DNA of 64,000 bases from Candidatus Oxydemutatoraceae bacterium (GTDB taxonomy: Bacteria > Pseudomonadota > Gammaproteobacteria > Poriferisulfidales > Oxydemutatoraceae): positions 276,924 through 340,923 of the forward strand of contig OZ245010.1 in the NCBI GenBank assembly GCA_965223735.1, given 5' to 3'. Below are positions 1 to 64,000 of this stretch, piece after piece. Both the position numbers and the translations under genes were made by a program. A model generated the notes under the pieces. The model searched no databases. It saw only the letters and a program-made list of their open reading frames with translations, and had not been told where the DNA came from. Positions within the stretch are counted from its first letter, which is position 1. Each line of letters begins with the position of its first letter.

Positions 1-588
1 CGTCCCGTCCGACAGCGCCATCTGCGCGACATTCCGGTCGATACCGACCTCTGTTGGAATATGCGGCAAGGCCGCTCCCTGTTCCGTCTCATACACCAGA
101 TACGCATACCAGTCGCCGTGCCCGTTCTTGATGGTGCCGCTCACCGCCCTTGCGTCGGGATACGGGTTATGGCCGATGAGTCTCACCTGCCCGATTTTCT
201 GCACGTGCAGCCATTTGCCGTTGATCTTGAATGTGCCGGCGCCCAACGGGATACTGGCTGTTGAGGTGTAGCGCCCCTTGAACTTCGGCAGGCCGCCCTG
301 CTTTTTATAAAACTTCCTGTAATTTATCTCTATTGCTTTGAGGGGCGTCCTGACAATGTGGCATAAGTATTCATTCAGCCGCGGATCCGTTTTGCGCAGG
401 TTGGTAAAACGCTTATACAGCGAGTATGCCCGGGAATCACATTGGTCGTAAAATACATACTCGTCCCTCAATACACCGACAAAGTGATTCCACATATAAC
501 GGCAGGCGCCGGCCGTCGCCCACAACTTCCTCGCCTTCGCGCGGGTCTGGGGGTGCAGTCTGTATCTGATTGTCCGGTGTGTTTTCAT
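1..588 (-). CDS. tnpB: IS200/IS605-family TnpB (OrfB) RNA-guided nuclease, N-terminal ~195 codons only; the remainder lies beyond the window start
   Basis: Reverse-strand translation from the ATG at 588 gives MKTHRTIRYRLHPQTRAKARKLWATAGACRYMWNHFVGVLRDEYVFYDQ...GLPKFKGRYTSTASIPLG..., the characteristic TnpB/OrfB N-terminus. The frame stays open to position 1. It is absent from the ORF track because no stop codon falls inside the window. Confidence 0.75.
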   Translation of the reverse strand, partial: MKTHRTIRYRLHPQTRAKARKLWATAGACRYMWNHFVGVLRDEYVFYDQCDSRAYSLYKRFTNLRKTDPRLNEYLCHIVRTPLKAIEINYRKFYKKQGGLPKFKGRYTSTASIPLGAGTFKINGKWLHVQKIGQVRLIGHNPYPDARAVSGTIKNGHGDWYAYLVYETEQGAALPHIPTEVGIDRNVAQMALSDGT

Positions 589-618
589 TAAGTCTGTTCA
601 GCATGATTTGTAGATTTT

Positions 619-626
619 TGTATAAT
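619..626 (+). promoter_or_regulatory. Candidate extended -10 element (TGTATAAT) about 140 nt upstream of rpmF
   Basis: tttTGTATAATaag at 617-629 on the + strand, in the AT-rich spacer between tnpB and rpmF. No convincing -35 was found. Confidence 0.25.
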
Positions 627-766
627 AAGTCCCAAAGATAACACGCGCCACGCTGTTTTCCGTAGGGTGCGGTTGTCTGATATGGGCGGACGGCGATATG
701 ATGGCAGATTGTGACGTTCATTATCCGGCGCCCGAGACGCTAAGTTGAAAAATCGGAGACCAAGCC

Positions 767-967
767 ATGGCAGTGCAGCAGAATCGAAAGACGCCTTCAA
801 AGCGCGGTATGCGCCGTTCACACGACAAGCTGGGCAAGGCGACGCTGTCGGCAGACGCGACCACCGGAACGCGCCACCGGCGCCACCATATCAGCCCCGA
901 CGGTTTCTACCGCGGGCGGGAAGTCATTCCTGCGGAAATTGCCGGCGAAGAAACGGCGGAGGAATAA
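767..967 (+). CDS. rpmF: 50S ribosomal protein L32
   Basis: [22 protein letters not shown]... is the typical L32 N-terminus. It is followed by plsX-fabH as in the conserved rpmF-plsX-fabH operon. Confidence 0.9.
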
Positions 968-1082
968 CCGACACGCCGCCGCGTTTGAGCGCAGCGGACG
1001 CCGGTGAAACGCCTTGACCGGGCGAGGCGATTTCCGGGATGGATGTACCATGCTCAAAAATCGCTTTTTTCCACCGAAGTGA

Positions 1083-2087
1083 ATGAGTGTCGCCATCTCA
1101 ATCGACGTGATGAGCGGTGATCACGGCCTCGATGTCTCCGTGCCCGCCGCGCTGTCCGTACTCGCGCGTCATCAGGACACTTCACTGATTCTGGCCGGCG
1201 ACGGGCAGCAGCTTCAGTCGGCGCTGGCAGTGCACGACTATCCGAAGTCGCGCCTGCAATGTGTTCATGCCTCTCAACAGATCAAGATGGACGAGGAGCC
1301 AACGTATGCCCTGAGGGCGAAAAAAGATTCCTCGATGCGGATCGCCGTGAACCTAGTGCGTGAAGGCAAGGCCGCGGCCTGCGTCAGCGCAGGCAACACC
1401 GGCGCGCTGATGGCGATATCGCGTTATGTGCTGCGGATGCTGGCGGGCATCGAGCGTCCGGCGATCACGGCGGCGTTGCCGACATTGTCGGGACATACGC
1501 ACATGCTTGACCTCGGCGCCAACGTGGATTGCAAGGCCGAGCATTTATTCCAGTTTGCGATGATGGGGTCGGTGCTGGTGTCGGCGCTTGACAGCATCGA
1601 GAAGCCGCGCGTCGGATTGCTTAATATCGGACAGGAGACGATCAAGGGCAACGATCAGGTCAAGGAAGCTGATCGGCAGTTGCGTGAGAGCCCGCTGAAC
1701 TATATCGGTTACGTCGAGGGCAACCAGATCTACCGGGGCGTTGCCGACGTGATCGTCGCCGACGGCTTTGCTGGCAACGTTTCGCTCAAGACTTCCGAGG
1801 GGGTTGCCGAATTCATCACCGACACGTTGCGCCATGCGTTCTCGCGCAACGGACTGACGCGCCTCGCGGGCCTGACGGCGGCGCCGGTGCTCAAGTCGGT
1901 GCGTGAGGTGATTGACCCGCGCCGCTATAATGGCGCAAGCCTGCTCGGCCTGCAGGGGGTGGTGATCAAGAGTCACGGGGGGGCCGACGCCGTTGCCTTT
2001 GAGCACGCGATCGAAACCGCCCGCATCGAGGCTTTGAAGCAGGTACCGCAATTGATAGACAGACAACTCGAAGCGATCTTGGCGTAG
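1083..2087 (+). CDS. plsX: Phosphate acyltransferase PlsX
   Basis: 334 aa. It has full-length similarity to PlsX ([11 protein letters not shown]..., AGNTGALMA..., [10 protein letters not shown]) and the conserved position between rpmF and fabH. Confidence 0.92.
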
Positions 2088-2091
2088 TGCG

Positions 2092-3057
2092 ATGGCGGTT
2101 TTTTCCCGTATTGCCGGCACCGGCGCTTACCTACCCGAGAAGGTTTTGACCAACGCCGATCTGGAGGCGCTTGTCGCAACCTCGGACCAGTGGATCCGGG
2201 AACGCACCGGTATCAGTGAGCGCCGCATCGCGGCCGACGGTGAAAGCGCCTGCGATCTCGCCATGCACGCCGCAAACAACGCGCTCGAGATGGCCGGCGT
2301 GGCGGCCGGTGAGGTGGATCTGATCGTTGTCGCGACGACTACGTCGGACAAGGTGTTTCCGAGCACCGCCTGTCAGTTGCAGGGCCGGCTCGGCGTCAGC
2401 GGCTCTCCGGCGTTTGACGTGCAGGCTGTGTGCACCGGCTTCATCTACGCGCTTGACGTCGCCGACCGCTTCGTGCGCGCCGGCGATGCGTGCAACGCGC
2501 TGGTTGTCGGCACTGAAGTGCTGTCGCGTATTATTGATTGGCGCGACCGCGGGACTTGCGTGTTGTTCGGCGACGGCGCTGGCGCAGCGGTGTTGCAGGC
2601 GGCGGACGAGCCGGGCATCTATTCGACGCATCTGCACGCCGACGGCCGCTACGAAGAGCTGCTGCACGCGCCGGGCGGTCCGGGCGCGGGCGCGTCCGAA
2701 GACGCCGATGGGTACATCCGCATGAAAGGCAACGAGGTGTTCAGGATGGCGGTGAACACGCTCGGCAGCATCGTCGATGAGACGCTCGCCGCGAACGACT
2801 TTGACCGCTCCGACGTGAACTGGCTGGTGCCGCATCAGGCGAACCACCGCATCATCGCGGCGACCGCGAAAAAATTGGGGATGCCGATGGAGCGGGTGGT
2901 CGTGACGGTCGATCGCCACGGCAATACTTCGGCGGCCTCAATCCCGCTGGCGCTCGACGAGGCGGTGCGCGACGGGCGCATTCGGCGCGGCGACTGCCTG
3001 ATGCTCGAGGCCTTCGGCGGCGGCTTTACCTGGGGATCAGCCCTGCTTAAGTTTTGA
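2092..3057 (+). CDS. fabH: 3-oxoacyl-ACP synthase III (FabH)
   Basis: 321 aa. It has the FabH motifs (GTGAYLPE, active-site Cys in [11 protein letters not shown], HQANxRI, GNTSAAS). Confidence 0.92.
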
Positions 3058-4907
3058 CGGCGATGAGTGGGTTGCCGCAGACCGCCCCGGATTTTGACGT
3101 GCAGGATTTCCTGCGCAACCTGACGCACAAGCCGGGGGTCTATCGGATGCTCGACGCAGGAGGCGAGATTCTTTACGTCGGCAAGGCGAAGGACCTGAAG
3201 AAACGTGTTACGACTTATTTCCGAAAGCAGAGTTGGGGGACGAAAACGCAGTTGATGATGCAGCAACTGCGCCGCGTCGAGATTACCGTCACCGCGACCG
3301 AAGCCGAGGCGTTGCTGCTCGAGAACAACCTGATCAAGGAACACCGTCCGCGTTACAACGTGCTGCTTCGGGACGACAAAAGTTATCCCTACATCCGCAT
3401 CACCGACGGCACGTTTCCGCGGCTCACCTTTTATCGCGGTTTCCGCAAACAGCCCGGGCGCTATTTCGGTCCCTATCCGGGGGTTGGCGCGGTGCGTGAG
3501 ACGCTGAACCTGCTGTTCAAGCTGTTCAGGTTGCGTCAATGCGACGACAGTTTTTTTAAAAACCGCACGCGCCCGTGTTTGCAATACCAGATCAGGCGTT
3601 GCAGCGCGCCGTGCGTCGGTCTGATCGGTGAAGATGCGTACCGCGACGACCTCGCGCTCGCAGTCGAGGTGTTGTCTGGCAACGGGGGCCGGGTGATCGA
3701 GACTCTGGTCGAACGCATGGACGGCGCGTCGCAACTCAGGGACTATGAGCGCGCGGGGCGATGCCGCGATCAGATCCGGGCGTTGCGGGTAATGTCGGAG
3801 CAGCAGCGCGTGAGCGCCGACAAGGGCGACACCGACATCATCGCGTGCAGCGTCAAGGGTGGCAGTGTCTGCGTGCAGGTGTTCAACGTGCGCGCGGGGC
3901 TGAACATCGGCAACCGCGCATATTACCCGACGTTGCCGCACGACGAAGTCGGTGCGGGTGAATTGTTGACCGCTTTTATCGGGCAGTATTACCTGGCGCG
4001 GCAGGTGCCGCAGGAGTTGGTCGTCAGTCATGCACCCGACGACGCGCCGGCTCTGCGGGCGATGCTTGAACACAAGGCCGGACGCAAGGTGGTGCTGACA
4101 ACGGTGGTGCGCGATGCGAAACGCAAATGGCTCGACTTTGCAATCGACAACGCCGCGCTCGCGCTCGACGCGAGGCTGTCGTCGAAAGCTGGCGTGCGAA
4201 AGCGACTGACGGCGTTACAGGAGATGCTTGACCTCGAGGAGATCCCGGTACGCATGGAATGTTTTGACATCAGTCACACGCAGGGTGAGGCGACGGTCGC
4301 CTCGTGCGTGGTGTTCGGCGCCGACGGCCCGCTGAAATCCGAATACCGGCGCTTCAACATAGAAAATGTGACAGCAGGTGACGATTACGCCGCGATGCGT
4401 CAGGCGATTGATCGGCGCTACCGCAGGTTGGTTGCGGGTGAAGGCAAGTTGCCCGACGTGTTGTTCATAGACGGCGGCAAAGGGCAGGTCAGGCGTGCGT
4501 GCGAAGTTCTGCAGGAGTTCGGCGTGGTTGACACGGCGGTGGTCGGCGTTGCTAAGGGGCCGCAGCGGAAGCCCGGCATGGAGACGCTGCTGCTCGCCAA
4601 CGGCGATCGGCTGGTTACGCCGGACGCTGACTCGGCGGCGCTGCATCTGATACAGCAGATACGCGATGAAGCGCACCGTTTTGCCATTGCCGGGCACCGT
4701 CGCCGCAGAGCCGCCCGGCGCAACCGCTCGCCGCTTGAGAATATCCCGGGACTTGGCCCGAAACGCCGCCGGCAATTGCTGAAGCATTTCGGCGGCCTAC
4801 GCGGAATTAATCGCGCGAGCGTCGAAGAGCTTGGCAAAGTGTCCGGTATCAGCGGACGTCTCGCCGAATCGATCTACGAGACCTTGCACACCGAGGGTTG
4901 GCAATGA
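3054..4907 (+). CDS. uvrC: Excinuclease ABC subunit C (UvrC)
   Basis: 617 aa. The N-terminal GIY-YIG segment ([25 protein letters not shown]) and C-terminal RNaseH-like/HhH regions are present. The ATG overlaps the fabH stop (ATGA). Confidence 0.93.
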
Positions 4908-5455
4908 TCAATTTGCCGACCGTATTGACCTTAACGCGCATCGTGCTCATTCCACTGCTGATCGTGGCGTTTTACCTCCCGCTGTGGTGGAGCGGCCCGG
5001 CTGCCGCCGCGGTTTTTACGCTCGCCGCGCTGACTGACGCGCTCGACGGTTACCTCGCGCGCCGCACGCGGAAGACAACGCGTTTCGGCGCGTTTCTTGA
5101 CCCGGTCGCCGATAAGCTGATCGTCGCGGCGGCGCTGGTCCTGGTCATTGAACGCGCCGAGACTTGGGTGGTCACGGTGCCGGCGCTGGTGATCATCGCG
5201 CGCGAGATCGCGGTGTCGGCGTTGCGTGAATGGATGGCCGAGGTCGGCGACAGCCGCGCGGTCGCTGTTACCTTTCTCGGGAAGTTAAAGACCGTCATGC
5301 AGATGGCGGCGATCATCGCGCTGCTTTTGAATCAACCGGTATTCGGCCTGCCGGCGTTTGAGATCGGAGTGCTGCTGCTGTACACGTCGGCAATCCTGAC
5401 CGTGTGGTCGATGCTGGTTTACCTGCTGGCGGCGCGCAGGCATTTTCCGACCTGA
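4898..5455 (+). CDS. pgsA: CDP-diacylglycerol--glycerol-3-phosphate 3-phosphatidyltransferase (PgsA)
   Basis: 185 aa with the CDP-alcohol phosphatidyltransferase motif (DxxDGxxARxxxxxxxxGxxxDxxxD: DALDGYLARR...GAFLDPVADK). It overlaps the uvrC end, as in the enterobacterial uvrC-pgsA arrangement. Confidence 0.92.
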   Translation: MAMINLPTVLTLTRIVLIPLLIVAFYLPLWWSGPAAAAVFTLAALTDALDGYLARRTRKTTRFGAFLDPVADKLIVAAALVLVIERAETWVVTVPALVIIAREIAVSALREWMAEVGDSRAVAVTFLGKLKTVMQMAAIIALLLNQPVFGLPAFEIGVLLLYTSAILTVWSMLVYLLAARRHFPT

Positions 5456-5816
5456 CCGGTGGGCAGATCTTCATGAAACAGACTGTATGCAATAGCGCGC
5501 CGGGGTCAAACAATCTCCGTGCACGGTGGGGAGATTACTCAGTTGTTCCGTGAGATCATCAAAGTGGATGCAACGGCAGCCCGGTGGGGCATTGAAGGGT
5601 AGCTTGTCGCCTGGGATATTTTCGGGGTGATGAAGCATCTCCCGCGTGCGTTTGCCGATCCTGTTATTCTCGATCTTCCGTACAACCTGTTCGGGAATTT
5701 CAGCAGCAATTCATTATGACGAAGACGTCCGGGCTGGCAGCCGCTATGGGCAACGACCGGAATCCCACCTCAGGCCACTTGGCGGCGAAGAGTAGCGGAA
5801 TACCGGAATGTGGGAA

Positions 5817-5891
5817 TGGAGCGGGAAACGGGGTTCGAACCCGCGACCCCAACCTTGGCAAGGTTGTGCTCTACCACTGAGCTATTCCCGC
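5817..5891 (-). tRNA. tRNA-Gly (anticodon GCC)
   Basis: The reverse complement reads GCGGGAATAGCTCAGTGGTAGAGCACAACCTTGCCAAGGTTGGGGTCGCGGGTTCGAACCCCGTTTCCCGCTCCA. It has a cloverleaf with anticodon loop CTTGCCAAG and an encoded CCA end. Confidence 0.93.
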
Positions 5892-5989
5892 ACACGAGCG
5901 TTGAATTGTAGGTGGTCGGCGTCGGCTGTCAATACGGCTTGTGTCCGGTCGCATAAAAGCGGTGGGAACGGCTATACTTCGCGCGCGAG

Positions 5990-6063
5990 GGCTAGTTGGC
6001 AGAGTGGTGATGCAGCGGCCTGCAAAGCCGTGTACACCGGTTCGATTCCGGTACTAGCCTCCA
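5990..6063 (+). tRNA. tRNA-Cys (anticodon GCA)
   Basis: GGCTAGTTGGCAGAGTGGTGATGCAGCGGCCTGCAAAGCCGTGTACACCGGTTCGATTCCGGTACTAGCCTCCA. The acceptor stem is GGCTAGT/ACTAGCC, the anticodon loop CTGCAAA and the T-arm GGTTCGATTCC. Confidence 0.9.
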
Positions 6064-6148
6064 CCTTTCAGCGTCACGCGGGAGTGATCGGGGGTGCCCC
6101 AGCACCCGATAGAATCACAACGTGGGAACGTCTCAAGCGAGTTGCAAG

Positions 6149-6154
6149 TATAAT
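6149..6154 (+). promoter_or_regulatory. Candidate -10 hexamer (TATAAT) 21 nt upstream of tRNA-Leu
   Basis: A perfect TATAAT lies at 6149-6154. No properly spaced -35 was found. Confidence 0.2.
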
Positions 6155-6175
6155 CACGGGCGCAGAGTGCGCTTT

Positions 6176-6263
6176 GCCCGGGTGGCGGAATTGGTAGACG
6201 CAAGGGACTTAAAATCCCTTGGGCTTTTTGCCCGTGCCGGTTCGAGTCCGGCTCCGGGTACCA
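6176..6263 (+). tRNA. tRNA-Leu (anticodon UAA), long variable arm
   Basis: GCCCGGGTGGCGGAATTGGTAGACGCAAGGGACTTAAAATCCC...GGTTCGAGTCCGGCTCCGGGTACCA. It is 88 nt with anticodon loop CTTAAAA and closely resembles enterobacterial leuZ. Confidence 0.92.
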
Positions 6264-6445
6264 AATCTATTGTAGGGAATGAGGTATCGACGTAAAGACG
6301 GGTTTTTATCCGGGGCGTATTGGCGCCAATCTCTTGGGGGAACAGGATATCGGAGGTTTGCGCCCACAACCCGGTGCCCCTCCGGCAGGCCGATCGGCAA
6401 AGCCCCGCCGTTTGAAGGGTGCTTTGTCGACCCGGACTGTAATCT

Positions 6446-7045
6446 TCAAGGCTGGTAGGAGAACTCGGCGGCGAGCCCCACGGTGCCCGACTTTTCCCAT
6501 TTCTGGTCGTGGTCGGTGTACTCGAGTTTTTCCGACTTATGCACGATGATCGGGTAGCCGGGCGCGACCGCCAGGGGATGGTTGTTGACGGTGACGTTGC
6601 CGCCGTCCTCGCCTTCCACCGCGTCCATCTTGACGCTGCCGACGCCTTCGACCATCAGCTCCTTGCGCTTGGGGTCCATCTTGATATCGATGCCAGCTGA
6701 GTGCACGCCCATGACTTCGCCGACCAGGCTTGCGATGACTGCGGGATGCCCGCCGGCTTCGCCGCCGTAGATCTTGGTCAGTGCGTCCTTCTGCTGATCG
6801 TCGGCGTTTTTGTCAATGTACAGCGCCAGCCGCCAGCCGCCGTCGGTCAGCAGTCCGGGTGCGTGCAACCATGCCGCGACTTTCATGCCGGACAGATCGG
6901 TGTCGTCCATGTGGCCGCTCTCGATCTGCCAGCACACAAACGCTTCGCAATAGCCTTTGGTGGGTGGTTGCAGAAAAATGCACGGGCATACGAGGTCGCA
7001 GGTGCACGATTCAAAATATTTACCTTTCAGTTGCCAGTCGGACAT
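6446..7045 (-). CDS. DUF1326 family protein (Cys-rich N-terminus, function unknown)
   Basis: 199 aa. MSDWQLKGKYFESCTCDLVCPCIF... is the characteristic DUF1326 start. It lies divergent to a DUF2182 gene, the usual partner. Confidence 0.8.
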   Translation of the reverse strand: MSDWQLKGKYFESCTCDLVCPCIFLQPPTKGYCEAFVCWQIESGHMDDTDLSGMKVAAWLHAPGLLTDGGWRLALYIDKNADDQQKDALTKIYGGEAGGHPAVIASLVGEVMGVHSAGIDIKMDPKRKELMVEGVGSVKMDAVEGEDGGNVTVNNHPLAVAPGYPIIVHKSEKLEYTDHDQKWEKSGTVGLAAEFSYQP

Positions 7046-7066
7046 TGCTAGCCTCCCCGATTTACA

Positions 7067-7094
7067 TGAAGTCAGTAGATTGAAGTCAGTAGAT
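7067..7094. repeat. Perfect tandem duplication of the 14-mer TGAAGTCAGTAGAT, 20-50 nt upstream of the DUF1326 start codon
   Basis: catGAAGTCAGTAGATTGAAGTCAGTAGATgaac was read directly at 7064-7098 in the DUF1326/DUF2182 divergent intergenic region. Confidence 0.85.
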
Positions 7095-7185
7095 GAACGC
7101 CGATAAGGCTAATCCTTCTGCCGGCGAATGGCAAGCCGCGCCGGAACAAGTGCTAAAATAGGTTTTTTGAGCCGGAATCCCTTGG

Positions 7186-7998
7186 TTGTCGATGGCTGAT
7201 ACCGCCACAATCCGCACCGCCTGGTCGGATCTCGACCCGACAGTGCGTCTGCTGATTGCCGCGGTCATCGCCGCGCTCGCGGCGTGTGGCTGGGCCTACA
7301 TGATTTATATGACGTGGGCAATGGGGCACATGCACTTGGTGGATATGTGGATGCCGCCGCAGTCGGGCGCGAGAGCGTGGACGGCTTACGACTTTACCAT
7401 GCTGTTTGTAATGTGGCTGGTGATGATGGTCGCGATGATGTTGCCGTCGGCGACGCCGCTCGCAATGTTGTTTGCGCAGGTGCAGCAAAAGCGCCGGGGC
7501 AGCGAGCAGATTATCGTGCCGACTTATCTGTTGCTTGCAGGTTACATCGGCGCGTGTGGCGTTTTCAGTGTGGTGGTCACGCTGCTGCAATGGCAATTGC
7601 ATGAGCGTGCGCTGTTGAACCCGATGATGGACAGTCGCAGTTATCTGCTGAGTGGTGTCGTATTGCTGATTGCCGGCGTGTACCAATGGACGCCGTGGAA
7701 AGACGTATGTCTGCGCTATTGCCGCACGCCGATGAGTTTTCTACTCGGTTCGTGGCGCGACGGCGCCGACGGTGCATTCGTGATGGGGCTGCACCACGGC
7801 ACCTACTGCGTCCTGTGTTGCTGGGGGTTGATGCTGGTGATGTTCGCTGTGGGCGTGATGAATATGCTCTGGATGGTGGTGATCACGCTGTTTATTTTGC
7901 TCGAAAAAACCGTTCTGCCGCCGCGTATCGGTTCGATTTCCGTCGGCACCTTGCTGTTGTTGTGGGGCGGGTCGTGGTTGTCGCTGTATCCGTGGTAG
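7186..7998 (+). CDS. DUF2182 family predicted metal-binding integral membrane protein
   Basis: 270 aa, polytopic and His/Met/Trp-rich (WAMGHMHLVDMWMP...), with the typical DUF2182 architecture, paired with DUF1326. Confidence 0.75.
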   Translation: MSMADTATIRTAWSDLDPTVRLLIAAVIAALAACGWAYMIYMTWAMGHMHLVDMWMPPQSGARAWTAYDFTMLFVMWLVMMVAMMLPSATPLAMLFAQVQQKRRGSEQIIVPTYLLLAGYIGACGVFSVVVTLLQWQLHERALLNPMMDSRSYLLSGVVLLIAGVYQWTPWKDVCLRYCRTPMSFLLGSWRDGADGAFVMGLHHGTYCVLCCWGLMLVMFAVGVMNMLWMVVITLFILLEKTVLPPRIGSISVGTLLLLWGGSWLSLYPW

Positions 7999-8256
7999 AT
8001 TGTTAGAAGTTGTTAAAGGGAATGTGAGGATGAGGTATTGCAGGGATGCAGGGATAATGGCCGGAAAGGCGGAGACCGCCCGAAAGGTGGCTTTTTCTAC
8101 AAAATGACAGGCAAACCCACTGAACATATCATCGGAGTGGATCGAGGGAAATTCAAGAGGAAGGAACGGCTGCTTACGTGCATTTGTTGCTGTGACGTTG
8201 AGGTTCTTCCTGGACGGCGCCGGTTAAGCGGGGATGATTCTTGAAGAGAAAGGCCG

Positions 8257-9141
8257 ATGAAAATCCTTATCAATTATGCGACTCCAAACTTCGCTACCGT
8301 CCGCAAGTTGAACAGCGCGACGGGGCTTTCGGCAGGCGAGTTTGAAAAAGTCATTGAATATTCGCCGGATGACCTTGACGAGGCTTTTCGGCAATCAAAT
8401 GAATCTATTCTGAACATGGCAAGAGGGGCAGGCTGTTGGCTCTGGAAGCCTTATATCATCAAGGAATCCCTGAGAAGCATGAAAGCCGATGACTTTTTGT
8501 TTTATGCTGACGCAGGCAGTGTTTTCACCGGCCCCGTCGAGCCGCTAATCAGAGTGATGCAACAAACGGATCAGAGCGTGATTGCTTTCAGGAGCAATCA
8601 GATCGAACATGTACGAACGAAAAGAGATGCGTTCATTTTGATGAGGTGCGATACGGTTGAGTATGCCGATACGTATCAAGTGGAAGCCGGTTTTTCCTTG
8701 TGGAGGAAAACGGCATTCAGCATGAGATTGGTCAACGAGTGGCTATCCTACGTTCAGGACGAGAGGGTCATTACTGACATGCCTAATCAATGCGGCAAGG
8801 GAAATTATCCGGGATTCAAGGAGCACCGGTACGACCAGAGTATATGGAGTCTCTTATGCAAAAAACATCAGGTGTTGATCCATAGAAGAATTTACACATA
8901 CAAAATACAAAGCAGGGGTTTACATCACGGTGATGAAGATCCGAATTCCACATCCCCCTGCTTTGTTTTTGTTCATAGAAACAATTTAAAAGAGGTACTT
9001 AGATTTTACCTGACCGCCCCATTGAAGTTCCGTTTAAAATTTCCGGTTTTCAAGGACATAATTTTCGATCCGAGGTTTGTGCTGGTTAAAGAGTTCGTTA
9101 AACAGTTGCTTGTGAAGGTGGCGCCGCGGATTTTTCTGTAA
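8257..9141 (+). CDS. Hypothetical protein, possibly a nucleotide-sugar transferase-like enzyme; lies in a lower-GC segment
   Basis: A 294-aa ORF with an AT-rich codon composition that contrasts with its flanks. No secure family assignment was possible by eye. The motif FLFYADAGSVF is a possible DxD-like site. Confidence 0.5.
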   Translation: MKILINYATPNFATVRKLNSATGLSAGEFEKVIEYSPDDLDEAFRQSNESILNMARGAGCWLWKPYIIKESLRSMKADDFLFYADAGSVFTGPVEPLIRVMQQTDQSVIAFRSNQIEHVRTKRDAFILMRCDTVEYADTYQVEAGFSLWRKTAFSMRLVNEWLSYVQDERVITDMPNQCGKGNYPGFKEHRYDQSIWSLLCKKHQVLIHRRIYTYKIQSRGLHHGDEDPNSTSPCFVFVHRNNLKEVLRFYLTAPLKFRLKFPVFKDIIFDPRFVLVKEFVKQLLVKVAPRIFL

Positions 9142-9244
9142 AACGGAAGAATGCCTCTTGGGTTAGGGAACCGAAGCTTTTATAAGAGGCTGTAAAAACA
9201 ACGGTGAAAGCTTCGCCGGTCGTCTTAAACCGGTCGTCTTGAAA

Positions 9245-9602
9245 TGGTGGAGGCGGCGGGAATCGAACCCGCGTCCGCAAATTTTCCGCCTTCGGCACTA
9301 CATGCTTAGTCTCGCGCTTAATTTGACCTGCCGTGCCCGGCGAGACGGGGCAGACCGGCAGGCGGTCCCGCTAGAAGTCTGACAGATCGTTCGCGGGCAC
9401 TCCGATCCGTGAGCCTGTAAGTATGACCCTCGTTACGCAGTCACAGGCACCTGTCGTGCGAGGGGCGTGGCCGGTTTTTTAGGCCGCCAGTGCGTAGTTG
9501 TCTTCGTTGGCAACTATTGGTTTGCAGTTTGTTTTACGAGTACACCGCAAACTCGGCATGCACCTCAGGGTTCGCAATCCACGTCGAAGCCGGATCGCCC
9601 CC
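9245..9602 (-). ncRNA. ssrA: tmRNA (SsrA), ~358 nt
   Basis: On the reverse strand the 5' end is GGGGGCGATCCGGCTTCGACGTGGATTGCGAACCC... and the 3' tRNA-like end is ...GCGGGTTCGATTCCCGCCGCCTCCACCA. The internal tag reading frame is GCC AAC GAA GAC AAC TAC GCA CTG GCG GCC TAA ([10 protein letters not shown]), preceded by the resume signal CAAUAGUU. Confidence 0.92.
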
Positions 9603-9645
9603 GGAATGTGAGGCGGAACTCTACCATACCGGGGGTTTTTTGGCT

Positions 9646-12600
9646 ATGATAGCCGCCTTGATGCAGGTTTTTTTCGGTCCCCAGGCTCATTCAGAATCCG
9701 ACCGTCAGCGGTTGCTTCGGCGGATACGCGCGAATGGCGCGTCGGCCGAGACTCTCCACGCCTGCCTGCTATATTGTCTCGACATTGAAACCGCGCTCGA
9801 CGAAGCGGATACCGCAAAGCTTCGTTTCCTGCTCGGTTGCATCGACGAAGTCGCTCCCGCTGAAGGCATGCAGTTGCGCGTGTTGCCGAGAGTCGGCACG
9901 ATTTCGCCGTGGTCAAGCAAGGCGACCGATATTCTGCGTATTGCTGGCCTTTTGAATGTCAGGCGGATTGAGTGCGGGCGGCACTATACCCTCGAAGGCG
10001 GGCCTCTGAGCGATGAGCAACGCGCCGCTGTCGCCGATTTGCTCAGCGACCGCATGACCGAGCAGGTCTGCGGCGTCAGCGATGACGATATCGCCGCGCT
10101 GTTTGCCGCGCCTGCGCCGCGCCCGCTCGAAGAAATCGCCCTCGGTTCCGCGCCCGTGAGCGCGCTGGCTGACGCCGGTCGCAGGTTCGGCCTCGCCCTG
10201 TCCGACGATGAGATTGATTACCTCGCCGGGCATTACCGGCGCCTTGCCCGCTCGCCGACCGACGCCGAGTTGATGATGTTCGCCCAGGTCAACTCGGAAC
10301 ATTGCCGACATAAAATTTTCAACGCCACGTGGACGCTCGACAGGCGCAGGCAGGACGCAAGTCTGTTTGACATGGTGCGTCATACGAGCATGTGCGCGCC
10401 AGCGGGCGTGCTGGTTGCCTACGACGACAATTCGGCTGTGATTGAAGGCGCGCGGGGGGTGCGCTGGCAGGCCGACCCGGCGACGCGCCGGTACGGTTAC
10501 GTCGCCGAACCATTGCCGATCCTGATGAAAGTGGAAACCCACAACCACCCGACGGCAATCTCGCCTTTTCCGGGCGCGGCGACCGGTTCGGGCGGCGAGA
10601 TCCGCGACGAAGTCGCGACCGGCCGCGGCGGGCGTCCGAAAGCCGGGTTGTGCGGTTTCAGCGTATCGGATCTGCGTCTGCCGGATGCCCCGCGCGCCTG
10701 GGAGGCGGCTGAAAGCAGGCCGCCGTGGATCGCGTCGCCTTTGCAGATCATGCTCGAGGCGCCGATCGGTGCGGCGACATTCAACAACGAATTCGGCCGT
10801 CCCTGTCTCGCCGGCTACTTCAGGACTTTGGAATGCCGCAGCGATGGGATACGGCGCGGGTACCACAAGCCGATCATGGTCGCCGGCGGTTTCGGCAATC
10901 TGCGCCGCGTTCACGTGAATAAGCGGAAGTTTCCACCGCACACGCCGATCGTCGTGCTCGGCGGCCCGGCGATGCTGATCGGTCTCAGGGGCGGTACCGC
11001 GTCCTCGCGGGGCGGTGGTGATTGCGGCGAGGCGCTTGACTTTGCTTCAGTGCAGCGTGGCAACGCCGAAATGCAGCGTCGCTGCCAGGAAGTGATCGAG
11101 CAAAGTACGGCGCTGGGGGAACATAACCCGATCCTCGCGATCCACGACGTCGGTGCAGGAGGGCTGTCCAACGCGGTGCCGGAATTGATCGCCGGAGCGG
11201 GTGTTGGCGGGCGCTTTGAATTACGTGATATTCCTAGCGCCGACAAAGGAATGTCGCCGATGGAGATCTGGTGCAATGAGGCGCAGGAGCGATATGTCGC
11301 GGCGGTGGCAGCCTTGGATCGTTTCATTGCGATCTGCGGGCGCGAGCGCTGTCCCGTGGCGGTGATCGGTATGGCAACCGAAGGCGACCGGCTCGAATTG
11401 CAAGACCGTCTGTTCGGCGCTGAGGTGATCTCAATCGCTCTGCCGACATTGCTTGGAGAAGTTCCGAAAGTTCATAAGGATATAGCTATAACTTCTTGTG
11501 ATAAAAAGACTATTGACACCCATGGCATCACGGTGGAGACCGCCCTCGAGCGCGTGCTCGCTTTGCCGGCGGTCGGCTCAAAGTCGTTTTTGATCACCAT
11601 CGGCGACCGCACCGTCGGTGGTCTCGCGGTGCGCGACCAGATGGTCGGTCCCTGGCAGGTGCCGGTCGCGGATTGTGCAGTCTGTGCGGCGGATTTCGTG
11701 CATTACGCGGGCGAGGCGATGGCGATGGGGGAGCGTGCGCCGCCGGCGGTGTTTGACGCGCCCGCGTCAGGTCGTCTCGCAGTTGCGGAAGCGGTGACCA
11801 ACCTGCTGGCCGCCGACGTGCGCACGCTGTCCGATATCCGCCTGTCGGCGAACTGGATGGCGGCTTGTGGCGACGCCGGGGATGACCTCGCTTTGTTCCG
11901 TACGGTGCAGGCTGTCGCCGGGGAGCTGTGCCCCGCGCTCGGCATCGCGATCCCGGTCGGCAAGGATTCGTTGTCGATGCAGACCGTCTGGCGGGCTGAG
12001 GAGCAAGCGGCGGGGCAGGATGGCAACGTTCGGGAGGAACGGGTCAGGGCGCCGTTGTCGCTGATCGTGTCGGCGTTTGCCCCGGTCGGCGACGTGCGCC
12101 GTACCTGGACACCGCAGTTGACGCCGCGCGGAGACTGCCCTTTGTTCCTGTTCAACCTGTCTGGCGGAAAGCGGCGGCTCGGTGGCTCGGCGTTGGCGCA
12201 GGTCTTCAACCTCGACGGTGGCCCCTGTGCCGATCTTGACGATCCGGTGCGCCTCAAACGCTTCTCTGAGCTGCTTGCGGCCCTGCGGGAAAAGGAGGCG
12301 GTGCTTGCGTACCACGACTGCTCGGACGGCGGGCTTTTTGTGACCTTGTGCGAAATGGCGTTTGCCGGTCACTGCGGACTTGAAGTCACGCTCGACGCGC
12401 TCGGCGGCGAGGCCTTGTCGGCGCTGTTCACCGAAGAGCCCGGCGCGGTGTTGCAGGTTGCTCCTGGAGCGGCGGATACGATGACGGCGCTGGCTGAGCA
12501 GTACGGTCTCGGCGACGTCTGTTTTCCGCTCGGTCGTGCGGACGGCGGCAAAGTCGTTCGTATCAGCCGGGGGGATCAGGTCTGGCGCTGGGACCTGATG

Positions 12601-13557
12601 GCGCTGAAGCGACGCTGGTGGGAGACGAGTTACCGTATTCAGTCGTTGCGCGATGATCCCGACTGCGCGCGTGAGGAATTGGAGCACGTATGCGATGCCG
12701 ACGCGCCCGGGCTGAACGCCGTGCCGGCCTTTGATCTGGAGGATGTGGAGCCGCCCCGGGCCGCGCCTGAGATCGTCGCCAATGCGCCACCCGAGGTGGC
12801 GATTCTCAGGGAACAGGGCGTCAACGGGCAGATGGAGATGGCCGCGGCTTTTGATCGCGCCGGCTTCACCGCGGTGGACGTGCACATGAGCGACTTGCTG
12901 ACGGGGGGGGGGTCGCTCACCCGGTTTCACGGCCTTGCCGTTTGCGGTGGTTTTTCCTACGGCGACGTGCTCGGTGCCGGACGCGGCTGGGCGGCGTCGG
13001 TCTTGTTTCATGACGCGGTGCGCGCTGAGTTTGAAGCGTTTTTTGCGCGCGACGATACGTTCACGCTCGGTGTATGCAACGGCTGTCAGATGTTGTCGCA
13101 TCTCAAGACACTGATCCCGGGCGCCGCACATTTTCCGCGCTTTGATAAAAACCGCTCCGGTCGTTTTGAGGCGCGTCTGTGCATGGTCGAGGTCATGGAT
13201 TCACCGTCGCTGCTGCTGCGCGGCATGGCAGGTTCGCATTTGCCGATCGTCGTCGCGCACGGTGAAGGCAGGGCGGTGTTTGAGTCCACGACGCAGGCTG
13301 ATGTCGAATCTTACGTCTGCCTGCGATATGCCAGCAGGCCGGGGTGCGCTGCTGCGGCTTACCCGATCAACCCTAACGGCAGTCCGGGTGGCGTCACCGC
13401 CCTGTGCAGCGAGGACGGGCGGGCGACCGTAATGATGCCGCATCCCGAACGCCTTTTTCGCAGTGTGCAGTATTCGTGGCGCCCCGGGAATTGGAACGAA
13501 ACCGGCCCGTGGTTTAAACTGTTCCGCAACGCGCGCACCTGGCTTGATCCCCGGTGA
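9646..13557 (+). CDS. purL: Phosphoribosylformylglycinamidine synthase, single-chain large form (PurL)
   Basis: About 1300 aa, colinear with enterobacterial PurL ([19 protein letters not shown]..., the AIR-synthase-like repeats and the C-terminal glutaminase domain GVCNGCQML). The start was set at ATG 9646 (alternative 9661). The ORF-track extension back to 9490 overlaps ssrA and is rejected. Confidence 0.9.
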
Positions 13558-13603
13558 TCTGAAGTCCGCCGGGTTGTACGCCGTTGAATTTGAGGATGTC
13601 CGG

Positions 13604-14560
13604 ATGCTGATCAGAACACGCCCGTTGTCGCAACCCGCCGCTTCCGAGATCACGCCCGAAGCCGTTTACCGCTCGCGCCGGCGATTCATCAGGCAGGCGA
13701 CCGGCTTCGCCGCGGGCGGTCTGCTCGCGGGCGGCGCGAACGCCGCGCTGACGGTGGGCATGGGAGACCTGCCCGACAGCCGCTATAACACCGACGAGGA
13801 ACTCACTCCGTACAAGGATGTCACGACCTACAACAATTTCTATGAACTCGGCAGCCGCAAGAGCGATCCGGCCAAGAACGCTCACCGGCTTGTCACCGAG
13901 CCGTGGACAGTGGAAGTCGCCGGCGAATGTGAAAAGCCCGGAAGGTTTTCAATCGAGGACTTTGTGAAGCCGCATAAACTTGAAGACCGGATCTATCGCC
14001 TGCGTTGCGTTGAAGCATGGTCGATGGTGATTCCGTGGGTCGGTTTTGAAGTCAACGAACTGCTGGAGCGCGTACAGCCGACCTCGCGCGCGAAATACGT
14101 TGCGTTCCAGTCGATTTTGGACCCTGAAAATTTGCCCGAACAGCGCCGGAAAGGCCTTTTCAGCTCGCTCGACTGGCCGTACCGTGAAGGTCTCAGGATT
14201 GATGAGGCGATGAATCCGCTCGCGATCTTTGCCGTCGGTCTGTACGGCAAGGCGTTGCTGAACCAGAACGGCGCGCCGTTACGTCTGGTTCTGCCGTGGA
14301 AATACGGCTTCAAGAGCGGCAAGTCGATCGTCAGGATTGAACTGGTTGAGAGGCAGCCGCCGACGGCGTGGGGCAGGGCGGCGCCGAGCGAGTATGGTTT
14401 TTATTCCAACGTCAATCCGAGCGTTGACCATCCGCGCTGGTCGCAACGCCGTGAGCGCAGGATCGGGGAATTCATCAAGCGCAAGACCCTGATGTTCAAC
14501 GGCTACGAAGAGGAAGTCGCTTACCTGTATCGGGGCATGGACCTGAAAAAGAACTTCTGA
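13604..14560 (+). CDS. msrP: Protein-methionine-sulfoxide reductase catalytic subunit MsrP (YedY), molybdopterin enzyme with a Tat signal
   Basis: MLIRTRPLS...[17 protein letters not shown] is a Tat leader. The YedY core is conserved and it is followed by msrQ. The start was moved from the ORF-track 13463, which would overlap purL. Confidence 0.88.
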
Positions 14561-14576
14561 TCCGGCGGCATCCTCA

Positions 14577-15161
14577 GTGATCGTCGCCAGACCGCTTGTT
14601 CACGTTGCCTGCCTGGTTCCGCTTGCGTGGATGCTCTGGCAGGTGATCAGTGGCGGCGCCGGCGCCAACCCGATCGAATATCTCACCCGTGGCATCGGCG
14701 ACTGGGCCTTGCGCCTGCTGCTGATCACCTTGTCGGTGCGTCCGCTGGCGAGGTTGCTGAAACAGCCGCTGCTGATGCGCCACCGCCGCGCGATCGGGCT
14801 GTACGTGTTCTTTTACGCGCTGTGTCATCTGACGACTTATCTGTGGTTTGACCAGTTTTTTGACTGGGCGGAGATCGCGCGCGACATCGCAAAGCGCCCG
14901 TTCATACTCGCCGGTTTCGGTTCCTTTGTATTGCTGATCCCGCTCGCAGCCACCTCCAACCGTTTCTCGACCATCCGCTTGAAGCAGCGGTGGAAGCAAT
15001 TGCATACGCTGATTTACGTAATTGCCTGCACCTCGCTGCTGCATTACACGTGGATGGTGCGTGCTGATTTCAACAAGGCCTGGCTTTATGCTTTGATCCT
15101 CGCGCTGCTGCTGGGATATCGCCTGTGGGTTTACACGTCGCGCAGGCTGTTGCAGGCGTAG
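14577..15161 (+). CDS. msrQ: Protein-methionine-sulfoxide reductase haem-binding subunit MsrQ (YedZ)
   Basis: 194-aa membrane protein with YedZ-like helices (LRLLLITLSVRPL..., conserved His), immediately downstream of msrP. Confidence 0.85.
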   Translation: MIVARPLVHVACLVPLAWMLWQVISGGAGANPIEYLTRGIGDWALRLLLITLSVRPLARLLKQPLLMRHRRAIGLYVFFYALCHLTTYLWFDQFFDWAEIARDIAKRPFILAGFGSFVLLIPLAATSNRFSTIRLKQRWKQLHTLIYVIACTSLLHYTWMVRADFNKAWLYALILALLLGYRLWVYTSRRLLQA

Positions 15162-15427
15162 CGGTAACCAGTCATATCTTGTTTCTGGGTGTATGTAATC
15201 TGCAAGGAAGTTCGCAGAAAACGCAAGGAAAAAATTAAACTTTTGCACGCGGCATCCGTGCCCGGATAAAGACTCTTGCATCGAGGATCATACGTGCTGT
15301 TCTCGGCCGCTGACTTCCATGTCACCTGTCCGAACCCCTTTATTAACTGCAATAAGCGGGTTTATGCACAACGCAGCAAAATGGAGACTATTCACGCTGA
15401 GCAGAGGCAACAAGGAATTAAGTAGTT

Positions 15428-15685
15428 TCAGTTTTTAGCGAGTTTATTCAGAAGGTTTTCATACTTATATATGAATTCTGGATCTCTTTCGCCTTTTTGA
15501 TAAAAGACGAATGAGGGATATCCGTCGGCGGGCATAAGTCTCAGTTCAGATCTGATGCGTTTTATTGTCCCTCTATCTATGTCATCACCGTCATTTCTTA
15601 CGTTTATTTGTGTTTTTCTATGATCTCTTTTTATATTCCAAGCGTTACCGTAGGCTTCCAAATGAGTTACCTCTTTAGTGTTCAC
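15428..15685 (-). CDS. Hypothetical small protein (85 aa) in an AT-rich islet
   Basis: Intact ORF, MNTKEVTHLEAYGNAWNIKRDHRKTQINV...FVFYQKGERDPEFIYKYENLLNKLAKN. Its AT-rich codon usage is foreign to its neighbours. No family was recognised. Confidence 0.45.
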   Translation of the reverse strand: MNTKEVTHLEAYGNAWNIKRDHRKTQINVRNDGDDIDRGTIKRIRSELRLMPADGYPSFVFYQKGERDPEFIYKYENLLNKLAKN

Positions 15686-15727
15686 TTGACTTGTCCAACT
15701 CCAGGAAGTTCGCTTTGGTAGTGTGGT

Positions 15728-15994
15728 TTAGGTTCTTCGGGGGAAGGCAGAGGACTTTTTCTCGTGCCCGTGAGTTTTTTTCTCGGCTGTGTTTAGTGAT
15801 TCATTGTTTTTCTTCCTTTTTTTAAGCGTTGAGCAAATATCATCCCGGATTTCAGGCTCAAGAAGGTCATTTTCCTTAATATTGACTCCGATCTCATAGC
15901 ACGCTTTGATAACTTCTTGAGTGTCAATCTGCAACAGCTCGGCTATCTGCCAAGGCCTTCTGTTGGATCTGTTTTTTTGCATCTGTGTTTGCAT
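15728..15994 (-). CDS. Hypothetical small basic protein (88 aa) whose central segment resembles the IF2 N-terminal-domain helix-turn-helix fold
   Basis: MQTQMQKNRSNRRPWQIAELLQIDTQEVIKACYEIGVNIKENDLLEPEI... followed by a Lys-rich tail. It is co-directional with and 42 nt upstream of the 85-aa ORF. Confidence 0.45.
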   Translation of the reverse strand: MQTQMQKNRSNRRPWQIAELLQIDTQEVIKACYEIGVNIKENDLLEPEIRDDICSTLKKRKKNNESLNTAEKKTHGHEKKSSAFPRRT

Positions 15995-16177
15995 AGAGTT
16001 GATTTATTAAAACAAATAAGCTTCTCTGAATACAGTAATACCAAAGTCAGGTTCTCTCTTAATTGTAAAAAACCTTCATGTTAAAGAGATTTTAGCGGAA
16101 TTTAATATTGCCTCTTTCCCATAAGATAATGCTACAATATACAATTGTCATTTGGTAAAAACAACAAAAGATGAAAG

Positions 16178-17428
16178 ATGTTTTCCGACGACATGACAAT
16201 CGCAGGTTTTGATCCAGACCTGGCCGAAGCCATTGAGGCTGAAAGAAAGCGCCAGGAAGAACATATCGAGCTGATCGCTTCCGAAAACTACGCAAGCCCG
16301 CGGGTGCTCGAAGCCCAGGGATCGATGTTGACCAACAAATACGCCGAAGGTTATCCGGCGAAGCGTTATTACGGCGGCTGCGAGAATGTGGACGTCGCGG
16401 AACAGTTGGCGATCGACCGCCTCAGACAGTTGTACGGTGCCGACTACGCCAACGTGCAGCCTCACTCCGGGTCGCAGGCGAACGCCGCGGTGTACCTTGC
16501 GCTGTGCTCGCCCGGCGACACGATCATGGGCATGAGCCTCGCGCACGGCGGGCATTTGACGCACGGCGCGACGGTCAACTTCTCCGGGAAGATCTTCAAT
16601 GCGGTGCAGTACGGCATCGACGACGACGGCCTGATTGATTATGACGAGATGGAAGCGCAGGCGGTTGAGCACGAGCCGAAGATGCTGATCGGCGGCTTTT
16701 CCGCCTACTCACAGATCGTCGATTGGGAACGGATGCGCGAAATTGCCGACAAGGTCGGCGCCTACCTGGTGGTGGACATGGCGCACGTGTCGGGGCTGGT
16801 CGCGACCGGCGAATACCCAAATCCAGTGCCGTTCGCCGACGCGGTCACTTCGACGACGCATAAGAGCCTGCGCGGCCCGCGCGGCGGCTTCATCGTCGCC
16901 AGGGCAAACGACGAGATTACCAAAAAGTTCAATTCAATGGTGTTTCCCGGCACTCAGGGCGGGCCGCTGATGCACGTGATCGCAGCTAAGGCGGTGGCGT
17001 TTTACGAGGCATTGCAGCCCGAGTTCAGGGACTACATCCGCCAAGTGAAGAGCAACGCCAAGGTGATGGCGGAGACTTTGATCAAACGCGGTTACGAAGT
17101 GGTGTCGGGCGGCACCGAGAATCACTTGATGCTGGTCAGCCTGATCTCAAAGGGCATGACCGGCAAGGATGCTGACGCCGCGCTCGGCAGGGCGAACATC
17201 ACGGTGAATAAGAACAGCGTTCCGAATGACCCGGAGTCGCCGTTCGTGACCAGCGGCCTGCGCTTCGGAACCCCGGCAATCACCACGCGCGGATTCGGCA
17301 ACGGTGAGACCGAGTACCTGACCCACCTGATCTGCGACGTGCTCGATAACATGGACGACGAGCAAAATATCGGGCAGGTTGCCGGAAAAGTGAAGGAATT
17401 GTGCCGGAAGTTCCCCGTGTATCAGTAA
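16178..17428 (+). CDS. glyA: Serine hydroxymethyltransferase (GlyA)
   Basis: 416 aa with [43 protein letters not shown] and the PLP-lysine region [12 protein letters not shown]. Confidence 0.95.
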
Positions 17429-17455
17429 GCCGGGAAGGTGCAAGGGAGGCTTCCG

Positions 17456-18004
17456 ATGCAGTGCCCAGGTTGTGGTTCCCTGAAGAGTTCAGTTCTGGAC
17501 TCGCGCTATAAGCCACACATCAAGCAGAAGCGTCGCCGTCGCAAATGTAGGCAATGCGATAGGGAGTTTACGACCTTCGAGAAGGTGTCGAACACCCCGG
17601 GGCAATTGCCAAGGGTAATCAAGCGCGACGGGCGGCGTGAACCTTTTAATCGGGGCAAGCTCAGCAGAGGCGTGTTGCTGGCGGTCGCCAAACGTCCGAT
17701 CAGTACCGAAAGAGTGGACGATCTGGTCGATCAGGTTGCCGAGCGTCTGGCGAGTACCGGCAACAAGGAAGTGGAAGCCGAGAGCGTCGGTGAAGTCGTG
17801 ATGCAGGAACTCGGGCGGCTCGACCGCGTTGCCTATATTCGCTTTGCCTCGGTGTACCGAAACTTCAAGGACGCGGGCGCATTCAGGGAGGAGGCTGAAA
17901 CCGTAGAAAGATCGGCGCGCTCCCGCGTGTTCGATACGCAAAGGGATTTTGCTTTTGTCGAGGGCGGCCGGGTAAACGGTTCCGGCCAAGACGATGAGTC
18001 GTGA
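17456..18004 (+). CDS. nrdR: Transcriptional repressor NrdR (zinc ribbon plus ATP-cone)
   Basis: MQCPGCGSLKSSVLDSRYK...RRRKCRQCDREFTTFE is the zinc ribbon, and the ATP-cone carries VAYIRFASVYRNF. GGGAGG lies 6 nt upstream of the ATG at 17456. It has a C-terminal extension of about 25 aa relative to E. coli. Confidence 0.88.
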   Translation: MQCPGCGSLKSSVLDSRYKPHIKQKRRRRKCRQCDREFTTFEKVSNTPGQLPRVIKRDGRREPFNRGKLSRGVLLAVAKRPISTERVDDLVDQVAERLASTGNKEVEAESVGEVVMQELGRLDRVAYIRFASVYRNFKDAGAFREEAETVERSARSRVFDTQRDFAFVEGGRVNGSGQDDES

Positions 18005-19106
18005 AACGTCGGCGCGCGCAGATTCCCGGTACATGGCGCGAGCGCTGCAACTCGCCCGGCGCGGCTTCTACACGACAGCGCCCAATCCCCGCGTCGGCTG
18101 CGTCATCGCCAGCGAAGGGCGCATTGTTGGCGAAGGCTGGCATCTGAGAGCGGGCGGCGCACACGCCGAGGCTGTCGCGCTTGAACGCGCTGGCGGCGGC
18201 GCGCGGGACGCGACCGCCTACCTGACACTGGAACCCTGCAATCATCACGGGCGCACGCCGCCGTGCAGCGACGCGTTGATCGCTGCCGGCATTGCGCGTG
18301 CGGTGATCGCAGTGCGCGATCCCAACCCGCAGGTGACGGGCGGCGGCATCGCGGCGCTCGAGTCGGCCGGCGTCAAAACGAGCGTCGGGGTATGTGAGGC
18401 TCAGGCGCGCGAGTTGAACGCCGGTTTTTTCTCGCGTATGCAGCGCCACCGCCCATGGGTGCGGATCAAGTGGGGGATGAGTCTCGACGGGCGCGTGGCG
18501 CCGGTGTCGGGAAACAGCTGCTGGATTACCGGCGACGATGCGCGCCACGATGTGCAATTGCAGCGCGCGCGCTGCGGCGCTCTATTGACCGGCGCCGGCA
18601 CGGTGCTCGCCGATGATCCGCGTTTGAATGTTCGCCTGAGCGGCGGGGAACTGGGTATTGAGGAGGCGCCGCGTCAGCCTCTGCGCGTCGTCGTTGACGG
18701 GAGACTGCGGACTTCGCTCGACGCGCGGATCTATCGCCCGCCCGGGCGCGCGTTGCTTGCGACCTGCCGTGACGCCGCGGCGTTTGAGGGCGCCGGGGTC
18801 GAGGTCTGGCGCTTTTCGGAAGAAGACGGCCGCGTTCCATTGGTGCAGTTGCTCAGGCGTCTCGCCGAGCGGGAGATCAACGAAGTGCAGATCGAAGCCG
18901 GGCCCGGTCTGTCCGGTGCGTTGATTGAGCGGGGGCTGTATGATGAGATTTTGTTGTATGTCGCGCCTTGTCTGCTCGGCGGCGGCCTGCCGCCGGCCGG
19001 GCTCGACGGCATCACCGAGGTAGAGCAACGCGAGGCGCTCGAATGGCATGACCTGCGCAGAGTCGGGGGCGACCTCAGAATACTCATGCGACGGGGGGAA
19101 CAATAA
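17994..19106 (+). CDS. ribD: Bifunctional riboflavin biosynthesis protein RibD (pyrimidine deaminase / reductase)
   Basis: It has the deaminase zinc motifs HAEAVAL and PCNHHGRTPPC plus a C-terminal reductase domain. It sits in the glyA-nrdR-ribD context. Confidence 0.92.
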   Translation: MSRETSARADSRYMARALQLARRGFYTTAPNPRVGCVIASEGRIVGEGWHLRAGGAHAEAVALERAGGGARDATAYLTLEPCNHHGRTPPCSDALIAAGIARAVIAVRDPNPQVTGGGIAALESAGVKTSVGVCEAQARELNAGFFSRMQRHRPWVRIKWGMSLDGRVAPVSGNSCWITGDDARHDVQLQRARCGALLTGAGTVLADDPRLNVRLSGGELGIEEAPRQPLRVVVDGRLRTSLDARIYRPPGRALLATCRDAAAFEGAGVEVWRFSEEDGRVPLVQLLRRLAEREINEVQIEAGPGLSGALIERGLYDEILLYVAPCLLGGGLPPAGLDGITEVEQREALEWHDLRRVGGDLRILMRRGEQ

Positions 19107-19675
19107 TGTCAACTATCGTTATAGCCAGAAAAGGCGGTTGCGCGTGCATCGCGGCGGATACGCTGACGAGTTTCGGCGAGTTGCGACAGCATTCGGCTTA
19201 TGAAAACAACGGCGACAAGATATTCTTCGACGGCGAGAATTACATCGGCATCGTCGGCAGCGCCGCGCACGAATTGGTGATGAAAAGCATTCTGTCCGAT
19301 CTCGAATATGACTTCAGTTCACGTGAAAATATTTTCGAGTCCCTGCGCAGGATGCACCCGCTTCTGAAAGACGAGTATTTTCTCAATCCCAAGGAGGAAA
19401 GCGACGATCCCTACGAATCGAGCCGTATGGATGCATTGATCATGAACGGCAAGGGTATCTTTGCGGTGTTCTCGCTGCGCGAGGTGTTCGAGTATTCAAA
19501 GTTCTGGGCGATCGGCTCGGGCGGCGATTTCGCGCTGGGCGCGATGTTTGCGCTGTACGGGCGGGACGATCTCGCCGCCGCCGCCGTCGCGCGTGTCGGC
19601 GTCGAGGCGGGGATTGAATTCAACAATGCGTGCGCGCCGCCTGTGACCTCTTATACCGTGAAGCTGGAAGCCTGA
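19106..19675 (+). CDS. Orphan HslV/proteasome-beta-like N-terminal-nucleophile hydrolase homologue (189 aa) embedded in the riboflavin operon
   Basis: MSTIVIARKGGCACIAADTLTSFG...NNGDKIFFDGENYIGIVGSAAHE...FWAIGSGGDFALGAMFALYG aligns end to end with HslV ([24 protein letters not shown]...NDKVIAGFAGGTADA...LIAIGSGGPYAQAAARALL). The start codon overlaps the ribD stop (TAATG) and the ORF ends 9 nt before ribE. No hslU is present in the window. Confidence 0.7.
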   Translation: MSTIVIARKGGCACIAADTLTSFGELRQHSAYENNGDKIFFDGENYIGIVGSAAHELVMKSILSDLEYDFSSRENIFESLRRMHPLLKDEYFLNPKEESDDPYESSRMDALIMNGKGIFAVFSLREVFEYSKFWAIGSGGDFALGAMFALYGRDDLAAAAVARVGVEAGIEFNNACAPPVTSYTVKLEA

Positions 19676-19684
19676 GGCGGCGCC

Positions 19685-20281
19685 GTGTTTGCGGGCATCG
19701 TCGAGGCACTCGGGCGGATCGCGCGTGTTGAGCGACGCGGCGCTGATCTGCGCGTCTCGGTTGAGGTTGACGGCGGGTTCGCCGGGCAGCTTCGGCGTGG
19801 AGACAGCGTGATGGTCAGCGGCGTATGCCTGACCGCGATCGAACTCGACGGCGTTTCGTTTACGGTTTTTGTTTCAGCGGAGACCTTGGCGTGCACGACG
19901 CTCGGCAACTGGAACGAGGGCGAGATGGTCAACCTCGAACGCGCTTTGCGCGTGGGCGGGCGTATCGACGGTCACTTCGTCAGCGGTCATGTAGATGCCG
20001 TCGGGCGTATCGGCGCACGAACCACCGACGCGCTCAGCGAGCGCTTTGAAATTGAAGCGTCGCCGTCTCTTGCGGTACTGGTCGTGGTCAAGGGCTCGAT
20101 CTGCGTGGATGGCGTGAGCCTGACCGTCAACGACGTGTCCGATACCAAATTCAGCGTGAATATTATCCCCTATACACTTGAAAACACGACTTTTTCTCTG
20201 CGCCAACCCGGGGACGCCGTGAATCTGGAAGCCGACTTGATCGCCCGCTATATCGCGCGTCATTTCGGGTTCCTCGGCTGA
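19685..20281 (+). CDS. ribE: Riboflavin synthase alpha chain
   Basis: GTG start. MFAGIVEALGRI...GDSVMVSGVCLT plus the internal repeat GHFVSGHVD...SLTVNDV make the two-lumazine-binding-domain architecture. Confidence 0.9.
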   Translation: MFAGIVEALGRIARVERRGADLRVSVEVDGGFAGQLRRGDSVMVSGVCLTAIELDGVSFTVFVSAETLACTTLGNWNEGEMVNLERALRVGGRIDGHFVSGHVDAVGRIGARTTDALSERFEIEASPSLAVLVVVKGSICVDGVSLTVNDVSDTKFSVNIIPYTLENTTFSLRQPGDAVNLEADLIARYIARHFGFLG

Positions 20282-20292
20282 GGGGTGCCACC

Positions 20293-21384
20293 GTGCCGAC
20301 TTCCAGCGTACAGGAGATCATCGCGGACGTCCGCGCCGGGCGCACCGTCATCATCGTTGACGATCAGCACCGTGAGAACGAAGGTGACCTGATCGTCGTC
20401 GCCGAGAAGACGACGCCGGAGGCGATCAATTTCATGAGCAAGTACGGGCGCGGGTTGATCTGCCTGACGCTGACGCACGAGCGGTGCAGGCAGCTGAATC
20501 TGCCGCTGATGGTCAGCGACACCGATAATCGTCTCGCGACGAACTTCACGCTCTCGATCGATGCGCGCGAAGGCGTCACGACCGGCATTTCAGCGCAGGA
20601 CCGCGCGCAGACAATCCGTACGGCGGTGGTCGCCGACGCGCGTCCGTCGATGATCACCCGCCCCGGGCATATCTTTCCGCTGATGGCGCAGCCCGGGGGG
20701 GTGCTGACACGCGCCGGGCACACCGAGGCCGGCTGCGACTTGGCGCGGTTGGCCGGGCTGGAACCCGCCGCCGTCATCGTCGAGATCCTGAAGGACGACG
20801 GCAGTATGGCGCGGCGCGACGACATCGAGGCGTTCGCTGCTGAACACGCGCTGAAGATCGGCACGATCGAGGACCTGATCGCTTATCGTATCGAGCGGGA
20901 GCGAACGGTTCGCTTTGTCAGGGGCGAGAAGATGAAGACCGGATACGGCGAATTCACGATGCATATCTACGAGGACGTTGTGAACCGCACGTCGCATCTC
21001 GCGCTGACTTGCGGCGACATTCGTCGCGATGAGCCGGTGCTAGTGCGCGTGCACGTCGAGAACACGCTGCACGATACGATCGGGATTACCGGCGGATCCT
21101 GGCCTTTGTCCGACGCCCTGAGGAAGATCACCGCCGAGGGCAGGGGGGTGGCGGTGGTGCTGAGATTGCCGGAAAAATATGCGGGCCTGCAGGAGCAGGT
21201 CGGCGAAATGTTGCAGGCCGACAGCGCGCGTGTGCGGAAGCCGATGGATCGCTGGACGCTGGGCGTCGGAGGCCAGATCCTGAACGATCTCGGCGTCGGG
21301 CGCATGCGCCTGATGAGTTCGCCGCAGCGTTTTCACGGCCTCGGCGGTTTCGGGCTGTCGATTGAGGAGTACGTCAATGAGTGA
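20293..21384 (+). CDS. ribB: 3,4-dihydroxy-2-butanone-4-phosphate synthase fused to a GTP-cyclohydrolase-II-like domain that lacks the zinc-ligand cysteines (RibBX-type)
   Basis: The N-terminal half is RibB ([39 protein letters not shown]). The C-terminal half is colinear with RibA, but the segment equivalent to ECLTGD...RCDCG reads [15 protein letters not shown] with no Cys. Confidence 0.85.
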
Positions 21385-21874
21385 AGCGGGAGATACCGTG
21401 AATGACCTGCCGAAAATCGTCGAGGGCGATCTCGACGGGCGCGGTCTGCGCGTGCGCATTGTCGCGTCCAAGTACAACCGCGCAATCGTTGACGCTTTGC
21501 TCGAAGGCGCGCTGAAAGCGTTGCGTGCGCACGGTGTTCACGGCAAGGACATCATGGTTGTGCGCGTGCCCGGCGCATTTGAAATCCCGTTGGCGCTGGA
21601 ACAGGTTGGCGGCGAGTGCGACGCGCAGATCGCACTCGGTTGCGTGATCCGCGGGGAGACTGCGCACTTCGACCAGGTGGTCGGACAGTGCAGCCACGGT
21701 CTGCTCGATGCGATGGCGTCGCTCGGGATCCCGGTCGCGTTCGGCGTGCTGATGGTCGAGAATATTGAGCAGGCGCGTGCACGCGCGGGTGGCGTTTCCA
21801 ACCGCGGTGAGGAGGCGGCGCTCGCGGCCATTGAAACCGCCAGTCTGCTGAAGAAGATCAAGGCCGGTGAGTAG
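21377..21874 (+). CDS. ribH: 6,7-dimethyl-8-ribityllumazine synthase (RibH)
   Basis: LRVRIVASKYNRAIVDALLEGA...VPGAFEIPLA...HFDQVV. The start is ambiguous (21362, 21377 or 21395) and overlaps the ribBA end. Confidence 0.88.
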   Translation: MSEAGDTVNDLPKIVEGDLDGRGLRVRIVASKYNRAIVDALLEGALKALRAHGVHGKDIMVVRVPGAFEIPLALEQVGGECDAQIALGCVIRGETAHFDQVVGQCSHGLLDAMASLGIPVAFGVLMVENIEQARARAGGVSNRGEEAALAAIETASLLKKIKAGE

Positions 21875-22313
21875 TTTCGAAGGCAGGTCCGGGGATGACC
21901 CCGGGCGGCGGCGCGCGAACTTGAGCGCGCGGGGATGGGCGCGCCGTCTCGCAATGCAGGCGGTGTATCAGCAGAAAGTTGCGGGCCTGGAACTCGATGA
22001 AGTCGTTGTTGAGTTTCAGCAGGATGAGTCTTTCGTCAAAGCCGACGCCAACTATTTCATGCGGTTGATGCACGGCGGAGCGGAGCATATAGCGGAGATC
22101 GCCGAGCAAATCGGGGAGATCACGGGGTATGATTTTGAGTTGGTGGATCCGGTTGAACGCGCCATCTTACTCAATGCCGCTTATGAGATTCTGTTCGTGT
22201 CCGAAGTGGATAAAGCCGTCGCCATCACTGAAGCTGTGCGTCTTGCAAAACAATTCGGCGCCGGCGGGGGCTATCGCCTGGTCAACGGCGTGCTCGATAA
22301 ACTCAACGCCTGA
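21867..22313 (+). CDS. nusB: Transcription antitermination factor NusB
   Basis: ARRLAMQAVYQQKVAG...AVAITEAVRLAKQFGAGGGYRLVNGVLDKL. It holds the conserved position after ribH. Confidence 0.9.
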   Translation: MSSFEGRSGDDPGRRRANLSARGWARRLAMQAVYQQKVAGLELDEVVVEFQQDESFVKADANYFMRLMHGGAEHIAEIAEQIGEITGYDFELVDPVERAILLNAAYEILFVSEVDKAVAITEAVRLAKQFGAGGGYRLVNGVLDKLNA

Positions 22314-22414
22314 GTTTCGTCTGCCCGGCCCTTCGTGACGTTTCTGCAACTGTAAGACATCGACTTGTCTGAACTCGGCCGGACCCCGATATGAACCGCG
22401 TATAGACCCCGGTT

Positions 22415-23413
22415 ATGGATGAGCAAAGCCTGATCGAACGTTATTTTGTGCGTCCCGCCGATGCCGATGTCGTTGTCGGCATCGGTGACGACGCGGCGGT
22501 GCTTGCCTGCGACGCGCGCGCGGAAGTCTCCGGCGGACAATACTTGGTGGTGACGGCGGATACCCTGGTTGAAGGGCGGCATTTCAGCGTCGGCGCCGAC
22601 GCCAATGAGGTCGGACATAAAGCGCTTGCGGCCAGCCTCAGCGACACGGCTGCAATGGGGGCGACGCCGCGCTGGGCGACGTTGTGTCTGTGTCTGCCCG
22701 GCGCGGACGAGGCCGGGACTGAACGCTGGATCGCGAGGTTTGCGCGCGGGTTTTTTGCGTTGGCGCGGCGTTGGGAGGTTGCGCTGGTCGGCGGCGACCT
22801 GGTGCGCGGGTCGAGCCGCACGGTCAGCGTGCAACTGGTCGGAGTCGTTGATGCGTCGCGGGTCCTGTTGCGCTCGGGCGCGTGTCCCGGCGACGGTGTT
22901 TATGTGACCGGTGCCGTCGGCGACGCCGGCGTCGCGTGGCGCCGGAGTGACGCGTTGCCGGTGATGCCCGCCGGCGTCGCTGATGGCTGTCGCGCGAGAT
23001 TGCATCGCCCCGAGCCGAGGGTGGAGGAGGGGAAGGCACTTTCCTGTTTTGCTTCTGCAGCGATTGACGTGTCTGACGGCCTGCTGCTCGACCTGTCGCG
23101 TCTGGCGCGCGCAAGCGGTGTCGCCGTGCGACTCGAAGTTGAGCAGGTGCCGCTCGGCGAAGCTTGCCGATTGATCTGCCGCAAGCTCGAGGACTGGTCG
23201 CTGCCGCTGACCGGCGGCGACGATCACGAACTGCTGTTCACGATGAAGGATGACCGGCGGGTGGCGCTGGAAAGGGCGCTCGGCGGTCAATCCGCCACGG
23301 TGACCCGGATCGGGCGGGTGATCGATGAAGGCGGGGAGTGTTTGCAATGCACCTTTGAGGGGCGGCATTGGCCGCTGCCGGACCCATTGGGATTCGATCA
23401 TTTTGCTTGTTGA
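22415..23413 (+). CDS. thiL: Thiamine-monophosphate kinase (ThiL)
   Basis: IGDDAAVL...LVVTADTLVEGRHF...ALAASLSDTAAMGA are AIR-synthase-related family motifs. It sits in the nusB-thiL-pgpA synteny. Confidence 0.88.
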   Translation: MDEQSLIERYFVRPADADVVVGIGDDAAVLACDARAEVSGGQYLVVTADTLVEGRHFSVGADANEVGHKALAASLSDTAAMGATPRWATLCLCLPGADEAGTERWIARFARGFFALARRWEVALVGGDLVRGSSRTVSVQLVGVVDASRVLLRSGACPGDGVYVTGAVGDAGVAWRRSDALPVMPAGVADGCRARLHRPEPRVEEGKALSCFASAAIDVSDGLLLDLSRLARASGVAVRLEVEQVPLGEACRLICRKLEDWSLPLTGGDDHELLFTMKDDRRVALERALGGQSATVTRIGRVIDEGGECLQCTFEGRHWPLPDPLGFDHFAC

Positions 23414-23420
23414 AATAACT

Positions 23421-23479
23421 TCTGTTATCTTCTTCTATTTTCTGTTATAATTCAATATAATCTGTTATTTCCTGTTATT
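23421..23479. repeat. Four direct copies of TCTGTTAT (at 23421, 23441, 23461 and 23472) in an ~80-bp AT-rich spacer between thiL and pgpA
   Basis: ttcTGTTATcttcttctattttcTGTTATaattcaatataatcTGTTATttccTGTTATtttataatcg was read directly. The first three copies are spaced at exactly 20 bp. The local GC is about 25% against about 63% in the flanks. Confidence 0.8.
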
Positions 23480-23495
23480 TTATAATCGTTGACCG

Positions 23496-23972
23496 ATGCC
23501 TCCCTCCCTCCGATTGCTGCTCTCCGACCCGGCGCATTGCATCGCCCTCGGTTTCGGCGCGGGCCTGGTGCCGGTGTTGCCCGGCACCGCCGGTTCGCTG
23601 GTCGGCCTGCTGCTGTTCTTTGCCGTCCGCGATTGGCCATGGCCAGCGTATCTCTGGTTTGTCGCCGCCTGGGTCGTTGTGGGTGCGCTCGCGGCACATC
23701 GTTCAGCGCGGCTGCTGGGCGACAAGGACCCGTCGTGCATCGTCGTCGATGAGATCGCCGGGATGCTGCTGGCGCTGTTCCTGCTGCCGGCCGGGTGGGC
23801 GTGGCCGCTGGTCGCGTTCACCTTGTTCCGGGCGGCGGATATTTTCAAGCCGTGGCCAGTCAGTTTCGCGGATCGGCGCGTGCCGGGTGGTTTCGGTATC
23901 ATGCTCGACGATCTGCTCGCCGGCGCGTACGCGCTTGCCGGCGTACAACTGCTGAACCGCCTGAGCGCCTGA
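23496..23972 (+). CDS. pgpA: Phosphatidylglycerophosphatase A (PgpA)
   Basis: 158-aa membrane protein with GFGAGLVP.LPGTAGSL and VVDEIAGM motifs typical of PgpA. Confidence 0.88.
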   Translation: MPPSLRLLLSDPAHCIALGFGAGLVPVLPGTAGSLVGLLLFFAVRDWPWPAYLWFVAAWVVVGALAAHRSARLLGDKDPSCIVVDEIAGMLLALFLLPAGWAWPLVAFTLFRAADIFKPWPVSFADRRVPGGFGIMLDDLLAGAYALAGVQLLNRLSA

Positions 23973-23978
23973 TCCGCG

Positions 23979-25388
23979 ATGACGATCCGCACCCGCTTCG
24001 CACCCAGTCCGACCGGCTTTCTGCATATCGGCGGGACGCGGACGGCGCTGTTCTGCTGGCTGTACGCGCGCCGGCACCGGGGTGAGTTCGTTTTGCGCAT
24101 TGAAGACACCGACCGCGAGCGTTCAACCGACGCGGCGACCGCGGCTATTCTTGACGACCTTGCGTGGCTCGGTCTCGTCCACGACCTCGGCCCGTTCCGC
24201 CAGAGCGAACGCGGCGCACGCTATCGCATGGCGGTCGAGCGCCTGCTCGACGAAAACAAGGCGTACCATTGTTACTGCACGCGCGAGGAACTCGATGAAT
24301 TGCGCCGCGAGCAGCAGGCGAGGGGACAAAAACCGCGTTATGACGGACGCTGCCGCGCGCGCAAGGCGCCGCGCGCGGGCGTCGATCCGGTGGTGCGTTT
24401 CATGGCGCCCACCGGCGGCGTCGTTGCTTTTGACGACCTCGTGCACGGGCGCATCGGAATTGCCGACTCGGAACTCGACGATCTGGTGCTGTTGCGTTCG
24501 GACGGCACGCCGACTTATAACCTGAGCGTCGTGGTGGATGACGCCGAGATGAGGATCACGCAGGTAATCCGTGGCGACGATCACATCAACAATACGCCGC
24601 GACAGATCCGCCTGTTTGAGGCGCTGGGCGCGGCGGTGCCGCAGTATGCCCACCTGCCGATGATCCTCGACGCGGACGGTTCGCGGCTGTCAAAACGCAG
24701 CGGCGAGGCCGGCGTCGGCCGTTACCGCGAGGAGGGATACCTGCCGCAGGCGCTGCTGAACTATCTGGTACGTCTCGGCTGGTCTTCAGGCGACCGCGAG
24801 ATCTTCTCTCTCGACGAGATGGTCGATCTGTTCACGCTCGAAGCGGTGAACGTGTCGGCCGCGTCGCTGAATCCGGAAAAACTGAACTGGCTGAACGGGC
24901 ATTACCTGAAAACTTTACCGGCGTCGGAATTGGTGCCTTTGTTTGAAGCGCAACTCACGCGCGCCGGATTTACAGGGTATGAAGCGTCGTCGCAGCGGGT
25001 GTTCGAGGTCTTGCGTACGCGCTGCAAAACCCTCGGGGACATGGCCGCGGACGCCGCTTTCATTTATGCCGCCGACGGGGTGGTCGATGCGGGGCAGGCG
25101 GCGCGGTACTTGAAACTCGGGACCAGACCGATACTCGAGGCTCTGCTGGCGCGGTTTGAAGCGCTCGAGGTCTGGGATCAGAAGACGATACGGCAGGCGT
25201 TGGACGCCACGCTCGCAGCGCTCGGTATCACGATCGGCCGGCTGGGGCCGCCGTTGCGGTTCGCTATCACCGGCGGCGCCGCGAGTCCGGAACTGGCGGT
25301 GACCGCGGCGTTGATCGGGCGCGAGCGTTGCCTGGCGCGCATTAAAAAAACGCTGGAATCGATGCCCGATGAGCCCCGTGCCGGGTAG
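23979..25388 (+). CDS. gltX: Glutamyl-tRNA synthetase (GltX)
   Basis: RTRFAPSPTGFLHIGGTRTALFCWLYARRHRGEFVLRIEDTD is the HIGH region, and KMSKS is present as RLSKRSG. 469 aa. Confidence 0.93.
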   Translation: MTIRTRFAPSPTGFLHIGGTRTALFCWLYARRHRGEFVLRIEDTDRERSTDAATAAILDDLAWLGLVHDLGPFRQSERGARYRMAVERLLDENKAYHCYCTREELDELRREQQARGQKPRYDGRCRARKAPRAGVDPVVRFMAPTGGVVAFDDLVHGRIGIADSELDDLVLLRSDGTPTYNLSVVVDDAEMRITQVIRGDDHINNTPRQIRLFEALGAAVPQYAHLPMILDADGSRLSKRSGEAGVGRYREEGYLPQALLNYLVRLGWSSGDREIFSLDEMVDLFTLEAVNVSAASLNPEKLNWLNGHYLKTLPASELVPLFEAQLTRAGFTGYEASSQRVFEVLRTRCKTLGDMAADAAFIYAADGVVDAGQAARYLKLGTRPILEALLARFEALEVWDQKTIRQALDATLAALGITIGRLGPPLRFAITGGAASPELAVTAALIGRERCLARIKKTLESMPDEPRAG

Positions 25389-25414
25389 CGCCGGGCAGGT
25401 ATAAGGAGGCTGCG

Positions 25415-26077
25415 TTACAGACCCGCATCGCCGGGCGCGGCCGTTTCAAGCACGGTGATGCGCGCGAGGACGCCGAGCAGTGGGTGATCGAGGTAGTAGA
25501 GTTTGTTGTCGGTCATCACTTCTTTCAGGTGGATGAACACCGTGCTGCTTTCAGGAGATTCCTGTTCGGACGGTTCCAGATCAGCGAAGCCGGGCTCATA
25601 GAGCAACGTTATTGCGAATTGAAAATAGCGTTCGTACGACAGTTTCAGGGTGCCTTTGAGCAGGTTGTGGCGGCGCTCGGGTATCAATGAGATGTACAGT
25701 GCATTTTGCGGATCGTACACGGGCTGTTGCCACGAGACCTGGTGCAGCAGTTCAAACTTCTCGGACCGGCCCAGCTTTTCGATCTCAACGCTCAGTTTAT
25801 TTTCGCCCGGGATCAGGTGGGCGCGGTTGTCTTCGCCGTTGGTCTGTTTCTCGCTCGAAGAAGGAAACAGTTCGACGCTCGCCTGAATGCTGTCGCCGGG
25901 GTGGGGCGGTACATTCAGGATGTCGTTGATTTGCTCCGCAGAGGTTGTCGTGTGGCGGAAGATCAGCAGATCCACCCGACACAGCGTCGGTACCGGCTCC
26001 TGCGCCGGTGCAGGCATCGGTATCAGTAACGATATTGCCAGCGATAAGGCCGACGGCAACGGCGGGAATTTCCTCAC
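25415..26077 (-). CDS. Hypothetical secreted protein (signal peptide), function unknown
   Basis: 220 aa. MRKFPPLPSALSLAISLLIPMPAPAQEP is a signal peptide. The start is 4 nt downstream of the mfd stop (convention: minus strand) and overlaps it by 4 nt. No family was recognised by eye. Confidence 0.6.
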   Translation of the reverse strand: MRKFPPLPSALSLAISLLIPMPAPAQEPVPTLCRVDLLIFRHTTTSAEQINDILNVPPHPGDSIQASVELFPSSSEKQTNGEDNRAHLIPGENKLSVEIEKLGRSEKFELLHQVSWQQPVYDPQNALYISLIPERRHNLLKGTLKLSYERYFQFAITLLYEPGFADLEPSEQESPESSTVFIHLKEVMTDNKLYYLDHPLLGVLARITVLETAAPGDAGL

Positions 26078-29000
26078 GCGACTTCCCGGTAGCCGATCCG
26101 CCCGAGCAGTTCCAGTACCATTTCGCGCCGTTCTCCAATGTCGGTGGATATGGCGGTGTCAAACATGAATTTGTTTCCTCCGTCGAAACGATAGGTTTTT
26201 GGCTCGTTGCGGACCAGGGCGATCAGGTGCGTCGGGTCAATTTGCGGCCGGTCGCCGAAGTGCAGGCTACCGCTTTTTGACGAGACTTCAAGTTTTCGGA
26301 TGCCGAGTGCGAAGCATTTGAGCCGGATCTCCGCGTTGCTGAACAGATTGGAAGCGTAGTTGGGCATCGCCCCGAAACGATCGATCATTTCGTGCCTGAG
26401 GTCGGTGAGTTCCGCATCACTCGCGGCCGCCGCGATCCGGCGGTACAGCACCAGTCTGAGGTTCACGTCGGGGACGTAGTCTTCGGGGATCAGCGCCGGC
26501 TCGCCCAGGTCCACTTCGGTCACGATGTTCAGGGGTTTGTTCATGTCGGGGATCTTTCCCGAGCGCAGGGTTTCGACGGCGCGCTTGAGCAGGTCGTTAT
26601 ACATTGCGAAACCGATTTCATGAATGTGCCCGCTCTGGCCTTCGCCGAGCAGGTCGCCGGCGCCGCGTATTTCGAGATCGTGCGCCGCAAGCGTGAAACC
26701 GGTGCCGAGCTCTTCGAGCGACTCGATCGCTTCGAGCCGTTTGCGCGCGTCGTTCGGCAACAGCGCGTGCGGCCCGCTCAACGTCAGGTAGGCGTAAGCC
26801 TGATAATGCGAGCGCCCGACGCGCCCGCGCAGTTGGTGCAGTTGCGCCAAGCCGAAACGGTCGGCTTCGTTGACGATGATGCTGTTGGCCGAGGGGACGT
26901 CTATGCCGCTTTCAATGATCGTCGTACATACCAGCATGTCAAAGCGGCGTCGGTAAAAATCAAGCATCACGGTCTCGAGGTCGCGTTCGCGCATTCGGCC
27001 GTGGGCAAAGCGGATGTTCATGCCGGGCAGCAGTTTTTTCAGCCTCCCGGTCATCTCTTCAATGTCCTCGATGCGGTTGTGCACGAAATAAACCTGTCCG
27101 CCGCGGTGTAGCTCGCGTTGGCACACTTCGGACACCAGCGCGTTGCTCCATTCGCTGACAAAGGTTCTGATCGCGCGGCGGTCGGGCGGCGGCGTCGTGA
27201 TCAGCGACAGGTCGCGCAGACCGCTCAGCGACATGTTCAGCGTGCGCGGGATCGGCGTCGCGGTCAATGTCAGGACGTCGCTGCCGGCCGTCAGCGACTT
27301 CAGCCGTTCCTTGTGGCGGACGCCGAAACGTTGCTCCTCATCAATCACGATCAACCCCAGGCGCTTGCACGACAAGTCCTGCATCAGCAACCGGTGAGTG
27401 CCTATCACGATGTCCGCTGTGCCGTCGGCGAGGCTTGCGAGGATGCTTTGCTGGTTGCTGCGGCTGATAAAGCGCGACAGCATCTCAATTCTCACCGGCC
27501 AATCGGCGAAGCGCGAAGTGAAACTTTCAAAATGCTGGGTGGCGAGCAAAGTTGTCGGCACCAGTACCGCGACCTGATAGTTGTTGTACACCGCGTTGAA
27601 TGCGGCACGCATAGCGATTTCAGTTTTACCGAAACCGACGTCGCCGCACACGATCCGGTCCATCGGCCGGCGCCGCGCCATGTCGTCGCGGATCTCATCC
27701 ATGGCTTTCAGTTGGTCCGCGGTTTCCTCGTACGGGAATTTATCCGCAAACTCAAGATACTCGCTTTCTTCAATCGTGAAGGCGACGCCTCGCGCCGCTT
27801 CGCGGCGCGCCTGGGTGTCGAGCAGTTCGGCGGCGACGTCGAAGGCCTTTTGCGCGGCCTTTCTTTTCGCTTTCTGCCAGCGTTCGTCCCCGAGCTGGTG
27901 CAGCGGCGCAACGTCGGTGTCGCCGCCGGTGTAGCGGGTCAGCAGGTGCAATGAGGAAATCGGCACATAGAGTTTATCGTCGCCGGCATATTCCATTACC
28001 AGGAATTCGAACGGGGTGCCGCCGACTTCGAGGCGCTCGAGGCCGTGGTACCGGCCGACGCCGTGTTCTTCGTGCACGACCGGGCAGCCGAGCGTCAGGT
28101 CGCTGAGGTTATGGATGATCGCGTCGGCGTCGGGAGTGCGCCGCCGTGAGCTTCGCCGCGCCGGATCGCCTTTGCGGCCGAGAATCTGGCTGTCGGAGAC
28201 GACTGCAAGCCGCCGGTGTTCAAACTCCGCGCCGGTGTGGATGTCGCCAACACAGATACACAATGGTTCCGTGGCCGCGCGGAATTCACGCCAGCCGTTG
28301 ACGTCGTGCGCGTGGATCCCCGCCTTGCGCAACGTTTCCCCGAGTTGCTGGCGGTAACCGGGAGACCTTGCCGCGATCAGAACGCGGCCGTCGAAGCCAT
28401 TGAGAAAACGCCTGAAGTTCATCAACGGTTGTTTGGCGTTTTCCTGCATGAACAGCGCGGGCAGCAGGCGTGTACGGCCGTCGCGGGTATTGCCCGAAGT
28501 GTCTTCAAATGATTGGATCTCGACGTTTCTGAAACGCCGCATCTGTCTGTTCAGCAACTGTTCGGACAGGAACAGGCGCGCGGGCGGCAGTAACGGGCGG
28601 TCGTGGTCGAGTTGCGCCTGTTCGTGGCGCTGCACGATCAACCGCCGGTGTTCCGCGATATGGTCGGTGAGACCGTCGGGGAAGAAAATGACTGAATGGT
28701 CGGGCAGATAGTCAAATAACGTCGCCATCTGATCAAAAAACAGCGGCAGGTAATACTCGATGCCGCTGGGGATGACGCCGTTGCTGACGTCGTGGTACAG
28801 GCGCGTATCCGTGTCCTCGATCGCCGTGCGAAAGCGGCGCCGGAAATCCCTGACGGCTTCCTCGCTGAGTGCGAACTCGCGCGCCGGTTGGATCAGCACC
28901 GCATCCATCCGTTTTATCGAGGTCTGGTCGTCGGGGCTGAAAGACCGCAAACTTTCAATGCAGTTGTCGAGCAGGTCCACGCGCACCGGGAGGTCGTCGC

Positions 29001-29550
29001 CCGACGGGCCGACGGGCGGATAGAAGTCTATGATCGAGCCGCGCACGGCATATTCGCCGTGCACGGTGACTTGGGAGACTGGAGTGTAGCAGTTTTCGGC
29101 GAGTTTTCGGCGGAAGTCTTCTCGGTCGAGCGCATCGCCGACTTTCAGAGAAAATGCGGCGTCGCGTATGAACTCGGGAGGCACGACGTATTGCAGCAAA
29201 GTGTCCGCGGCGACGACGCAGATACCGGTGTCGAGGTCGGGCAGGCGGCGCAATGTGTCGATGCGTTTTGTGGTGATCTCCTCACGCGGGGAAAAAAGAT
29301 CGTAGGGCAGCGTTTCCCAGTCGGGCAGGGCAAACACCTCGACCCGGCCTTGCGCGAAGAAGCGCAGTTCGGTCTTGAGCCGGCGCGCGGCTGTCATGTC
29401 GGGCGCGATCAGCAGCGCCGGGATCTGGTTTTCGGCGACCGTACGCACCACGACCTCGGCCTGCGCGCAGGCATACAGTCGTCCCCAACGGCGGACGCGC
29501 CGGTCTTTGCCCGTGGGCAGAGACAGGCTGTGTACGGGCTTTTCAGCCAT
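26074..29550 (-). CDS. mfd: Transcription-repair coupling factor Mfd
   Basis: About 1160 aa with a UvrB-homology N-terminus, the RNAP-interacting domain, superfamily-2 helicase motifs (GDVGFGKTEIAMRAAF, DEEQRFGV, TATPIPRTL) and the TRG motif. The start was taken at MAEKPVHSL (29550) rather than the ORF-track 29586. Confidence 0.9.
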   Translation of the reverse strand: MAEKPVHSLSLPTGKDRRVRRWGRLYACAQAEVVVRTVAENQIPALLIAPDMTAARRLKTELRFFAQGRVEVFALPDWETLPYDLFSPREEITTKRIDTLRRLPDLDTGICVVAADTLLQYVVPPEFIRDAAFSLKVGDALDREDFRRKLAENCYTPVSQVTVHGEYAVRGSIIDFYPPVGPSGDDLPVRVDLLDNCIESLRSFSPDDQTSIKRMDAVLIQPAREFALSEEAVRDFRRRFRTAIEDTDTRLYHDVSNGVIPSGIEYYLPLFFDQMATLFDYLPDHSVIFFPDGLTDHIAEHRRLIVQRHEQAQLDHDRPLLPPARLFLSEQLLNRQMRRFRNVEIQSFEDTSGNTRDGRTRLLPALFMQENAKQPLMNFRRFLNGFDGRVLIAARSPGYRQQLGETLRKAGIHAHDVNGWREFRAATEPLCICVGDIHTGAEFEHRRLAVVSDSQILGRKGDPARRSSRRRTPDADAIIHNLSDLTLGCPVVHEEHGVGRYHGLERLEVGGTPFEFLVMEYAGDDKLYVPISSLHLLTRYTGGDTDVAPLHQLGDERWQKAKRKAAQKAFDVAAELLDTQARREAARGVAFTIEESEYLEFADKFPYEETADQLKAMDEIRDDMARRRPMDRIVCGDVGFGKTEIAMRAAFNAVYNNYQVAVLVPTTLLATQHFESFTSRFADWPVRIEMLSRFISRSNQQSILASLADGTADIVIGTHRLLMQDLSCKRLGLIVIDEEQRFGVRHKERLKSLTAGSDVLTLTATPIPRTLNMSLSGLRDLSLITTPPPDRRAIRTFVSEWSNALVSEVCQRELHRGGQVYFVHNRIEDIEEMTGRLKKLLPGMNIRFAHGRMRERDLETVMLDFYRRRFDMLVCTTIIESGIDVPSANSIIVNEADRFGLAQLHQLRGRVGRSHYQAYAYLTLSGPHALLPNDARKRLEAIESLEELGTGFTLAAHDLEIRGAGDLLGEGQSGHIHEIGFAMYNDLLKRAVETLRSGKIPDMNKPLNIVTEVDLGEPALIPEDYVPDVNLRLVLYRRIAAAASDAELTDLRHEMIDRFGAMPNYASNLFSNAEIRLKCFALGIRKLEVSSKSGSLHFGDRPQIDPTHLIALVRNEPKTYRFDGGNKFMFDTAISTDIGERREMVLELLGRIGYREVA

Positions 29551-29753
29551 CGCTTGCGGTTTATGATACCGCCCTGTCGAGAGCACGGGGCTTACGCCCG
29601 CTCGGGGAGGAACGTGGAAAGTGAAAGACCGCGTGGTGTATTCAGTTATTGAGGCCTCGGGACTGTCGGCCGGCTTTTATGTCGCGCGGTGCAGCGGGAT
29701 CTCCCGGAGAGGCATTCCGCTTTGACGCCGCCTGCAATGGACGGCTTCAAAGA

Positions 29754-31028
29754 TCACGAGAACATATCGGTGGTGACATTCTTGAACCAGCTGTAGGCGT
29801 ACTGCGCCTCGCGCTGCTTCATCGCCGGGGAGGCGTCTGCCGGCGATAAGCCGCCCGCCACTTTTTCTATCTTGCTTTTGTCCGCCGCGAGACGGTAAAC
29901 CGCCGCGACCGATATGCCGTATTCCGGCGCCGCGATGCTGTAACAGGTGTTGACGTAGGACGGCGTGCCGATCGGTTTGCCGTTCAGTAGCGAGACCACC
30001 GCTGCGGCACACACCTTGGCTTCCGAGTTCGCGGCGTAACCCGATTTCGGCAGGCCTGTCGCGATGCTCGCGTCGCCGACGATATGGATGCCCGGATGTC
30101 GCGTGGACTCGAAGGAATCAAGGTGCACCGGGCACCAGCCGCTGTCGTCGGCGACACCGGCCGCGTGCGCGATATGACCCGCCTTTTGCGGGGGGATTAC
30201 ATTCACGACGTCGCCCTTGATGTCTTCGATCTCAGTTGACACGAGGTTTTCTTTCGGGGACACGCCGACCACACCGCCGCCGGTGTCGGAACCCGAACGC
30301 CACTCGATCATACCGTCGTACAACTCTTTCCACGCCTGCGTGAACAAGCCTTGCTTGGAGAATTTGTCTTTGGCATCGACGACCATGATCTTGGACTTCG
30401 GTTTATGGTTTTTGAGGTAATGGGCGATCTGGCAGACTCTTTCGTAAGGGCCGGGCGGGCAGCGGAAGGGATTTGCTGGCGGGGCGACGATCACTAGGCC
30501 GCCGTCGTCCATCGCCTTGAGTTGGTCAAACAGCAGGGTGGTCTGGGCGCCGGCTTTATAGGCGTGAGGCATGACCCCTGCCGCTTTTTCACCATAGCCT
30601 TCAATCGCGCCCCAGTGAAAATCGATGCCGGGGGAGAGCACCAGTCGATCGTAGGCAAACTTGTCGCCGCCTGCGGTGGCGACTGTCTTTTTGGCCACAT
30701 CCACCCCCATCGCTTTGTCGTGCACGACGTTGACGCCGTGAGCGGCAAGCCCTTCGTAGTCAAATTTCAGCGTATTGACGTCGCGTTCGCCGCCGAACAC
30801 CTCGTTGCTCATGAAGCAGGTGTAATAGTGTTTGTCCGCTTCAATCAGGGTGACGTCGATGGATTTGTCGGCCATCTTGATGTATTTCGCGGCGATTGTC
30901 CCGCCGGCGCCGCCGCCGACGACAACCACTTTTCCGGAGGCGCCCGACGCGATGTACGGACAAGCAAAGCCGACCGCGGTCGAAGCACCTGCGGCTTTCA
31001 GAAAATTGCGTCTGTTTAATTTGATCAT
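29754..31028 (-). CDS. fccB: Flavocytochrome c sulfide dehydrogenase, flavoprotein subunit (FccB/SoxF-like), Tat-exported
   Basis: [19 protein letters not shown] is a Tat motif, followed by the FAD Rossmann motif [10 protein letters not shown]. 424 aa and colinear with FCSD flavoproteins. Confidence 0.82.
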
Positions 31029-31045
31029 TGCTTGTACCTCCGGGC

Positions 31046-31723
31046 TTATTTGGCGCTGCCGTAGTAGTGGATCAAGCTTTCAACGCCTTCTTCACTGTGT
31101 TCTTTGTGCAACTCCTTGAGTTTGGTGCGCATCTTCTTCGGCATTTCCCTTTTGCCGTCGAAGTAATCCTGCAGGGTATAGCGCAGGTAGGGCATCCATT
31201 GCCCGGCGAGTATGCCGACGTCATCTACCGGTGAGCTTCCGCCGTCCTCGTGGCATTTTTCGCACTTCGCCTTGTGCAGTTTCTTGCCCTGTGAGGAGCG
31301 GTCGGCATCGACCTGCTGGCGGACGGCTTGCGGTTCCTGGGCCGCGAAGTAATCTGCAATGGCCTCGATCTCTTCAATCGTGTAGCCCGTCGCAATGCGC
31401 GACATGATGGTGCTGTAGCGGCTGAACGCGAGTACGTCTTCGTAGGCCTCGCCGCGCTCGTCGATGATTTTCTTCAAAGCATCGGGATCGTCGTGGAACT
31501 TGAATGAGAGCATCGCGCCGATCAGGTAGTTGCGTGTGAATCCCGCAATCGAGGGGATTGCCGGGCCTGCGCTGATGCCCCGCGTGCCGTGGCAGGCGAC
31601 ACAGGTGTTTACCAGCATCTCGGTTGTCGCCATTTTCGTGTTTTTACCCTGAGTCGCCGCGTTGCCTGTACACAGCACGGCGATGACCAACAGTGCGCCG
31701 AGTAGTACTGGTCTTTTAAGCAT
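31046..31723 (-). CDS. fccA: Flavocytochrome c sulfide dehydrogenase dihaem cytochrome c subunit (FccA)
   Basis: It has a signal peptide and two CxxCH haem sites (CVACH, CEKCH), 225 aa, immediately upstream of fccB. Confidence 0.78.
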
Positions 31724-31801
31724 GTGTTCTCCTGAGGTGCATAACGCCTGACCGTGTTGGCACGTTGTTTGTGCCGAGGGTATCCAGAGAATATATCATA
31801 A

Positions 31802-31819
31802 CCCGGCGTCCCCGCCGGG
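31802..31819 (-). terminator. Candidate intrinsic terminator hairpin between the NapC-like gene and fccA
   Basis: CCCGGCG-TCCC-CGCCGGG is a perfect 7-bp GC stem. On the reverse strand it is followed by a U-containing tract (TTATGATATATT). The run is not a clean U-tract, so this is weak. Confidence 0.3.
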
Positions 31820-31843
31820 CGTGGTCCGACGAGTGGGGGCGGC

Positions 31844-32371
31844 TTACGGTTCAATCGGTTCCTTGTGCGCGACGCCGTGGTGGCACTCGATGCAGGTACG
31901 GCCTTCCTTGATCGCCCGCCGGTGCTTTCTGCGCGCGGTGCGCGTTTGTTCTGCAAGGTCCATCGCTTCGGCCGTGTGGCAGTTGCGGCACTCGCGCGAG
32001 TCGCTGGCTTCCATCTTTGCCCATACCCGGTTGGCCATGGTCCAACGGTGTGCTTCAAACTTTTCCTTGGTGTCAATGGTGCCCGCGATTTCGTGCCACA
32101 CGTCCTTTGCGGCGAGTAACTTGGCATGCAGTTTCGGGAGGATCGGATGCGGCACGTGACAGTCGCGGCATTTCGCTCGCACGCCGGACGGGTTGGAATA
32201 ATGCATCGACTCCATCCACTCGGCCTTGACCCATTGCATTGAATGGCAGGAAGTGCAGAACTCGGTGCTGTTCGTTGTTTCAAGCGCGGCGGAGAAACCG
32301 GCCGCGGCGACAAAACCGGCGGCGACCAGTGCGGCGGCGGCGATAATGCTGAGGTTTACACGGTTTTTCAT
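31844..32371 (-). CDS. NapC/NirT/NrfH-family membrane-anchored tetrahaem cytochrome c (quinol dehydrogenase-like)
   Basis: It has an N-terminal TM anchor and then four CxxCH sites (CTSCH, CRDCH, CRNCH, CIECH) in 175 aa. Confidence 0.8.
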   Translation of the reverse strand: MKNRVNLSIIAAAALVAAGFVAAAGFSAALETTNSTEFCTSCHSMQWVKAEWMESMHYSNPSGVRAKCRDCHVPHPILPKLHAKLLAAKDVWHEIAGTIDTKEKFEAHRWTMANRVWAKMEASDSRECRNCHTAEAMDLAEQTRTARRKHRRAIKEGRTCIECHHGVAHKEPIEP

Positions 32372-32513
32372 ATCGGTTTCTGGATTTTTGTCGGGTCAAG
32401 TTTATACAGCGGCGGTTCGGGAGCCGCGGTTCATTCAACCGGCAGAGTGCCGGGTATTATACTTGTCCGCCTGTATTCCCGGTTCATATTCTCCGACGAC
32501 ATACGCTTTTAGA

Positions 32514-33218
32514 ATGCACGCAACTTCGAGCGCCGACATTGAACCTCCCGCGGTTCTTGAGGCCCGTCATCTCGGGCTGGAGCGGGGTGGTCGCTGCCTG
32601 TGCGGGCGCCTGACGTTTACCGCCTGTGCGGGCGAGCGGCTTGAGATCATCGGCGCGAACGGCACCGGTAAAACTTCTTTGTTGCGGGTGCTGGTGGGGC
32701 TGTCCGAGGTTTACTCGGGCGACATTCTGTGGCGGGGGCGCCCTCGGCGCGAAGTGCGCGAGCGGTATGTCCGTGAACTGACTTACGTCGCGCACAAGAC
32801 CGGCTTCAAGTCGACGTTGAGCGCGCGCGAAAACCTGCGGTTCTACGCTGGCCTGAAAACCACGGCGAACCGGAGAGATGGCGTCGCCGTCCGCGAAACC
32901 GACGACCGGATCGGGCGCGCGCTGGACCGGTTCGGCCTCGCCGACCTGGCTGATGCGCCGTGCAGTGCTTTGTCCGAAGGCCAGCGCCGACGCGCCGTGC
33001 TCGCACGCCTGCCGGTCGAGCGCACCGTCATCTGGTTGCTCGACGAACCCGCGGCGATGCTCGATCGGCAAGGCGTGGCAACGCTGGAAGCGCTGCTGAC
33101 CGAGCACGCGGCGCGCGGCGGTGTCGCAGTCGTCGCAACCCACCAGCCACTCGGCGCGGCAGATGGAGTACGTCGTCTTGAATTGCCGTTGGGCGGGTCG
33201 CCCGGCGCGCCGTGTTGA
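32514..33218 (+). CDS. ccmA: Haem exporter ATP-binding protein CcmA
   Basis: Walker A GANGTGKTSLL, the signature LSEGQRRR and Walker B WLLDEP are present. The start was set at ATG 32514; the ORF-track start at 32226 would overlap the opposite-strand cytochrome gene. Confidence 0.85.
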   Translation: MHATSSADIEPPAVLEARHLGLERGGRCLCGRLTFTACAGERLEIIGANGTGKTSLLRVLVGLSEVYSGDILWRGRPRREVRERYVRELTYVAHKTGFKSTLSARENLRFYAGLKTTANRRDGVAVRETDDRIGRALDRFGLADLADAPCSALSEGQRRRAVLARLPVERTVIWLLDEPAAMLDRQGVATLEALLTEHAARGGVAVVATHQPLGAADGVRRLELPLGGSPGAPC

Positions 33219-33880
33219 ACAGCGCGTTCAGTCTGTTGAGGCGGGATCTGCTCGCGGCGGCGCGTTGCCGCTCGGCGTGGGTCGAGCCGTTCGTGTTCTT
33301 CATCGTCATCATGGTGCTGTTTCCATTGGCGGTCGAGACAGAGCAGGAGTTGGTCGCGCGCGCGGCGCCCGCGTTCATCTGGGTTTCAGTGCTGCTCGCG
33401 AACTTTCTGGCGCTCGAGCGCCTGTTGCGGCCGGATCTTGACGACGGTTCACTTGAGCAGTTGCTGGTTGCACCTCAGCCGCTGGCGCTGGCGATGCTGT
33501 TCAAGGTATTCGCGCACTGGCTGACCGTCTGCCTGCCGCTGGTCATACTCGCACCGCTTTGTGCGGTGCTGCTGTTTCTGCCCGCGGAGGCTGTGTGGGT
33601 GACACTGACGGCGCTCGCGATCGGCACGCTGACCGTCAATTTGATCGGCGCTGCCGGCGCCGCGTTGGTGGTGACGTTGCACCGCAGCAGTTTGCTGAGC
33701 GGCCTGCTGGTCATTCCGTTTTATATCCCGACGCTGGTTTTTGGCGCTCATGCAACCGCCGCCGCGGCCGTCGGGCTGTCCGCGCAAGGGCAGCTCGCAA
33801 TGCTCGGCGCCATGCTAATATTGGCGTTGATTCTCACGCCGTTTGCCGCCGCCGCCGCGTTGCGCGTGACATTGGACTGA
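33212..33880 (+). CDS. ccmB: Haem exporter permease CcmB
   Basis: 222-aa polytopic protein, colinear with CcmB (FxxLERLLRPDLDDGSLEQLL). Confidence 0.88.
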   Translation: MLNSAFSLLRRDLLAAARCRSAWVEPFVFFIVIMVLFPLAVETEQELVARAAPAFIWVSVLLANFLALERLLRPDLDDGSLEQLLVAPQPLALAMLFKVFAHWLTVCLPLVILAPLCAVLLFLPAEAVWVTLTALAIGTLTVNLIGAAGAALVVTLHRSSLLSGLLVIPFYIPTLVFGAHATAAAAVGLSAQGQLAMLGAMLILALILTPFAAAAALRVTLD

Positions 33881-33919
33881 CCGGGAGAAAAGTGAATTAC
33901 ATGCTGAAGAGTATTTTTT

Positions 33920-34648
33920 ATGTTCTTGTTACTTAAGGGTTTATCTTCTCCAGAATGCGCATATCACTGGATCGGCAGGCTGTTGCCTTGGGCGCTTTGG
34001 AGCGGTTTCACGCTGCTCGCCGCCGGCCTGTTCTGGGGGCTTTACCTCGCGCCGCCGGATTATCAGCAGGGCGAGGCCTACCGTATCATCTACATGCACG
34101 TGCCGGCGGCCTGGATGTCTTTGTTCATTTACATGGTGATGGCGGCAGCGGGGTTGGTTGCATTGGTGTGGCGCGTGAAACTCGCGGAAATACTGTGCAC
34201 CGAGAGCGCGCCGATCGGCGCGTCGTTGACCGCGCTCGCCCTGGTTACCGGCATGTTGTGGGGCCGGCCGATGTGGGGAGCATATTGGGTGTGGGATGCG
34301 CGGCTGACCTCTGAATTGATCCTGCTGTTTTTGTATTTCGGCGTCATCGCACTGCATTCAGCCATCGCCGATCCGCGCAAAGCAGCACGTGCCGCGGGTC
34401 TGCTGGCCCTGCTCGGCGCCGTCAACGTCCCGATCATTCACTATTCGGTCGTGTGGTGGAGCACCCTGCACCAGGGGCCGACCGTCACCCGCTTTGACGC
34501 ACCGGCGGCACACTCGAGCATCCTGTTGCCGCTGCTGTTCATGGCGAGCGTGTTTGTGCTGCTCTACGCGGGCGCGTTGCTCGCGCGCGTTCGCAACGCC
34601 CTGATCGTGCGCAATTATGACAGCCGCTGGCTTACGGAGAGCGAATGA
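33920..34648 (+). CDS. ccmC: Haem exporter protein CcmC
   Basis: The Trp-rich WD motif WGxxWxWDxRLT is present as WGAYWVWDARLTSE. The two conserved His loops are present. Confidence 0.9.
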   Translation: MFLLLKGLSSPECAYHWIGRLLPWALWSGFTLLAAGLFWGLYLAPPDYQQGEAYRIIYMHVPAAWMSLFIYMVMAAAGLVALVWRVKLAEILCTESAPIGASLTALALVTGMLWGRPMWGAYWVWDARLTSELILLFLYFGVIALHSAIADPRKAARAAGLLALLGAVNVPIIHYSVVWWSTLHQGPTVTRFDAPAAHSSILLPLLFMASVFVLLYAGALLARVRNALIVRNYDSRWLTESE

Positions 34649-34800
34649 AAACCGTGATGGAATGGCTGGCGATGGGAGGCTACGCTTGGTACGTCTGGCC
34701 GTCCTACGCGGCCGGTCTGCTCATTCTGGTGCTGAATGCCTGGTTGCCCCTGCGCTATCATCGCCAACTGCTCAACCGTCGCACGCGCGACGGGAGATAG
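34645..34800 (+). CDS. ccmD: Haem exporter protein CcmD (51 aa; below the ORF-track length cutoff)
   Basis: The ATG overlaps the ccmC stop (ATGA at 34645-34648). The translation is MKTVMEWLAMGGYAWYVWPSYAAGLLILVLNAWLPLRYHRQLLNRRTRDGR, a single TM helix typical of CcmD between ccmC and ccmE. Confidence 0.8.
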   Translation: MKTVMEWLAMGGYAWYVWPSYAAGLLILVLNAWLPLRYHRQLLNRRTRDGR

Positions 34801-34821
34801 GCATTCTGCGGGGGAGAAAGG

Positions 34822-35277
34822 ATGTCGCCGAGACAAAAACAAAGGCTGGTTTTCATCATCATCGTGCTCACCGGTTTTGCCGCAGCGACGGTGCTGGTGC
34901 TGTATTCGCTCGAGCAGAACCTGCTTTACTTTTATACGCCGAGCCAGGTCGTGCGCGGAGAAGCGCCCGACCGTCGCGCCGTGAACATCGGCGGGATTGT
35001 CGTCGCGGGCAGCGTGCGCCATGACCAGAACAGCGCGGCGGTTCACTTTGACCTGACCGATACCGCCGAGACGGTCTCGCTCGTTTATCACGGTCTGCTG
35101 CCCGATCTGTTCCGCGAGGGGCAGGGCATCGTCGCCACCGGCCGGGTTCGCGCCGACGGCGTGTTTGCTGCCGACCGGGTGCTCGCGAAACACGACGAGA
35201 ATTACATGCCGCCTGAAGTTGTCGAAGCGCTCAGGCGGGCGGGCAGCCCCGTCGGTATTCCGCCGCGCGCACTGTAG
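34822..35277 (+). CDS. ccmE: Cytochrome c-type biogenesis haem chaperone CcmE
   Basis: It has an N-terminal TM segment and an OB fold. The haem-binding His is in DENYMPPE (the motif is xHDENY). Confidence 0.9.
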   Translation: MSPRQKQRLVFIIIVLTGFAAATVLVLYSLEQNLLYFYTPSQVVRGEAPDRRAVNIGGIVVAGSVRHDQNSAAVHFDLTDTAETVSLVYHGLLPDLFREGQGIVATGRVRADGVFAADRVLAKHDENYMPPEVVEALRRAGSPVGIPPRAL

Positions 35278-37223
35278 TGATTCCCGAACTCGGCCATTTT
35301 GCGCTGACGCTCGCGCTGGCGGTTGCGTTGTTGCAGACGGTGCTGCCGCTGGTCGGCCTGCGCACCGCCAACGCTGCGTTGATGCGTTTCGCCGCACCCG
35401 CCGCGCGGGTGCAGGGCGCTCTGGTGCTGCTCAGTTACGTCTGCCTGAGTTATGCCTTTGCAGTTGACGATTTCAGCGTCCGCTACGTTGCCAATCATTC
35501 CAATTCACTGCTGCCGATGCACTACAAGTTGTCGGCGGTGTGGGGGGCGCACGAGGGATCCTTGTTGTTGTGGTTGCTGGTCCTGTCGCTCTGGACGGTC
35601 GCGGTTACGGTGTTCAGGCGCGGACTGCCAGGCCCGGTCGCCGCCGGCGTGATCGGCGTCATGGGGTTTATCAGCGCCGGGTTCTTGTCGTTCACGGTCA
35701 GCGTATCCAATCCGTTCGAGCGCATTTTTCCGGCGGCGCTCGAGGGACGCGACCTGAACCCGTTGCTGCAGGACCCGGGACTGGTCATCCACCCGCCGAT
35801 GCTGTACATGGGCTACGTCGGCTTCGCCGTCGCGTTCGCGTTCGCGATCACCGCTCTGCTCGACGGGCGTCTCGACGTCCGCTGGGCGCGATGGTCGAGG
35901 CCCTGGACATTGAGCGCGTGGGTGTTTCTGACGCTCGGCATCACGCTCGGCAGTTGGTGGGCATATCACGAACTCGGGTGGGGTGGCTGGTGGTTTTGGG
36001 ATCCGGTCGAGAATGCGTCATTCATGCCATGGCTGGTCGGTACCGCGCTGATCCATTCGCTCGCGGTCAGCGAGAAGCGTGATACTTTCAAGAGTTGGAC
36101 AATCCTGCTCGCGATCCTCGCTTTCTCGCTCAGCCTGCTCGGCACTTTTCTGGTGCGTTCGGGAGTTCTGGTTTCGGTTCACGCGTTTGCTTCGGACCCG
36201 GCGCGCGGCGTGTTCATTCTGGCTTTTCTCGGCGTCGTCGTCGGTTTTTCGCTGGCACTTTACGCGCAACGCGCGGCACGGATTGAAAGCCGCGGCACTT
36301 TCGCCTTGGTATCACGCGAAAATTTTCTGCTGATCAACAATGTGCTGTTGTTGGTCAGCGCCGCGACGATTTTGATCGCAACCTTGTATCCGCTGTTCCT
36401 TGATGCGTTGGGACTCGACAAGATCTCGGTGGGGCCGCCGTATTTCTTTGCCGTATTTGTGCCGCTGGCTTTACCGCTGGTATTTCTTGCCGGCGTCGGG
36501 CCGTTTCTGCAGTGGCGGCGGGCGGACGCCACACGCATATCGCGCGTCGCGCGATACGCGCTGCCCGCCGCGCTCGCGGTCGGCGTCGGCGCGCCGTTGC
36601 TCGCGGGCAAGGTGCTGTCGCCGTTGACTTCTGTCGGCATCGCCGTCGGCGCGTGGACCTTGTTCGCGACCGCGTGGGGTCTGTTGCGCCACGCCCGGGT
36701 GCAGCGTCCGCCGGCGTCGCTGTGGGGCATGACCTGCGCGCACGTTGGCCTCGGTATTTTCGTGATCGGCGTCGCTTTCAATGAAACCTACAGCATGGAG
36801 CGTGAAGTCCGGGTGGACAACGGCGATTCAGTTGAACTCGCGGGTTATGAATTCCTTTTCAAAGGCGTCGGGCGGGTACAGGGGGTCAATTACACGGCGG
36901 AAAGAGGCCGCATTGAAGTGTCTAGGCAGGGGCGGGCGGTGGCGACGCTGTTTCCGCAGAAGCGCACCTATACCGTGCAGACCAATCCGATGACCGAAGC
37001 CGCGATCCATGCCACCGCGCTGCGCGACCTGTATGTTGCGCTAGGCGAGCCGGCTGGCGGTAAACGTGGCCTGCGCATCTATTACCGCCCGCTAATACGC
37101 TGGATCTGGCTCGGTGCGCTGTTGATCGCGCTCGGCGGCGCGATTGCCGCCGCCGACCGACGCTACCGCGCGCACGCGGCGCCGGGTGCTTTGAAAACGG
37201 CCGCCGCGGGCGTAGGCCGATGA
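35277..37223 (+). CDS. ccmF: Cytochrome c haem lyase subunit CcmF
   Basis: 648-aa polytopic protein with the WD motif WWFWDPVENASFMPWL and conserved His residues. Confidence 0.92.
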   Translation: MIPELGHFALTLALAVALLQTVLPLVGLRTANAALMRFAAPAARVQGALVLLSYVCLSYAFAVDDFSVRYVANHSNSLLPMHYKLSAVWGAHEGSLLLWLLVLSLWTVAVTVFRRGLPGPVAAGVIGVMGFISAGFLSFTVSVSNPFERIFPAALEGRDLNPLLQDPGLVIHPPMLYMGYVGFAVAFAFAITALLDGRLDVRWARWSRPWTLSAWVFLTLGITLGSWWAYHELGWGGWWFWDPVENASFMPWLVGTALIHSLAVSEKRDTFKSWTILLAILAFSLSLLGTFLVRSGVLVSVHAFASDPARGVFILAFLGVVVGFSLALYAQRAARIESRGTFALVSRENFLLINNVLLLVSAATILIATLYPLFLDALGLDKISVGPPYFFAVFVPLALPLVFLAGVGPFLQWRRADATRISRVARYALPAALAVGVGAPLLAGKVLSPLTSVGIAVGAWTLFATAWGLLRHARVQRPPASLWGMTCAHVGLGIFVIGVAFNETYSMEREVRVDNGDSVELAGYEFLFKGVGRVQGVNYTAERGRIEVSRQGRAVATLFPQKRTYTVQTNPMTEAAIHATALRDLYVALGEPAGGKRGLRIYYRPLIRWIWLGALLIALGGAIAAADRRYRAHAAPGALKTAAAGVGR

Positions 37224-37232
37224 ACCGGGTGA

Positions 37233-37796
37233 TTGGGGTTTGAAATGAAGCCTGCGATCATTCCGCTGCTGCTGTTCAGTGCTTTGGTGGCTTTTCTCGC
37301 GGTCGGCCTGACGCTCGACCCCTCGCGCGTGCCCTCGCCGTTGATCGGGCGTCCGGCGCCGGCATTTTCCGCCGAGCGGCTGTCGCAGCCGGGCGTTTTC
37401 GTCAATGAAAAAGATTTTCTTCTGAAGCCGGCGCTGTTTAACGTCTGGGCGACTTGGTGCAGTGCCTGTCTCGACGAACACCCGTTGCTGATGGATCTCG
37501 CGCGGCGCCGCGGTGTGCCGGTTTACGGGCTGAACTATAAAGACGACCGGCGTGCGGCTCTCGGCTGGCTTGAACAGTTCGGCAATCCGTACCGTTGGGT
37601 GGCGTACGACGGGGACGCGCGCGTCGGCATCGAATGGGGGGTATATGGCGCTCCGGAAACCTATCTGATCTCGGCCGACGGCGTTGTTCTCTACAAGCAT
37701 ATCGGCGCGCTCAACGAGACGATCGTCGAGCAGGAGATCCTGCCTTTGCTCAAACGCAAGTCGCGGAGGGGTGCTGATGCCGGCGGTGATGCGTAA
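37233..37796 (+). CDS. ccmG: Thiol:disulfide interchange protein CcmG/DsbE
   Basis: It has a TM anchor and the thioredoxin fold with WCSAC and the GVYGAPETYLI motif. Confidence 0.9.
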   Translation: MGFEMKPAIIPLLLFSALVAFLAVGLTLDPSRVPSPLIGRPAPAFSAERLSQPGVFVNEKDFLLKPALFNVWATWCSACLDEHPLLMDLARRRGVPVYGLNYKDDRRAALGWLEQFGNPYRWVAYDGDARVGIEWGVYGAPETYLISADGVVLYKHIGALNETIVEQEILPLLKRKSRRGADAGGDA

Positions 37797-38211
37797 CTGG
37801 GTTGTGGCCGCGGTGCTCGCGATCGGTCCGGCGCTCGCGGCGATGCCGGAGGCGCAGGAGGCGCGCTATCTGGCGCTGCTCGAACAGTTGCGCTGCCTAG
37901 TCTGCCAGAACCAGACGCTCGCCGAGTCCGGCGCCGACCTTGCAGGTGATCTGCGGCGCCAAGTGTTGGAGATGATTGAAAACGGTTCGAGCGATGAACA
38001 GATACTGTCGTTCATGACCGATCGTTACGGTGATTTTGTGCTGTATCGTCCGCCGTTCAAGCCACGAACCTTTCTGTTGTGGGCGGCGCCGCTGCTGTTG
38101 CTGATTGCATTCCTGGCCGCATTGCTCGGATATGTTGCAGCGCGTGCGCAGCGGGCTGCCGGAATACCGCCTGAGGCGTCGTCCGGAGAACCGCCGGGAG
38201 AGGGCGAATGA
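37775..38211 (+). CDS. ccmH: Cytochrome c-type biogenesis protein CcmH
   Basis: It has a signal peptide, the LRCLVCQNQ (LRCxxC) motif and a C-terminal TM segment. The start was moved to ATG 37775, overlapping the ccmG end. Confidence 0.85.
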
Positions 38212-39434
38212 GCCTGTGGCTTGTCAATGCGTTGGTTGTGCTGTTGGCGCTGTTCTTCCTGTTCAGGCCGTTACTGATGCGGTCCTCTTCGGGAATGAGG
38301 CAGGGTGCACTGGTTGATTTCAGCGCCGGGTTGCTTGCCGATCGTCTTGCCGAACTTGAATGCGAGCGCGCCGCCGGCCTGATCGGCGAAGCCGAGTACG
38401 CCCAGGCGCAGCGAGAAACCGAGGCCGCCTATGCAGCCGCCGCCGACGCCGGCAGCAGGAACGGGTCGTCGCGCACGCCGGTCGTGGCCGTCATCGTCGT
38501 CCTGGTGTCAGTTCTCAGCGCTGCTGTTTTCTATTTCCACCATTCGGACGGTTATCACATGCTGCTCGCCGAGAAAGAGGCGGGTGACATGATCAAGAGT
38601 TTTGAGGCGTCGAAAGCGGCGCTGGATCAACGGCTGGCCGAGGCGCCGCAGGACGTTGAAGCCCGGCTGTTGCTTGCGTCCCTGAAGTACCTGGTCGGCG
38701 ATTACGCCGGCGCCGCCGCCGATTATGGCCGCGCCGATGAACTTGGCGGACTCGCCGACACCGATGTGTGGACGAACTACGCCGATGCATTGCTGCGTTC
38801 GGGAGGTGCAACGCAAGGTGACCGCGTACTCACGGCATTGGACAAAACGCTGGAGGCGGATCCTGTTGATCAGCGCGCTTTATTTTTTTCCGGCATGTTG
38901 CATTTTGAGCGCGGGGAATATCCGCAGGCGGTTGAACGCTGGCAGCGGTTGTTGCCGTTGATGTCCGGGGATGCGCCTGGATCCGGTGAAGAACTGCGAC
39001 GACTGATCGCGCGGGCTGTCGATCAGGACGCGAATAATGCCGGGGCCGGCACCGCAGGCAAGGTCGCGGACGAGGCCGCAAAAGCGGCAAATGTCGGCGC
39101 GGTGACGGTGATGGTTTCGCTGGCCGAAGCGTTGCACTCAGCAGTTGCGCCCGGCGACGCGGTGTTTGTCTATGCGCGCGCGATCGACGGCCCGCCGATG
39201 CCGCTGGCGGTGGTGCGCCTGACCGTTGCCGATCTGCCCGCTGAAGTCCGTCTCGACAGTAGCAACGCCATGGTCGAGGGTGTATTTCTCGATGCATTTG
39301 AACGGATTGAGGTCGTCGCCAGGGTGTCCAAACGGGGGACGGCGCTGTCCGCTCCCGGAGATCTGATCGGCCTGACCTCACCCGTCGGCGTCGGTCAGGT
39401 CATCGCGGTCGAGATTTCGGACGTTGTCGAATGA
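38208..39434 (+). CDS. ccmI: Cytochrome c-type biogenesis protein CcmI (CycH), TPR-containing
   Basis: It has two N-terminal TM segments and then TPR-like repeats, in the conserved position after ccmH. Confidence 0.75.
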   Translation: MSLWLVNALVVLLALFFLFRPLLMRSSSGMRQGALVDFSAGLLADRLAELECERAAGLIGEAEYAQAQRETEAAYAAAADAGSRNGSSRTPVVAVIVVLVSVLSAAVFYFHHSDGYHMLLAEKEAGDMIKSFEASKAALDQRLAEAPQDVEARLLLASLKYLVGDYAGAAADYGRADELGGLADTDVWTNYADALLRSGGATQGDRVLTALDKTLEADPVDQRALFFSGMLHFERGEYPQAVERWQRLLPLMSGDAPGSGEELRRLIARAVDQDANNAGAGTAGKVADEAAKAANVGAVTVMVSLAEALHSAVAPGDAVFVYARAIDGPPMPLAVVRLTVADLPAEVRLDSSNAMVEGVFLDAFERIEVVARVSKRGTALSAPGDLIGLTSPVGVGQVIAVEISDVVE

Positions 39435-40675
39435 TGAAAGTCGAATATTCCATCGGGTTGCGCTATACGCGCTCCAAAAAACGCAATCGTTTCATCGGCT
39501 TTATTTCGCTGATCTCGATGGCCGGCATCGCGATCGGGGTGCTGGTCGTGATTACCGTGCTGTCGGTGATGAACGGCTTCAAGACCGAGGTGCGTGAGAA
39601 AATGCTTGATTTCGCCTCGCACGTCACGGTGACCGGTTTCGACGGGCGGCTTGCCGATTGGCGGCCGCTGGAGCGCCTGGTGGAGGACCATCCGGAGGTC
39701 CTGGCGCTGGCGCCGTTTGTGGAAGCCCAGACGATGTTGATCCACAACGATCAGGTGAACGGCGTCTATATGCGCGGCATTTTGCCTGAGTTGGAAACTG
39801 AAGTGTCTGAGGTTGCGGGGCGTATGGTCGCAGGTTCGCTCGCCGCGCTCGAGGAAGGTGAATTCCGCATCGTTCTGGGGGAGATGCTCGCACGGTTGCT
39901 CGGCGTCGGTCTCGGCGACAAGGTGACTGTCGTTAGCCCCAAAGCGGCGGTGACCCCGGTCGGCATCCGCCCGCGGCTGAAGCGCTTTACGGTCAGCGGT
40001 ATTTTCAGGATCGGTATGCCGCAGTTTGACCGCAACGTCGCGCTTATTCATCTCGACGACGCGCAATTGCTGATGCAATTGGGTGGGGAGATCAGTGGTG
40101 TGCACTTGCGCCTGCAGGATCTGCTGAAGGCACCTGAGCTCACTTACCGATTGCGTCTCGAACTCGCCCCCGATTATTTTGCGAGTGATTGGACGCAGCG
40201 GCACAAGGCGTTCTTTCGGGCGATTGAAATGGAAAAGACCATTCTGATGATCATCATGACGCTGATTATCGTCGTCGCCGTGTTCAATATCGTTTCGGCG
40301 CTGATCATGGTCGTTGTCGAAAAGCAGGGGGACATCGCGATACTGAAGACCATGGGCATGACGCCGCGGCGGATACTCAGGATCTTTGTCATTCAAGGGT
40401 GCGTGATCGGCGGCGGCGGCACCTTGCTCGGGGTGGCGGGCGGCGTTGCGCTCGCCTCGTACCTGAGCGACATCGCGGCGTGGGTGGAAAAAGCCAGCGG
40501 ATACAAGTTCCTGTCGCCGGATGTTTATCCGATTTCAGAAGTGCCGTCGCAGCTACTCGCCTCCGATATCATATTGACCGCGGTGCTGGCGTTTTTCCTG
40601 ACGGTGGTGGCGACTCTTTATCCGGCCTGGCGCGCTGCGTCGGTGCGTCCCGCCGAAGTGTTGAGGTATGAATGA
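39431..40675 (+). CDS. lolC: Lipoprotein-releasing system transmembrane permease (LolC/LolE-type; a single permease gene)
   Basis: 414 aa with the MacB/FtsX-like topology. IGLRYTRSKKRNRFIGFISLISMAGIAIGV is colinear with E. coli LolC. Confidence 0.88.
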   Translation: MMKVEYSIGLRYTRSKKRNRFIGFISLISMAGIAIGVLVVITVLSVMNGFKTEVREKMLDFASHVTVTGFDGRLADWRPLERLVEDHPEVLALAPFVEAQTMLIHNDQVNGVYMRGILPELETEVSEVAGRMVAGSLAALEEGEFRIVLGEMLARLLGVGLGDKVTVVSPKAAVTPVGIRPRLKRFTVSGIFRIGMPQFDRNVALIHLDDAQLLMQLGGEISGVHLRLQDLLKAPELTYRLRLELAPDYFASDWTQRHKAFFRAIEMEKTILMIIMTLIIVVAVFNIVSALIMVVVEKQGDIAILKTMGMTPRRILRIFVIQGCVIGGGGTLLGVAGGVALASYLSDIAAWVEKASGYKFLSPDVYPISEVPSQLLASDIILTAVLAFFLTVVATLYPAWRAASVRPAEVLRYE

Positions 40676-41355
40676 GCGGTGTAATCCCGTTGATACAGTG
40701 CCGCCGCGTCGGCAAAAGTTACGGCGAGGGGCGGTTTGCGATCGCCGTACTGAAAGAACTGGACCTGACGATGCGGGCGGGCGAGGACCTCGCGATCATC
40801 GGCGCGTCGGGTAGCGGCAAGAGCACTTTGCTGCACCTGCTGGGCGGCTTGGACTCGCCAGACTGCGGGGAAGTGACGGTGCAGGGTGAAGACATCAACC
40901 GGCTGAATGAGCACGCGCGCTGCCGGTGGCGCAACCGCGAGGTCGGGTTTGTCTATCAGTTTCATCATCTGCTCGCCGAATTCACCGTCCTCGAGAACGT
41001 CGCGATGCCGCTTTTGATCGCGGGGCGCAGCCTGGCCGGGATCCGGGGCAAAGCGGGTTCGCTGCTGGAGCGCGCCGGTCTTGCGGATCGCGCCCTGCAC
41101 AAACCGCACGAGTTGTCCGGCGGTGAACGCCAGCGGGTTGCGATCTGCCGCGCGCTGGTATCGCGCCCGCGCGTCATCTTGGCCGACGAACCGACCGGCA
41201 ACCTCGATCGCGAGACTGCGCAAAAAGTAGCGGACGTCATGCTGCTGGTCAAAGAGGAATCGGACGCGACGCTGGTTATCGTCACGCATGATCAAGCGCT
41301 TGCGCGTCGATGCGGGCGTGTTGTGTGTCTTGAAGATGGTCGTTTGCAGGAGTGA
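40672..41355 (+). CDS. lolD: Lipoprotein-releasing system ATP-binding protein LolD
   Basis: Walker A GASGSGKSTLL, the signature LSGGERQR and Walker B ILADEPTGNLD. Confidence 0.9.
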   Translation: MSGVIPLIQCRRVGKSYGEGRFAIAVLKELDLTMRAGEDLAIIGASGSGKSTLLHLLGGLDSPDCGEVTVQGEDINRLNEHARCRWRNREVGFVYQFHHLLAEFTVLENVAMPLLIAGRSLAGIRGKAGSLLERAGLADRALHKPHELSGGERQRVAICRALVSRPRVILADEPTGNLDRETAQKVADVMLLVKEESDATLVIVTHDQALARRCGRVVCLEDGRLQE

Positions 41356-41406
41356 GCCTGAAGGCGGGCGTCGCCGCTGATCGGTCCACCGTCTGCAGCG
41401 ACAAGG

Positions 41407-41919
41407 TTATCTTCGTTTGCGGCGGCGCCAGTGCAGCGTGACGTGATACCGCCACAGGAAATGGACGGTGGCGTAGCCCAGCGCCGCGGCGACTGAGCCG
41501 ACAACCAGGCAGCCGAGGAGTAGGGGCTGCCACGCGGTTGAGAAACTGGTGTTCAGCCACTCAAAAGTCGGTTCGAAGAAAAACGCTTTGCCGAGAAGAC
41601 TGAGCGACTGTCGTCCGACGAGGTAACAGAAATAAAAGATCGGCGTTACCGTAAATGGGTTGGTGATCCACACGGTGATCACCGCGATCGGCAGGTTGGC
41701 ACGCAGCACGATCGTACAGGCGGCGGCGAGCAGCATCTGCACCGGTACCGGCATGAAGGCGCAGAACAAGCCGGAGGCGAATGCGACTGACACCGAGCGG
41801 CGGTTGATATGCCACAGGTAGTCGCGCTTCATAATGCCGCCGAACACCCGGTTCAGGTGCAGGTGGCGACGGTATCGGTGCGTATCCGGCAACCATTTCC
41901 GGATCAATTTTCTTGCCAT
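41407..41919 (-). CDS. DUF2062 family membrane protein
   Basis: 170 aa. The N-terminal KxxRKWLP segment is followed by two or three TM helices. It is divergent from comEC, a common neighbour. Confidence 0.7.
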   Translation of the reverse strand: MARKLIRKWLPDTHRYRRHLHLNRVFGGIMKRDYLWHINRRSVSVAFASGLFCAFMPVPVQMLLAAACTIVLRANLPIAVITVWITNPFTVTPIFYFCYLVGRQSLSLLGKAFFFEPTFEWLNTSFSTAWQPLLLGCLVVGSVAAALGYATVHFLWRYHVTLHWRRRKRR

Positions 41920-42033
41920 GGTGAAGCGGCACTATAGCCTCAATTCAGGCGCATTGGTGCCTTTATCGTAAAAACCGGTTCGTTCGTCGGATGCCGGCGT
42001 TGTTGAAGCCTGTCGGCGGGCAGTCTGCTCGCC

Positions 42034-44355
42034 ATGCCTATTTTTGCCACAGGGTTTGTGCTCGGCAGCGTGGCGCTGCATGGTTTTGCCGATTTGCCTG
42101 GGTGGGGGAGCGCCGCGCTTGTATCGTTGCCGACGCTGGCGCTGCTGCACCTGCCGGGCGCTTGGTTGCGGTTCGGTATCGCTGCCGTTGCCGTCGCCGC
42201 AGGATTTTTATGGACTCTGGCGGTGGCCGGTCTGCACCAAGCGACGATGCTGCCCGCCGGATTTGAAGGGCGCAATGTCAAGGCGGTCATCCGGGTAGCG
42301 TCGATCCCGGTTGACACGGGGTATTCGTTGCGTTTTGACGCCGAGGTGGTCGAACTCGGGAGGCCATTCAGGAAATGGGTGCCGCCGCGGCGGATCCGGC
42401 TTTCACTTTATCCCCGCAATAACCGTTCAAGCCGACCGGCGTTGCGTCCGGGCGACTTGCTCGACGCGACATTGCGCCTCAAGCGTCCGCACGGCTACAT
42501 GAATCCCGGTGGCTTTGATTATGAACGTTATCTGTTCTCGCAGCGCGTCGGTGCAACCGGATACGTCCGCGGATTTGAACTTCTCGAACGCGGAGGCACC
42601 TGGTCGTTACCGGTGCTGCGCCATCACCTCTATGAGCGCCTGAAGTCGCGGGCGACACCCAATATCGGTGCCGTGATCGCGTTGGCGCTCGGCGAGCGAG
42701 GGCTGATGGACAAGGCGCACAGGGACCTGTTGTTCGTCACCGGCACCGGTCATCTGTTTGCGATATCAGGTCTGCACATCGCTTTAATTTTCGGTTTTAT
42801 CTTTTTGATATCACGCTTTTTATGGTCGCGGTTTTTCCTGCGGCACAGTCTGTGGCCGTCGGCGCGTGCCGCAACGGTGCCGGCGCTGCTGGCGGCGTGC
42901 GTTTATGCTTGGCTCGCGGGCTTCACGATCCCGACGCAGCGTGCATTGATCATGCTCGGGTGCGTCGTCGCCGGTGTTCTGCTCAGGCGGCGGGTTTCAC
43001 TTGGTAATACCTTGCCGCTTGCACTCCTCGCCGTGATCGCGTATGACCCTCTGAGCACTTTGTCGGTTTCGTTCTGGCTGTCGTTTGTTGCGGTCGGGTT
43101 TATCGCACTTTATTTCAGCCTGCACCCATGGCCGAAAAAGCGCGCGTGGCTTGATTTGCAAACGGCGTTGCCGCTGGCCCTGCTGCCTGCGGGGCTGTGG
43201 TTCTTCGGTTACGGCGCCCTGGTTGCGCCGGCGGCTAATCTAGCGGCGGTGCCGTTGGTCAGCCTGCTGATCCTGCCGTGTGTGTTGCTCGCAACCTTGT
43301 GGGCGCCGCTCAACGCCGCGTTGTGCTCTTTTTTCATTCGCTGCGCGGATTTTCTGCTCGGCCTGTTGTGGCGTGGCGGCGATTGGCTGGTGCGGGTAGA
43401 TTTTCTGCAGTGGTTTCATCACCCGCCCGCGTGGAGCTACCCGTTCGCCGTCGCCGGCATCGTTGCGGTAACGCTCGCGAGCGGCTGGCGGCGCAAAACG
43501 GCGGCTGCAGCGTTGCTGTTGCCGTTGCTGGCCAGCGCCGGGCGCGGCTTGCCCGGGGGCGCGTTTGAAGTCGCGTTTCTCGATGTCGGGCAGGGGTTGT
43601 CGGTGGTGGTCGCGACACGTGGGCATACGCTGCTGTTTGATACCGGCCCGGCGTACCGTTCGGGCTTCACCACAGCCGAGGCGGTGATTATTCCGTATCT
43701 GCACCGGCGGGGTGTCAGGCATCTCGATGCGTTGATCGTTTCTCACGGCGACAGCGACCACGCTGGCGGCGTGGATGTCGTTGCCGGACGCTTTGAGATC
43801 GGGCGGCGCCTTGTCGGCGGCGGGGCACAACGCGGTCGCAGCCTCGAGCCTTGCCGCGACGGACAAGCGTGGTCGTGGGACGGTGTGCATTTTGAAATCC
43901 TGCATCCTGCCGACAATCGTGGCCTTCAAGGCAATGACTCCTCGTGCGTACTGAAAGTGACGGCGCGCGAACATTCGCTGCTGCTGACCGCCGACATTGA
44001 GAGCCAGGCCGAAGCTTCATTGCTCGTGCGTGCGCGGGAGCGCCTCGCGGCGTCGGTCATGCTTGTTCCGCATCATGGCAGCCTGACCTCATCCACCGGC
44101 GCTTTCGTTGCCGCCGTCAATCCTGATATCGCCGTAGTAACCAGCGGTTACCGCAACCGTTTCGGCCTGCCGAAAAAGGAGATCGTGAACCGGTATCTCG
44201 ACGCCTGCGCGCGCGTGTTCAATACCGCCGAAACCGGCGCCCTGCTGATGAGTTTTGTGCCGGGACGCGAAGCGGAAGCGCCTTATCTGCACCGGCGCGA
44301 CGCGCGACGGTACTGGCACCGGCACTTTAAACCTTATTCATTAAAGGACTGCTGA
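42034..44355 (+). CDS. comEC: DNA internalisation-related competence protein ComEC/Rec2 (polytopic domain plus metallo-beta-lactamase domain)
   Basis: 773 aa with a DUF4131-like N-terminus and the competence membrane domain. The C-terminal MBL motif is HGDSDHAGG. Confidence 0.88.
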   Translation: MPIFATGFVLGSVALHGFADLPGWGSAALVSLPTLALLHLPGAWLRFGIAAVAVAAGFLWTLAVAGLHQATMLPAGFEGRNVKAVIRVASIPVDTGYSLRFDAEVVELGRPFRKWVPPRRIRLSLYPRNNRSSRPALRPGDLLDATLRLKRPHGYMNPGGFDYERYLFSQRVGATGYVRGFELLERGGTWSLPVLRHHLYERLKSRATPNIGAVIALALGERGLMDKAHRDLLFVTGTGHLFAISGLHIALIFGFIFLISRFLWSRFFLRHSLWPSARAATVPALLAACVYAWLAGFTIPTQRALIMLGCVVAGVLLRRRVSLGNTLPLALLAVIAYDPLSTLSVSFWLSFVAVGFIALYFSLHPWPKKRAWLDLQTALPLALLPAGLWFFGYGALVAPAANLAAVPLVSLLILPCVLLATLWAPLNAALCSFFIRCADFLLGLLWRGGDWLVRVDFLQWFHHPPAWSYPFAVAGIVAVTLASGWRRKTAAAALLLPLLASAGRGLPGGAFEVAFLDVGQGLSVVVATRGHTLLFDTGPAYRSGFTTAEAVIIPYLHRRGVRHLDALIVSHGDSDHAGGVDVVAGRFEIGRRLVGGGAQRGRSLEPCRDGQAWSWDGVHFEILHPADNRGLQGNDSSCVLKVTAREHSLLLTADIESQAEASLLVRARERLAASVMLVPHHGSLTSSTGAFVAAVNPDIAVVTSGYRNRFGLPKKEIVNRYLDACARVFNTAETGALLMSFVPGREAEAPYLHRRDARRYWHRHFKPYSLKDC

Positions 44356-44408
44356 GGGGAACGCTTTGGCCGACGTACGGGTGGTCTGAAACGGGCAGAG
44401 CCTGGGAG

Positions 44409-46211
44409 GTGGTCGCTGATACCGATATAATGCGGGTGCCGATGTCGAATGGGTCCATACTGCGCCGATCGTTCTCGTCCGGGGTTTACGGGCGCCTGCT
44501 GGCTTATGCGTGGCGATACCGAAAATCGCTGATCATCGCGGTGGCCGGGATGATCGTGTATTCGGCGACCGAGACCGGTTTTGCGGCACTGATGAAGCCG
44601 TTGCTCGACGAAAATCTGGACGGTGGCGAATGGCGGGTACATTCCTGGCTGGTGCCGGTTGCGGTCGTCTTCGTGCTTTTCCTTAGGGGCGTCGGCAGTT
44701 TTCTGTCGGTGTATTACATGGATCACGTCGGCAATTGGGTCACCAAGGAACTGCGTACGGATATGTTCAGCCATCTGTTACAGTTGCCGATGTCCTATTT
44801 TGACGCGGTGCCGCACGGCGTGCTGGTGTCCAAATTGACTTTCAACGTCGAAAAGACGGCGTCGGTGTCGGCCCGGGCGCTGACTTTTCTGATCAGGGAC
44901 ACGCTGACCGTGGTCGGCCTAGTCGGCTGGCTGTTCTATCTGCAATGGAAACTCGCGCTGATCTTTCTGGTTTCCGCGCCCCTGATCGTCTGGCTGACCG
45001 TGCTCGCGGGTAGGCGCCTGCGCAAGGTATCCCATCGCATTCAGCGAACGATGGGGGGCGTGACTGAAGATATACGGCAGGCGATTGAGGCCGGTCTCGC
45101 GATCAGGATCTTCGGCAGCGACGGAATTGAGCGGGAAAATTTTGAAAACAGCAACGAGAGAAACCGCAAGGAGAGGATGCGCTTGACCGCCGTTAGGGCG
45201 CTGAACGCGCCGGTCGCGGTATTCCTAGCCGGTCTCGGTTTCGCTGCCGTAATCCATTTCTCAATGCAGGGAACGCTGAGCGCGGCGATATCGCCAGGGA
45301 CTTTTGCTTCATTCGCCGCTGCCGTGCTGCTGTTGTTTCGGCCGCTGCGCAATTTGACCCGTCTCAATGCTATCTTGCAGGACGGCCTCGCCGCCGCCGA
45401 GAGCGTGTTTCAGTTCCTCGACGAAGAGGTGGAAAAAAGCACAGGCAAAACCATGCAGTTACAATACAAAGGTCACCTCCGCTTCAGGAATGTATCGCTG
45501 AATTATGACGGCGACGGGCGGGCGGCGCTCGAGGACGTCAGCCTCGACATTGTACCCGGAGAAACGATTGCGCTGGTCGGACGTTCGGGCGCCGGCAAAA
45601 CCAGTCTTGCGCAACTGATTCCGCGCCTATATGAGCCGACGCGAGGGGCGATTGAACTCGATGGGTGCGATATCGCAACGCTTGCGCTTGCCGACCTGCG
45701 CGGCAAGATCACTTATGTGCCGCAATCCACAGTATTGTCAAACAGTACGATCGCAAGGAACATCGCCTGCGGAGGTGATTACGCGCCCGACGGAGTGACC
45801 GAAGCTGCGCGCCGGGCGCACGCACTTGAATTCATCGAGCGACTGCCGCGGGGCTTTGATACCGTGCTGTCCAACAACGCCGGAATGCTTTCCGACGGCC
45901 AGAAACAGCGCATCGCGATTGCGCGCGCGTTGTTCAAGGACGCGCCGATACTGATCTTTGACGAGGCCACTTCCGCGCTCGACGCCGACTCTGAACGCCA
46001 CGTTCAGGCGGCGCTGGCAGAAATCCTGAAAAACCGCACGGCGATCATTATCGCGCACCGCTTTTCGACGATCAGGCAGATCAAGCGCATCATCGTGCTC
46101 GAGCAGAGGCGGATCGTCGAGCAGGGCACGCATCAAGAACTGATAGACCGCGGCGGTGTTTACGCCGAGTTGTACCGCGGGCACACAGAAGGCGATCTGA
46201 TAGACCGGTGA
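44409..46211 (+). CDS. msbA: Lipid A export ATP-binding/permease protein MsbA
   Basis: About 590-600 aa with six TM helices plus an NBD (GRSGAGKTSLAQL, LSDGQKQRIAIARAL, ILIFDEATSALD). It lies upstream of lpxK. The start is uncertain: GTG 44409 or ATG 44442. Confidence 0.88.
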   Translation: MVADTDIMRVPMSNGSILRRSFSSGVYGRLLAYAWRYRKSLIIAVAGMIVYSATETGFAALMKPLLDENLDGGEWRVHSWLVPVAVVFVLFLRGVGSFLSVYYMDHVGNWVTKELRTDMFSHLLQLPMSYFDAVPHGVLVSKLTFNVEKTASVSARALTFLIRDTLTVVGLVGWLFYLQWKLALIFLVSAPLIVWLTVLAGRRLRKVSHRIQRTMGGVTEDIRQAIEAGLAIRIFGSDGIERENFENSNERNRKERMRLTAVRALNAPVAVFLAGLGFAAVIHFSMQGTLSAAISPGTFASFAAAVLLLFRPLRNLTRLNAILQDGLAAAESVFQFLDEEVEKSTGKTMQLQYKGHLRFRNVSLNYDGDGRAALEDVSLDIVPGETIALVGRSGAGKTSLAQLIPRLYEPTRGAIELDGCDIATLALADLRGKITYVPQSTVLSNSTIARNIACGGDYAPDGVTEAARRAHALEFIERLPRGFDTVLSNNAGMLSDGQKQRIAIARALFKDAPILIFDEATSALDADSERHVQAALAEILKNRTAIIIAHRFSTIRQIKRIIVLEQRRIVEQGTHQELIDRGGVYAELYRGHTEGDLIDR

Positions 46212-46214
46212 GCG

Positions 46215-47213
46215 GTGCTTGAGACTACCCGCCGTACCTTGAGCGAACGGGTTTGGTACGGCTCGCACCCATTGCGTTATCTGTTGTTGCCGCTGTCGGC
46301 GGTGACCGCGGTTGCCGTGAGTCTGCGGCGCGCCTGGTTTCATTTTGCAAAACCGGCGCCGGCGCCGGTGCCGGTGATCGTCGTCGGCAACCTGACCATC
46401 GGCGGTAGCGGCAAAACGCCGCTGGTGATGGCGATCGCACATCATCTCAAGCGCAGGGGATATAAACCGGGGATTGTGAGCCGGGGGTATGGCGCGCGTA
46501 GCCGGTCGTACCCGCACTGCGTGCAAATCAATGACGACGTTGAGGAGGTCGGCGACGAGCCGCTGATGTTGCGACAAAAGACCGCCTTTCCGGTGGTGAT
46601 TGATCCCGACCGCCGCCGCGCGGTCGCCTGTCTCGCCGAACGCGGCGACGCGGACATCGCGGTCTGCGACGACGGTTTGCAGCATTACCGCCTGTATCGC
46701 GACATCGAGATCGCGGTGGTTGACGGCAGCGAAGGCTTCGGCAACGGGCTGTTGCTACCGGCGGGGCCGTTGCGCGAGCCGCGTACGCGCCTTGATTCAG
46801 TGGACCTCGTCGTTGTCAACGGCGGTGCCGCTGATCAAAAACAGTTCTCGATGCAGGTTCGGCCGCTTGCGTTCGAAAACCTCGTCACTGGCGAGCAATT
46901 GGCGCCCGGCGCCTTTGCCGGCCGCGCCGTGCACGCCTGCGCAGGCATCGCGCGACCGCAGCGGTTTTTCGACATGCTGAGCAAGCTCGGGATGCAGGTG
47001 CATGCACACGCTTACCCTGATCACCACCGCTACCAGGCGCGCGACGTTCGTTTTGAGCCGGAAGTCCCGGTCGTTATCACTGAGAAGGATGCGGTAAAAT
47101 GCCGCCGTTTTGCCACCGACGATACATGGAGTTTACGGATGGAAGCAGAACCCGAAAAGGCATTCGAGGAAACGCTGGATGCGCTGCTGGCGCAGACGAG
47201 ACACAGCCGGTGA
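46215..47213 (+). CDS. lpxK: Tetraacyldisaccharide 4'-kinase LpxK
   Basis: [18 protein letters not shown] is the P-loop, in the conserved msbA-lpxK order. Confidence 0.9.
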
Positions 47214-47407
47214 ATCAGGAATTACTCGATATTCTGGTCTGTCCGGTTACCAAGGGCCCTCTGATCTATGACCGCGAACGTGGCGAATTGATCTCGCTGT
47301 CGGCGCGGCTGGCGTACCCGGTGCGCGACGAGATACCGGTAATGCTCGAAGACGAGGCGCGGTGGATCTCCCAGGAAGAATATGAGCGCTACGACCGGCA
47401 GCGCTGA
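47210..47407 (+). CDS. ycaR: Trm112/YcaR-family small protein (UPF0434)
   Basis: A GTG start overlaps the lpxK stop. (V)[28 protein letters not shown] is the Trm112-like zinc-ribbon-like motif, in the conserved lpxK-ycaR-kdsB order. Confidence 0.8.
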
Positions 47408-48125
47408 GCCGTTCAGAGTCGTCATTCCCGCGCGCCACGATTCGACGAGACTTCCGGGCAAGCCCCTGCGCATGATCGGCGCCAGACCGCTGATCCGCCA
47501 CGTTTATGACAACGCCTGCCGCAGTGGCGCGGAGCAGGTCGTCGTCGCGACCGACAGCGAAAAAGTCGCAGAGTGTATTCGAGGCGCAGGCGGCAAAGTG
47601 CAGATGACCTCGCCCGATTGCCGCTCGGGTAGCGACCGCATAGCCGAAGCTGTCGCTGCAATGCAGTGGCCGAAAGAGGCTATCGTTGTGAATATTCAGG
47701 GAGACGAACTGTTTCTCGCGCCGGCGGACGTTTGTACCGTAGCCGAGGCGCTGGTGCGTTTTCCGCAGGCGGCGATGGCGACTTTGTCGGCGCTGCTCGC
47801 GCCGGAACATCTCGATGACCCCAGCGTCGTTAAGGTGACGACCGACGATCGGGGTATGGCACTGCATTTCAGCCGCGCCCCGATCGTGAATGGCGACCGG
47901 CGCCATATCGGCATTTATGCCTACCGCTGCAGTTACCTTCAGCGTTTCACGCGGTTACCGGCGCCGGGCATTGAACGCAGGGAACGGCTTGAGCAGTTGC
48001 GCGCGCTGTTTCACGGCGATCTGATCCGCGTTGACGAAGCCGTGTCCGACGTCGTGCTGAGTATCGACACCGAGGACGACCTGCGCGCGGCGCAGAAATT
48101 ACTCAGCGGTGAAAACCCCGTATAA
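47382..48125 (+). CDS. kdsB: 3-deoxy-manno-octulosonate cytidylyltransferase (CMP-Kdo synthetase) KdsB
   Basis: [17 protein letters not shown]...VNIQGDE is colinear with E. coli KdsB. Confidence 0.9.
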
Positions 48126-48140
48126 AGGTCTGGTTCAACG

Positions 48141-49403
48141 ATGAAAAAGAGAAAAAAACAACCCCGCGCATTCAGATCTGTTTTGTTGGCGGTCTCGGCA
48201 ATTCTGTCGATGGCCCTGGCGGGCATTTATACCTCCTGGCGCTCCCAGGCCACTGCTGTTTCATACGAACTGAGCGATGAAAAAACAGTGCGATCCTGGA
48301 CGATCTCTGAAAAGACACCGCGCTACATTACACCCGACGGGCTGAAAATAGCCGCGCAAGAAAAAACCTTTCTGATAAGTCCCGAAGTGCGGGGAACGAA
48401 AGGCGCCGCTCTATATTGGGGCAATTTCCCCTACGTCAAACTGCACCTCACCCCGCAGGCGGAGGAATACCTAATGTATTTGGTATGGATACTTGATAAA
48501 AACAGGAACAAACAATACGTTCGTTCCTTCACGGTGCCGGCGATGGCCGCCGAGGTATTGATTGACGTCCGGCAACACGAGCCGACAAAAGGTCAGTTCG
48601 GATATCCCTGGGATTTCCCGCCGCTTGAAAAAATACCCATCGGGCGCGTCGGGTTGGTATTCGGAAACACCATTGAAATCAGGCGGATCGAATTGCTTTC
48701 CAGCCTCGGGCTGTTTCAATTCGCAAAACTGTTGGGAATTCAGTACTGGCAACCCGAGCCGATAGGAGCGTATTCCATCAACAATTACTACGGCAACGAA
48801 ATATTCGGAACGCCGCTGGTTGCCGCATCGGGAATTGTTTTTTTCATTTTCCTCATGCTGTTTATATGGTTGCAGAGGAAACCCAAAAGCAAATTCAGAT
48901 TGCCGTTGTTATGGGCGATGTTTGCTTGCTTCGCGATATGCAATCTGCCGTTCGTGCATACATTATGGGAGGAGGCCAAGGCGGGTACCGAAGTTTCCGC
49001 CTGGCACGCTGACCGCTACGACGAATATCGCTCGCGCTTTAATTCGGAATTTGCCGACCTGGACCGGGCCTTTCGCACCCACGTGCCCGCCGGGTCGCGC
49101 GTGGCGTTTCCTCTTTCAGAGAAAAAGCTGGTCAATGGGGAGATTAACTGGATATGGTTTTTGTACTTCGGGCCGTATGTCAACTACACCAACCGGGATT
49201 ATTATTCTTCCACGGGGAAACAGCGTTCCGGCATAACCAAAAAGACCGAATACGTTTTCTATTATTACCCCAGAAAATTAATTTACAACGAACAGAACAA
49301 TACCCTGCGCGAAGCTGATTACCCGCAGGCTCCCCCATACAGAACGCGGACGGTTGCCGATATATCAGAGCACGCCAAGATCCTGAAGATCATCCGTGAC
49401 TAG
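48141..49403 (+). CDS. Hypothetical membrane protein (N-terminal anchor, large Tyr/Trp-rich extracytoplasmic domain, internal TM pair), first gene of a lower-GC island
   Basis: A 420-aa ORF with no family recognised by eye. Its start is 15 nt after the kdsB stop. The codon composition is AT-richer than the flanking LPS genes. Confidence 0.55.
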   Translation: MKKRKKQPRAFRSVLLAVSAILSMALAGIYTSWRSQATAVSYELSDEKTVRSWTISEKTPRYITPDGLKIAAQEKTFLISPEVRGTKGAALYWGNFPYVKLHLTPQAEEYLMYLVWILDKNRNKQYVRSFTVPAMAAEVLIDVRQHEPTKGQFGYPWDFPPLEKIPIGRVGLVFGNTIEIRRIELLSSLGLFQFAKLLGIQYWQPEPIGAYSINNYYGNEIFGTPLVAASGIVFFIFLMLFIWLQRKPKSKFRLPLLWAMFACFAICNLPFVHTLWEEAKAGTEVSAWHADRYDEYRSRFNSEFADLDRAFRTHVPAGSRVAFPLSEKKLVNGEINWIWFLYFGPYVNYTNRDYYSSTGKQRSGITKKTEYVFYYYPRKLIYNEQNNTLREADYPQAPPYRTRTVADISEHAKILKIIRD

Positions 49404-50853
49404 CGTTCTCTCAATTGCCCTGTTCACGCAACTGCTGCTTGTATTAAGCGGCCTGGCAGTGTTGCAACTTGTCAACGGTCGCGAGCGCATTCAAATCTGG
49501 TGGCTGGTTCCCTACGCCTGGGGGGTGGGTTCAGTGCTGCTGTTCATCGCCGGGTACGCGCTTGTGCCGCCGGGACATCTGGCGCATGACTGGCATCTGG
49601 TCGTTGCCGGCGGCATGGCAGTGTTGATCGTCGCCGGTGCGATCGTGTATTGCTTCGGGCGGGCCGACTGTGGACAGAATGACCGGCCTTCCGCGATTTC
49701 TGTTCGCTGGTACGACCTGCCGATCATCGCGCTGATATTGGTTCAGGTCGGTCTCGTTACTTACATCTGCATGGTCAATTCAGTCATTGATTCCGACGCC
49801 ACTTCTATGCGCGGCTATATGTCCTTGGCAAAAAAGATAGGAGAAGGAATCAGGGTGTCTGAATTTTTGGGGGATGAGGCGGTAAGGCACAGCAAATATG
49901 CCTCTTTCTCGCCGCCGCTTTTACCGGCATTTATCAGGATGTTTCTCGACAGATGGCACGACAGCGTAATCACGTTGCCCTGGTTGCTCGCCTGGCTGTT
50001 CAGCGGGGGCATTGCGTATGTCACCTGCTGCAAACTGAGCCGCCATTTTACGGCGTCTCTCGTTTGCGCCTATTTGTTCCTGTCTTTACCTCTGGCGTCG
50101 ATCCACGTGTTCAGAAGCGGGTTTTTAGACCTGCTGGTGATGTATTTCTTTTGTGCCGCTACCAGCGTGCTCAGTCTTGCTTTTTTAAGAGGAGGAAAAA
50201 TAAAGCCCGCGTGGGTGGTGGTGGCGGTCATCGCGGTGGTCGGTAGCGCACTTTGCAAATCGGAAGGCAAGTTATGGGCGGTGTTGCTGGCCGTCATCGG
50301 AGTGAATTACTGTCTGCATGTCTATGGAAATATCTCGTGGAAAAAACTGATCGGCACGCAGGTGTTATTGGCGGCCGTTTTATTTCTGGTTTACCACTTT
50401 TTCCTGGGCAAGAATTTTTTCAATAGTTTTGAGGACCAGCGGCTTCAGGCCTTGGCCCCGCATTCCTTTGACAAAAAAGCCTTCGGCGCAACGCTGAGCG
50501 CTATCTACGGTTTCAGCAACTTCGGCATCTGGTGGTGGGCTTTCAGCATGGTCGGGGTCTATCTGCTGATTGCAAGAAAAGTGCCGGAGAACGCTAAAGC
50601 GGTGATTTTTTTGTATTTTTCCATGTTTTTAGCTATTATTTACTTCGCGAACTTCACTGAAAACGTCAAATACACGTTGATCGGTACCAACGTCAGCAGG
50701 TTCTCACTGCAGATCGCCGGCGTGCTGCTCCCCGTGTATTGCGCCGCAATCCTGATCTGGCTACCCTTCTCCGGGGAAAATACTGTTTTTGCGAGGCGAC
50801 GTTCGAAAAACCACAAAATGACGAACACCCGGAAAATGTATCCATCTAAATGA
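49396..50853 (+). CDS. Polytopic (>=10 TM) membrane protein, candidate GT-C-fold glycosyltransferase (ArnT/PMT-like) assigned mainly by context
   Basis: 485 aa. The hydrophobic helices are separated by short loops, and one larger loop carries DSD...RGY. The ORF overlaps the upstream and downstream ORFs by 8 and 4 nt, so it is operonic. Confidence 0.4.
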   Translation: MTSVLSIALFTQLLLVLSGLAVLQLVNGRERIQIWWLVPYAWGVGSVLLFIAGYALVPPGHLAHDWHLVVAGGMAVLIVAGAIVYCFGRADCGQNDRPSAISVRWYDLPIIALILVQVGLVTYICMVNSVIDSDATSMRGYMSLAKKIGEGIRVSEFLGDEAVRHSKYASFSPPLLPAFIRMFLDRWHDSVITLPWLLAWLFSGGIAYVTCCKLSRHFTASLVCAYLFLSLPLASIHVFRSGFLDLLVMYFFCAATSVLSLAFLRGGKIKPAWVVVAVIAVVGSALCKSEGKLWAVLLAVIGVNYCLHVYGNISWKKLIGTQVLLAAVLFLVYHFFLGKNFFNSFEDQRLQALAPHSFDKKAFGATLSAIYGFSNFGIWWWAFSMVGVYLLIARKVPENAKAVIFLYFSMFLAIIYFANFTENVKYTLIGTNVSRFSLQIAGVLLPVYCAAILIWLPFSGENTVFARRRSKNHKMTNTRKMYPSK

Positions 50854-51815
50854 ACGACCGTATCGCCATTTTACTGCCGTGTTTTAACGAAGAGGCCGCT
50901 ATCGGACAGACGATCGGCGAATTCCACGCGGCGTTGCCGAACGCCGTCATTTATGTGTTCGATAATCATTCGACCGACAGAACCCGGGAAGTCGCCGAAG
51001 CGCAAGGCGCCACTGTCTTTCAGGAGATGCATTTGGGTAAAGGGCACGTCATCCGCCGGATGTTTGCCGACGTGGAAGCGGACATTTATGTGCTGGCCGA
51101 CGGGGACGCCGCCCACGACGCTTCCGCCGCGCCCGAAATGATAGAGCGCCTGCGCGAGGAAAACCTCGACATGGTCGTCGGCGCCCGCGACTTTACGAAA
51201 ACAGGCCATCGTTTCGGGCACTTATGGGGAAATCAGATTTTCAACAAAATCGTGGGAATGCTGTTCGGCAAAAAGTTTACCGATATATTCTCCGGTTACC
51301 GTGTATTGTCGAGGAGATTGGTCAAGTCGTTTCCGGCGCTTGCCACCGGGTTTGAGATAGAAGCCGAGTTATCGATACACGTGCTTGAATTGCGATTGCC
51401 CGCGACGGAAATAAGTACCTGTGCAAGACCACGTCTTGAAGGGTCTTACAGCAAATTGAAAACCGTACGGCACGGCCTGATCATCTTGACAAGAATTGTG
51501 GGCCTGTTCATGCAGATAAAACCGTTTGTTTTTTTCGGTGTTATCACTGCGGCATTATTCATTTTGGGGTTGATCTCGGGTTATCCGGCGATTGCTGTTT
51601 TCCTGGAAACTGGATTGGTCCCTTATTTGCCCCGGGCAGTACTCGCCGCCTCTTTGATGATACTCGCCTCGTTAAGTCTGGCGTGTGGCCTGATCCTTTA
51701 TCATGTAAGTCAAGCCAGACTTGAATCCAGGCATCTGCATTACCTGAAGATGAAGAATAAGATCTTGGCCCGACAGGATCCCGGGGCAGTTTCAAGTTGG
51801 GAAATGAAAAAATGA
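50850..51815 (+). CDS. Family-2 glycosyltransferase of the polyprenyl-phosphate sugar synthase type (ArnC/GtrB/DPM1-like) with two C-terminal TM helices
   Basis: ILLPCFNEEAAIGQTI...VFDNHSTDRT...LADGDAAHD (DxD)...VVGAR. The C-terminal hydrophobic hairpin is FVFFGVITAALFILGLI / AVLAASLMILASLSLACGLILY. Confidence 0.75.
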   Translation: MNDRIAILLPCFNEEAAIGQTIGEFHAALPNAVIYVFDNHSTDRTREVAEAQGATVFQEMHLGKGHVIRRMFADVEADIYVLADGDAAHDASAAPEMIERLREENLDMVVGARDFTKTGHRFGHLWGNQIFNKIVGMLFGKKFTDIFSGYRVLSRRLVKSFPALATGFEIEAELSIHVLELRLPATEISTCARPRLEGSYSKLKTVRHGLIILTRIVGLFMQIKPFVFFGVITAALFILGLISGYPAIAVFLETGLVPYLPRAVLAASLMILASLSLACGLILYHVSQARLESRHLHYLKMKNKILARQDPGAVSSWEMKK

Positions 51816-52540
51816 ACAATTTTCAGGGAGGTGACGGTACCCGTTATTCCGGCAGAGATGAGTTGGAACACATGGAAAAGTTCATGCCGAATTACAATCG
51901 GTCGATTGTCAAAAAAATTCTCAAGAATATGAATGCCGGTTCCGCCATTCTGGAATTCGGCGCGGGGATCGGCACGCTCGCGACGATCTACAAAGATCAT
52001 ACCGGGGTCAGCCCCGTCTGCCTGGAAATTGACAATGACTTGAAAAGCGTTCTAACCGAAAGGGGGTTCAGGGTGTTTGGCGGAACAGACGAGGTCGATG
52101 AAGTGTTTGACGGGGTTTACTCGTCCAACGTGCTCGAGCATATTGAAGACGACGTCGCCGCCCTGAAGAAGATCAGGGGTCTACTGAAGCTGGGGGGGCA
52201 TCCTCTGGTTCTTTATGTTCCCGCCTTTCAATGCCTGTTTTCAGGTATGGACGAAGCGGTGGGGCATTATCGGAGATACGGAAAAAATGAACTGATTTCT
52301 AAATTAAATAACGCCAGCTATACGGTCACTAACGTACATTTTTCAGACTGCATTGGTTTCTTCACGCTGCTTTTTGTGCGTTTGTCCGGGTACAATAAGT
52401 TGTCGGGCTTGGGCAGTCCAGGAAGTTTAATCTTCTACGACAAGTTCATTTACCCGATAAGTTGCCTTTTTGATCTGCTGGGCTTTCGCTTTCTATTCGG
52501 GAAGAATCTTCTCGTCAGGGCGGTTGCAAGGAATTCATGA
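51797..52540 (+). CDS. Class I SAM-dependent methyltransferase
   Basis: ILEFGAGIGTL is the motif I glycine loop, and the acidic residue lies in VCLEIDNDL. About 245 aa, with the probable start at ATG 51812. Confidence 0.7.
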   Translation: MGNEKMNNFQGGDGTRYSGRDELEHMEKFMPNYNRSIVKKILKNMNAGSAILEFGAGIGTLATIYKDHTGVSPVCLEIDNDLKSVLTERGFRVFGGTDEVDEVFDGVYSSNVLEHIEDDVAALKKIRGLLKLGGHPLVLYVPAFQCLFSGMDEAVGHYRRYGKNELISKLNNASYTVTNVHFSDCIGFFTLLFVRLSGYNKLSGLGSPGSLIFYDKFIYPISCLFDLLGFRFLFGKNLLVRAVARNS

Positions 52541-52758
52541 CCCGCATGGAGCTTTTCGCAAGCGGGTGGTCGCCGTGCCGTGCGGTTGATCCAGCGGAAA
52601 TGAATGTTCAGGCCGAAGAAAGCGGCGGCGTGCCACTGTCCCGATTGTTGTCCGGGCAATTGCAATAGCCGGCAATGGCGCGGCGGGTTTGATGAATTGA
52701 CATCCCGCCGGCCCGTGCAATACCCGCCCGCCCGATATGCGGCGGTCGAAGCAGGCTC

Positions 52759-52787
52759 TTGAAAAACGCGCTGTTTTTGGTTAAATA
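52759..52787 (+). promoter_or_regulatory. Candidate sigma70 promoter for the ABC-2/GldG-like operon (TTGAAA - 17 bp - TAAATA)
   Basis: cTTGAAAaacgcgctgtttttggtTAAATAtgcc lies about 45 nt upstream of the ATG at 52833. Confidence 0.35.
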
Positions 52788-52832
52788 TGCCGCCGTGCCT
52801 CTTCCAGACCGGAAACTCCGACGCGCCAAACG

Positions 52833-53747
52833 ATGATTAAAGTCAGCGATCTTAGCAAACGCTTCGGTGCCTTTGTCGCCGTCGATCACCTTGATTTTGA
52901 GGTGGGGACCGGTGAGGTGCTTGGTTTTCTCGGCCCCAACGGCGCGGGCAAGTCAACAACAATGAAAATGGTTACCGGCTTTATGAAACCGTCGTCCGGA
53001 CGCATTGAAATCTGCGGCCACGACATTGCAAGCCATGCGACTGACGCCAAACGGATCATCGGCTATACACCTGAAGGCGCCCCAGCGTACGGGGAAATGA
53101 CGGTACAGGAATTTTTAAGGTTCATTCTCGCGGTCAGGCAAGTGGACACGAAGAAAGGCAGGCAGGGGTTTGCCGACGTGGCCGAGAAACTCGAACTCGA
53201 ACCAGTGCTGCACCAGCCGATAGAAACATTGTCAAAAGGATTCAAGCGCCGGGTGGGATTGGCGCAGGCGCTGATACACGACCCGAAAGTGCTGATCATG
53301 GACGAACCGACCGACGGCCTCGATCCCAACCAGAAGCATCAGGTCCGGCAACTGATCAATTCGCTGACGGCCGACAAGATCGTGGTGATCTCAACTCACA
53401 TTCTGGAGGAAGTCACCGCCGTCTGTACCCGTACGCTGATCATCTCAGCCGGCAAGTTACTGGTGGATGCGACTCCCGACGAGTTGCTCGCGCGTTCGCG
53501 CTTTCACAACGCGGTAAGCATGGTCACGCAGGATCCGCAGGTCGCGGTTCAGTTGCAGACGCTTGCCCAGGTTAAATCAGTTGAAGACAATGGCCGTTTA
53601 TTTGCATTCCCGGCCGGCGCTGAACCTCTGTATCCCGCGGTCGATCGCCTGATCAAGGAGAAGAACCTGCCGGTCAGTGATCTGCGCATGGAAACCGGAC
53701 ATCTCGACGAGGTTTTCAGGGAAGTGACCCGGGGAGAGATGTCGTGA
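52833..53747 (+). CDS. ABC transporter ATP-binding protein (ABC-2/GldA-like subfamily)
   Basis: Walker A GPNGAGKST, the signature LSKGFKRRVGLAQAL and Walker B LIMDEPTDGLD. Confidence 0.88.
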   Translation: MIKVSDLSKRFGAFVAVDHLDFEVGTGEVLGFLGPNGAGKSTTMKMVTGFMKPSSGRIEICGHDIASHATDAKRIIGYTPEGAPAYGEMTVQEFLRFILAVRQVDTKKGRQGFADVAEKLELEPVLHQPIETLSKGFKRRVGLAQALIHDPKVLIMDEPTDGLDPNQKHQVRQLINSLTADKIVVISTHILEEVTAVCTRTLIISAGKLLVDATPDELLARSRFHNAVSMVTQDPQVAVQLQTLAQVKSVEDNGRLFAFPAGAEPLYPAVDRLIKEKNLPVSDLRMETGHLDEVFREVTRGEMS

Positions 53748-54478
53748 AAGCGATGCTGGCAATTTTCAGAAGGGAGCTCGGCAGCTATTTTGCAACGCCG
53801 ATCGCTTATGTGTTCATCGTGATCTTTCTCGCGCTGAGCGCGGCGATGGCTTTTTACCTCGGCGGCCTTTACGAAAACAGGCAGGCGAGCCTGACTGCGT
53901 TTTTCATCTATCACCCATGGCTGTACCTGTTCCTGGTGCCCGCCATTTCAATGCGCCTGTGGGCCGAGGAGCGAAAGAGCGGCAGCCTCGAATTGCTGAT
54001 GACGCTGCCGGTCACAACGCCGCAGGCGGTAATCGGGAAATTTCTTGCGGCGTGGAGCTTCACCACGATCGCCCTGCTTTTGACTTTCCCGATCTGGATC
54101 ACGGTGAATTACCTGGGCAACCCCGACAACGGCGTGATCGTCTCCGCTTATATCGGGAGCCTGTTGATGGCCGGGGGATTCCTCGCGATCGGCTCGAGCA
54201 TATCGGCGATGACAAAAAACCAGGTGATCGCGTTCATCATCAGCGTTGTTGTGTGCTTCTTGTTCCTGCTCAGCGACTTTCCACTGGTGCTGAACCCGCT
54301 GCGCGCGTGGATGCCGCAGTTGTTGATTGACACCATCGCCTCCCTGAGCTTCATCAACCACTTCGGCTCGATCAGCAAGGGGGTTATCAACCTGCGCGAC
54401 CTCGTCTATTTCGGCCTGATGATCGGGTTCTGGCTCAGCGTGAACTCGGTCGTGATCGAGATGAAGAAGAGTAGCTGA
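53744..54478 (+). CDS. ABC-2 family transporter permease (GldF-like)
   Basis: 244 aa with six TM helices, translationally coupled to the ATPase. Confidence 0.8.
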   Translation: MKAMLAIFRRELGSYFATPIAYVFIVIFLALSAAMAFYLGGLYENRQASLTAFFIYHPWLYLFLVPAISMRLWAEERKSGSLELLMTLPVTTPQAVIGKFLAAWSFTTIALLLTFPIWITVNYLGNPDNGVIVSAYIGSLLMAGGFLAIGSSISAMTKNQVIAFIISVVVCFLFLLSDFPLVLNPLRAWMPQLLIDTIASLSFINHFGSISKGVINLRDLVYFGLMIGFWLSVNSVVIEMKKSS

Positions 54479-54495
54479 AGCGGGCAGGGGAAGAC

Positions 54496-56412
54496 ATGAA
54501 AACAGGCACCGATCTTTCCAGGGGGACGCTGCTCGCGACGCTGACCGTCCTGTTTCTCGCGCTGACGATACTGAACAACGCGTTACTGCGCGGGGTGCGC
54601 CTGGACCTGACGGCGAACAACCTCTATACCTTGTCCGAAGGCACCCGCAACATCCTGGAACAGATACAAGAACCGATCAACTTATACCTGTTCTTCTCGG
54701 AGAAGGAGACGAAGAACCTGCCGCTTCTCAGGAATTATCACAACCGCGTGAAAGAGATGCTCGAGGAATATCGTCTGCTCTCGGGCGGCAAGTTGAACGT
54801 GCGCTACGTCAACCCTGAAGCGTTTTCGGAAGAGGAGGACAGGGCGACGCAGTTAGGCTTGCAGGCGGCAACCGTCAAAGGCAGGGACAAGATCTATTTC
54901 GGCCTCGCCGGCACCAACGCGCTCGACACTACCGAAGTGATCCCATTCCTGCAATCCAACCGCGAGGCGTTTCTCGAATACGATCTCGGCAAACTTATCT
55001 ACAGTCTAGTGCACGTGAAGAAACCGGTGCTCGGTCTGATGACCGACCTGCCGATGTACCCGACGCAACTCGATCCCGCAACCGGACGCATGAACCGGTC
55101 GTGGATCATCACCGAGCAACTCGAACAGCTGTTTGACGTTCAACTCACCTTTACCGATACCGACGAGATCGCCGAAGAGGTGGATGTGCTGATGGTCGTG
55201 CACCCGAAGGGACTGCCGGAGAAGACGATGTATGCGATCGATCAGTTCATCATGCGCGGTGGCAGGGGCTTGTTTTTTATCGATCCCCACGCGGACGCCG
55301 ACCAGGTGCCTCAGCCTGCCGACACGCCGTTGCAGGACCCCAAAGCCAGGGGTTCGAGCCTGAACCGCCTGTTCCGCGCCTGGGGGTTCAGCGTGGATGA
55401 CGATACGATCCTCGTTGACAACGCGAGGGCGCTGCCGGTGACGATTCAGGCAGGGCAGCCGCCGGTTCCTCACCCCGCGGTACTCAGCATGCGGTCGCGG
55501 GACTTCAACAACGACGACGTCGTGATGGATACGCTTGAGTCCGTTAACTTTTACCTCGTGTCGCACGTGCGCACCGAGGTGGACGCGGAAATCGAGATGA
55601 CGCCGCTGGTGCGGACGAGCGCACAGACGATGCCGGTTTCTATACAGCGCTTCCGCTTCATTCCGCACCCACGCAGTTTGCTTCAGGGTTTCACTCCGAC
55701 GGGTGAACGCTATCCGATAGCGGCGCGCATCCAGGGGGCGTTCAAGAGCGCATTTGACGGGCGGCCCGAGGTCGAGGCGGAGAAAGAAGCCAGCGACGAC
55801 GAAAAGACCTCGAGCCGGCCCGACAAACAGCATATCGCCGCGACTGAGGAACCCGGGATCATTGCGGTCGTCGCCGACACCGACGTGCTGACCGACCGGA
55901 TGTGGGCGCAGACGCAGATGTTTTTCGGCCAGCGCATCGTGCAGCCTTACGCAAACAACCGCGATTTTATTATCAACTTGGTCGATAACCTGTTCGGCAG
56001 CAGCGACTTGATCAGTATCCGCAGCCGCGCCAGCTATTCCTACCCGTTTACCCGGGTACAGAAGATCGAGGAGCAGGCCACCCGAAAGTATCAGGCGACC
56101 GAACAAAGCCTGCAAAATAAATTGAGGGAAACCGAGGCTAAATTACAGGAACTCCAACAGCAGCGTTCCGACAAAAAATCGGCATTGCTGACGGCCTCGC
56201 AGCGCGCGGAGGTTCGTAAATTCCGTGAGAAAAAGGTCGAGATCCGCAAGAAACTGCGTAACGTACGTCACCAACTGGTCAAGGACATTGAAAATCTGGG
56301 AACCCGGCTCAAGATGATCAACATCATTACAATGCCGGTGGTCATCACCGGGATCGCACTGCTGGCCGGCTTTCTCAGGGTGCGGCGGCGCAAGCGGGGA
56401 GAAGCGGTATGA
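54496..56412 (+). CDS. GldG-like ABC-transporter auxiliary protein (N- and C-terminal TM anchors, large periplasmic domain, coiled coil before the last TM)
   Basis: 638 aa with the overall GldG/DUF4350-type architecture. The C-terminal Lys/Glu-rich coiled coil (EQSLQNKLRETEAKLQELQQQ) is followed by a TM helix. Confidence 0.7.
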   Translation: MKTGTDLSRGTLLATLTVLFLALTILNNALLRGVRLDLTANNLYTLSEGTRNILEQIQEPINLYLFFSEKETKNLPLLRNYHNRVKEMLEEYRLLSGGKLNVRYVNPEAFSEEEDRATQLGLQAATVKGRDKIYFGLAGTNALDTTEVIPFLQSNREAFLEYDLGKLIYSLVHVKKPVLGLMTDLPMYPTQLDPATGRMNRSWIITEQLEQLFDVQLTFTDTDEIAEEVDVLMVVHPKGLPEKTMYAIDQFIMRGGRGLFFIDPHADADQVPQPADTPLQDPKARGSSLNRLFRAWGFSVDDDTILVDNARALPVTIQAGQPPVPHPAVLSMRSRDFNNDDVVMDTLESVNFYLVSHVRTEVDAEIEMTPLVRTSAQTMPVSIQRFRFIPHPRSLLQGFTPTGERYPIAARIQGAFKSAFDGRPEVEAEKEASDDEKTSSRPDKQHIAATEEPGIIAVVADTDVLTDRMWAQTQMFFGQRIVQPYANNRDFIINLVDNLFGSSDLISIRSRASYSYPFTRVQKIEEQATRKYQATEQSLQNKLRETEAKLQELQQQRSDKKSALLTASQRAEVRKFREKKVEIRKKLRNVRHQLVKDIENLGTRLKMINIITMPVVITGIALLAGFLRVRRRKRGEAV

Positions 56413-57410
56413 AACCCGCACATTTGACCTTGGCGGCGGCCGCGCTTGCAGTCATCGGCGTGGCGGTCTGGCTGCTCAGCCCAGAGCAGGAGGAGACAGA
56501 CGCCGCGTTGTTCCCTGAATTGACGCTCGAAGTGCTGAACAAGGTCAACCACATTGAAGTCACCGAACGCAGCACGTCCGTGATCAGCGTCTATCTGGCC
56601 GACGACGGCCTGTGGCGCGTGCCTGAGCACCACGACTACCCAGCGGACACCGTCAAAGTCCGCCAACTGCTGTCCGATATTAAAGACGCGGAAAAGGTCG
56701 AGCGGAAAACGGCGTCTCCGGAACATTACGCGATACTCGGCGTGGCCGACCCCGTAGCGGAGGAAGGCGGTAAATTGCTCAGGTTCAGGGATGCGGATCA
56801 AACTTGGGGATTGATTGTCGGCAACCCGAGCCGGCAGGTGAGCCGCGGACAGTACGTCAGGAAGCCGGATGAAGCTGAAAGCTGGCTGGTCAACGTCAAC
56901 CTGCACCTGCCGGACACACCTTCAGAATGGCTCGACACCGAGGTTGTGCACGTTGAACCCAACGACGTTTCGACGGTGACGCTCAGCCACTCCGACGGTG
57001 AACCTTTTACCGTCGCACGTGGCACTGACGGACAGCTTGCGATCAGGGATCTGCCGCAGGGGCGTGTGCTGAAAGACGCATTTCGACTGAACCGTATCCT
57101 CTCGGCGACAGATTATCTGAAGTTCAAGCAGGTCTTTCCCCGCGGGAACAACGAGGTTCAACTGCCGAACCGGCACATCACGGCGCAACTGGCGACGCTC
57201 GACGGACTGACGCTGACGGTCAGAGCCTACAAGACCGAGGAGAACGACGCCTATTTCACGCTCGACGCCGACGGCACAAGCACGCAGGCGCAGACGCTCA
57301 AGCTGCGTCTTTCAAAGTGGCTCTACCAGGTCTCTGGTTCGGTTTATGAGAACCTCGACAAACGCCTCGACAATCTCCTGGAAGACGCTGCTGAAAACAA
57401 GGCGCCGTAG
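56409..57410 (+). CDS. DUF4340-like periplasmic protein (N-terminal TM anchor), the usual partner of GldG-like proteins
   Basis: 333 aa, overlapping the stop of the upstream gene. It is beta-rich with no recognisable catalytic motif. Confidence 0.6.
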   Translation: MKPAHLTLAAAALAVIGVAVWLLSPEQEETDAALFPELTLEVLNKVNHIEVTERSTSVISVYLADDGLWRVPEHHDYPADTVKVRQLLSDIKDAEKVERKTASPEHYAILGVADPVAEEGGKLLRFRDADQTWGLIVGNPSRQVSRGQYVRKPDEAESWLVNVNLHLPDTPSEWLDTEVVHVEPNDVSTVTLSHSDGEPFTVARGTDGQLAIRDLPQGRVLKDAFRLNRILSATDYLKFKQVFPRGNNEVQLPNRHITAQLATLDGLTLTVRAYKTEENDAYFTLDADGTSTQAQTLKLRLSKWLYQVSGSVYENLDKRLDNLLEDAAENKAP

Positions 57411-57488
57411 GTATTGCGTTTATCCGGCAGCGTTCCGGGCACCGCGTCGCCGGCAACCGTGTTGTCCCGCACGGCCGCAGCAGAGTTG

Positions 57489-58916
57489 TCAATCCATGCG
57501 TGCCAGAGCTGAAGCGAGACCGATGCAGGTTGCGGGTGTGAGTTTCAGCAGCCGCTGCTTCTCGTCGTCGGGCAAGGGCATCGCCTCGACCAGCTCGCGC
57601 CAGTCCTCGGCGCCCATGCGCCTGCCGCGGGTGCTTTTTTTGACCTGTTCATACGCGTCGGTGACGCCGTACTTGCGCAGGACGGTTTGCAGCGCTTCAC
57701 CCAGGACCTCCCAGTGGGAGTCGAGTTCATCGTCCATCGCTTCCCGGTCAACTTCAATTCGACCGAGGCCGCGCTCGATCGCGTCCAGCGCGATCAGGAA
57801 ATAGGCAAACACCGAGCCGAGCGAGCGCAACGCGGTCGAGTCGGACAGATCGCGCTGCCACCGCGACACCGGTAGTTTTGCAGACAGGTGTTTTACCAGC
57901 GCGCCTGCAAGGCCGAGGTTGCCTTCGGCATTTTCAAAGTCGATCGGGTTCACCTTATGCGGCATTGTTGAGGAACCGACCTCGGCTTCGTCGATTTTCT
58001 GTACAAAATGGCCGAGCGCGATATATCCCCAGATGTCGCGGCAGAGATCGAGCAGGATATGGCTCACGCGCCCCAGTGCATCGAGCAATTCGGCCAGACG
58101 GTCGTGGGGTTCGATCTGCGTGGTGCAGGGGGCATATTGCAACCCCAGCGACGTTACAAAATCTTCGGCCAAACGGCGCCAGTCGAGGTCGGGGTAGGCA
58201 ACTTGGTGCGCGTTGAAATTGCCGACAGCGCCGCCGAATTTACCGGAGATCGGAACGTCGGCAAAAGTGCGTGCCTGTTCGCGCAGCCGGTGCACGAAGT
58301 TGGCCAACTCCTTGCCGACTGTCGTCGGGGAAGCCGGCTGGCCGTGGGTGCGGGCGAGCAGCGGTGTATCGGCGCAGGCTTTTGCCATGTCTGCGAGATG
58401 GTCGGTCAGGGTGTGCAGCCGAGGCAAGATTACCGAGTCGCGTGCGTCCTTGAGGATCAGTCCCCAAGCGAGGTTCGTGATGTCTTCAGAGGTGGATGAA
58501 AAATGTAAAAAACATGATATTTCAATAAGTTCTTTATTTTTTTTAAAGTAATTTCTTAAATAATACTCGACCGCCTTGACGTCATGGTTTGTCGTCGCTT
58601 CAAGCGTTTTCACCGCCTGCGCTTCGGACGGGCCGAATTCGTCTGCCGCACGCTCGGCGACGGCAAGCGCTTCGGGCGACAGCGCCGCCGCCTCAGGCAC
58701 CCTATCGCAGGCTGCGAGGCACTTGAGCCATTCGATTTCAACCTGCACACGGCGGCGGATCAGGCCATATTCGCTGAATAATGCGCGCAGGGGGGCGGTT
58801 TTTGCCGCATAACGCCCGTCGATCGGAGCGACGGCGGTCAGCGGCGACAGTTTGGGGATATTTTCAGGCGGCATGGAAGTCGGTCGCGGCGCTGACAGAT
58901 CGGTAGTTTCACGCAT
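57489..58916 (-). CDS. purB: Adenylosuccinate lyase (PurB)
   Basis: 475 aa, colinear with E. coli PurB (SSTSEDITNLA...HGQPASPTT...GSSTMPHKVNPIDFEN...RWQRDLSDST). Confidence 0.92.
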   Translation of the reverse strand: MRETTDLSAPRPTSMPPENIPKLSPLTAVAPIDGRYAAKTAPLRALFSEYGLIRRRVQVEIEWLKCLAACDRVPEAAALSPEALAVAERAADEFGPSEAQAVKTLEATTNHDVKAVEYYLRNYFKKNKELIEISCFLHFSSTSEDITNLAWGLILKDARDSVILPRLHTLTDHLADMAKACADTPLLARTHGQPASPTTVGKELANFVHRLREQARTFADVPISGKFGGAVGNFNAHQVAYPDLDWRRLAEDFVTSLGLQYAPCTTQIEPHDRLAELLDALGRVSHILLDLCRDIWGYIALGHFVQKIDEAEVGSSTMPHKVNPIDFENAEGNLGLAGALVKHLSAKLPVSRWQRDLSDSTALRSLGSVFAYFLIALDAIERGLGRIEVDREAMDDELDSHWEVLGEALQTVLRKYGVTDAYEQVKKSTRGRRMGAEDWRELVEAMPLPDDEKQRLLKLTPATCIGLASALARMD

Positions 58917-58958
58917 TGATTATACTATGTTCGCTCATTGTTACTCGCCAGAGACCCG

Positions 58959-60329
58959 ATGAAATACCGGATTGAGAAAGACAGCATGGGGGAAGTGCAG
59001 GTGCCGGCCGATGCGCTGTACGCCGCCCAGACCCAGCGCGCGGTGCAGAATTTCCCGATCAGCGGCCTGAGGATGCCACGCCCGTTCATCTGGGCGCTGG
59101 GCCTGATCAAGCAATGCTGCGCGGGGGTGAACCTTAATCTGGGGCTGCTCGATCAGGCGCGTGCTGACGCGATCATCGACGCCGCGCAAGCTGTTGCCGA
59201 CGGCGATCACGACGCGCAGTTCCCGGTGGACGTATTCCAGACCGGTTCGGGCACCAGCTCCAATATGAACGCTAACGAGGTGATCGCGCATCTCGCTTCA
59301 AGGCGCGCGGGATGCGAAGTGCATCCGAACAACCACGTCAATCTGAGCCAGAGTTCCAACGACGTGATTCCGACCGCGATCCACGTCAGCGCCGCCTGCG
59401 AGATCACGGACGGCCTGAAGCCGGCGCTGGAGCAACTCGCGGACACAATTGAGAGCCGCGCCGCGGAACTCGGCGACGAAGTCAAGACCGGACGCACGCA
59501 CCTGATGGACGCGATGCCTGTGACCTTCGGACAGGAACTCGGCGGCTGGGCGCGGCAGGTGCGCAACGGTGTCGCACGGCTGGATGCCTCGCTGCCCCGG
59601 CTGCTTGAACTCGCGCAGGGCGGCACCGCCGTCGGCACCGGCGTCAATTGCGACCCGCGTTTCCCCGATGAGTTCTGCAAAGCCCTGTCGGATCTGACCG
59701 GCCTGCCTTTTGTTCCCAAGCCCGATAAATTTGAAGCGCTGAGCGCGCAGGACGCTGCGGTTGAGATCAGCGGGCAGTTGCGCACCGTCGCCGTCGGCCT
59801 GATGAAGATCTCAAATGATCTGCGCTGGATGAATTCTGGACCGCTGTCCGGAATTGCGGACCTCAGCCTGCCGGCGTTGCAACCGGGCAGCAGCATCATG
59901 CCCGGCAAGGTCAACCCGGTGATACCGGAAGCGGTTGCGATGGTCTGCGCCCAGGTTATCGGTAACGACGCGACCATCGCGGTCGCGGGACAGAGCGGTA
60001 ATTTTCAGTTGAATGTGATGCTGCCGGTGATCGCCCATAACCTGATGCAAAGCATACAACTGCTCACCAACGGCGCGCGCGCATTGGCCGGCGGCACGAT
60101 CAAAGGTTTCACGGTAAACCGGGAGGCGGTGGACTCCGCGCTTGCACACAACCCGATCCTGGTCACCGCGCTGAACAACATTATCGGTTACGAATTGGGC
60201 GCGAAGATCGCGAAGAGGGCGTACGCGGAAAAGCGCCCGGTGTTTGAAGTTGCGCTGGAAGAAAGCGGGCTGCCGGAAGACGAGTTGCGTAAACTGCTTG
60301 ACCCGAAAACGCTGACGGGTTCCGGGTAG
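58959..60329 (+). CDS. fumC: Fumarate hydratase class II (FumC)
   Basis: [28 protein letters not shown]...[22 protein letters not shown]...[11 protein letters not shown] are the FumC-type signatures (SQSSND rather than the AspA CQSTND). An alternative upstream start lies at 58938. Confidence 0.88.
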
Positions 60330-60357
60330 GCGGTTACTCTTGATTTCAGGCTTGATT

Positions 60358-63036
<2,679 letters not shown>

Positions 63037-63194
63037 ATAGTTTTAATGGGTTTACGATGGCCGACCGGAGTGACGGGTGACTGAAAGCCCGCCATTATAA
63101 CCCCTGCACCGTATTTCTGCATTCGGAGCCCTTGATCCAGAAACAGGGCCCTCTTGGGGGGACATTGCAATCCGGACATTCCGGAGGGAGCCGC

Positions 63195-64000
63195 TTACTG
63201 CATTGCGTCAATGATCACGCCGCCGCCGAGGCAGCGCCGACCGTCGTACACCACCACCGATTGTCCTGGCGCCACCGCGCGCTGGGGGCGCCTGAAACGC
63301 ACCTCAATGCGGTCTTCGTCAATCTGCGTCAGGCGGCAGGCCTGATCGGCCTGACGGTGGCGGATCTTGGCCGTCAGCGGCATGTCGGCGGCGGGAGGAC
63401 GATTGATCCAGTGCACATTTTCGGCGGTCAGCCTCGACGCAAACAGAGCGGGGTGGTCGTGTCCCCGCACTGCGAGAATCCGGTTCCGCCCGATCTCCTT
63501 GGCGGCGACGTACCAAGCACCTTCAGCTTTGCCGCGTACGCCGCCGACGCCAAGTCCCGCGCGCTGGCCGATCGTGTAAAACCAGGCGCCGCGGTGTGTG
63601 CCCAGCACCGCGCCCGATTCATCGACGATATCGCCCGGTCTGTCGTCGAGGTAGCGCGCGAGAAAATCACAAAAACGCCGCTCACCGATGAAGCAGATAC
63701 CGGTGCTGTCCTTGCGGTCACAACTCGCAAGACCCTCGCGCTTTGCCAGCGCACGCACGTCGGTCTTGCTGACGTTGGCCAGCGGGAATAAGGTCTGCGC
63801 GAGCACGTCCCGTTCAATCAGGTGCAAGAAATAAGACTGATCCTTGTCGGCGTCGCCGCCTTTCAGAAGATGCCATTCAGGACCCGCCCGCTCGACGCCG
63901 GCATAGTGGCCGGTTGCAATCCTGCCAGCGGCCAGAGTCCGCGCGTGCTCAATGAACAACTTGAACTTGATCTCGCGGTTGCACAATACGTCGGGGTTGG
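63195..64000 (-). CDS. mnmA: tRNA-specific 2-thiouridylase MnmA, C-terminal ~265 codons; the N-terminus lies beyond the window end
   Basis: ...GICFIGERRFCDFLARYL...HRGAWFYTIGQRAGLG... is colinear with the MnmA C-terminal half. The frame runs open to the window edge. Confidence 0.85.
   Translation of the reverse strand, partial: NPDVLCNREIKFKLFIEHARTLAAGRIATGHYAGVERAGPEWHLLKGGDADKDQSYFLHLIERDVLAQTLFPLANVSKTDVRALAKREGLASCDRKDSTGICFIGERRFCDFLARYLDDRPGDIVDESGAVLGTHRGAWFYTIGQRAGLGVGGVRGKAEGAWYVAAKEIGRNRILAVRGHDHPALFASRLTAENVHWINRPPAADMPLTAKIRHRQADQACRLTQIDEDRIEVRFRRPQRAVAPGQSVVVYDGRRCLGGGVIIDAMQ

What the first reader, a model, noticed from the sequence alone, without database searches (positions are those of the whole stretch)
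15162..16177. AT-rich ~1-kb islet with two co-directional small ORFs wedged between msrQ and glyA
GC falls sharply between the msrQ stop (15161) and the glyA start (16178). Both flanks are conserved housekeeping genes on the + strand. The islet carries two intact minus-strand ORFs of 88 and 85 codons, separated by 42 nt, with AT-rich codon usage foreign to the genome. The upstream product has a basic N-terminus, a segment resembling the IF2 N-terminal HTH-like domain (WQIAELLQIDTQEVIKACYEIGVNI) and a Lys-rich tail. The downstream product has no recognisable family. The size, pairing, orientation and foreign composition fit a small acquired two-gene module. It could be a toxin-antitoxin or a nucleic-acid-binding regulator plus effector. 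The function cannot be assigned from sequence.
Basis: partly seen in the sequence, partly recalled or inferred. Interest (0 to 1): 0.55.

Follow-up and report, generated by a model that had tools for sequence, protein, structure and literature searches.

The report
Broken remnant of a Doc/Fic toxin gene
The two small "genes" between msrQ and glyA are the front and back ends of one foreign, AT-rich Doc/Fic-family toxin-like gene whose catalytic middle has been deleted, so this is an ordinary decaying pseudogene and not a two-gene module.

Summary
The description is accurate. A 1016-nt gap at 40% GC lies in a 60% GC window and carries minus-strand ORFs of 88 and 85 codons, 42 nt apart. Both ORFs share one reading frame and are separated by a single TAA. 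An exhaustive phmmer search showed that ORF B is the C-terminal ~73 residues of 350-400-aa "death-on-curing family" (Fic/Doc) proteins. The best hit, P0005 (355 aa), also matches ORF A at its N-terminus. A related genome (PurL, MsrP and MsrQ 76-77% identical) carries intact P0005 at the same place, convergent with msrQ. It is equally AT-rich there (GC 0.415). Relative to P0005, the window copy lacks codons 114-282. That block holds the whole Fic/Doc core and every invariant catalytic residue. The window copy also has a +1 and a +2 frameshift, and the ORF A stop lies in the out-of-frame stretch between them. So the islet is a recently inactivated pseudogene of an anciently acquired mobile toxin-like gene. 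Interest is low. The intact parent family (IF2_N-like + Doc-type Fic + weakly HicA-like tail) is uncharacterised but lies outside this window.

The parts
15162..16177 (.). AT-rich intergenic islet between msrQ (stop at 15161) and glyA (ATG at 16178)
   Evidence: GC is 0.398 against 0.597 for the window
15770..15994 (-). N-terminal remnant in its original frame, about codons 1-75 of ORF A. It corresponds to P0005 residues 1 to ~75. The IF2_N-like domain is residues 16-56, i.e. 15827-15949.
   Evidence: BLASTP of fused-frame residues 1-114 against P0005 1-113 gives 47% identity, E 2e-28. Pfam IF2_N gives E 4.5e-4. The top Foldseek hit is IF2 N-terminus 4b44.
15758..15768 (-). Approximate site of a +1-nt frameshift relative to the intact orthologue. 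The position is uncertain within the poorly conserved linker.
   Evidence: DNA alignment with L084 and the frame comparison
15685..15738 (-). Stretch whose ancestral frame is shifted by one base relative to ORF A. It reads EEPKPHYQSELPGVGQVK and matches P0005 KEPKLRYQSELPKIGPIV and P0067 KEPKPRYKSALPKIGSVV.
   Evidence: Three-frame translation compared with P0005 and P0067
15728..15730 (-). TAA that ends ORF A. It lies inside the out-of-frame stretch, so it is a consequence of the frameshift and not an ancestral stop.
15687..15688 (-). +2-nt insertion that returns the reading to the ORF A / ORF B frame
   Evidence: DNA alignment with L084
15653..15685 (-). First 11 codons of ORF B (GTG-NTKEVTHLEA), corresponding to P0005 V103-A113. 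The GTG 'start' is the codon of a conserved internal Val.
15650..15652 (-). Deletion junction (codon TAC). P0005 codons 114-282 (507 nt) are missing. That block is the entire Fic/Doc core plus the first helix of the C-terminal domain.
   Evidence: The two BLAST blocks end at P0005 residue 113 and restart at 283. Pfam Fic covers P0005 110-198 and TIGR01550 covers 125-229.
15428..15649 (-). C-terminal domain remnant (ORF B residues 13-85 plus stop), corresponding to P0005 283-355
   Evidence: 65% identity, E 6e-33. phmmer gives 62 hits, all at the C-termini of longer proteins. The family HMM scores 90 bits.
15380..15427 (.). 3' flank still alignable to the orthologous locus, including a relic of the ancestral msrQ 3' end at about 15380-15400
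   Evidence: blastn matches L084 10847-11108 to window 15649-15388; alignment
15149..15379 (.). Lineage-specific segment of about 231 nt, of unknown origin, absent from the relative. It replaced the last ~10 codons of msrQ and gave it a new tail.
   Evidence: In L084 the two stops are 27 nt apart. There is no repeat of this segment in the window, no Rfam hit, and the fold z-score is 0.26.
15995..16177 (.). AT-rich (about 30% GC) divergent upstream region shared by the remnant and glyA. It contains weak sigma-70-like matches facing glyA.

Best explanation
The islet is the decayed remnant of a single, horizontally acquired, AT-rich gene of the Doc-type Fic family ('death-on-curing family toxin'). 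The intact form is about 355 aa. It has an N-terminal IF2_N-like domain, a Lys-rich linker, a Fic/Doc core with the motif HPFHNGNKRTA, and a conserved C-terminal domain with weak HicA-like similarity. That gene sat convergent to msrQ in the common ancestor of this organism and a relative. In this lineage it was inactivated by an in-frame 507-nt internal deletion that removed the whole catalytic core, and by a +1 and a +2 frameshift in the linker. The frameshifts created the TAA that ends 'ORF A'. 'ORF B' is simply the open frame that resumes at an internal Val (GTG) codon. Shown here: homology of both pieces to one protein, the intact orthologue at the same locus, the deletion, and the frame shifts. 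Inferred: the remnant has no catalytic function; inactivation was recent; and the parent protein acts as a Doc-like kinase on a translation component, by analogy with P1 and Salmonella Doc, which phosphorylate EF-Tu.
For: (1) ORF A and ORF B share one frame, separated by one stop and 14 sense codons. (2) phmmer of ORF B against 1.84 billion representatives gave 62 hits. ORF B residues 12-84 always align to the extreme C-terminus of proteins mostly 330-450 aa long. The best is P0005, at E 8.5e-25 and 64% identity. (3) The fused frame aligns to P0005 in two blocks: 1-114 to 1-113 (E 2e-28) and 116-187 to 283-354 (E 6e-33). (4) P0005 and its relatives pass Pfam Fic (53 bits against a cut-off of 24) and TIGR01550 DOC_P1 (51 bits against 38.65). 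There are 1897 homologues, which NCBI and JGI name death-on-curing family toxin. (5) All invariant core residues (H180, F182, G185, N186, K187, R188, T189) fall inside the deleted block. (6) In L084 (a 1.94-Mb circular contig) intact P0005 lies 27 nt from the msrQ stop, convergent with it, followed by msrP, purL and tmRNA as in the window. PurL, MsrP and MsrQ are 76-77% identical between the two genomes. The gene's GC is 0.415 in a 0.62 genome. (7) The linker segment matches P0005 and P0067 only in a shifted frame, which requires a +1 and a +2 indel. (8) ORF B is not called as a gene in the two contig annotations examined, and ORF A is called inconsistently. (9) The islet sequence is identical in three assemblies.
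Against: Both fragments are still open. Pairwise dN/dS against the intact orthologue is low (0.24 and 0.19, against 0.195 for msrQ). The remnant is no more diverged from P0067 than P0005 is. So neutral decay is not yet visible, and retention of one or both fragments for some function cannot be excluded. Only one related genome with the orthologous locus was found. The three assemblies probably derive from the same strain, and the +1 frameshift lies near A-runs that are error-prone in long reads. The 507-nt deletion cannot be such an error.
Confidence: 0.9

Rival explanations
1. Domesticated fragments. After loss of the toxic core, one or both pieces are retained and expressed as small proteins. 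Examples would be the IF2_N-like N-terminal piece acting as a nucleic-acid- or ribosome-binding factor, or acting as a decoy or regulator for related Doc-type toxins.
For: Both frames remain open. dN/dS against the intact orthologue is 0.19-0.24, and there is no rate acceleration relative to P0067. The N-terminal domain is complete, and its single-sequence model is moderately confident (pLDDT 70; 78-85 across residues 11-60). ORF A is called as a gene by NCBI and ENA.
Against: Low pairwise dN/dS is expected if inactivation was recent, because most of the path was under selection. The last ~13 residues of ORF A are out-of-frame sequence. ORF B lacks the first helix of its domain (P0005 263-282), starts at an internal GTG with no good Shine-Dalgarno sequence (GGAG lies 14 nt upstream), and has a low-confidence model (pLDDT 56). 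No stand-alone family of such fragments was found.
Confidence: 0.06
2. One reading: a functional acquired two-gene module, either toxin-antitoxin or regulator plus effector, with the HTH-like ORF A as antitoxin or regulator and ORF B as toxin or effector.
For: The size, co-orientation and 42-nt spacing fit. ORF B has a weak HicA_toxin match at E 0.13. The locus has foreign composition.
Against: Both ORFs are collinear pieces of one protein, and that protein is intact in a relative. The HicA match is far below threshold, and the position of the HicA catalytic His is not conserved in the family, whose consensus reads GNxxNI. No PADLOC, NCBIfam or PHROG family was hit. The two ORFs were never found as separate neighbouring genes elsewhere.
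Confidence: 0.02
3. Assembly or sequencing artefact: the gene is really intact, or only frameshifted by read errors.
For: The contigs come from metagenome assemblies, and one copy (L001, 2x coverage) has a 1-nt indel that splits purL. The +1 frameshift lies near A-runs.
Against: The islet is identical in the window, an ENA contig and a Logan assembly. A clean 507-nt internal deletion and a 2-nt insertion are not typical read errors.
Confidence: 0.02

Closest known systems
Doc (death-on-curing) toxin of the phage P1 / Salmonella Phd-Doc type II TA system (Fic fold; a kinase that phosphorylates EF-Tu; PMC9207808 and its ref. 18, Cruz et al. 2014)
   Same: The parent family passes TIGR01550 DOC_P1 and Pfam Fic. 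It carries the Lys-containing GNKR motif and hits Doc crystal structures (9vzc at 7.7e-16; P1 Doc 3k33 at 3e-5). Family members occur in mobile or defence contexts and on prophage-like contigs.
   Different: The parent is about 355-400 aa, with an extra N-terminal IF2_N-like domain and a conserved ~95-aa C-terminal domain, whereas Doc is about 126 aa. Its motif is HxFxNGNKR, which falls in the HxxxN[A|G]NKR group of Khater & Mohanty 2015 (PMC4454073), not HxFxDGNKR. No conserved Phd-like partner appeared in the contexts examined. The window copy lacks the Doc core altogether.
N-terminal domain of bacterial translation initiation factor IF2 (Pfam PF04760)
   Same: ORF A residues 16-56 match the profile at E 4.5e-4. 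The AF2 model superposes on IF2 N-terminus 4b44 at 1.8 A over 59 columns. The family profile hits IF2 chains at about 1e-3.
   Different: The match is below Pfam's gathering score. Only 6 of 41 family members reach E<0.01. Here the domain is the N-terminal module of a Fic protein and not part of a GTPase.
HicA mRNA-interferase toxin (Pfam PF07927)
   Same: There is a weak, recurrent match of the family's C-terminal domain to HicA: P0006 at E 0.004, 4 of 41 members below 0.01, and ORF B at E 0.13.
   Different: No member reaches the gathering score, and there is no HicA hit in the PDB with the family profile. The catalytic His position of HicA is not conserved. The domain carries a further conserved ~35-aa extension (GYDSxIFY...KYRxxLxRLAKV). 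In the window its first helix is deleted.
Decaying chromosomal toxin-antitoxin or mobile-element genes (pseudogenised accessory genes in AT-rich islets)
   Same: The gene has foreign composition, lies at a synteny breakpoint, and carries an internal deletion plus frameshifts, while a relative keeps the intact copy.
   Different: Nothing unusual. It is notable only that both leftover frames mimic a tidy two-gene operon.

Membership tests
Fic/Doc family (PF02661; TIGR01550 DOC_P1) | Fic core helices with the active-site motif HxFx(D/E/N)(G/A)N(G/K)Rxx(R) | tested here: not met
   The window has no Fic hit in either ORF. A family-HMM scan of all six frames of the 64 kb finds only the N- and C-terminal pieces. 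The motif region, P0005 180-190, lies within deleted codons 114-282. A motif-like + strand fragment at 15249-15359 (tblastn E 0.046) scored only 2.2 bits with the family HMM and had no Pfam hit.
Fic/Doc family (PF02661; TIGR01550 DOC_P1) | Descent from a family member: homology of the flanking domains to bona fide Fic/Doc proteins, and an orthologous position | tested here: met
   The two blocks align to P0005 at E 2e-28 and 6e-33. P0005 passes both curated cut-offs. The intact orthologue lies next to msrQ in L084.
Type II toxin-antitoxin two-gene module | Two separate adjacent genes encoding an independently folding toxin and a cognate antitoxin | tested here: not met
   The ORFs share one frame and are collinear fragments of one protein. 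ORF B starts at an internal Val codon and lacks part of its domain.
Type II toxin-antitoxin two-gene module | Toxicity of one product neutralised by the other | not testable with these tools
   This needs expression experiments.
HicA toxin (PF07927) | Profile match at or above the gathering score (27 bits), and a conserved catalytic His in the GSHH region | tested here: not met
   ORF B scores 12.8 bits at E 0.13. The best family member reaches 17.6 bits. The family consensus reads GNRINI where HicA has GSHH.
IF2_N domain (PF04760) | Profile match at or above the gathering score (25.3 bits) | tested here: not met
   The score is 20.4 bits at E 4.5e-4.
IF2_N domain (PF04760) | The same small helical fold as the IF2 N-terminal domain | tested here: inconclusive
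   The single-sequence AF2 model has pLDDT 70. Its top PDB matches are IF2 N-terminal domains (4b44, probability 1.00, rmsd 1.8 A, but E 0.058). The family profile hits IF2 at about 1e-3.

The most novel reading that the evidence does not exclude
The core-less remnant is not dead. After the toxic Doc-type kinase core was deleted, the complete IF2_N-like N-terminal piece (ORF A), and perhaps the C-terminal piece, is kept and expressed. It would act as a small ribosome- or nucleic-acid-binding protein, or as an 'anti-toxin by truncation' that competes with incoming Doc-type toxins of the same family. The open frames and the low dN/dS (0.19-0.24) do not exclude this.
Probability: 0.05. Interest if true: 0.45.

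Novelty: new member of a known kind. Interest (0 to 1): 0.18.

Why it matters
For this window it matters mainly as a correction. A tidy-looking pair of small co-directional ORFs in an AT-rich islet can be the two ends of one internally deleted gene. A check for a shared reading frame and an exhaustive profile search resolve such cases where word-indexed searches and curated libraries fail. It also shows that the islet is old, shared with a relative at 76-77% housekeeping identity, and not a recent insertion. The side product is modestly interesting. The intact parent belongs to a large protein family (1897 homologues at E<=1e-5). The family is found in mobile elements, defence islands and prophages. 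Its members combine an IF2_N-like domain, a Doc-type Fic core (HxFxNGNKR) and a conserved, weakly HicA-like tail. They have no obvious conserved antitoxin partner. I found no description of this architecture in two literature searches and one Fic/Doc survey paper. It would be a reasonable target for testing whether Doc-type kinases can be directed to the translation machinery by built-in domains.

Tried and rejected
(1) Word-indexed homology searches found only a self hit for ORF A and nothing for ORF B. They missed P0005, which the exhaustive phmmer search later found.

(2) NCBIfam, PHROGs and PADLOC gave nothing significant. tblastn against 50,697 phage records gave only chance hits.

(3) Rfam found no RNA family in 14000-17500 at E<=1. 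The RNA fold of 15140-15430 is not unusual (z 0.26). Promoter and terminator scans were at background level. There are no meaningful repeats or terminal inverted repeats.

(4) The empty-site test failed. A GTDB scan with GlyA returned relatives at no more than 75% identity. None has msrQ upstream, and only glyA-nrdR-ribD is conserved. A metagenome scan with MsrQ gave at most 59% identity and no Fic neighbour.

(5) L001/L083 and L082 turned out to be the same strain (99.98-100% identical), so they give no comparative information.

(6) ORF B as a HicA toxin was rejected. The match is sub-threshold, the His position is not conserved, the domain is truncated, and the AF2 model is too poor (pLDDT 56) to justify a fold search.

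(7) An apparent inverted Fic-motif fragment on the + strand at 15249-15359 (AASVPG*...NPFINCNKR; tblastn E 0.046) would have implied an inversion. It was rejected. The family HMM gives 2.2 bits at E 8.4, ranking 13th in the window. Pfam finds nothing, and there is no DNA similarity to the L084 core.

(8) Microhomology at the deletion junction could not be determined at 73% DNA identity.

(9) The pairwise dN/dS and relative-rate checks do not discriminate between recent pseudogenisation and retained function.

Full report
**Observation.** msrQ (Ferric_reduct, 14577-15161, + strand) and glyA (SHMT, 16178-17428, + strand) flank a 1016-nt gap. GC in the gap is 0.398 against 0.597 for the whole window. 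It falls to 0.295 in the last 200 nt before glyA, and this is the lowest-GC stretch in the 64 kb. Two minus-strand ORFs lie 42 nt apart: ORF A (15728-15994, 88 aa, ATG start) and ORF B (15428-15685, 85 aa, GTG start). Their GC3 is 0.49 and 0.34, against 0.66-0.79 in the neighbouring genes. In 5000 dinucleotide-preserving shuffles of the gap, one ORF of at least 85 aa appears in 25% of cases. Two non-overlapping ORFs of that size on the same strand appear in only 0.5%. The pair is therefore more than chance.

**Curated libraries and indexed searches.**
- ORF A matches Pfam IF2_N at E 4.5e-4 (20.4 bits, cut-off 25.3, residues 16-56).
- ORF B has only a marginal HicA_toxin match at E 0.13.
- NCBIfam, PHROGs and PADLOC gave nothing significant.
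- Rfam found nothing in 14000-17500.
- Phage tblastn gave only chance hits.
- The word-indexed protein search found only ORF A itself and nothing for ORF B.
- ORF B's sequence is not in the 15-billion-protein collection at all, and it is not called as a gene in either contig annotation examined. ORF A is called by NCBI (84 aa) and ENA (88 aa) but not by Logan.
- Two other contigs carrying this locus are 99.98-100% identical. They are the same strain and add no comparative information.

**The decisive results.** Both ORFs lie in the same reading frame. A single TAA and 14 sense codons separate them, giving a 188-codon frame with one stop. An exhaustive phmmer search with ORF B against 1.84 billion cluster representatives returned 62 proteins at E<=1e-3. 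In essentially all of them, ORF B residues 12-84 align to the extreme C-terminus of a longer protein, mostly 330-450 aa. The best hit is P0005 (355 aa, E 8.5e-25, 64% identity). Its N-terminus (MQTRKHPKRSNRRPWQLAKLLDLEIQDIIKACSESGV...) also matches ORF A. BLASTP of the fused window frame against P0005 gives two collinear blocks:
- residues 1-114 to P0005 1-113 (47% identity, E 2e-28), running straight through the stop;
- residues 116-187 to P0005 283-354 (65% identity, E 6e-33).

P0005 residues 114-282 have no counterpart in the window. That block contains the Pfam Fic/DOC domain (residues 110-198, 53 bits against a cut-off of 24) and the TIGR01550 'death-on-curing family toxin' match (residues 125-229, 51 bits against 38.65). 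In a 41-member alignment, the invariant active-site residues H180, F182, G185, N186, K187, R188 and T189 (HPFHNGNKRTA) all lie in that block. A family HMM run over all six frames of the window finds only the two end pieces, at 90 bits and 17.5 bits.

**More than one lesion.** The DNA alignment with the intact gene, together with three-frame translation, shows that the linker segment reads EEPKPHYQSELPGVGQVK in a frame shifted by one base from ORF A. In that frame it matches P0005 (KEPKLRYQSELPKIGPIV) and a second homologue, P0067 (KEPKPRYKSALPKIGSVV). This requires a +1 indel near 15760 and a +2 indel at 15687-15688. The TAA that ends ORF A lies inside this out-of-frame stretch. The GTG 'start' of ORF B is the codon of a conserved internal valine (V103 of P0005). 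The deletion junction is at codon TAC (15650-15652). The deletion is in-frame: 169 codons are lost and one remains in their place.

**The orthologous locus in a relative.** P0005 is encoded on a 1.94-Mb circular metagenomic contig (L084). There it lies convergent with msrQ, with the two stop codons 27 nt apart, and is followed by msrP, purL and the tmRNA gene, exactly as in the window. PurL, MsrP and MsrQ are 76-77% identical between the two genomes. The intact gene is also AT-rich there: GC 0.415 in a 0.62 genome, with GC3 0.39. The foreign gene was therefore already next to msrQ in the common ancestor, and the window does not carry a recent insertion. On the other side the neighbours differ: hisI, yidD and cysS in L084, and glyA here. 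None of those L084 genes occurs anywhere in the window, so the gene sits at a synteny breakpoint. msrQ-glyA adjacency was not seen in any of the 80 glyA loci from GTDB genomes, where only glyA-nrdR-ribD is conserved. None of the 80 metagenomic msrQ loci (at most 59% identity) carries glyA or a Fic-family gene. The window also has about 231 nt (about 15149-15379) between msrQ and the remnant that the relative lacks. A relic of the ancestral msrQ 3' end survives at about 15380-15400, so msrQ acquired a new short tail here. That segment has no repeat, no RNA-family match and no unusual fold.

**Timing.** Pairwise dN/dS between the remnant and P0005 is 0.24 for the N-terminal part and 0.19 for the C-terminal part, similar to msrQ at 0.195. 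The remnant, P0005 and P0067 are roughly equidistant from one another. Inactivation is therefore recent relative to the divergence, which explains why both frames are still open. This same evidence leaves a small probability that a fragment is retained for a function.

**The parent family, and how the gene would have worked.** The family is large, with 1897 homologues at E<=1e-5. Where a source gives it a name (NCBI, JGI), that name is 'type II toxin-antitoxin system death-on-curing family toxin'. Its profile hits the following solved structures:
- Doc family structure 9vzc at 7.7e-16, and P1 Doc 3k33 at 3e-5;
- with its N-terminal ~65 positions, IF2 N-terminal domains at about 1e-3.

The C-terminal domain gives only weak, recurrent HicA_toxin matches (4 of 41 members below 0.01), and the position of the HicA catalytic His is not conserved. 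The motif HxFxNGNKR belongs to the HxxxN[A|G]NKR group recognised in a survey of Fic/Doc enzymes (PMC4454073). Canonical Doc is a kinase that phosphorylates EF-Tu and is inhibited by Phd (PMC9207808). By analogy, and this is inference only, the intact protein is a Doc-type kinase acting on the translation apparatus, with accessory domains that may target it. Other members sit in a defence island (type I R-M, AbiJ, Mrr), among group II introns and transposases, and on about 15 prophage-like IMG/VR contigs. No conserved small partner gene was seen. This is consistent with a mobile accessory gene.

**Rejected leads.** A tblastn fragment on the + strand (15249-15359, '...NPFINCNKR', E 0.046) looked like an inverted piece of the missing core. 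It scores only 2.2 bits with the family HMM, ranking 13th in the window. It has no Pfam match and no DNA similarity to the L084 core, so it is treated as chance. The HicA-toxin reading of ORF B fails on score, on catalytic residue and on domain completeness. The ORF B model (pLDDT 56) was too poor for a fold search.

**Verdict.** The interpretation as a two-gene module is not supported, although 'foreign' and 'toxin-related' were right in spirit. The locus is a recently inactivated pseudogene of a Doc-type Fic family gene. It carries an internal deletion of the catalytic core and two frameshifts, and an intact orthologue is present in a relative. Confidence is 0.9. This is an ordinary outcome and the interest is low (0.18). 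The most novel reading not excluded is functional retention of the core-less fragments, at a probability of about 0.05.

Noticed in passing
window 7800-9240 and tmRNA gene 9245-9602 (-): A second low-GC stretch (0.45-0.51) abuts the 3' end of the tmRNA gene, a classic island integration site. It holds a 294-aa ORF (8257-9141, +) with no Pfam match. The relative L084 also has low-GC genes (GC 0.50-0.52; L084 17365-19266) beside its tmRNA, and they are not homologous to anything in the window.
   Followed up: partly
window 48000-53700: A block of about 5 kb at about 51% GC encodes two ORFs with no Pfam match (420 and 485 aa), a family-2 glycosyltransferase, a methyltransferase and an ABC ATPase. 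It looks like a surface-polysaccharide cluster of foreign composition.
   Followed up: partly
window 15149-15400: A segment of about 231 nt, absent from the relative, interrupts the ancestral 3' end of msrQ. It gives MsrQ a new C-terminal tail (…SRRLLQA) and leaves a relic of the old end at about 15380-15400. Its origin is unknown.
   Followed up: partly
window 9490-9646 / tmRNA 9245-9602: The mechanical 'purL' ORF (from GTG at 9490, 1355 aa) overlaps the tmRNA gene. The gene call on the identical Logan contig starts about 156 nt later (1303 aa), so the true purL start is near 9646.
   Followed up: no
L001 (= window 11666 and 12114): The 2x-coverage ENA contig of the same strain has a 1-nt insertion and one substitution in purL, which split purL into two called genes. 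This is probably an assembly error, and it is a reminder that single-base frameshifts in these assemblies need read-level confirmation.
   Followed up: yes
L086 4001-5122; L087-L089 4001-5197; L170-L186: Intact members of the parent Fic/Doc family lie in a defence island (type I R-M, AbiJ_NTD4, Mrr_cat), next to group II intron reverse transcriptases and transposases, and on IMG/VR prophage-like contigs. L087 and L089 have two small ORFs (59 and 61 aa) directly upstream that could be lineage-specific partners.
   Followed up: partly
window 5817-6263: A cluster of tRNA-Gly(GCC), tRNA-Cys(GCA) and tRNA-Leu(TAA) lies upstream of DUF1326 and PpoB2 copper-chaperone genes.
   Followed up: no

Follow-up and report, generated by a model that had tools for sequence, protein, structure and literature searches.

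Why does a gene for a proteasome-like peptidase lie among the genes of riboflavin synthesis? In the 64-kb stretch of DNA analyzed here (the window), which comes from an uncultured relative of Chromatiales/Ca. Oxydemutatoraceae, a 189-codon ORF separates ribD from ribE. An earlier note on this DNA had read the ORF as an orphan HslV and had suggested a regulatory or processing role tied to flavin biosynthesis. To which family does the product belong, how did its gene come to occupy this position, and what does the position say about its function?

Results

A proteasome-like gene between ribD and ribE

The ORF and its surroundings comprise the following features.

17994..19106, + strand: ribD (deaminase/reductase; Pfam dCMP_cyt_deam_1 and RibD_C)
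19093..19099, + strand: Shine–Dalgarno-like GGGGGGA in the ribD 3′ end, 6 nt before the BPH ATG; putative function
19106..19675, + strand: BPH gene, 189 aa; ORF for a predicted Ser1-type proteasome-like Ntn peptidase
19685..20281, + strand: ribE (riboflavin synthase; two Pfam Lum_binding domains; GTG start at 19685)
16178..25388, + strand: array glyA-nrdR-ribD-BPH-ribE-ribBA-ribH-nusB-thiL-pgpA-gltX (Pfam; gene calls on an identical contig)

The ribD stop codon and the BPH ATG have one base in common (TAATG, 19104–19108), and 9 nt lie between the end of the BPH gene and the ribE GTG at 19685; the ORF position, the overlap, and the spacing were all exactly as first described. The glyA-nrdR-ribD-ribE-ribBA-ribH-nusB neighborhood reported with them is supported by Pfam, which assigned the neighbors as SHMT, NrdR, RibD, RibE, RibBA, RibH, NusB, ThiL, PgpA, and GltX. 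From glyA to gltX, all genes are co-directional and closely packed, and the array is presumably an operon or supraoperon. Homologs of the BPH protein fall into more than 3000 clusters. The ORF between ribD and ribE is a real gene.

Selection on the gene is strong and purifying. Its dN/dS is 0.11 to 0.12, compared with 0.18 to 0.27 for ribD, ribE, and ribH, and its median protein identity of 59.5% over 80 relatives exceeds that of RibD, RibE, RibBA, RibH, NrdR, and NusB. An AT-richer codon usage, as perceived earlier, was not borne out: GC3 is 0.714 in the BPH gene and 0.717 in ribE (neighbor range, 0.665–0.829), and the lower total GC of the gene arises at codon positions 1 and 2 and therefore reflects amino acid composition. 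A foreign or recently acquired gene was rejected on the grounds of the ribE-like GC3, the vertical conservation, and the low dN/dS.

The product belongs to the BPH family, not to HslV

With the encoded protein as query, phmmer against the PDB retrieved crystallized BPHs over their full length (5OVU, Cm-BPH, E = 3e-54; 5OVS, Td-BPH, E = 1.7e-39), whereas the best HslV match reached 4e-3 and the others were weaker; a solved BPH outscores HslV by ~50 orders of magnitude. The HslV equivalog models (TIGR03692 / NF003964) scored 22.3 and 22.2 bits where their cut-offs are 157.75 and 137, respectively, and the HslV profiles covered residues 124 to 167 only (E = 8.8e-5). An approximate E. coli HslV probe aligned at 24% identity with E = 0.6. 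Pfam PF00227 scored 15.2 bits, under its gathering threshold of 22.4. In a neighbor-joining tree, the protein was placed within the BPH radiation. An AF2 monomer model (pLDDT 83.7, pTM 0.83) gave a concordant picture: the best six Foldseek matches in the PDB were all BPH chains, with TM scores of 0.83 to 0.88, compared with 0.60 to 0.71 for HslV.

The reading as an orphan HslV is thus excluded, by equivalog cut-offs missed by >110 bits and by the preference of both phmmer and Foldseek for BPH. The whole-length alignment with HslV that had been reported holds at the level of the fold and fails at the level of sequence, where the profile matches are local. Membership of the betaproteobacterial proteasome-homolog (BPH) lineage, raised in the earlier note as one possibility, is firm, given the 5OVU match and the Foldseek scores. 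Judged by its alignments and modeled fold, the gene between ribD and ribE encodes an ordinary Ser1-type BPH, a family described and crystallized earlier. Public annotation of this family is systematically wrong ("MFS transporter" or "HslV"), and JGI labels many of its members as HslV subunit.

By analogy with the crystallized BPHs, to which identity is 42 to 46%, the protein would form a homo-tetradecameric double ring of two heptamers. It also carries the corresponding loop.

19382..19432, + strand: acidic pore loop LNPKEESDDPYESSRMD, residues 93–109; length and acidic pattern as in Cm-BPH (INTKEDEDDPYESSQIV) and Td-BPH

Residues 90 to 110 include 8 acidic residues (rib-clade mean, 7.2), and the loop is the low-confidence part of the AF2 model. 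An elongated acidic segment has been reported as the BPH pore loop (PMC5777263, PMC8665760). The acidic segment seen earlier as an insert absent from HslV is indeed present, and HslV is without it, but it corresponds to the canonical pore loop of BPH; its collinearity with the Cm- and Td-BPH loops led us to reject a novel insert.

A complete catalytic set with serine as the predicted nucleophile

Conservation was assessed in an alignment of relatives and in a family-wide BPH alignment of 93 sequences.

19109..19111, + strand: Ser2 codon (Ser1 after Met removal; predicted nucleophile), aligned with Thr1 of Cm-/Td-BPH
19157..19159, + strand: Asp18 codon (Asp17 of Td-BPH); invariant among relatives, at least 90% family-wide; role from PMC5777263
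19217..19219, + strand: Lys38 codon (Lys37 of Td-BPH, Lys33 of the proteasome); the sole fully invariant column in the 93 family-wide sequences
19256..19258, + strand: Gly51 codon (oxyanion-hole Gly50 of Td-BPH); invariant among relatives, at least 90% family-wide
19514..19522, + strand: G137-S138-G139 of the AIGSGG loop; S138 corresponds to Ser139 of Td-BPH, which hydrogen-bonds the nucleophile

The protein contains the full BPH catalytic set (S2, D18, K38, G51, and S138), and the features first singled out, namely MSTIV with Ser at the HslV Thr1 position, the conserved Lys (K38), and AIGSGG, are all there. In the AIGSGG loop, the relatives show no change at G137 or G139 and at least 90% conservation at S138; family-wide, G137 and G139 are conserved in at least 90%. 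There is no propeptide, as M-S-T-I-V stands at the very start of the ORF with the nucleophile position right after the start Met. This start ATG is fixed because it overlaps the ribD stop. The MST start did not vary among 24 relatives, and rib-clade N-termini read MSTIV in 64/82 and MSTVV in 16/82. By analogy, the start Met is probably removed, exposing Ser1. We rejected the idea that Ser1 is an anomaly: serine occupies the nucleophile position in 58 of 92 BPH family representatives and is the majority state, and Ser1 in nonbetaproteobacterial BPH has already been described (PMC5777263).

The position is conserved throughout one clade

To define the context in relatives, we used 80 related genome loci found via BPH, 74 of them with upstream flank. 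The ribE gene lies immediately downstream of BPH in all 80 (median gap, 7 nt), and ribD is the closest upstream gene in 74/74 (median junction, 16 nt); the same position recurs on further metagenome contigs. At 17 related loci, ribBA is no longer part of the cluster, so that ribH comes straight after ribE; the position of BPH is unchanged there. Median identity among relatives is only 38% for NusB and 46% for RibE, a deep radiation over which the position has been kept. At one locus (L002), BPH and the ribE start are 6 nt apart, and ribE has a ~70-aa internal insertion; the truncated ribE and 400-nt gap after BPH that appeared there were rejected as an artifact of the best tblastn segment.

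A riboflavin context is absent from the main BPH literature (PMC5777263, PMC3235984, PMC8665760), a literature search for a link between rib genes and proteasomes returned nothing relevant, and the published BPH contexts (arg, PDC, and Hsp33) derive from a handful of Betaproteobacteria (PMC5777263, PMC3235984). For the literature searched, a proteasome-like gene in a rib operon is therefore undescribed, as had been supposed. The novelty lies in the retention of BPH between ribD and ribE by an entire clade of uncultured Gammaproteobacteria. This position alone does not demonstrate a role in flavin synthesis.

In the neighbor-joining tree (Kimura distances), the 82 rib-context BPHs form one clade together with two long-branch intruders, and because of these intruders the strict rib-only split was recovered in 8/100 bootstraps. 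One intruder (P0123) is from a contig of only 927 nt, whose context is uninformative. The rib-context clade is sister to Thr1 forms in gluQ/Hsp33 context. Since the rib-context BPHs make up one clade, their position looks like a single ancestral insertion.

Elsewhere in the family, homologs at 42 to 57% identity neighbor DUF2277, are flanked by tldD and pmbA, follow DUF4037/AAA_18-like genes or PGM, occur with gluQ-Hsp33/Hsp15, or stand alone. None of the ten BPHs sampled outside the rib clade, and none of the three literature contexts, is rib-related; the association with rib genes is confined to one BPH clade and does not recur across independent family lineages. We also approached the junction from ribE, in a sample drawn from the first 600 pattern matches. 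Among the matches listed, BPH was found at 3 of 59 informative loci, and ribD abutted ribE at 37 of them; other occupants of the ribD|ribE junction were an oxidoreductase, a methyltransferase-like gene, an MFS transporter, and an MCP. As for a role tied to flavin biosynthesis, the conserved synteny behind that proposal stands, whereas the restriction to a single clade, the unrelated contexts outside it, the 3/59 loci, and the other insertions at this junction count against it.

Transcription signals, riboswitches, and partner genes

A scan of 15000 to 25500 found promoter-like sites just upstream of glyA only.

16102..16145, + strand: two overlapping sigma-70-like promoter matches upstream of glyA; weak, from a consensus scan whose count equals chance expectation

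Terminator-like sites in the same interval were weak and lay inside glyA, thiL, and gltX only, with none at the BPH junctions. Cotranscription of BPH with the glyA-nrdR-rib-nusB array is most likely.

No FMN riboswitch was found in the 64-kb window or at 11 BPH loci, and in six loci of relatives an FMN riboswitch occupies the ribD|ribE junction. This contrast is not BPH-specific because 12 BPH-less loci in which ribD abuts ribE have no FMN riboswitch either, which led us to discard BPH as a stand-in for the riboswitch at this junction.

Searches of the 64 kb for hslU, a second hslV, or a second BPH, made with approximate probes, gave chance-level matches only; this agrees with the earlier statement that the window lacks hslU and is weak evidence about the whole genome. 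The 12-kb flanks of related loci with mapped genes likewise contained no hslU-like gene. For published BPH, the lack of an unfoldase partner is a described trait (PMC5777263).

Discussion

The protein can be set beside several known systems. Cm-BPH (5OVU) and Td-BPH (5OVS, 5OVT) of Fuchs et al. 2018, at 46% and 42% identity in structural alignment, share its fold (TM 0.83–0.88), the positions of the catalytic Asp, Lys, Gly, and Ser, the lack of a propeptide, and the length and pattern of the pore loop. They differ in their nucleophile (Thr1, compared with Ser1 here), in their hosts (betaproteobacterial rather than gammaproteobacterial), and in context, which is PDC in Cupriavidus and argG in Thiobacillus as opposed to ribD-BPH-ribE. 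Thioploca ingrica, of a sulfur-oxidizing gammaproteobacterial lineage, has a Ser1-type BPH with the same (M)ST(I/V)VV...CIAADT.T.FG N-terminus and Ser as putative nucleophile (Fuchs et al. 2018, Fig. S3). That study gave no genomic context for Ser1 BPHs outside Betaproteobacteria, for which the rib position is documented here. HslV (ClpQ), the ancestral family, has the same proteasome-beta-like Ntn fold, a nucleophile directly after Met, and a GSGG loop; it is ~20% identical and a 12-mer, whereas a 14-mer is expected here by homology, and hslV nearly always adjoins hslU in an operon (PMC3235984), whereas this gene is flanked by ribD and ribE. The 20S proteasome beta subunits and Anbu (Foldseek ranks 28 onward) have in common with BPH the Ntn-hydrolase proteasome-like fold and the logic of the catalytic triad, but they are 14 to 18% identical, and BPH is without alpha ring, propeptide, or COG2307/2308/transglutaminase genes.

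We favor, with a probability of roughly 65%, a Ser1-type BPH of general role that was placed here by one ancestral insertion and is not riboflavin-specific. Such a protein would be a proteasome-beta-like N-terminal-nucleophile peptidase, descended from HslV, in which Met removal frees the Ser1 nucleophile and Asp17 and Lys37 (D18 and K38 here), the oxyanion hole at Gly50, and the Ser of the GSG loop assist it. Two stacked heptameric rings would hold the active sites in a cavity lined with the acidic pore loop, and the particle would work without an AAA+ unfoldase. Its gene would be translationally coupled between ribD and ribE and, through cotranscription with the housekeeping glyA-nrdR-rib-nusB array, constitutively expressed. 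It would have entered a permissive ribD|ribE junction once and been inherited vertically thereafter, keeping the general BPH role, undefined at the level of substrate, rather than one specific to riboflavin synthesis. This Ser1 BPH is probably proteolytic and probably has no flavin-specific role. The term "peptidase" derives from inhibitor binding because purified Cm- and Td-BPH are inert on standard peptide substrates and casein (PMC5777263). Against a general role stands the retention of the exact position over a deep radiation, including the 17 loci without ribBA in the cluster. BPH exceeds the surrounding Rib enzymes in conservation as well, and a functional partnership would likewise predict both points.

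We consider it unlikely that BPH in this clade is coupled to the pathway as a dedicated peptidase that controls how much RibD, RibE, or RibH is present or how these proteins mature or assemble, which would amount to post-translational regulation of an operon without an FMN riboswitch. The constant synteny (80/80 with ribE, 74/74 with ribD) at distances typical of translational coupling, the persistence of BPH where ribBA leaves the cluster, and its conservation beyond that of the Rib enzymes are all consistent with such coupling, and in 2008 BPH was suggested to replace PdhR in PDC operons (PMC3235984), which offers a precedent. The 80 loci are not independent, however, because they have a single phylogenetic origin, and close BPH relatives are found in unrelated operons. 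Likewise, the lack of the FMN riboswitch in the window and at 11 BPH loci, set against its presence at the same junction in some relatives, would fit coupling, but is matched by the 12 BPH-less loci. Pull-downs in Cupriavidus found no operon neighbors bound to BPH (PMC5777263), and a substrate is known for no BPH. It also seems unlikely to us that the Ser1 BPH of this gammaproteobacterial clade is dedicated to controlling the riboflavin pathway post-translationally or to maturing its enzymes, for example by degrading or processing RibD, RibE, or RibH or by gating their assembly.

The inertness of Cm- and Td-BPH could instead mean that BPH is no conventional protease and acts as a peptide ligase or transpeptidase, a narrow-specificity amidohydrolase of a small peptide or metabolite, or a catalytically quiet cage with a chaperone-like or scaffolding role. 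Ser1 is a weaker nucleophile than the Thr1 of proteasomes (PMC5777263), the proteasome-like family contains a ligase, connectase (PMC7980362), and one homolog sits between the peptide-processing genes tldD and pmbA. We nonetheless judge such a function improbable, as the full catalytic constellation is kept under strong selection, epoxomicin and MG132 bind Td-/Cm-BPH productively in a proteasome-like manner (PMC5777263), and a double ring with internal active sites is the architecture of a compartmentalized protease. Highly improbable, finally, is a divergent HslV still partnered with an HslU ATPase from another part of the genome. The descent of BPH from HslV and the JGI label of HslV subunit on many members would accord with it; the equivalog scores of 22 bits against cut-offs of 137 to 158, the advantage of ~50 orders of magnitude for a solved BPH, the presence of a long acidic pore loop, which is missing from HslV, and the failure to find hslU within 64 kb all oppose it, as do the reports that HslU-contact residues are unconserved in BPH and that HslU does not copurify (PMC5777263).

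The published clues to BPH function comprise three operon contexts, and the rib operon is a fourth. For the Ser1 forms, the commoner type in the family, it is the first context on record, and its stability is extreme. BPH repeatedly settles within constitutive housekeeping operons. Without a real flavin link, the gene described here would be an ordinary family member at a lineage-specific position. For a family with crystal structures in hand, the rib context suggests the Rib proteins as candidate substrates, and control of the rib pathway, if true, would provide the first physiological BPH substrate and a proteolytic control of vitamin B2 synthesis that operates without an FMN riboswitch.

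Identity of the protein encoded between ribD and ribE

The gene that the earlier note had placed between ribD and ribE lies exactly there, with a ribosome-binding-like run ahead of it:

19106..19675, + strand: BPH (beta-proteobacteria proteasome homologue) ORF, 189 aa
6 nt 5′ of the BPH ATG, within ribD: Shine–Dalgarno-like GGGGGGA run, read from the sequence

Its product had been framed as an orphan HslV with odd features, and tentatively as a BPH; the profile and structure searches bear out the latter. The Pfam Proteasome profile scored under its gathering threshold (E=0.017), and the HslV equivalogs reached 22 bits, against cut-offs of 137–158, over residues 124–167 only. Among solved structures, the protein matched the BPHs of Cupriavidus (5OVU, E=3e-54) and Thiobacillus (5OVS/5OVT, E=1.7e-39) over its full length, with the top HslV at only E=4e-3. 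An AlphaFold2 model (pLDDT 83.7, pTM 0.83) superposed best on six BPH chains (TM 0.83–0.88, 41–46% identity), followed by HslV (TM 0.60–0.71, ~20% identity) and then by 20S beta subunits. The protein is a new addition to the known, structurally characterised BPH family.

The catalytic residues Thr1, Asp17, Lys37, Gly50, and Ser139 of the Thiobacillus protein, Td-BPH (PMC5777263), correspond to S2, D18, K38, G51, and S138. In a family-wide alignment of 93 sequences, K38 is the sole invariant column, and D18, G51, G137, and G139 are each at least 90% conserved. The features that had seemed unusual are known BPH traits. Ser at position 1 is published for BPHs outside Betaproteobacteria, including that of the gammaproteobacterium Thioploca ingrica (PMC5777263), and is commoner than Thr1 (58 versus 34 of the 92 full-length proteins that represent 50%-identity clusters). 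The acidic "insert" is none other than the pore loop of BPHs, equal in length and D/E pattern to those of Td-BPH and its crystallised Cupriavidus counterpart, Cm-BPH. A BPH without an unfoldase is likewise a published situation (PMC5777263, PMC8665760); approximate probe sequences found no hslU-like gene in the 64-kb window, a small sample of a genome.

Homologous BPHs of ~190 aa (P0076, P0097, P0111, P0114, P0274, P0286, P0290, P0324, P0354) are named "MFS transporter" by NCBI and "HslVU peptidase subunit HslV" by JGI. Neither name is correct, and the NCBIfam MFS models gave no match to the window protein; the naming looks like propagated misannotation.

The gene and its operon

The ORF is a genuine gene: its homologs fill more than 3000 clusters, and its dN/dS against its two closest relatives, 0.11–0.12, is below the values for ribD, ribE, and ribH. 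An identical public contig carries the same gene calls. Codon usage, described earlier as AT-richer than that of the rib genes, is in fact level with that of ribE (GC3 0.714 versus 0.717). At the upstream junction, TAATG (19104–19108) shares one base between the ribD stop and the BPH ATG; downstream, 9 nt separate the BPH end from the ribE GTG (19685). The neighbors SHMT, NrdR, RibD, RibE, RibBA, RibH, NusB, ThiL, PgpA, and GltX were confirmed by Pfam, and the genes from glyA to gltX are all codirectional, overlapping or spaced by no more than ~100 nt. A scan of 15000–25500 found promoter-like matches only just 5′ of glyA and no terminator-like signal at the BPH junctions. No FMN riboswitch was found in the 64-kb window.

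Between an msrQ-like gene and glyA lies an AT-rich island (15200–16200; GC 0.35–0.43 versus 0.60 for the window) with two small ORFs, one of which has a weak, subthreshold IF2_N-like match:

15428–15685, − strand: small ORF, no confident family
15728–15994, − strand: small ORF, no confident family

Elsewhere the window encodes a tmRNA (215 bits) and three tRNAs (coordinates 9245–9602, − strand, and 5820–6260); its other large ORFs are housekeeping (PurL, Mfd, UvrC, CcmF, ComEC, an ABC exporter, aconitase).

Conservation of the ribD-BPH-ribE arrangement

A scan of species-representative genomes returned 383 relatives, and the window's neighbor proteins were mapped onto the loci of the best 80 (55–82% identity), all from uncultured Gammaproteobacteria (labeled Chromatiales, Thiotrichales, Ca. 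Oxydemutatoraceae, or Ca. Porisulfidus). In these best 80, ribE directly follows BPH without exception (80/80), ribD is the nearest 5′ gene in all 74 loci with upstream flank, and the median gaps are 16 nt (ribD-BPH) and 7 nt (BPH-ribE). At 17 loci (L005–L010, L013, L015, L016, L018, L019, L021, L023, L025, L027, L028, L049), ribE is directly followed by ribH; ribBA has therefore left the cluster, with BPH still in place. Three loci (L011, L017, L020) have no rib gene after ribE within the flank. By median identity, BPH (59.5%) is better conserved than RibBA (55.6), RibD (49.6), RibE (46.4), NrdR (44.6), RibH (44.1), and NusB (38.1). RibE of L002 (6577–7377), a Ca. Oxydemutatoraceae MAG and the nearest relative that is complete, has 266 aa versus 198 in the window, with a charged- and Gly-rich insertion of ~70 aa inside the first lumazine-binding domain.

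Weight of the genomic context

A position this stable, held by a protein under strong constraint, could mean that BPH has a specific role in controlling the Rib enzymes. We consider this unlikely: adjacency is its only support, and four tests (phylogeny, outside contexts, RibE sampling, and other junction occupants) limit the weight of the synteny. Neighbor joining of 122 sequences placed all 82 BPHs with a rib context in a single clade, joined by two single long-branch intruders, P0315 (stand-alone, 3′ of a phosphoglucomutase gene) and P0123. This pattern fits one ancestral insertion, and the 80 loci are therefore not independent observations. Outside the clade, homologs at 42–57% identity have unrelated neighborhoods: one is flanked by tldD and pmbA, and others lie beside DUF2277, 3′ of DUF4037 and an AAA_18-like gene, among unknown genes, or stand-alone. 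Two other Ser1 proteins, at 57–58% identity, do have a rib context. Sampling by RibE instead (80 metagenome loci among the matches listed, 44–54% RibE identity; a sample, not a census) gave 59 informative loci, of which 37 have ribD directly abutting ribE and only three carry BPH. In eight loci something else parts the two genes, including, by eye from sequence:

L098 1164–2180: Gfo/Idh/MocA-like oxidoreductase
L158 1854–2621: methyltransferase-like ORF
L163 1135–3164: 287-aa ORF of no known identity, then an MFS transporter
L152 1339–3366, − strand: MCP, in opposite orientation

Six of the eight loci (L097, L098, L099, L149, L158, L176) have an FMN riboswitch (RF00050, 83–123 bits) between ribD and ribE, just 5′ of ribE. 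In some proteobacterial operons, it divides an otherwise identical glyA-nrdR-ribD/ribE-ribBA-ribH array into unregulated and riboswitch-regulated parts. Since riboswitches and other genes also occupy this boundary, it is a recurrent, tolerated insertion point. That BPH substitutes for the riboswitch is not specifically supported: the riboswitch is missing in 11 BPH loci and equally in 12 BPH-less loci with ribD abutting ribE.

The sister of the rib clade comprises Thr1 BPHs in gluQ-BPH-Hsp33/Hsp15 contexts. One rib-context BPH among the best 80 relatives starts MTTIV in the rib-clade alignment, an apparent Ser-to-Thr reversal inside the Ser1 clade. At L089 (3469–7094), a Ser1 BPH homolog with 46% identity (P0363) is flanked by tldD and pmbA, whose products form a two-subunit metalloprotease that processes peptides; BPH function may be more evident from this context than from the rib one.

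Proposed function and significance

The evidence best supports a Ser1 BPH that would act independently of an ATPase. Judging from the crystallised homologs, the start Met would be lost to expose Ser1, and the subunits would stack as two heptameric rings that enclose the active sites; the acidic pore loop would probably select substrates. Expression would be constitutive, since the gene rides in a housekeeping operon. Cm-BPH and Td-BPH bind epoxomicin productively, yet are inert on every test substrate (PMC5777263), and the literature searched yielded no functional BPH work later than 2021.

Contexts in print are argG/argF, pyruvate dehydrogenase, and Hsp33; riboflavin is nowhere mentioned in the main BPH papers (PMC5777263, PMC3235984, PMC8665760), nor did the literature searched contain a rib link. 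Sister-clade Thr1 BPHs at L092 (3931–7518) and L093 (3988–6072) lie in proS-SLT-gluQ-BPH-Hsp33-(FMN_bind_2/PaiB-like)-Hsp15 arrays, which enlarge the published Hsp33 context; at L092 an FMN-binding-domain gene is among the neighbors. As far as can be told, the ribD-BPH-ribE arrangement is undescribed in print, yet common in public data. What is new is a genomic context absent from the main BPH papers, one that is conserved and lineage-specific.

Follow-up and report, generated by a model that had tools for sequence, protein, structure and literature searches.

Several described systems resemble the locus studied here. In the ArnC/ArnT pathway, a GT2 with a C-terminal anchor makes the lipid-linked sugar (undecaprenyl-phosphate L-Ara4N), which a polytopic GT-C enzyme passes to lipid A at the periplasmic face, and the genes are tied to LPS functions. 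Rhizobia possess the bactoprenyl-phosphate GalA synthase RgtE and the lipid A GalA transferases RgtD and RgtF, a system also predicted in Caulobacter and Aquifex. This GT2 plus GT-C mode of lipid A glycosylation operates in bacteria whose GlcN3N-type lipid A stems from GnnA/GnnB, and RgtD carries a PMT-family annotation (PMC7663294, Table 4). The three-component GtrA/GtrB/GtrC system of O-antigen glucosylation and the GT136 pentofuranose system unite a synthase for the donor, a small flippase and a polytopic transferase that faces the periplasm; through its CBM, ORF12 of GT136 binds the acceptor glycan (PMC11127046). Mycobacterial AftA, AftD and EmbA/B/C are single chains of 600-1400 aa from Actinobacteria that use a decaprenyl-phosphate arabinose donor; EmbC and AftD join periplasmic CBMs to a GT-C core in the membrane (PMC11127046; PMC3044687). 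Lastly, the Ppm1/Pmt and archaeal AglJ/DPMS pathways glycosylate proteins.

We analysed a 64-kb window, that is, the whole stretch of DNA under study, in which an msbA-lpxK-ycaR-kdsB block, with kdsB as its final gene, is followed by four further genes. The features are as follows.

47382 to 48125, plus strand: kdsB, CMP-Kdo synthetase (TIGR00466, NF003952, Pfam CTP_transf_3)
48141 to 49403, plus strand: ORF1, 420 aa, partner subunit
49396 to 49403, plus strand: overlap of the ORF1 stop and the ORF2 start, 8 nt, GTGACTAG in the window
49396 to 50853, plus strand: ORF2, 485 aa, about 13 TM helices
50850 to 51815, plus strand: ORF3, 321 aa, GT2
51812 to 52540, plus strand: ORF4, 242 aa, class I SAM-dependent methyltransferase
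52541 to 52832, no strand: GC-rich spacer of 292 nt that terminates the low-GC block
52833 to 57410: gldA/gldF/gldG-like ABC system and a DUF4340 gene, after the spacer

LpxK (TIGR00682) and KdsB (TIGR00466, NF003952) scored above the curated cut-offs; MsbA and YcaR were identified by best match, with 598 bits for a cut-off of 602 (TIGR02203) and 61 bits for a cut-off of 126, respectively. Inspection of the junction sequence showed 15 nt between the kdsB stop and the ORF1 start, so the four genes do lie right after lipid A/Kdo genes, as the original prediction had stated. The ORF1/ORF2, ORF2/ORF3 and ORF3/ORF4 junctions overlap by 8, 4 and 4 nt, the last two sharing an ATGA between stop and start, and the four genes from 48141 to 52540 are translationally coupled. 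For ORF4, a TTG at 51797 would give an alternative product of 247 aa; gene callers pick the ATG at 51812. The 292-nt spacer yielded no convincing terminator, repeat or RNA family.

The four genes have a GC of 0.48-0.52 and a GC3 of 0.58-0.65, compared with 0.604 +/- 0.038 and 0.735 +/- 0.059 for the remaining 41 genes of the window, which translated into per-gene GC z-scores of -2.2 to -3.3. Within the 64-kb window, the 4.4-kb stretch of lowest GC begins at 48101, and this stretch is also the most deviant in tetranucleotide composition. The predicted low-GC island of four genes after kdsB is thus present, differs from its flanks in windowed GC and ends at about 52540, where the spacer is GC-rich again. 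Horizontal acquisition is plausible because of this low GC and because the module occupies a different site in relatives, namely lpxB-hflC or, in locus L091, a position among transposases. A possibility was that the block is no recent insertion but has long belonged to the LPS operon by vertical inheritance, its low GC being simply usual for membrane and surface-glycan genes, an alternative that concerns its origin only. As a matter of fact, no integrase, transposase, other mobility gene, tRNA or flanking direct repeat was found around the block, its genes are translationally coupled only 15 nt behind kdsB, and the homologous modules of relatives also lie 3-9 GC points under their flanks, indicating that low GC travels with the module. 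However, GC3 and tetranucleotide usage deviate as well, the lowest GC of the block (0.48) is that of ORF4, a soluble methyltransferase, relatives carry the module elsewhere and none of 80 metagenomic kdsB loci carries it at kdsB. On balance, vertical inheritance is possible, but we hold it doubtful.

ORF3 matched Pfam Glycos_transf_2 (2.6e-14) and, over model positions 2-277 of 293, the AglJ model TIGR04182 (1.1e-47), with a score of 163 bits that is half the equivalog cut-off of 325. It also matched the Dol-P hexose transferase and PpgS models as well as P. furiosus DPMS (PDB 5mlz, 3.9e-8), bears a DXD motif (D84-G-D86) and has a predicted C-terminal membrane anchor of two TM helices (226-244 and 264-282). 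This full-length resemblance and the predicted hairpin agree with the earlier view of a GT2 akin to polyprenyl-phosphate sugar synthases, and we read ORF3 as an AglJ/DPM1-like GT2, putatively a polyprenyl-phosphate hexose synthase. It is nearer to AglJ and DPMS than to ArnC, with which it shares ~20% identity (E 0.007).

ORF2 had been described as a GT-C-like protein with at least 10 TM helices, and ~13 are indeed predicted. It matched nothing in Pfam, NCBIfam or the PDB sequences; E. coli ArnT, in contrast, matches PMT (2.4e-62) and PMT_2 (4.5e-9), and ORF2 likewise differs from the Rgt transferases in going unrecognised by the PMT family. A word-indexed search gave 18 homologues, and an exhaustive one 368 cluster representatives at E<=1e-3, with 50 at <=1e-30. 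Invariant in the family are D132-S-D134-A-T (DSDAT), in the large loop following TM4, and R186/W187, H237, R240, K288, E290, R349, T421, N432 and R435; the invariant polar residues are all in predicted periplasmic loops. The AF2 model (pLDDT 75.5, pTM 0.78) found AftA (8if8) as its top Foldseek PDB match, which was not significant (E 0.15, probability 0.82, TM 0.30).

The connection to GT-C enzymes came from remote homologues. The ORF2 family aligned full-length with a remote group (hhalign 100%, E 4e-43) of which 8 of 76 members match PMT_2 (best E 6.9e-7), and the consensus of that group scored 32.8 bits with the PMT_2 model, above its gathering score of 26.1 and comparable to the 37.1 bits of E. 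coli ArnT, taken as a control. The match projects onto ORF2 residues ~173-330, and the invariant D134-A135 aligns with a conserved D-A of the remote group upstream of the PMT_2-like core, which is where the catalytic acidic residue of GT-C enzymes is located (PMC11127046, section 9). Counting against this reading, the conserved Asp loop follows TM4 in ORF2 and TM1 in canonical GT-C enzymes. We read ORF2 as a divergent GT-C-type transferase, the putative catalytic subunit of a new family, the link being transitive because ORF2 itself matches no GT-C model. Hence the GT-C-like character suggested earlier holds by way of remote relatives whose consensus passes PMT_2, but not as a direct Pfam signature.

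The ORF1/ORF2 pair might alternatively be no glycosyltransferase but some other polytopic machine of the envelope, for instance a transporter, a lipid-modifying enzyme, or a polymerase or ligase, with the GT2 and the methyltransferase belonging to an unrelated pathway. Besides the absence of direct matches to curated families or solved structures and the insignificant fold search, the consensus of the ORF2 core family matched just DUF6541 and MFS_1, both weakly, and the pairs in loci L002, L003 and L098 have no adjacent GT2. We consider such a function very unlikely: over its full length ORF2 is homologous to a group with a consensus above the PMT_2 threshold, and its conserved Asp, Arg, Lys and His face the periplasm, as is typical in the active sites of GT-C enzymes. 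Moreover, AftA and PglB were the sole related membrane enzymes among the fold matches, and co-evolving GT2 orthologues occur with GtrA genes in the same operons: ORF3 orthologues adjoin the homologous pair with 61-64% identity in L093, L006 and L090, and 46% in L091, while in L004 the neighbour is a different GT2.

ORF1 is predicted to have a basic cytoplasmic N-terminus and three TM helices in all. TM1 (~9-34) precedes a periplasmic beta-sandwich (~39-186) resembling carbohydrate-binding modules, and a TM hairpin (~210-275), whose cytoplasmic turn is positively charged, leads to a highly conserved periplasmic C-terminal domain with the motifs SAWHADRYDEYRSRF, NWIWFLYY and YVFYYYP. The large extracytoplasmic domain announced for this 420-aa protein thus corresponds to two large predicted periplasmic parts. 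In the AF2 model (pLDDT 68.7), Foldseek matches were CBM11/16/28 and CIA30-type beta-sandwiches (E 1e-5 to 1e-3). The original prediction had seen in ORF1 an extra, unrecognised membrane protein. Unrecognised it is, with no Pfam, NCBIfam or PDB sequence match and only 11 homologues in 5.8 billion proteins, but it is a conserved partner of ORF2 rather than an extra. When the query was left out, 7 of 10 ORF1 homologues shared a contig with an ORF2 homologue. The 8-nt ORF1/ORF2 overlap recurs in the window and in L002, L006, L090, L091, L092, L093 and L098, that is, in seven sequence-distinct loci, L091 and L092 sharing one gene. It reads ATGAyTAG or GTGAyTAG in five gammaproteobacterial loci and ATGATTGA in the Ca. 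Eiseniibacteriota locus; such conservation across two phyla indicates translational coupling of the two subunits. In the remote relatives, ORF1-like and ORF2-like halves are fused, in both orders, ORF1 being homologous to the extra half (hhalign 97.5%, E 7e-12, 298 columns). Because of this contig co-occurrence, the conserved overlap and the fusions in both orders, ORF1 and ORF2 form one unit, and ORF1 is, by these sequence comparisons, the obligate partner of ORF2. By analogy with the CBMs carried by EmbC, AftD and GT136 enzymes (PMC11127046, section 10), ORF1 may supply periplasmic domains that bind the glycan or the acceptor, as the CBM of GT136 ORF12 does. Here, however, the CBM-like domain belongs to a protein of its own, which has three TM helices and a further conserved domain.

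The neighbourhoods of related loci bear on the acceptor. Related MAGs have the ORF1-ORF2-GT2 module, in some cases joined by GtrA, directly behind gnnA-gnnB-lpxB, a position that recalls the Rgt systems: L006, L090 and L093 show a gnnA-like gene (UDP-GlcNAc 3-dehydrogenase, 1e-62), a DegT aminotransferase gene, lpxB and then the module, and in L002 the module comes directly after lpxB. As in Gtr systems, a GtrA-family gene adjoins it (L002, L003, L091 and L093). Linkage to lipid A genes thus recurs, the pair lying directly after lipid A/Kdo genes in 5 of 9 distinct loci, at two different chromosomal sites. The 64-kb window itself has no gnnA/gnnB and no flippase gene, the latter setting it apart from Gtr and GT136. 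The synteny of the relatives suggestively strengthens the link between module and lipid A genes, and lipid A or core would, from this synteny, be the acceptor.

The same machinery might nevertheless act on an O-antigen or another periplasmic or surface polysaccharide, like the side-chain systems Gtr and GT136, or on a protein, as in Ppm1/Pmt. The CBM-like domain of ORF1 parallels the polysaccharide-binding CBMs of EmbC, AftD and GT136 (PMC11127046, section 10) and would be a better match for a polysaccharide acceptor than for lipid A itself; the PMT_2 relationship of ORF2's remote relatives and the DPMS-like GT2 recall protein O-mannosylation; ORF4 homologues occur alongside GT4/GT9 and dTDP-sugar genes in O-antigen-like clusters; and several homologous pairs (L003, L091, L004 and L098) lie away from lipid A genes. 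Yet this is rather unlikely in view of the 5 of 9 loci mentioned above. In the window, the module has no neighbouring gene for an O-antigen polymerase, Wzx or an ABC O-PS exporter, nothing in the block points to a protein acceptor, and the setting is one of lipid A/Kdo genes, not an O-antigen cluster or prophage as for Gtr and GT136.

The fourth gene proved to be a class I SAM methyltransferase, as anticipated, with matches to Methyltransf_23 (9.8e-10), Methyltransf_11 and Methyltransf_12 in Pfam; the C-terminal third of the protein is hydrophobic or amphipathic. Its homologues number at least 3670 at ~45-53% identity, some of them in LPS/glycan clusters (L094-L097), in keeping with a role in LPS. 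None stood beside the module in the eight sequence-distinct related loci read, which among these makes the methyltransferase the sole component confined to the window. The methyltransferase and the separate subunit ORF1 distinguish the block from Arn, as does the lack in the block of ArnA/B/D-type sugar-tailoring genes and of an ArnE/F flippase, and Rgt systems also have neither a known ORF1-like subunit nor a methyltransferase.

Collectively, the hairpin GT2 and the remote GT-C link of ORF2 sustain the predicted logic of an Und-P-sugar synthase paired with a polytopic periplasmic-face transferase. At the cytoplasmic face, ORF3 would, from its family resemblance, load undecaprenyl phosphate with a hexose taken from a nucleotide sugar. 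ORF4, with its hydrophobic tail and its translational coupling to ORF3, might methylate this sugar, either as part of the lipid-linked donor or in the final product. The lipid-linked sugar would then be flipped over the membrane by the product of a gene outside the window, a GtrA-family gene being present in the module of relatives. Finally, ORF2, with its periplasm-facing Asp, Arg, Lys and His, would move the sugar onto the acceptor, and ORF1 would be the membrane partner contributing the CBM-like and the second conserved periplasmic domain. The block is thus probably an Arn/Rgt/Gtr-type periplasmic glycosylation module, co-transcribed with lipid A/Kdo genes and acting most likely on LPS, at lipid A or the inner core, with a sugar that is possibly methylated. 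In our best reading, this module is built on an uncatalogued two-subunit GT-C family, an enzyme so far seen only in uncultured bacteria.

The block that follows kdsB comprises four genes, all on the same strand:

48141-49403, forward strand: ORF1, the partner protein
49396-50853, forward strand: ORF2, the polytopic protein
50850-51815, forward strand: ORF3, a family-2 glycosyltransferase (GT2)
51797 or 51812 (two start options) to 52540, forward strand: ORF4, the SAM methyltransferase

ORF1 starts 15 nt after the kdsB stop. It overlaps ORF2 by 8 nt (GTGACTAG), and overlaps of 4 nt (ATGA) join ORF2 to ORF3 and ORF3 to ORF4. Upstream, the best matches were ComEC, MsbA (TIGR02203, 598 bits), LpxK, YcaR, and KdsB, the last four being those named in the original prediction. 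Curated cut-offs were passed by ComEC, LpxK, and KdsB and missed by MsbA (598 vs 602 bits) and YcaR (61 vs 126 bits). The drop in composition claimed for the block was real. The four genes had a GC content of 0.48-0.52 and a GC3 of 0.58-0.65, as compared with 0.604 ± 0.038 and 0.735 ± 0.059 for the remaining 41 genes of the window, with GC z-scores of -2.2 to -3.3. Among all 4.4-kb stretches of the window, the one from 48101 was lowest in GC and deviated most in tetranucleotide usage. The downstream neighbour (52833-57410, forward strand) is a gldA/gldF/gldG-like ABC-2 system with a DUF4340 gene, whose GC content of 0.56-0.59 lies between that of the block and that of the rest of the window; the gldA/gldF/gldG-like genes scored under the gliding-motility equivalog cut-offs.

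ORF3 matched PF00535 above the cut-off (2.6e-14), and its translation contains a DXD motif, D84-G-D86. Two TM helices (226-244 and 264-282) follow the catalytic domain, the C-terminal membrane hairpin of polyprenyl-phosphate synthases that had been anticipated. The AglJ model aligned nearly end to end (positions 2-277 of 293, 1.1e-47), spanning the TM-helix region, and the solved Dol-P-mannose synthase of P. furiosus (5mlz) matched at 3.9e-8. All named equivalogs stayed under their cut-offs, that is, AglJ at half (162.8 vs 325 bits), Dol-P hexose transferase (54.5 vs 375), and PpgS (53.7 vs 370), and identity with E. coli ArnC was only ~20%. From the family matches, the DXD motif, and the two C-terminal helices, ORF3 was therefore read as a putative polyprenyl-phosphate hexose synthase. 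At the level of class, as a polyprenyl-phosphate sugar synthase-type GT2, the assignment is well supported by sequence comparison.

As first proposed, ORF4 belongs to the class I SAM methyltransferases: Methyltransf_23 (38.8 bits) and Methyltransf_11 (28.8 bits) matched above their cut-offs, Methyltransf_12 matched as well, and the translation carries a GxGxG-type SAM-binding motif (EFGAGIG). The family is very large (at least 3670 matches at ~45-53% identity), and homologues were found in LPS/glycan clusters. One lies directly after a 1230-aa GT4-GT9 enzyme, close to dTDP-sugar genes, and another adjoins a GT2 and a polytopic protein. We considered whether ORF4 could be a lipid A phosphate methyltransferase of the Leptospira LmtA type. 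LmtA is an integral-membrane ICMT-type enzyme, and ORF4, of the soluble class I type, comes from a family often seen in glycan clusters, so this candidate was dropped.

The closest ORF4 homologue (51% identity) was found within the region 2548-6720 of L097, one of the loci compared from other contigs. It lies near a GT2 33% identical to ORF3 and a 418-aa polytopic protein without Pfam or NCBIfam match, in a locus broken up by IS1595, IS21, and Mu-type transposases. The 418-aa protein was rejected as an ORF1 or ORF2 homologue, as it showed no similarity to either. L097 may represent a second, unrelated combination of a GT2, a polytopic protein, and a methyltransferase.

ORF2 has ~13 TM helices according to a hydropathy scan and the helices of its AF2 model (pLDDT 75.5, pTM 0.78), and the positive-inside rule predicts that the chain starts outside and ends inside. 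Neither ORF2 nor the profile of its core family, that is, its close homologues, matched any curated entry; for ORF2, searches of Pfam, NCBIfam, and the PDB sequences all came back empty. A word-indexed search returned 18 homologues among 5.8 billion proteins; an exhaustive profile search returned 368 cluster representatives at E ≤1e-3, 50 of them at ≤1e-30. Among 42 core-family sequences, D134 is invariant and D132 at least 90% conserved, within a D[SGA]DA[TA]-type motif present in nearly all full-length members, with occasional substitutions at its second and last positions. Further invariant polar residues are R186, H237, R240, K288, E290, R349, T421, N432, and R435. When the positive-inside rule was applied to the AF2 helices, the conserved polar residues, including D132 and D134, were all placed in periplasmic loops.

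The link to GT-C enzymes came through a remote group of distant, full-length relatives, which aligned with the core family over its full length (hhalign 100%, E 4e-43, 443 columns). Eight of the 76 remote-group members matched Pfam PMT_2 (best E 6.9e-7), and the group's consensus reached 32.8 bits, above the model's gathering score (26.1), with E. coli ArnT reaching 37.1 bits on the same model. The PMT_2-like stretch corresponds to ORF2 residues ~173-330. The Asp loop lies just upstream, and its D[SGA]DA[TA] motif aligns with a conserved D-A of the remote group. In GT-C enzymes, an Asp loop stands just N-terminal to the membrane core (PMC11127046, section 9). ORF2 has such an acidic loop, but it comes after TM4, not TM1.

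Direct searches gave no such signal. ORF2 itself did not match PMT (PF02366) or PMT_2 (PF13231) at E ≤0.01, conditions in which the positive control, E. coli ArnT, scored 2.4e-62 and 4.5e-9, respectively. For ORF2, Foldseek against PDB and BFVD returned nothing significant: AftA (8if8_B) ranked first in PDB (E 0.15, probability 0.82, TM 0.30), a suggestive but non-significant match, and PglB ranked 38th. Sequence searches of ORF1, ORF2, and their family profiles against PDB chains returned nothing meaningful. Comparing the family profiles with the single E. coli ArnT sequence by hhalign gave no information (probability <1%), a phmmer search of the collected proteins with ArnT yielded noise only, and the 1.1 Mb of compared loci contained no ArnT-like gene that could have seeded a reference profile. 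Thus, of the polytopic GT-C-like protein originally proposed, the topology of at least 10 TM helices stood; a direct GT-C Pfam signature was missing, and it is the consensus of the remote relatives that passes PMT_2. We conclude that ORF2 is a putative, divergent GT-C-type transferase of a family absent from curated libraries, by a transitive link through the remote group, and that it carries three extra N-terminal TM helices. Two further resemblances were noticed: a weak one of the core-family consensus to DUF6541 (22.1 bits, cut-off 29) and, besides PMT_2, a match of the N-terminal TM helices of the remote-group consensus to DUF6077 (28.5 bits, cut-off 27).

ORF1 runs from a basic cytoplasmic N-terminus through a signal-anchor helix, a periplasmic beta-sandwich, and a TM hairpin to a periplasmic C-terminal domain. 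A Foldseek search with the predicted structure related the beta-sandwich to CBM11/16/28 and to folds of the CIA30 type (E 1e-5 to 1e-3); the C-terminal domain is strongly conserved and has no detectable relatives. Seven of the 10 ORF1 homologues besides the query (11 in all) share contigs with ORF2 homologues. In seven sequence-distinct loci, from gammaproteobacterial MAGs ("Ca. Oxydemutatoraceae" and "uncultured Chromatiales") and one Ca. Eiseniibacteriota MAG, the two genes lie side by side with the 8-nt overlap of stop and start seen here. Moreover, remote relatives of 790-900 aa are fusion proteins, some with the ORF1-like part first (proteins P0127, P0133, and P0120) and others with the ORF2-like part first (P0176, P0173, P0163, P0155, and P0146). 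The non-ORF2 halves of these fusions aligned with the ORF1 family (hhalign 97.5%, E 7e-12, 298 columns). Adjacency with a conserved overlap, natural fusions, and the ORF1 homology of the fused halves together provide Rosetta-stone evidence that ORF1 and ORF2 form one enzyme. ORF1 had been described as an unrecognised, extra membrane protein; it is indeed without family match, but it belongs to the core of the system, paired or fused with ORF2. A role for the ORF1/ORF2 pair other than that of a glycosyltransferase, set beside the missing direct matches on one side and the PMT_2 alignment with its periplasmic Asp loop on the other, is unlikely. In GT-C enzymes such as EmbC, AftD, and GT136, the acceptor glycan is bound by CBMs fused to the enzyme (PMC11127046, section 10). 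By analogy, this role appears to be carried here on a separate chain, ORF1.

A relationship of ORF1 to O-antigen ligases was rejected, the sole signal being a consensus match to Wzy_C of 21.7 bits (cut-off 31.7) confined to the TM hairpin. One metagenomic protein, P0101 (379 aa), combines an ORF1-like periplasmic domain (profile 69-248) with what corresponds to the last third of ORF2 homologues (profile 291-452); this chimera may have arisen by a deletion or through misassembly. In L005, positions 1-4955 hold the end of a gene with a predicted product of 13,978 residues, and the same MAG contig has an unlinked ORF1 homologue.

The neighbourhoods of the pair in relatives bear on its substrate. 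Four independent MAG loci share the order rnhB-dnaE, a gnnA-like gene, a DegT aminotransferase gene, lpxB, optionally gtrA, the ORF1 and ORF2 homologues, a GT2 gene, and hflC-hflK-hflX, except that L002 has lpxB, gtrA, an SDR gene, an FAD oxidoreductase gene, and, further on, the ORF1 and ORF2 homologues. The GT2 genes of these lpxB-site modules are ORF3 orthologues (61-64% identity). The gnnA-like gene best matched UDP-GlcNAc 3-dehydrogenase (1e-62), the step corresponding to the GnnA reaction toward GlcN3N-type lipid A (PMC7663294). Because the module follows lpxB in relatives and lpxK-kdsB in the window, it is linked to lipid A genes at two different sites. The 64-kb window itself has neither gnnAB nor lpxB. 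The copies of L003, L004, L091, and L098 lie elsewhere. The pair stands alone in L098, and in L091 it lies amid transposases with gtrA and a GT2 gene; the L003 copy has gtrA and an FAD oxidoreductase gene.

In a Gtr-type three-component system, a GtrA flippase stands beside the synthase and the transferase. GtrA is encoded within the modules of L002, L003, L091, and L093, whereas tblastn with four GtrA proteins from relatives found none in the 64 kb of the window. The adjoining synthase-like GT2 and the GtrA genes of relatives suggest, by analogy, a polyprenyl-phosphate-linked sugar as the putative donor of ORF2. At L002 563-3589 and L003 9422-11326, the oxidoreductase that accompanies GtrA and the ORF2 homologue is of the PRK07208 type and scored 741 bits against NF005545, a model named only "hypothetical protein"; the SDR of L002 is an epimerase/reductase. 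The AglJ-like GT2 is missing beside both ORF2 homologues, and the GtrA and oxidoreductase set may be a different route to a lipid-linked donor.

An ORF4-type gene was absent from the other module copies in the eight sequence-distinct related loci that we read. Between the module GT2 gene and hflC in L093 (10570-10728, reverse strand), tblastn gave a 53-aa match to the ORF4 N-terminus (34% identity, E 1e-4), which may be what is left of a methyltransferase gene since lost from this relative. A NodU-like carbamoyltransferase gene adjoins the module, or is found in its vicinity, in L090 (12028-13749, reverse strand) and L004 (15233-17038, reverse strand), and L004 further has polysaccharide deacetylase, acetyltransferase, and SIS-domain genes nearby. 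The transferred sugar may be tailored per lineage, methylated in the window and perhaps carbamoylated or N-modified in L090 and L004.

The best-supported explanation is that ORF1-ORF4 probably form an Arn/Rgt/Gtr-type periplasmic LPS glycosylation pathway. This upholds the Arn/Gtr-type reading of the original prediction, with the place of ORF1 as the single correction. ORF3 would put a hexose on undecaprenyl phosphate, ORF4 would methylate the sugar at whatever stage, a flippase encoded elsewhere would carry the lipid-linked sugar across the membrane, and ORF1/ORF2 would pass it to LPS at the periplasmic face. The acceptor is most likely lipid A or the inner core, which we favour because of the recurrent synteny with lipid A genes. 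The same machinery could instead serve a polysaccharide acceptor, which would suit the CBM-like domain of ORF1 equally well; we rate its probability as low. Returning to a lipid A acceptor, we tentatively put forward a more specific possibility: that ORF1 and ORF2 represent a hitherto undescribed two-subunit GT-C family, fused in either order in some lineages, whose acceptor is lipid A itself. In GlcN3N-type lipid A, for instance, a neutral or methylated hexose might cap the 1- or 4'-phosphate or take its place. The family might then account for sugar-substituted, phosphate-poor lipid A where ArnT/RgtD-type enzymes are lacking, and the second periplasmic domain of ORF1 would be essential, either catalytic or lipid A-binding.

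As for the origin of the block, its borders showed no mobility signature (integrase, transposase, or tRNA/tmRNA target), no terminator or promoter excess, no tRNA or Rfam family, and only chance-sized direct or inverted repeats of 14-24 nt; the nearest tRNA and tmRNA genes lie ~39 kb away. A scan of metagenome contigs for kdsB gave a best identity of 49%, and at the 80 distant kdsB loci recovered (≤49% identity), we found neither ORF1/ORF2 nor the kdsB-to-ABC junction. Where relatives carry the module, it occupies the lpxB-hflC site and not the kdsB site; in relatives, too, the module is GC-poor as compared with its flanks. Low GC and GC3, tetranucleotide deviation, the other site in relatives, and absence from the 80 distant kdsB loci point to acquisition, but the absent mobility signatures and the GC-poor module of relatives call for caution. 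Horizontal acquisition of the ORF1-ORF4 block is plausible. Elsewhere in the window, a 294-aa ORF without Pfam match (8257-9141, forward strand) is the lowest-GC gene (0.45, GC3 0.54); it directly adjoins the tmRNA gene (9245-9602, reverse strand), tmRNA genes being classic targets of integration, and so may be a small insert.

Lipid A and core decorations govern outer-membrane charge, cationic-peptide resistance, and immune recognition. To our knowledge, the known lipid-carrier-dependent decorations of lipid A and core all rely on ArnT/PMT-type GT-C enzymes. The scheme of a lipid-linked donor synthase acting with a GT-C transferase is already known, and the module extends it without a new principle. 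What is new is a GT-C lineage without curated family, a partner, obligate or fused, that has a second conserved domain besides the CBM-like one, the repeated linkage to lipid A genes in uncultured Gammaproteobacteria, and, in this genome, the addition of a methyltransferase. No NCBIfam match was found among the members scanned, the core family lacks a Pfam match, and only remote relatives reach PMT_2; the few source-named members looked up were all "hypothetical protein." The module thus points to a second GT-C lineage outside curated families. If confirmed, it would add one more CAZy-level family and a rare bacterial two-subunit GT-C enzyme whose natural fusions prove the partnership, and it would provide a handle on the LPS structures of lineages represented only by metagenomes.
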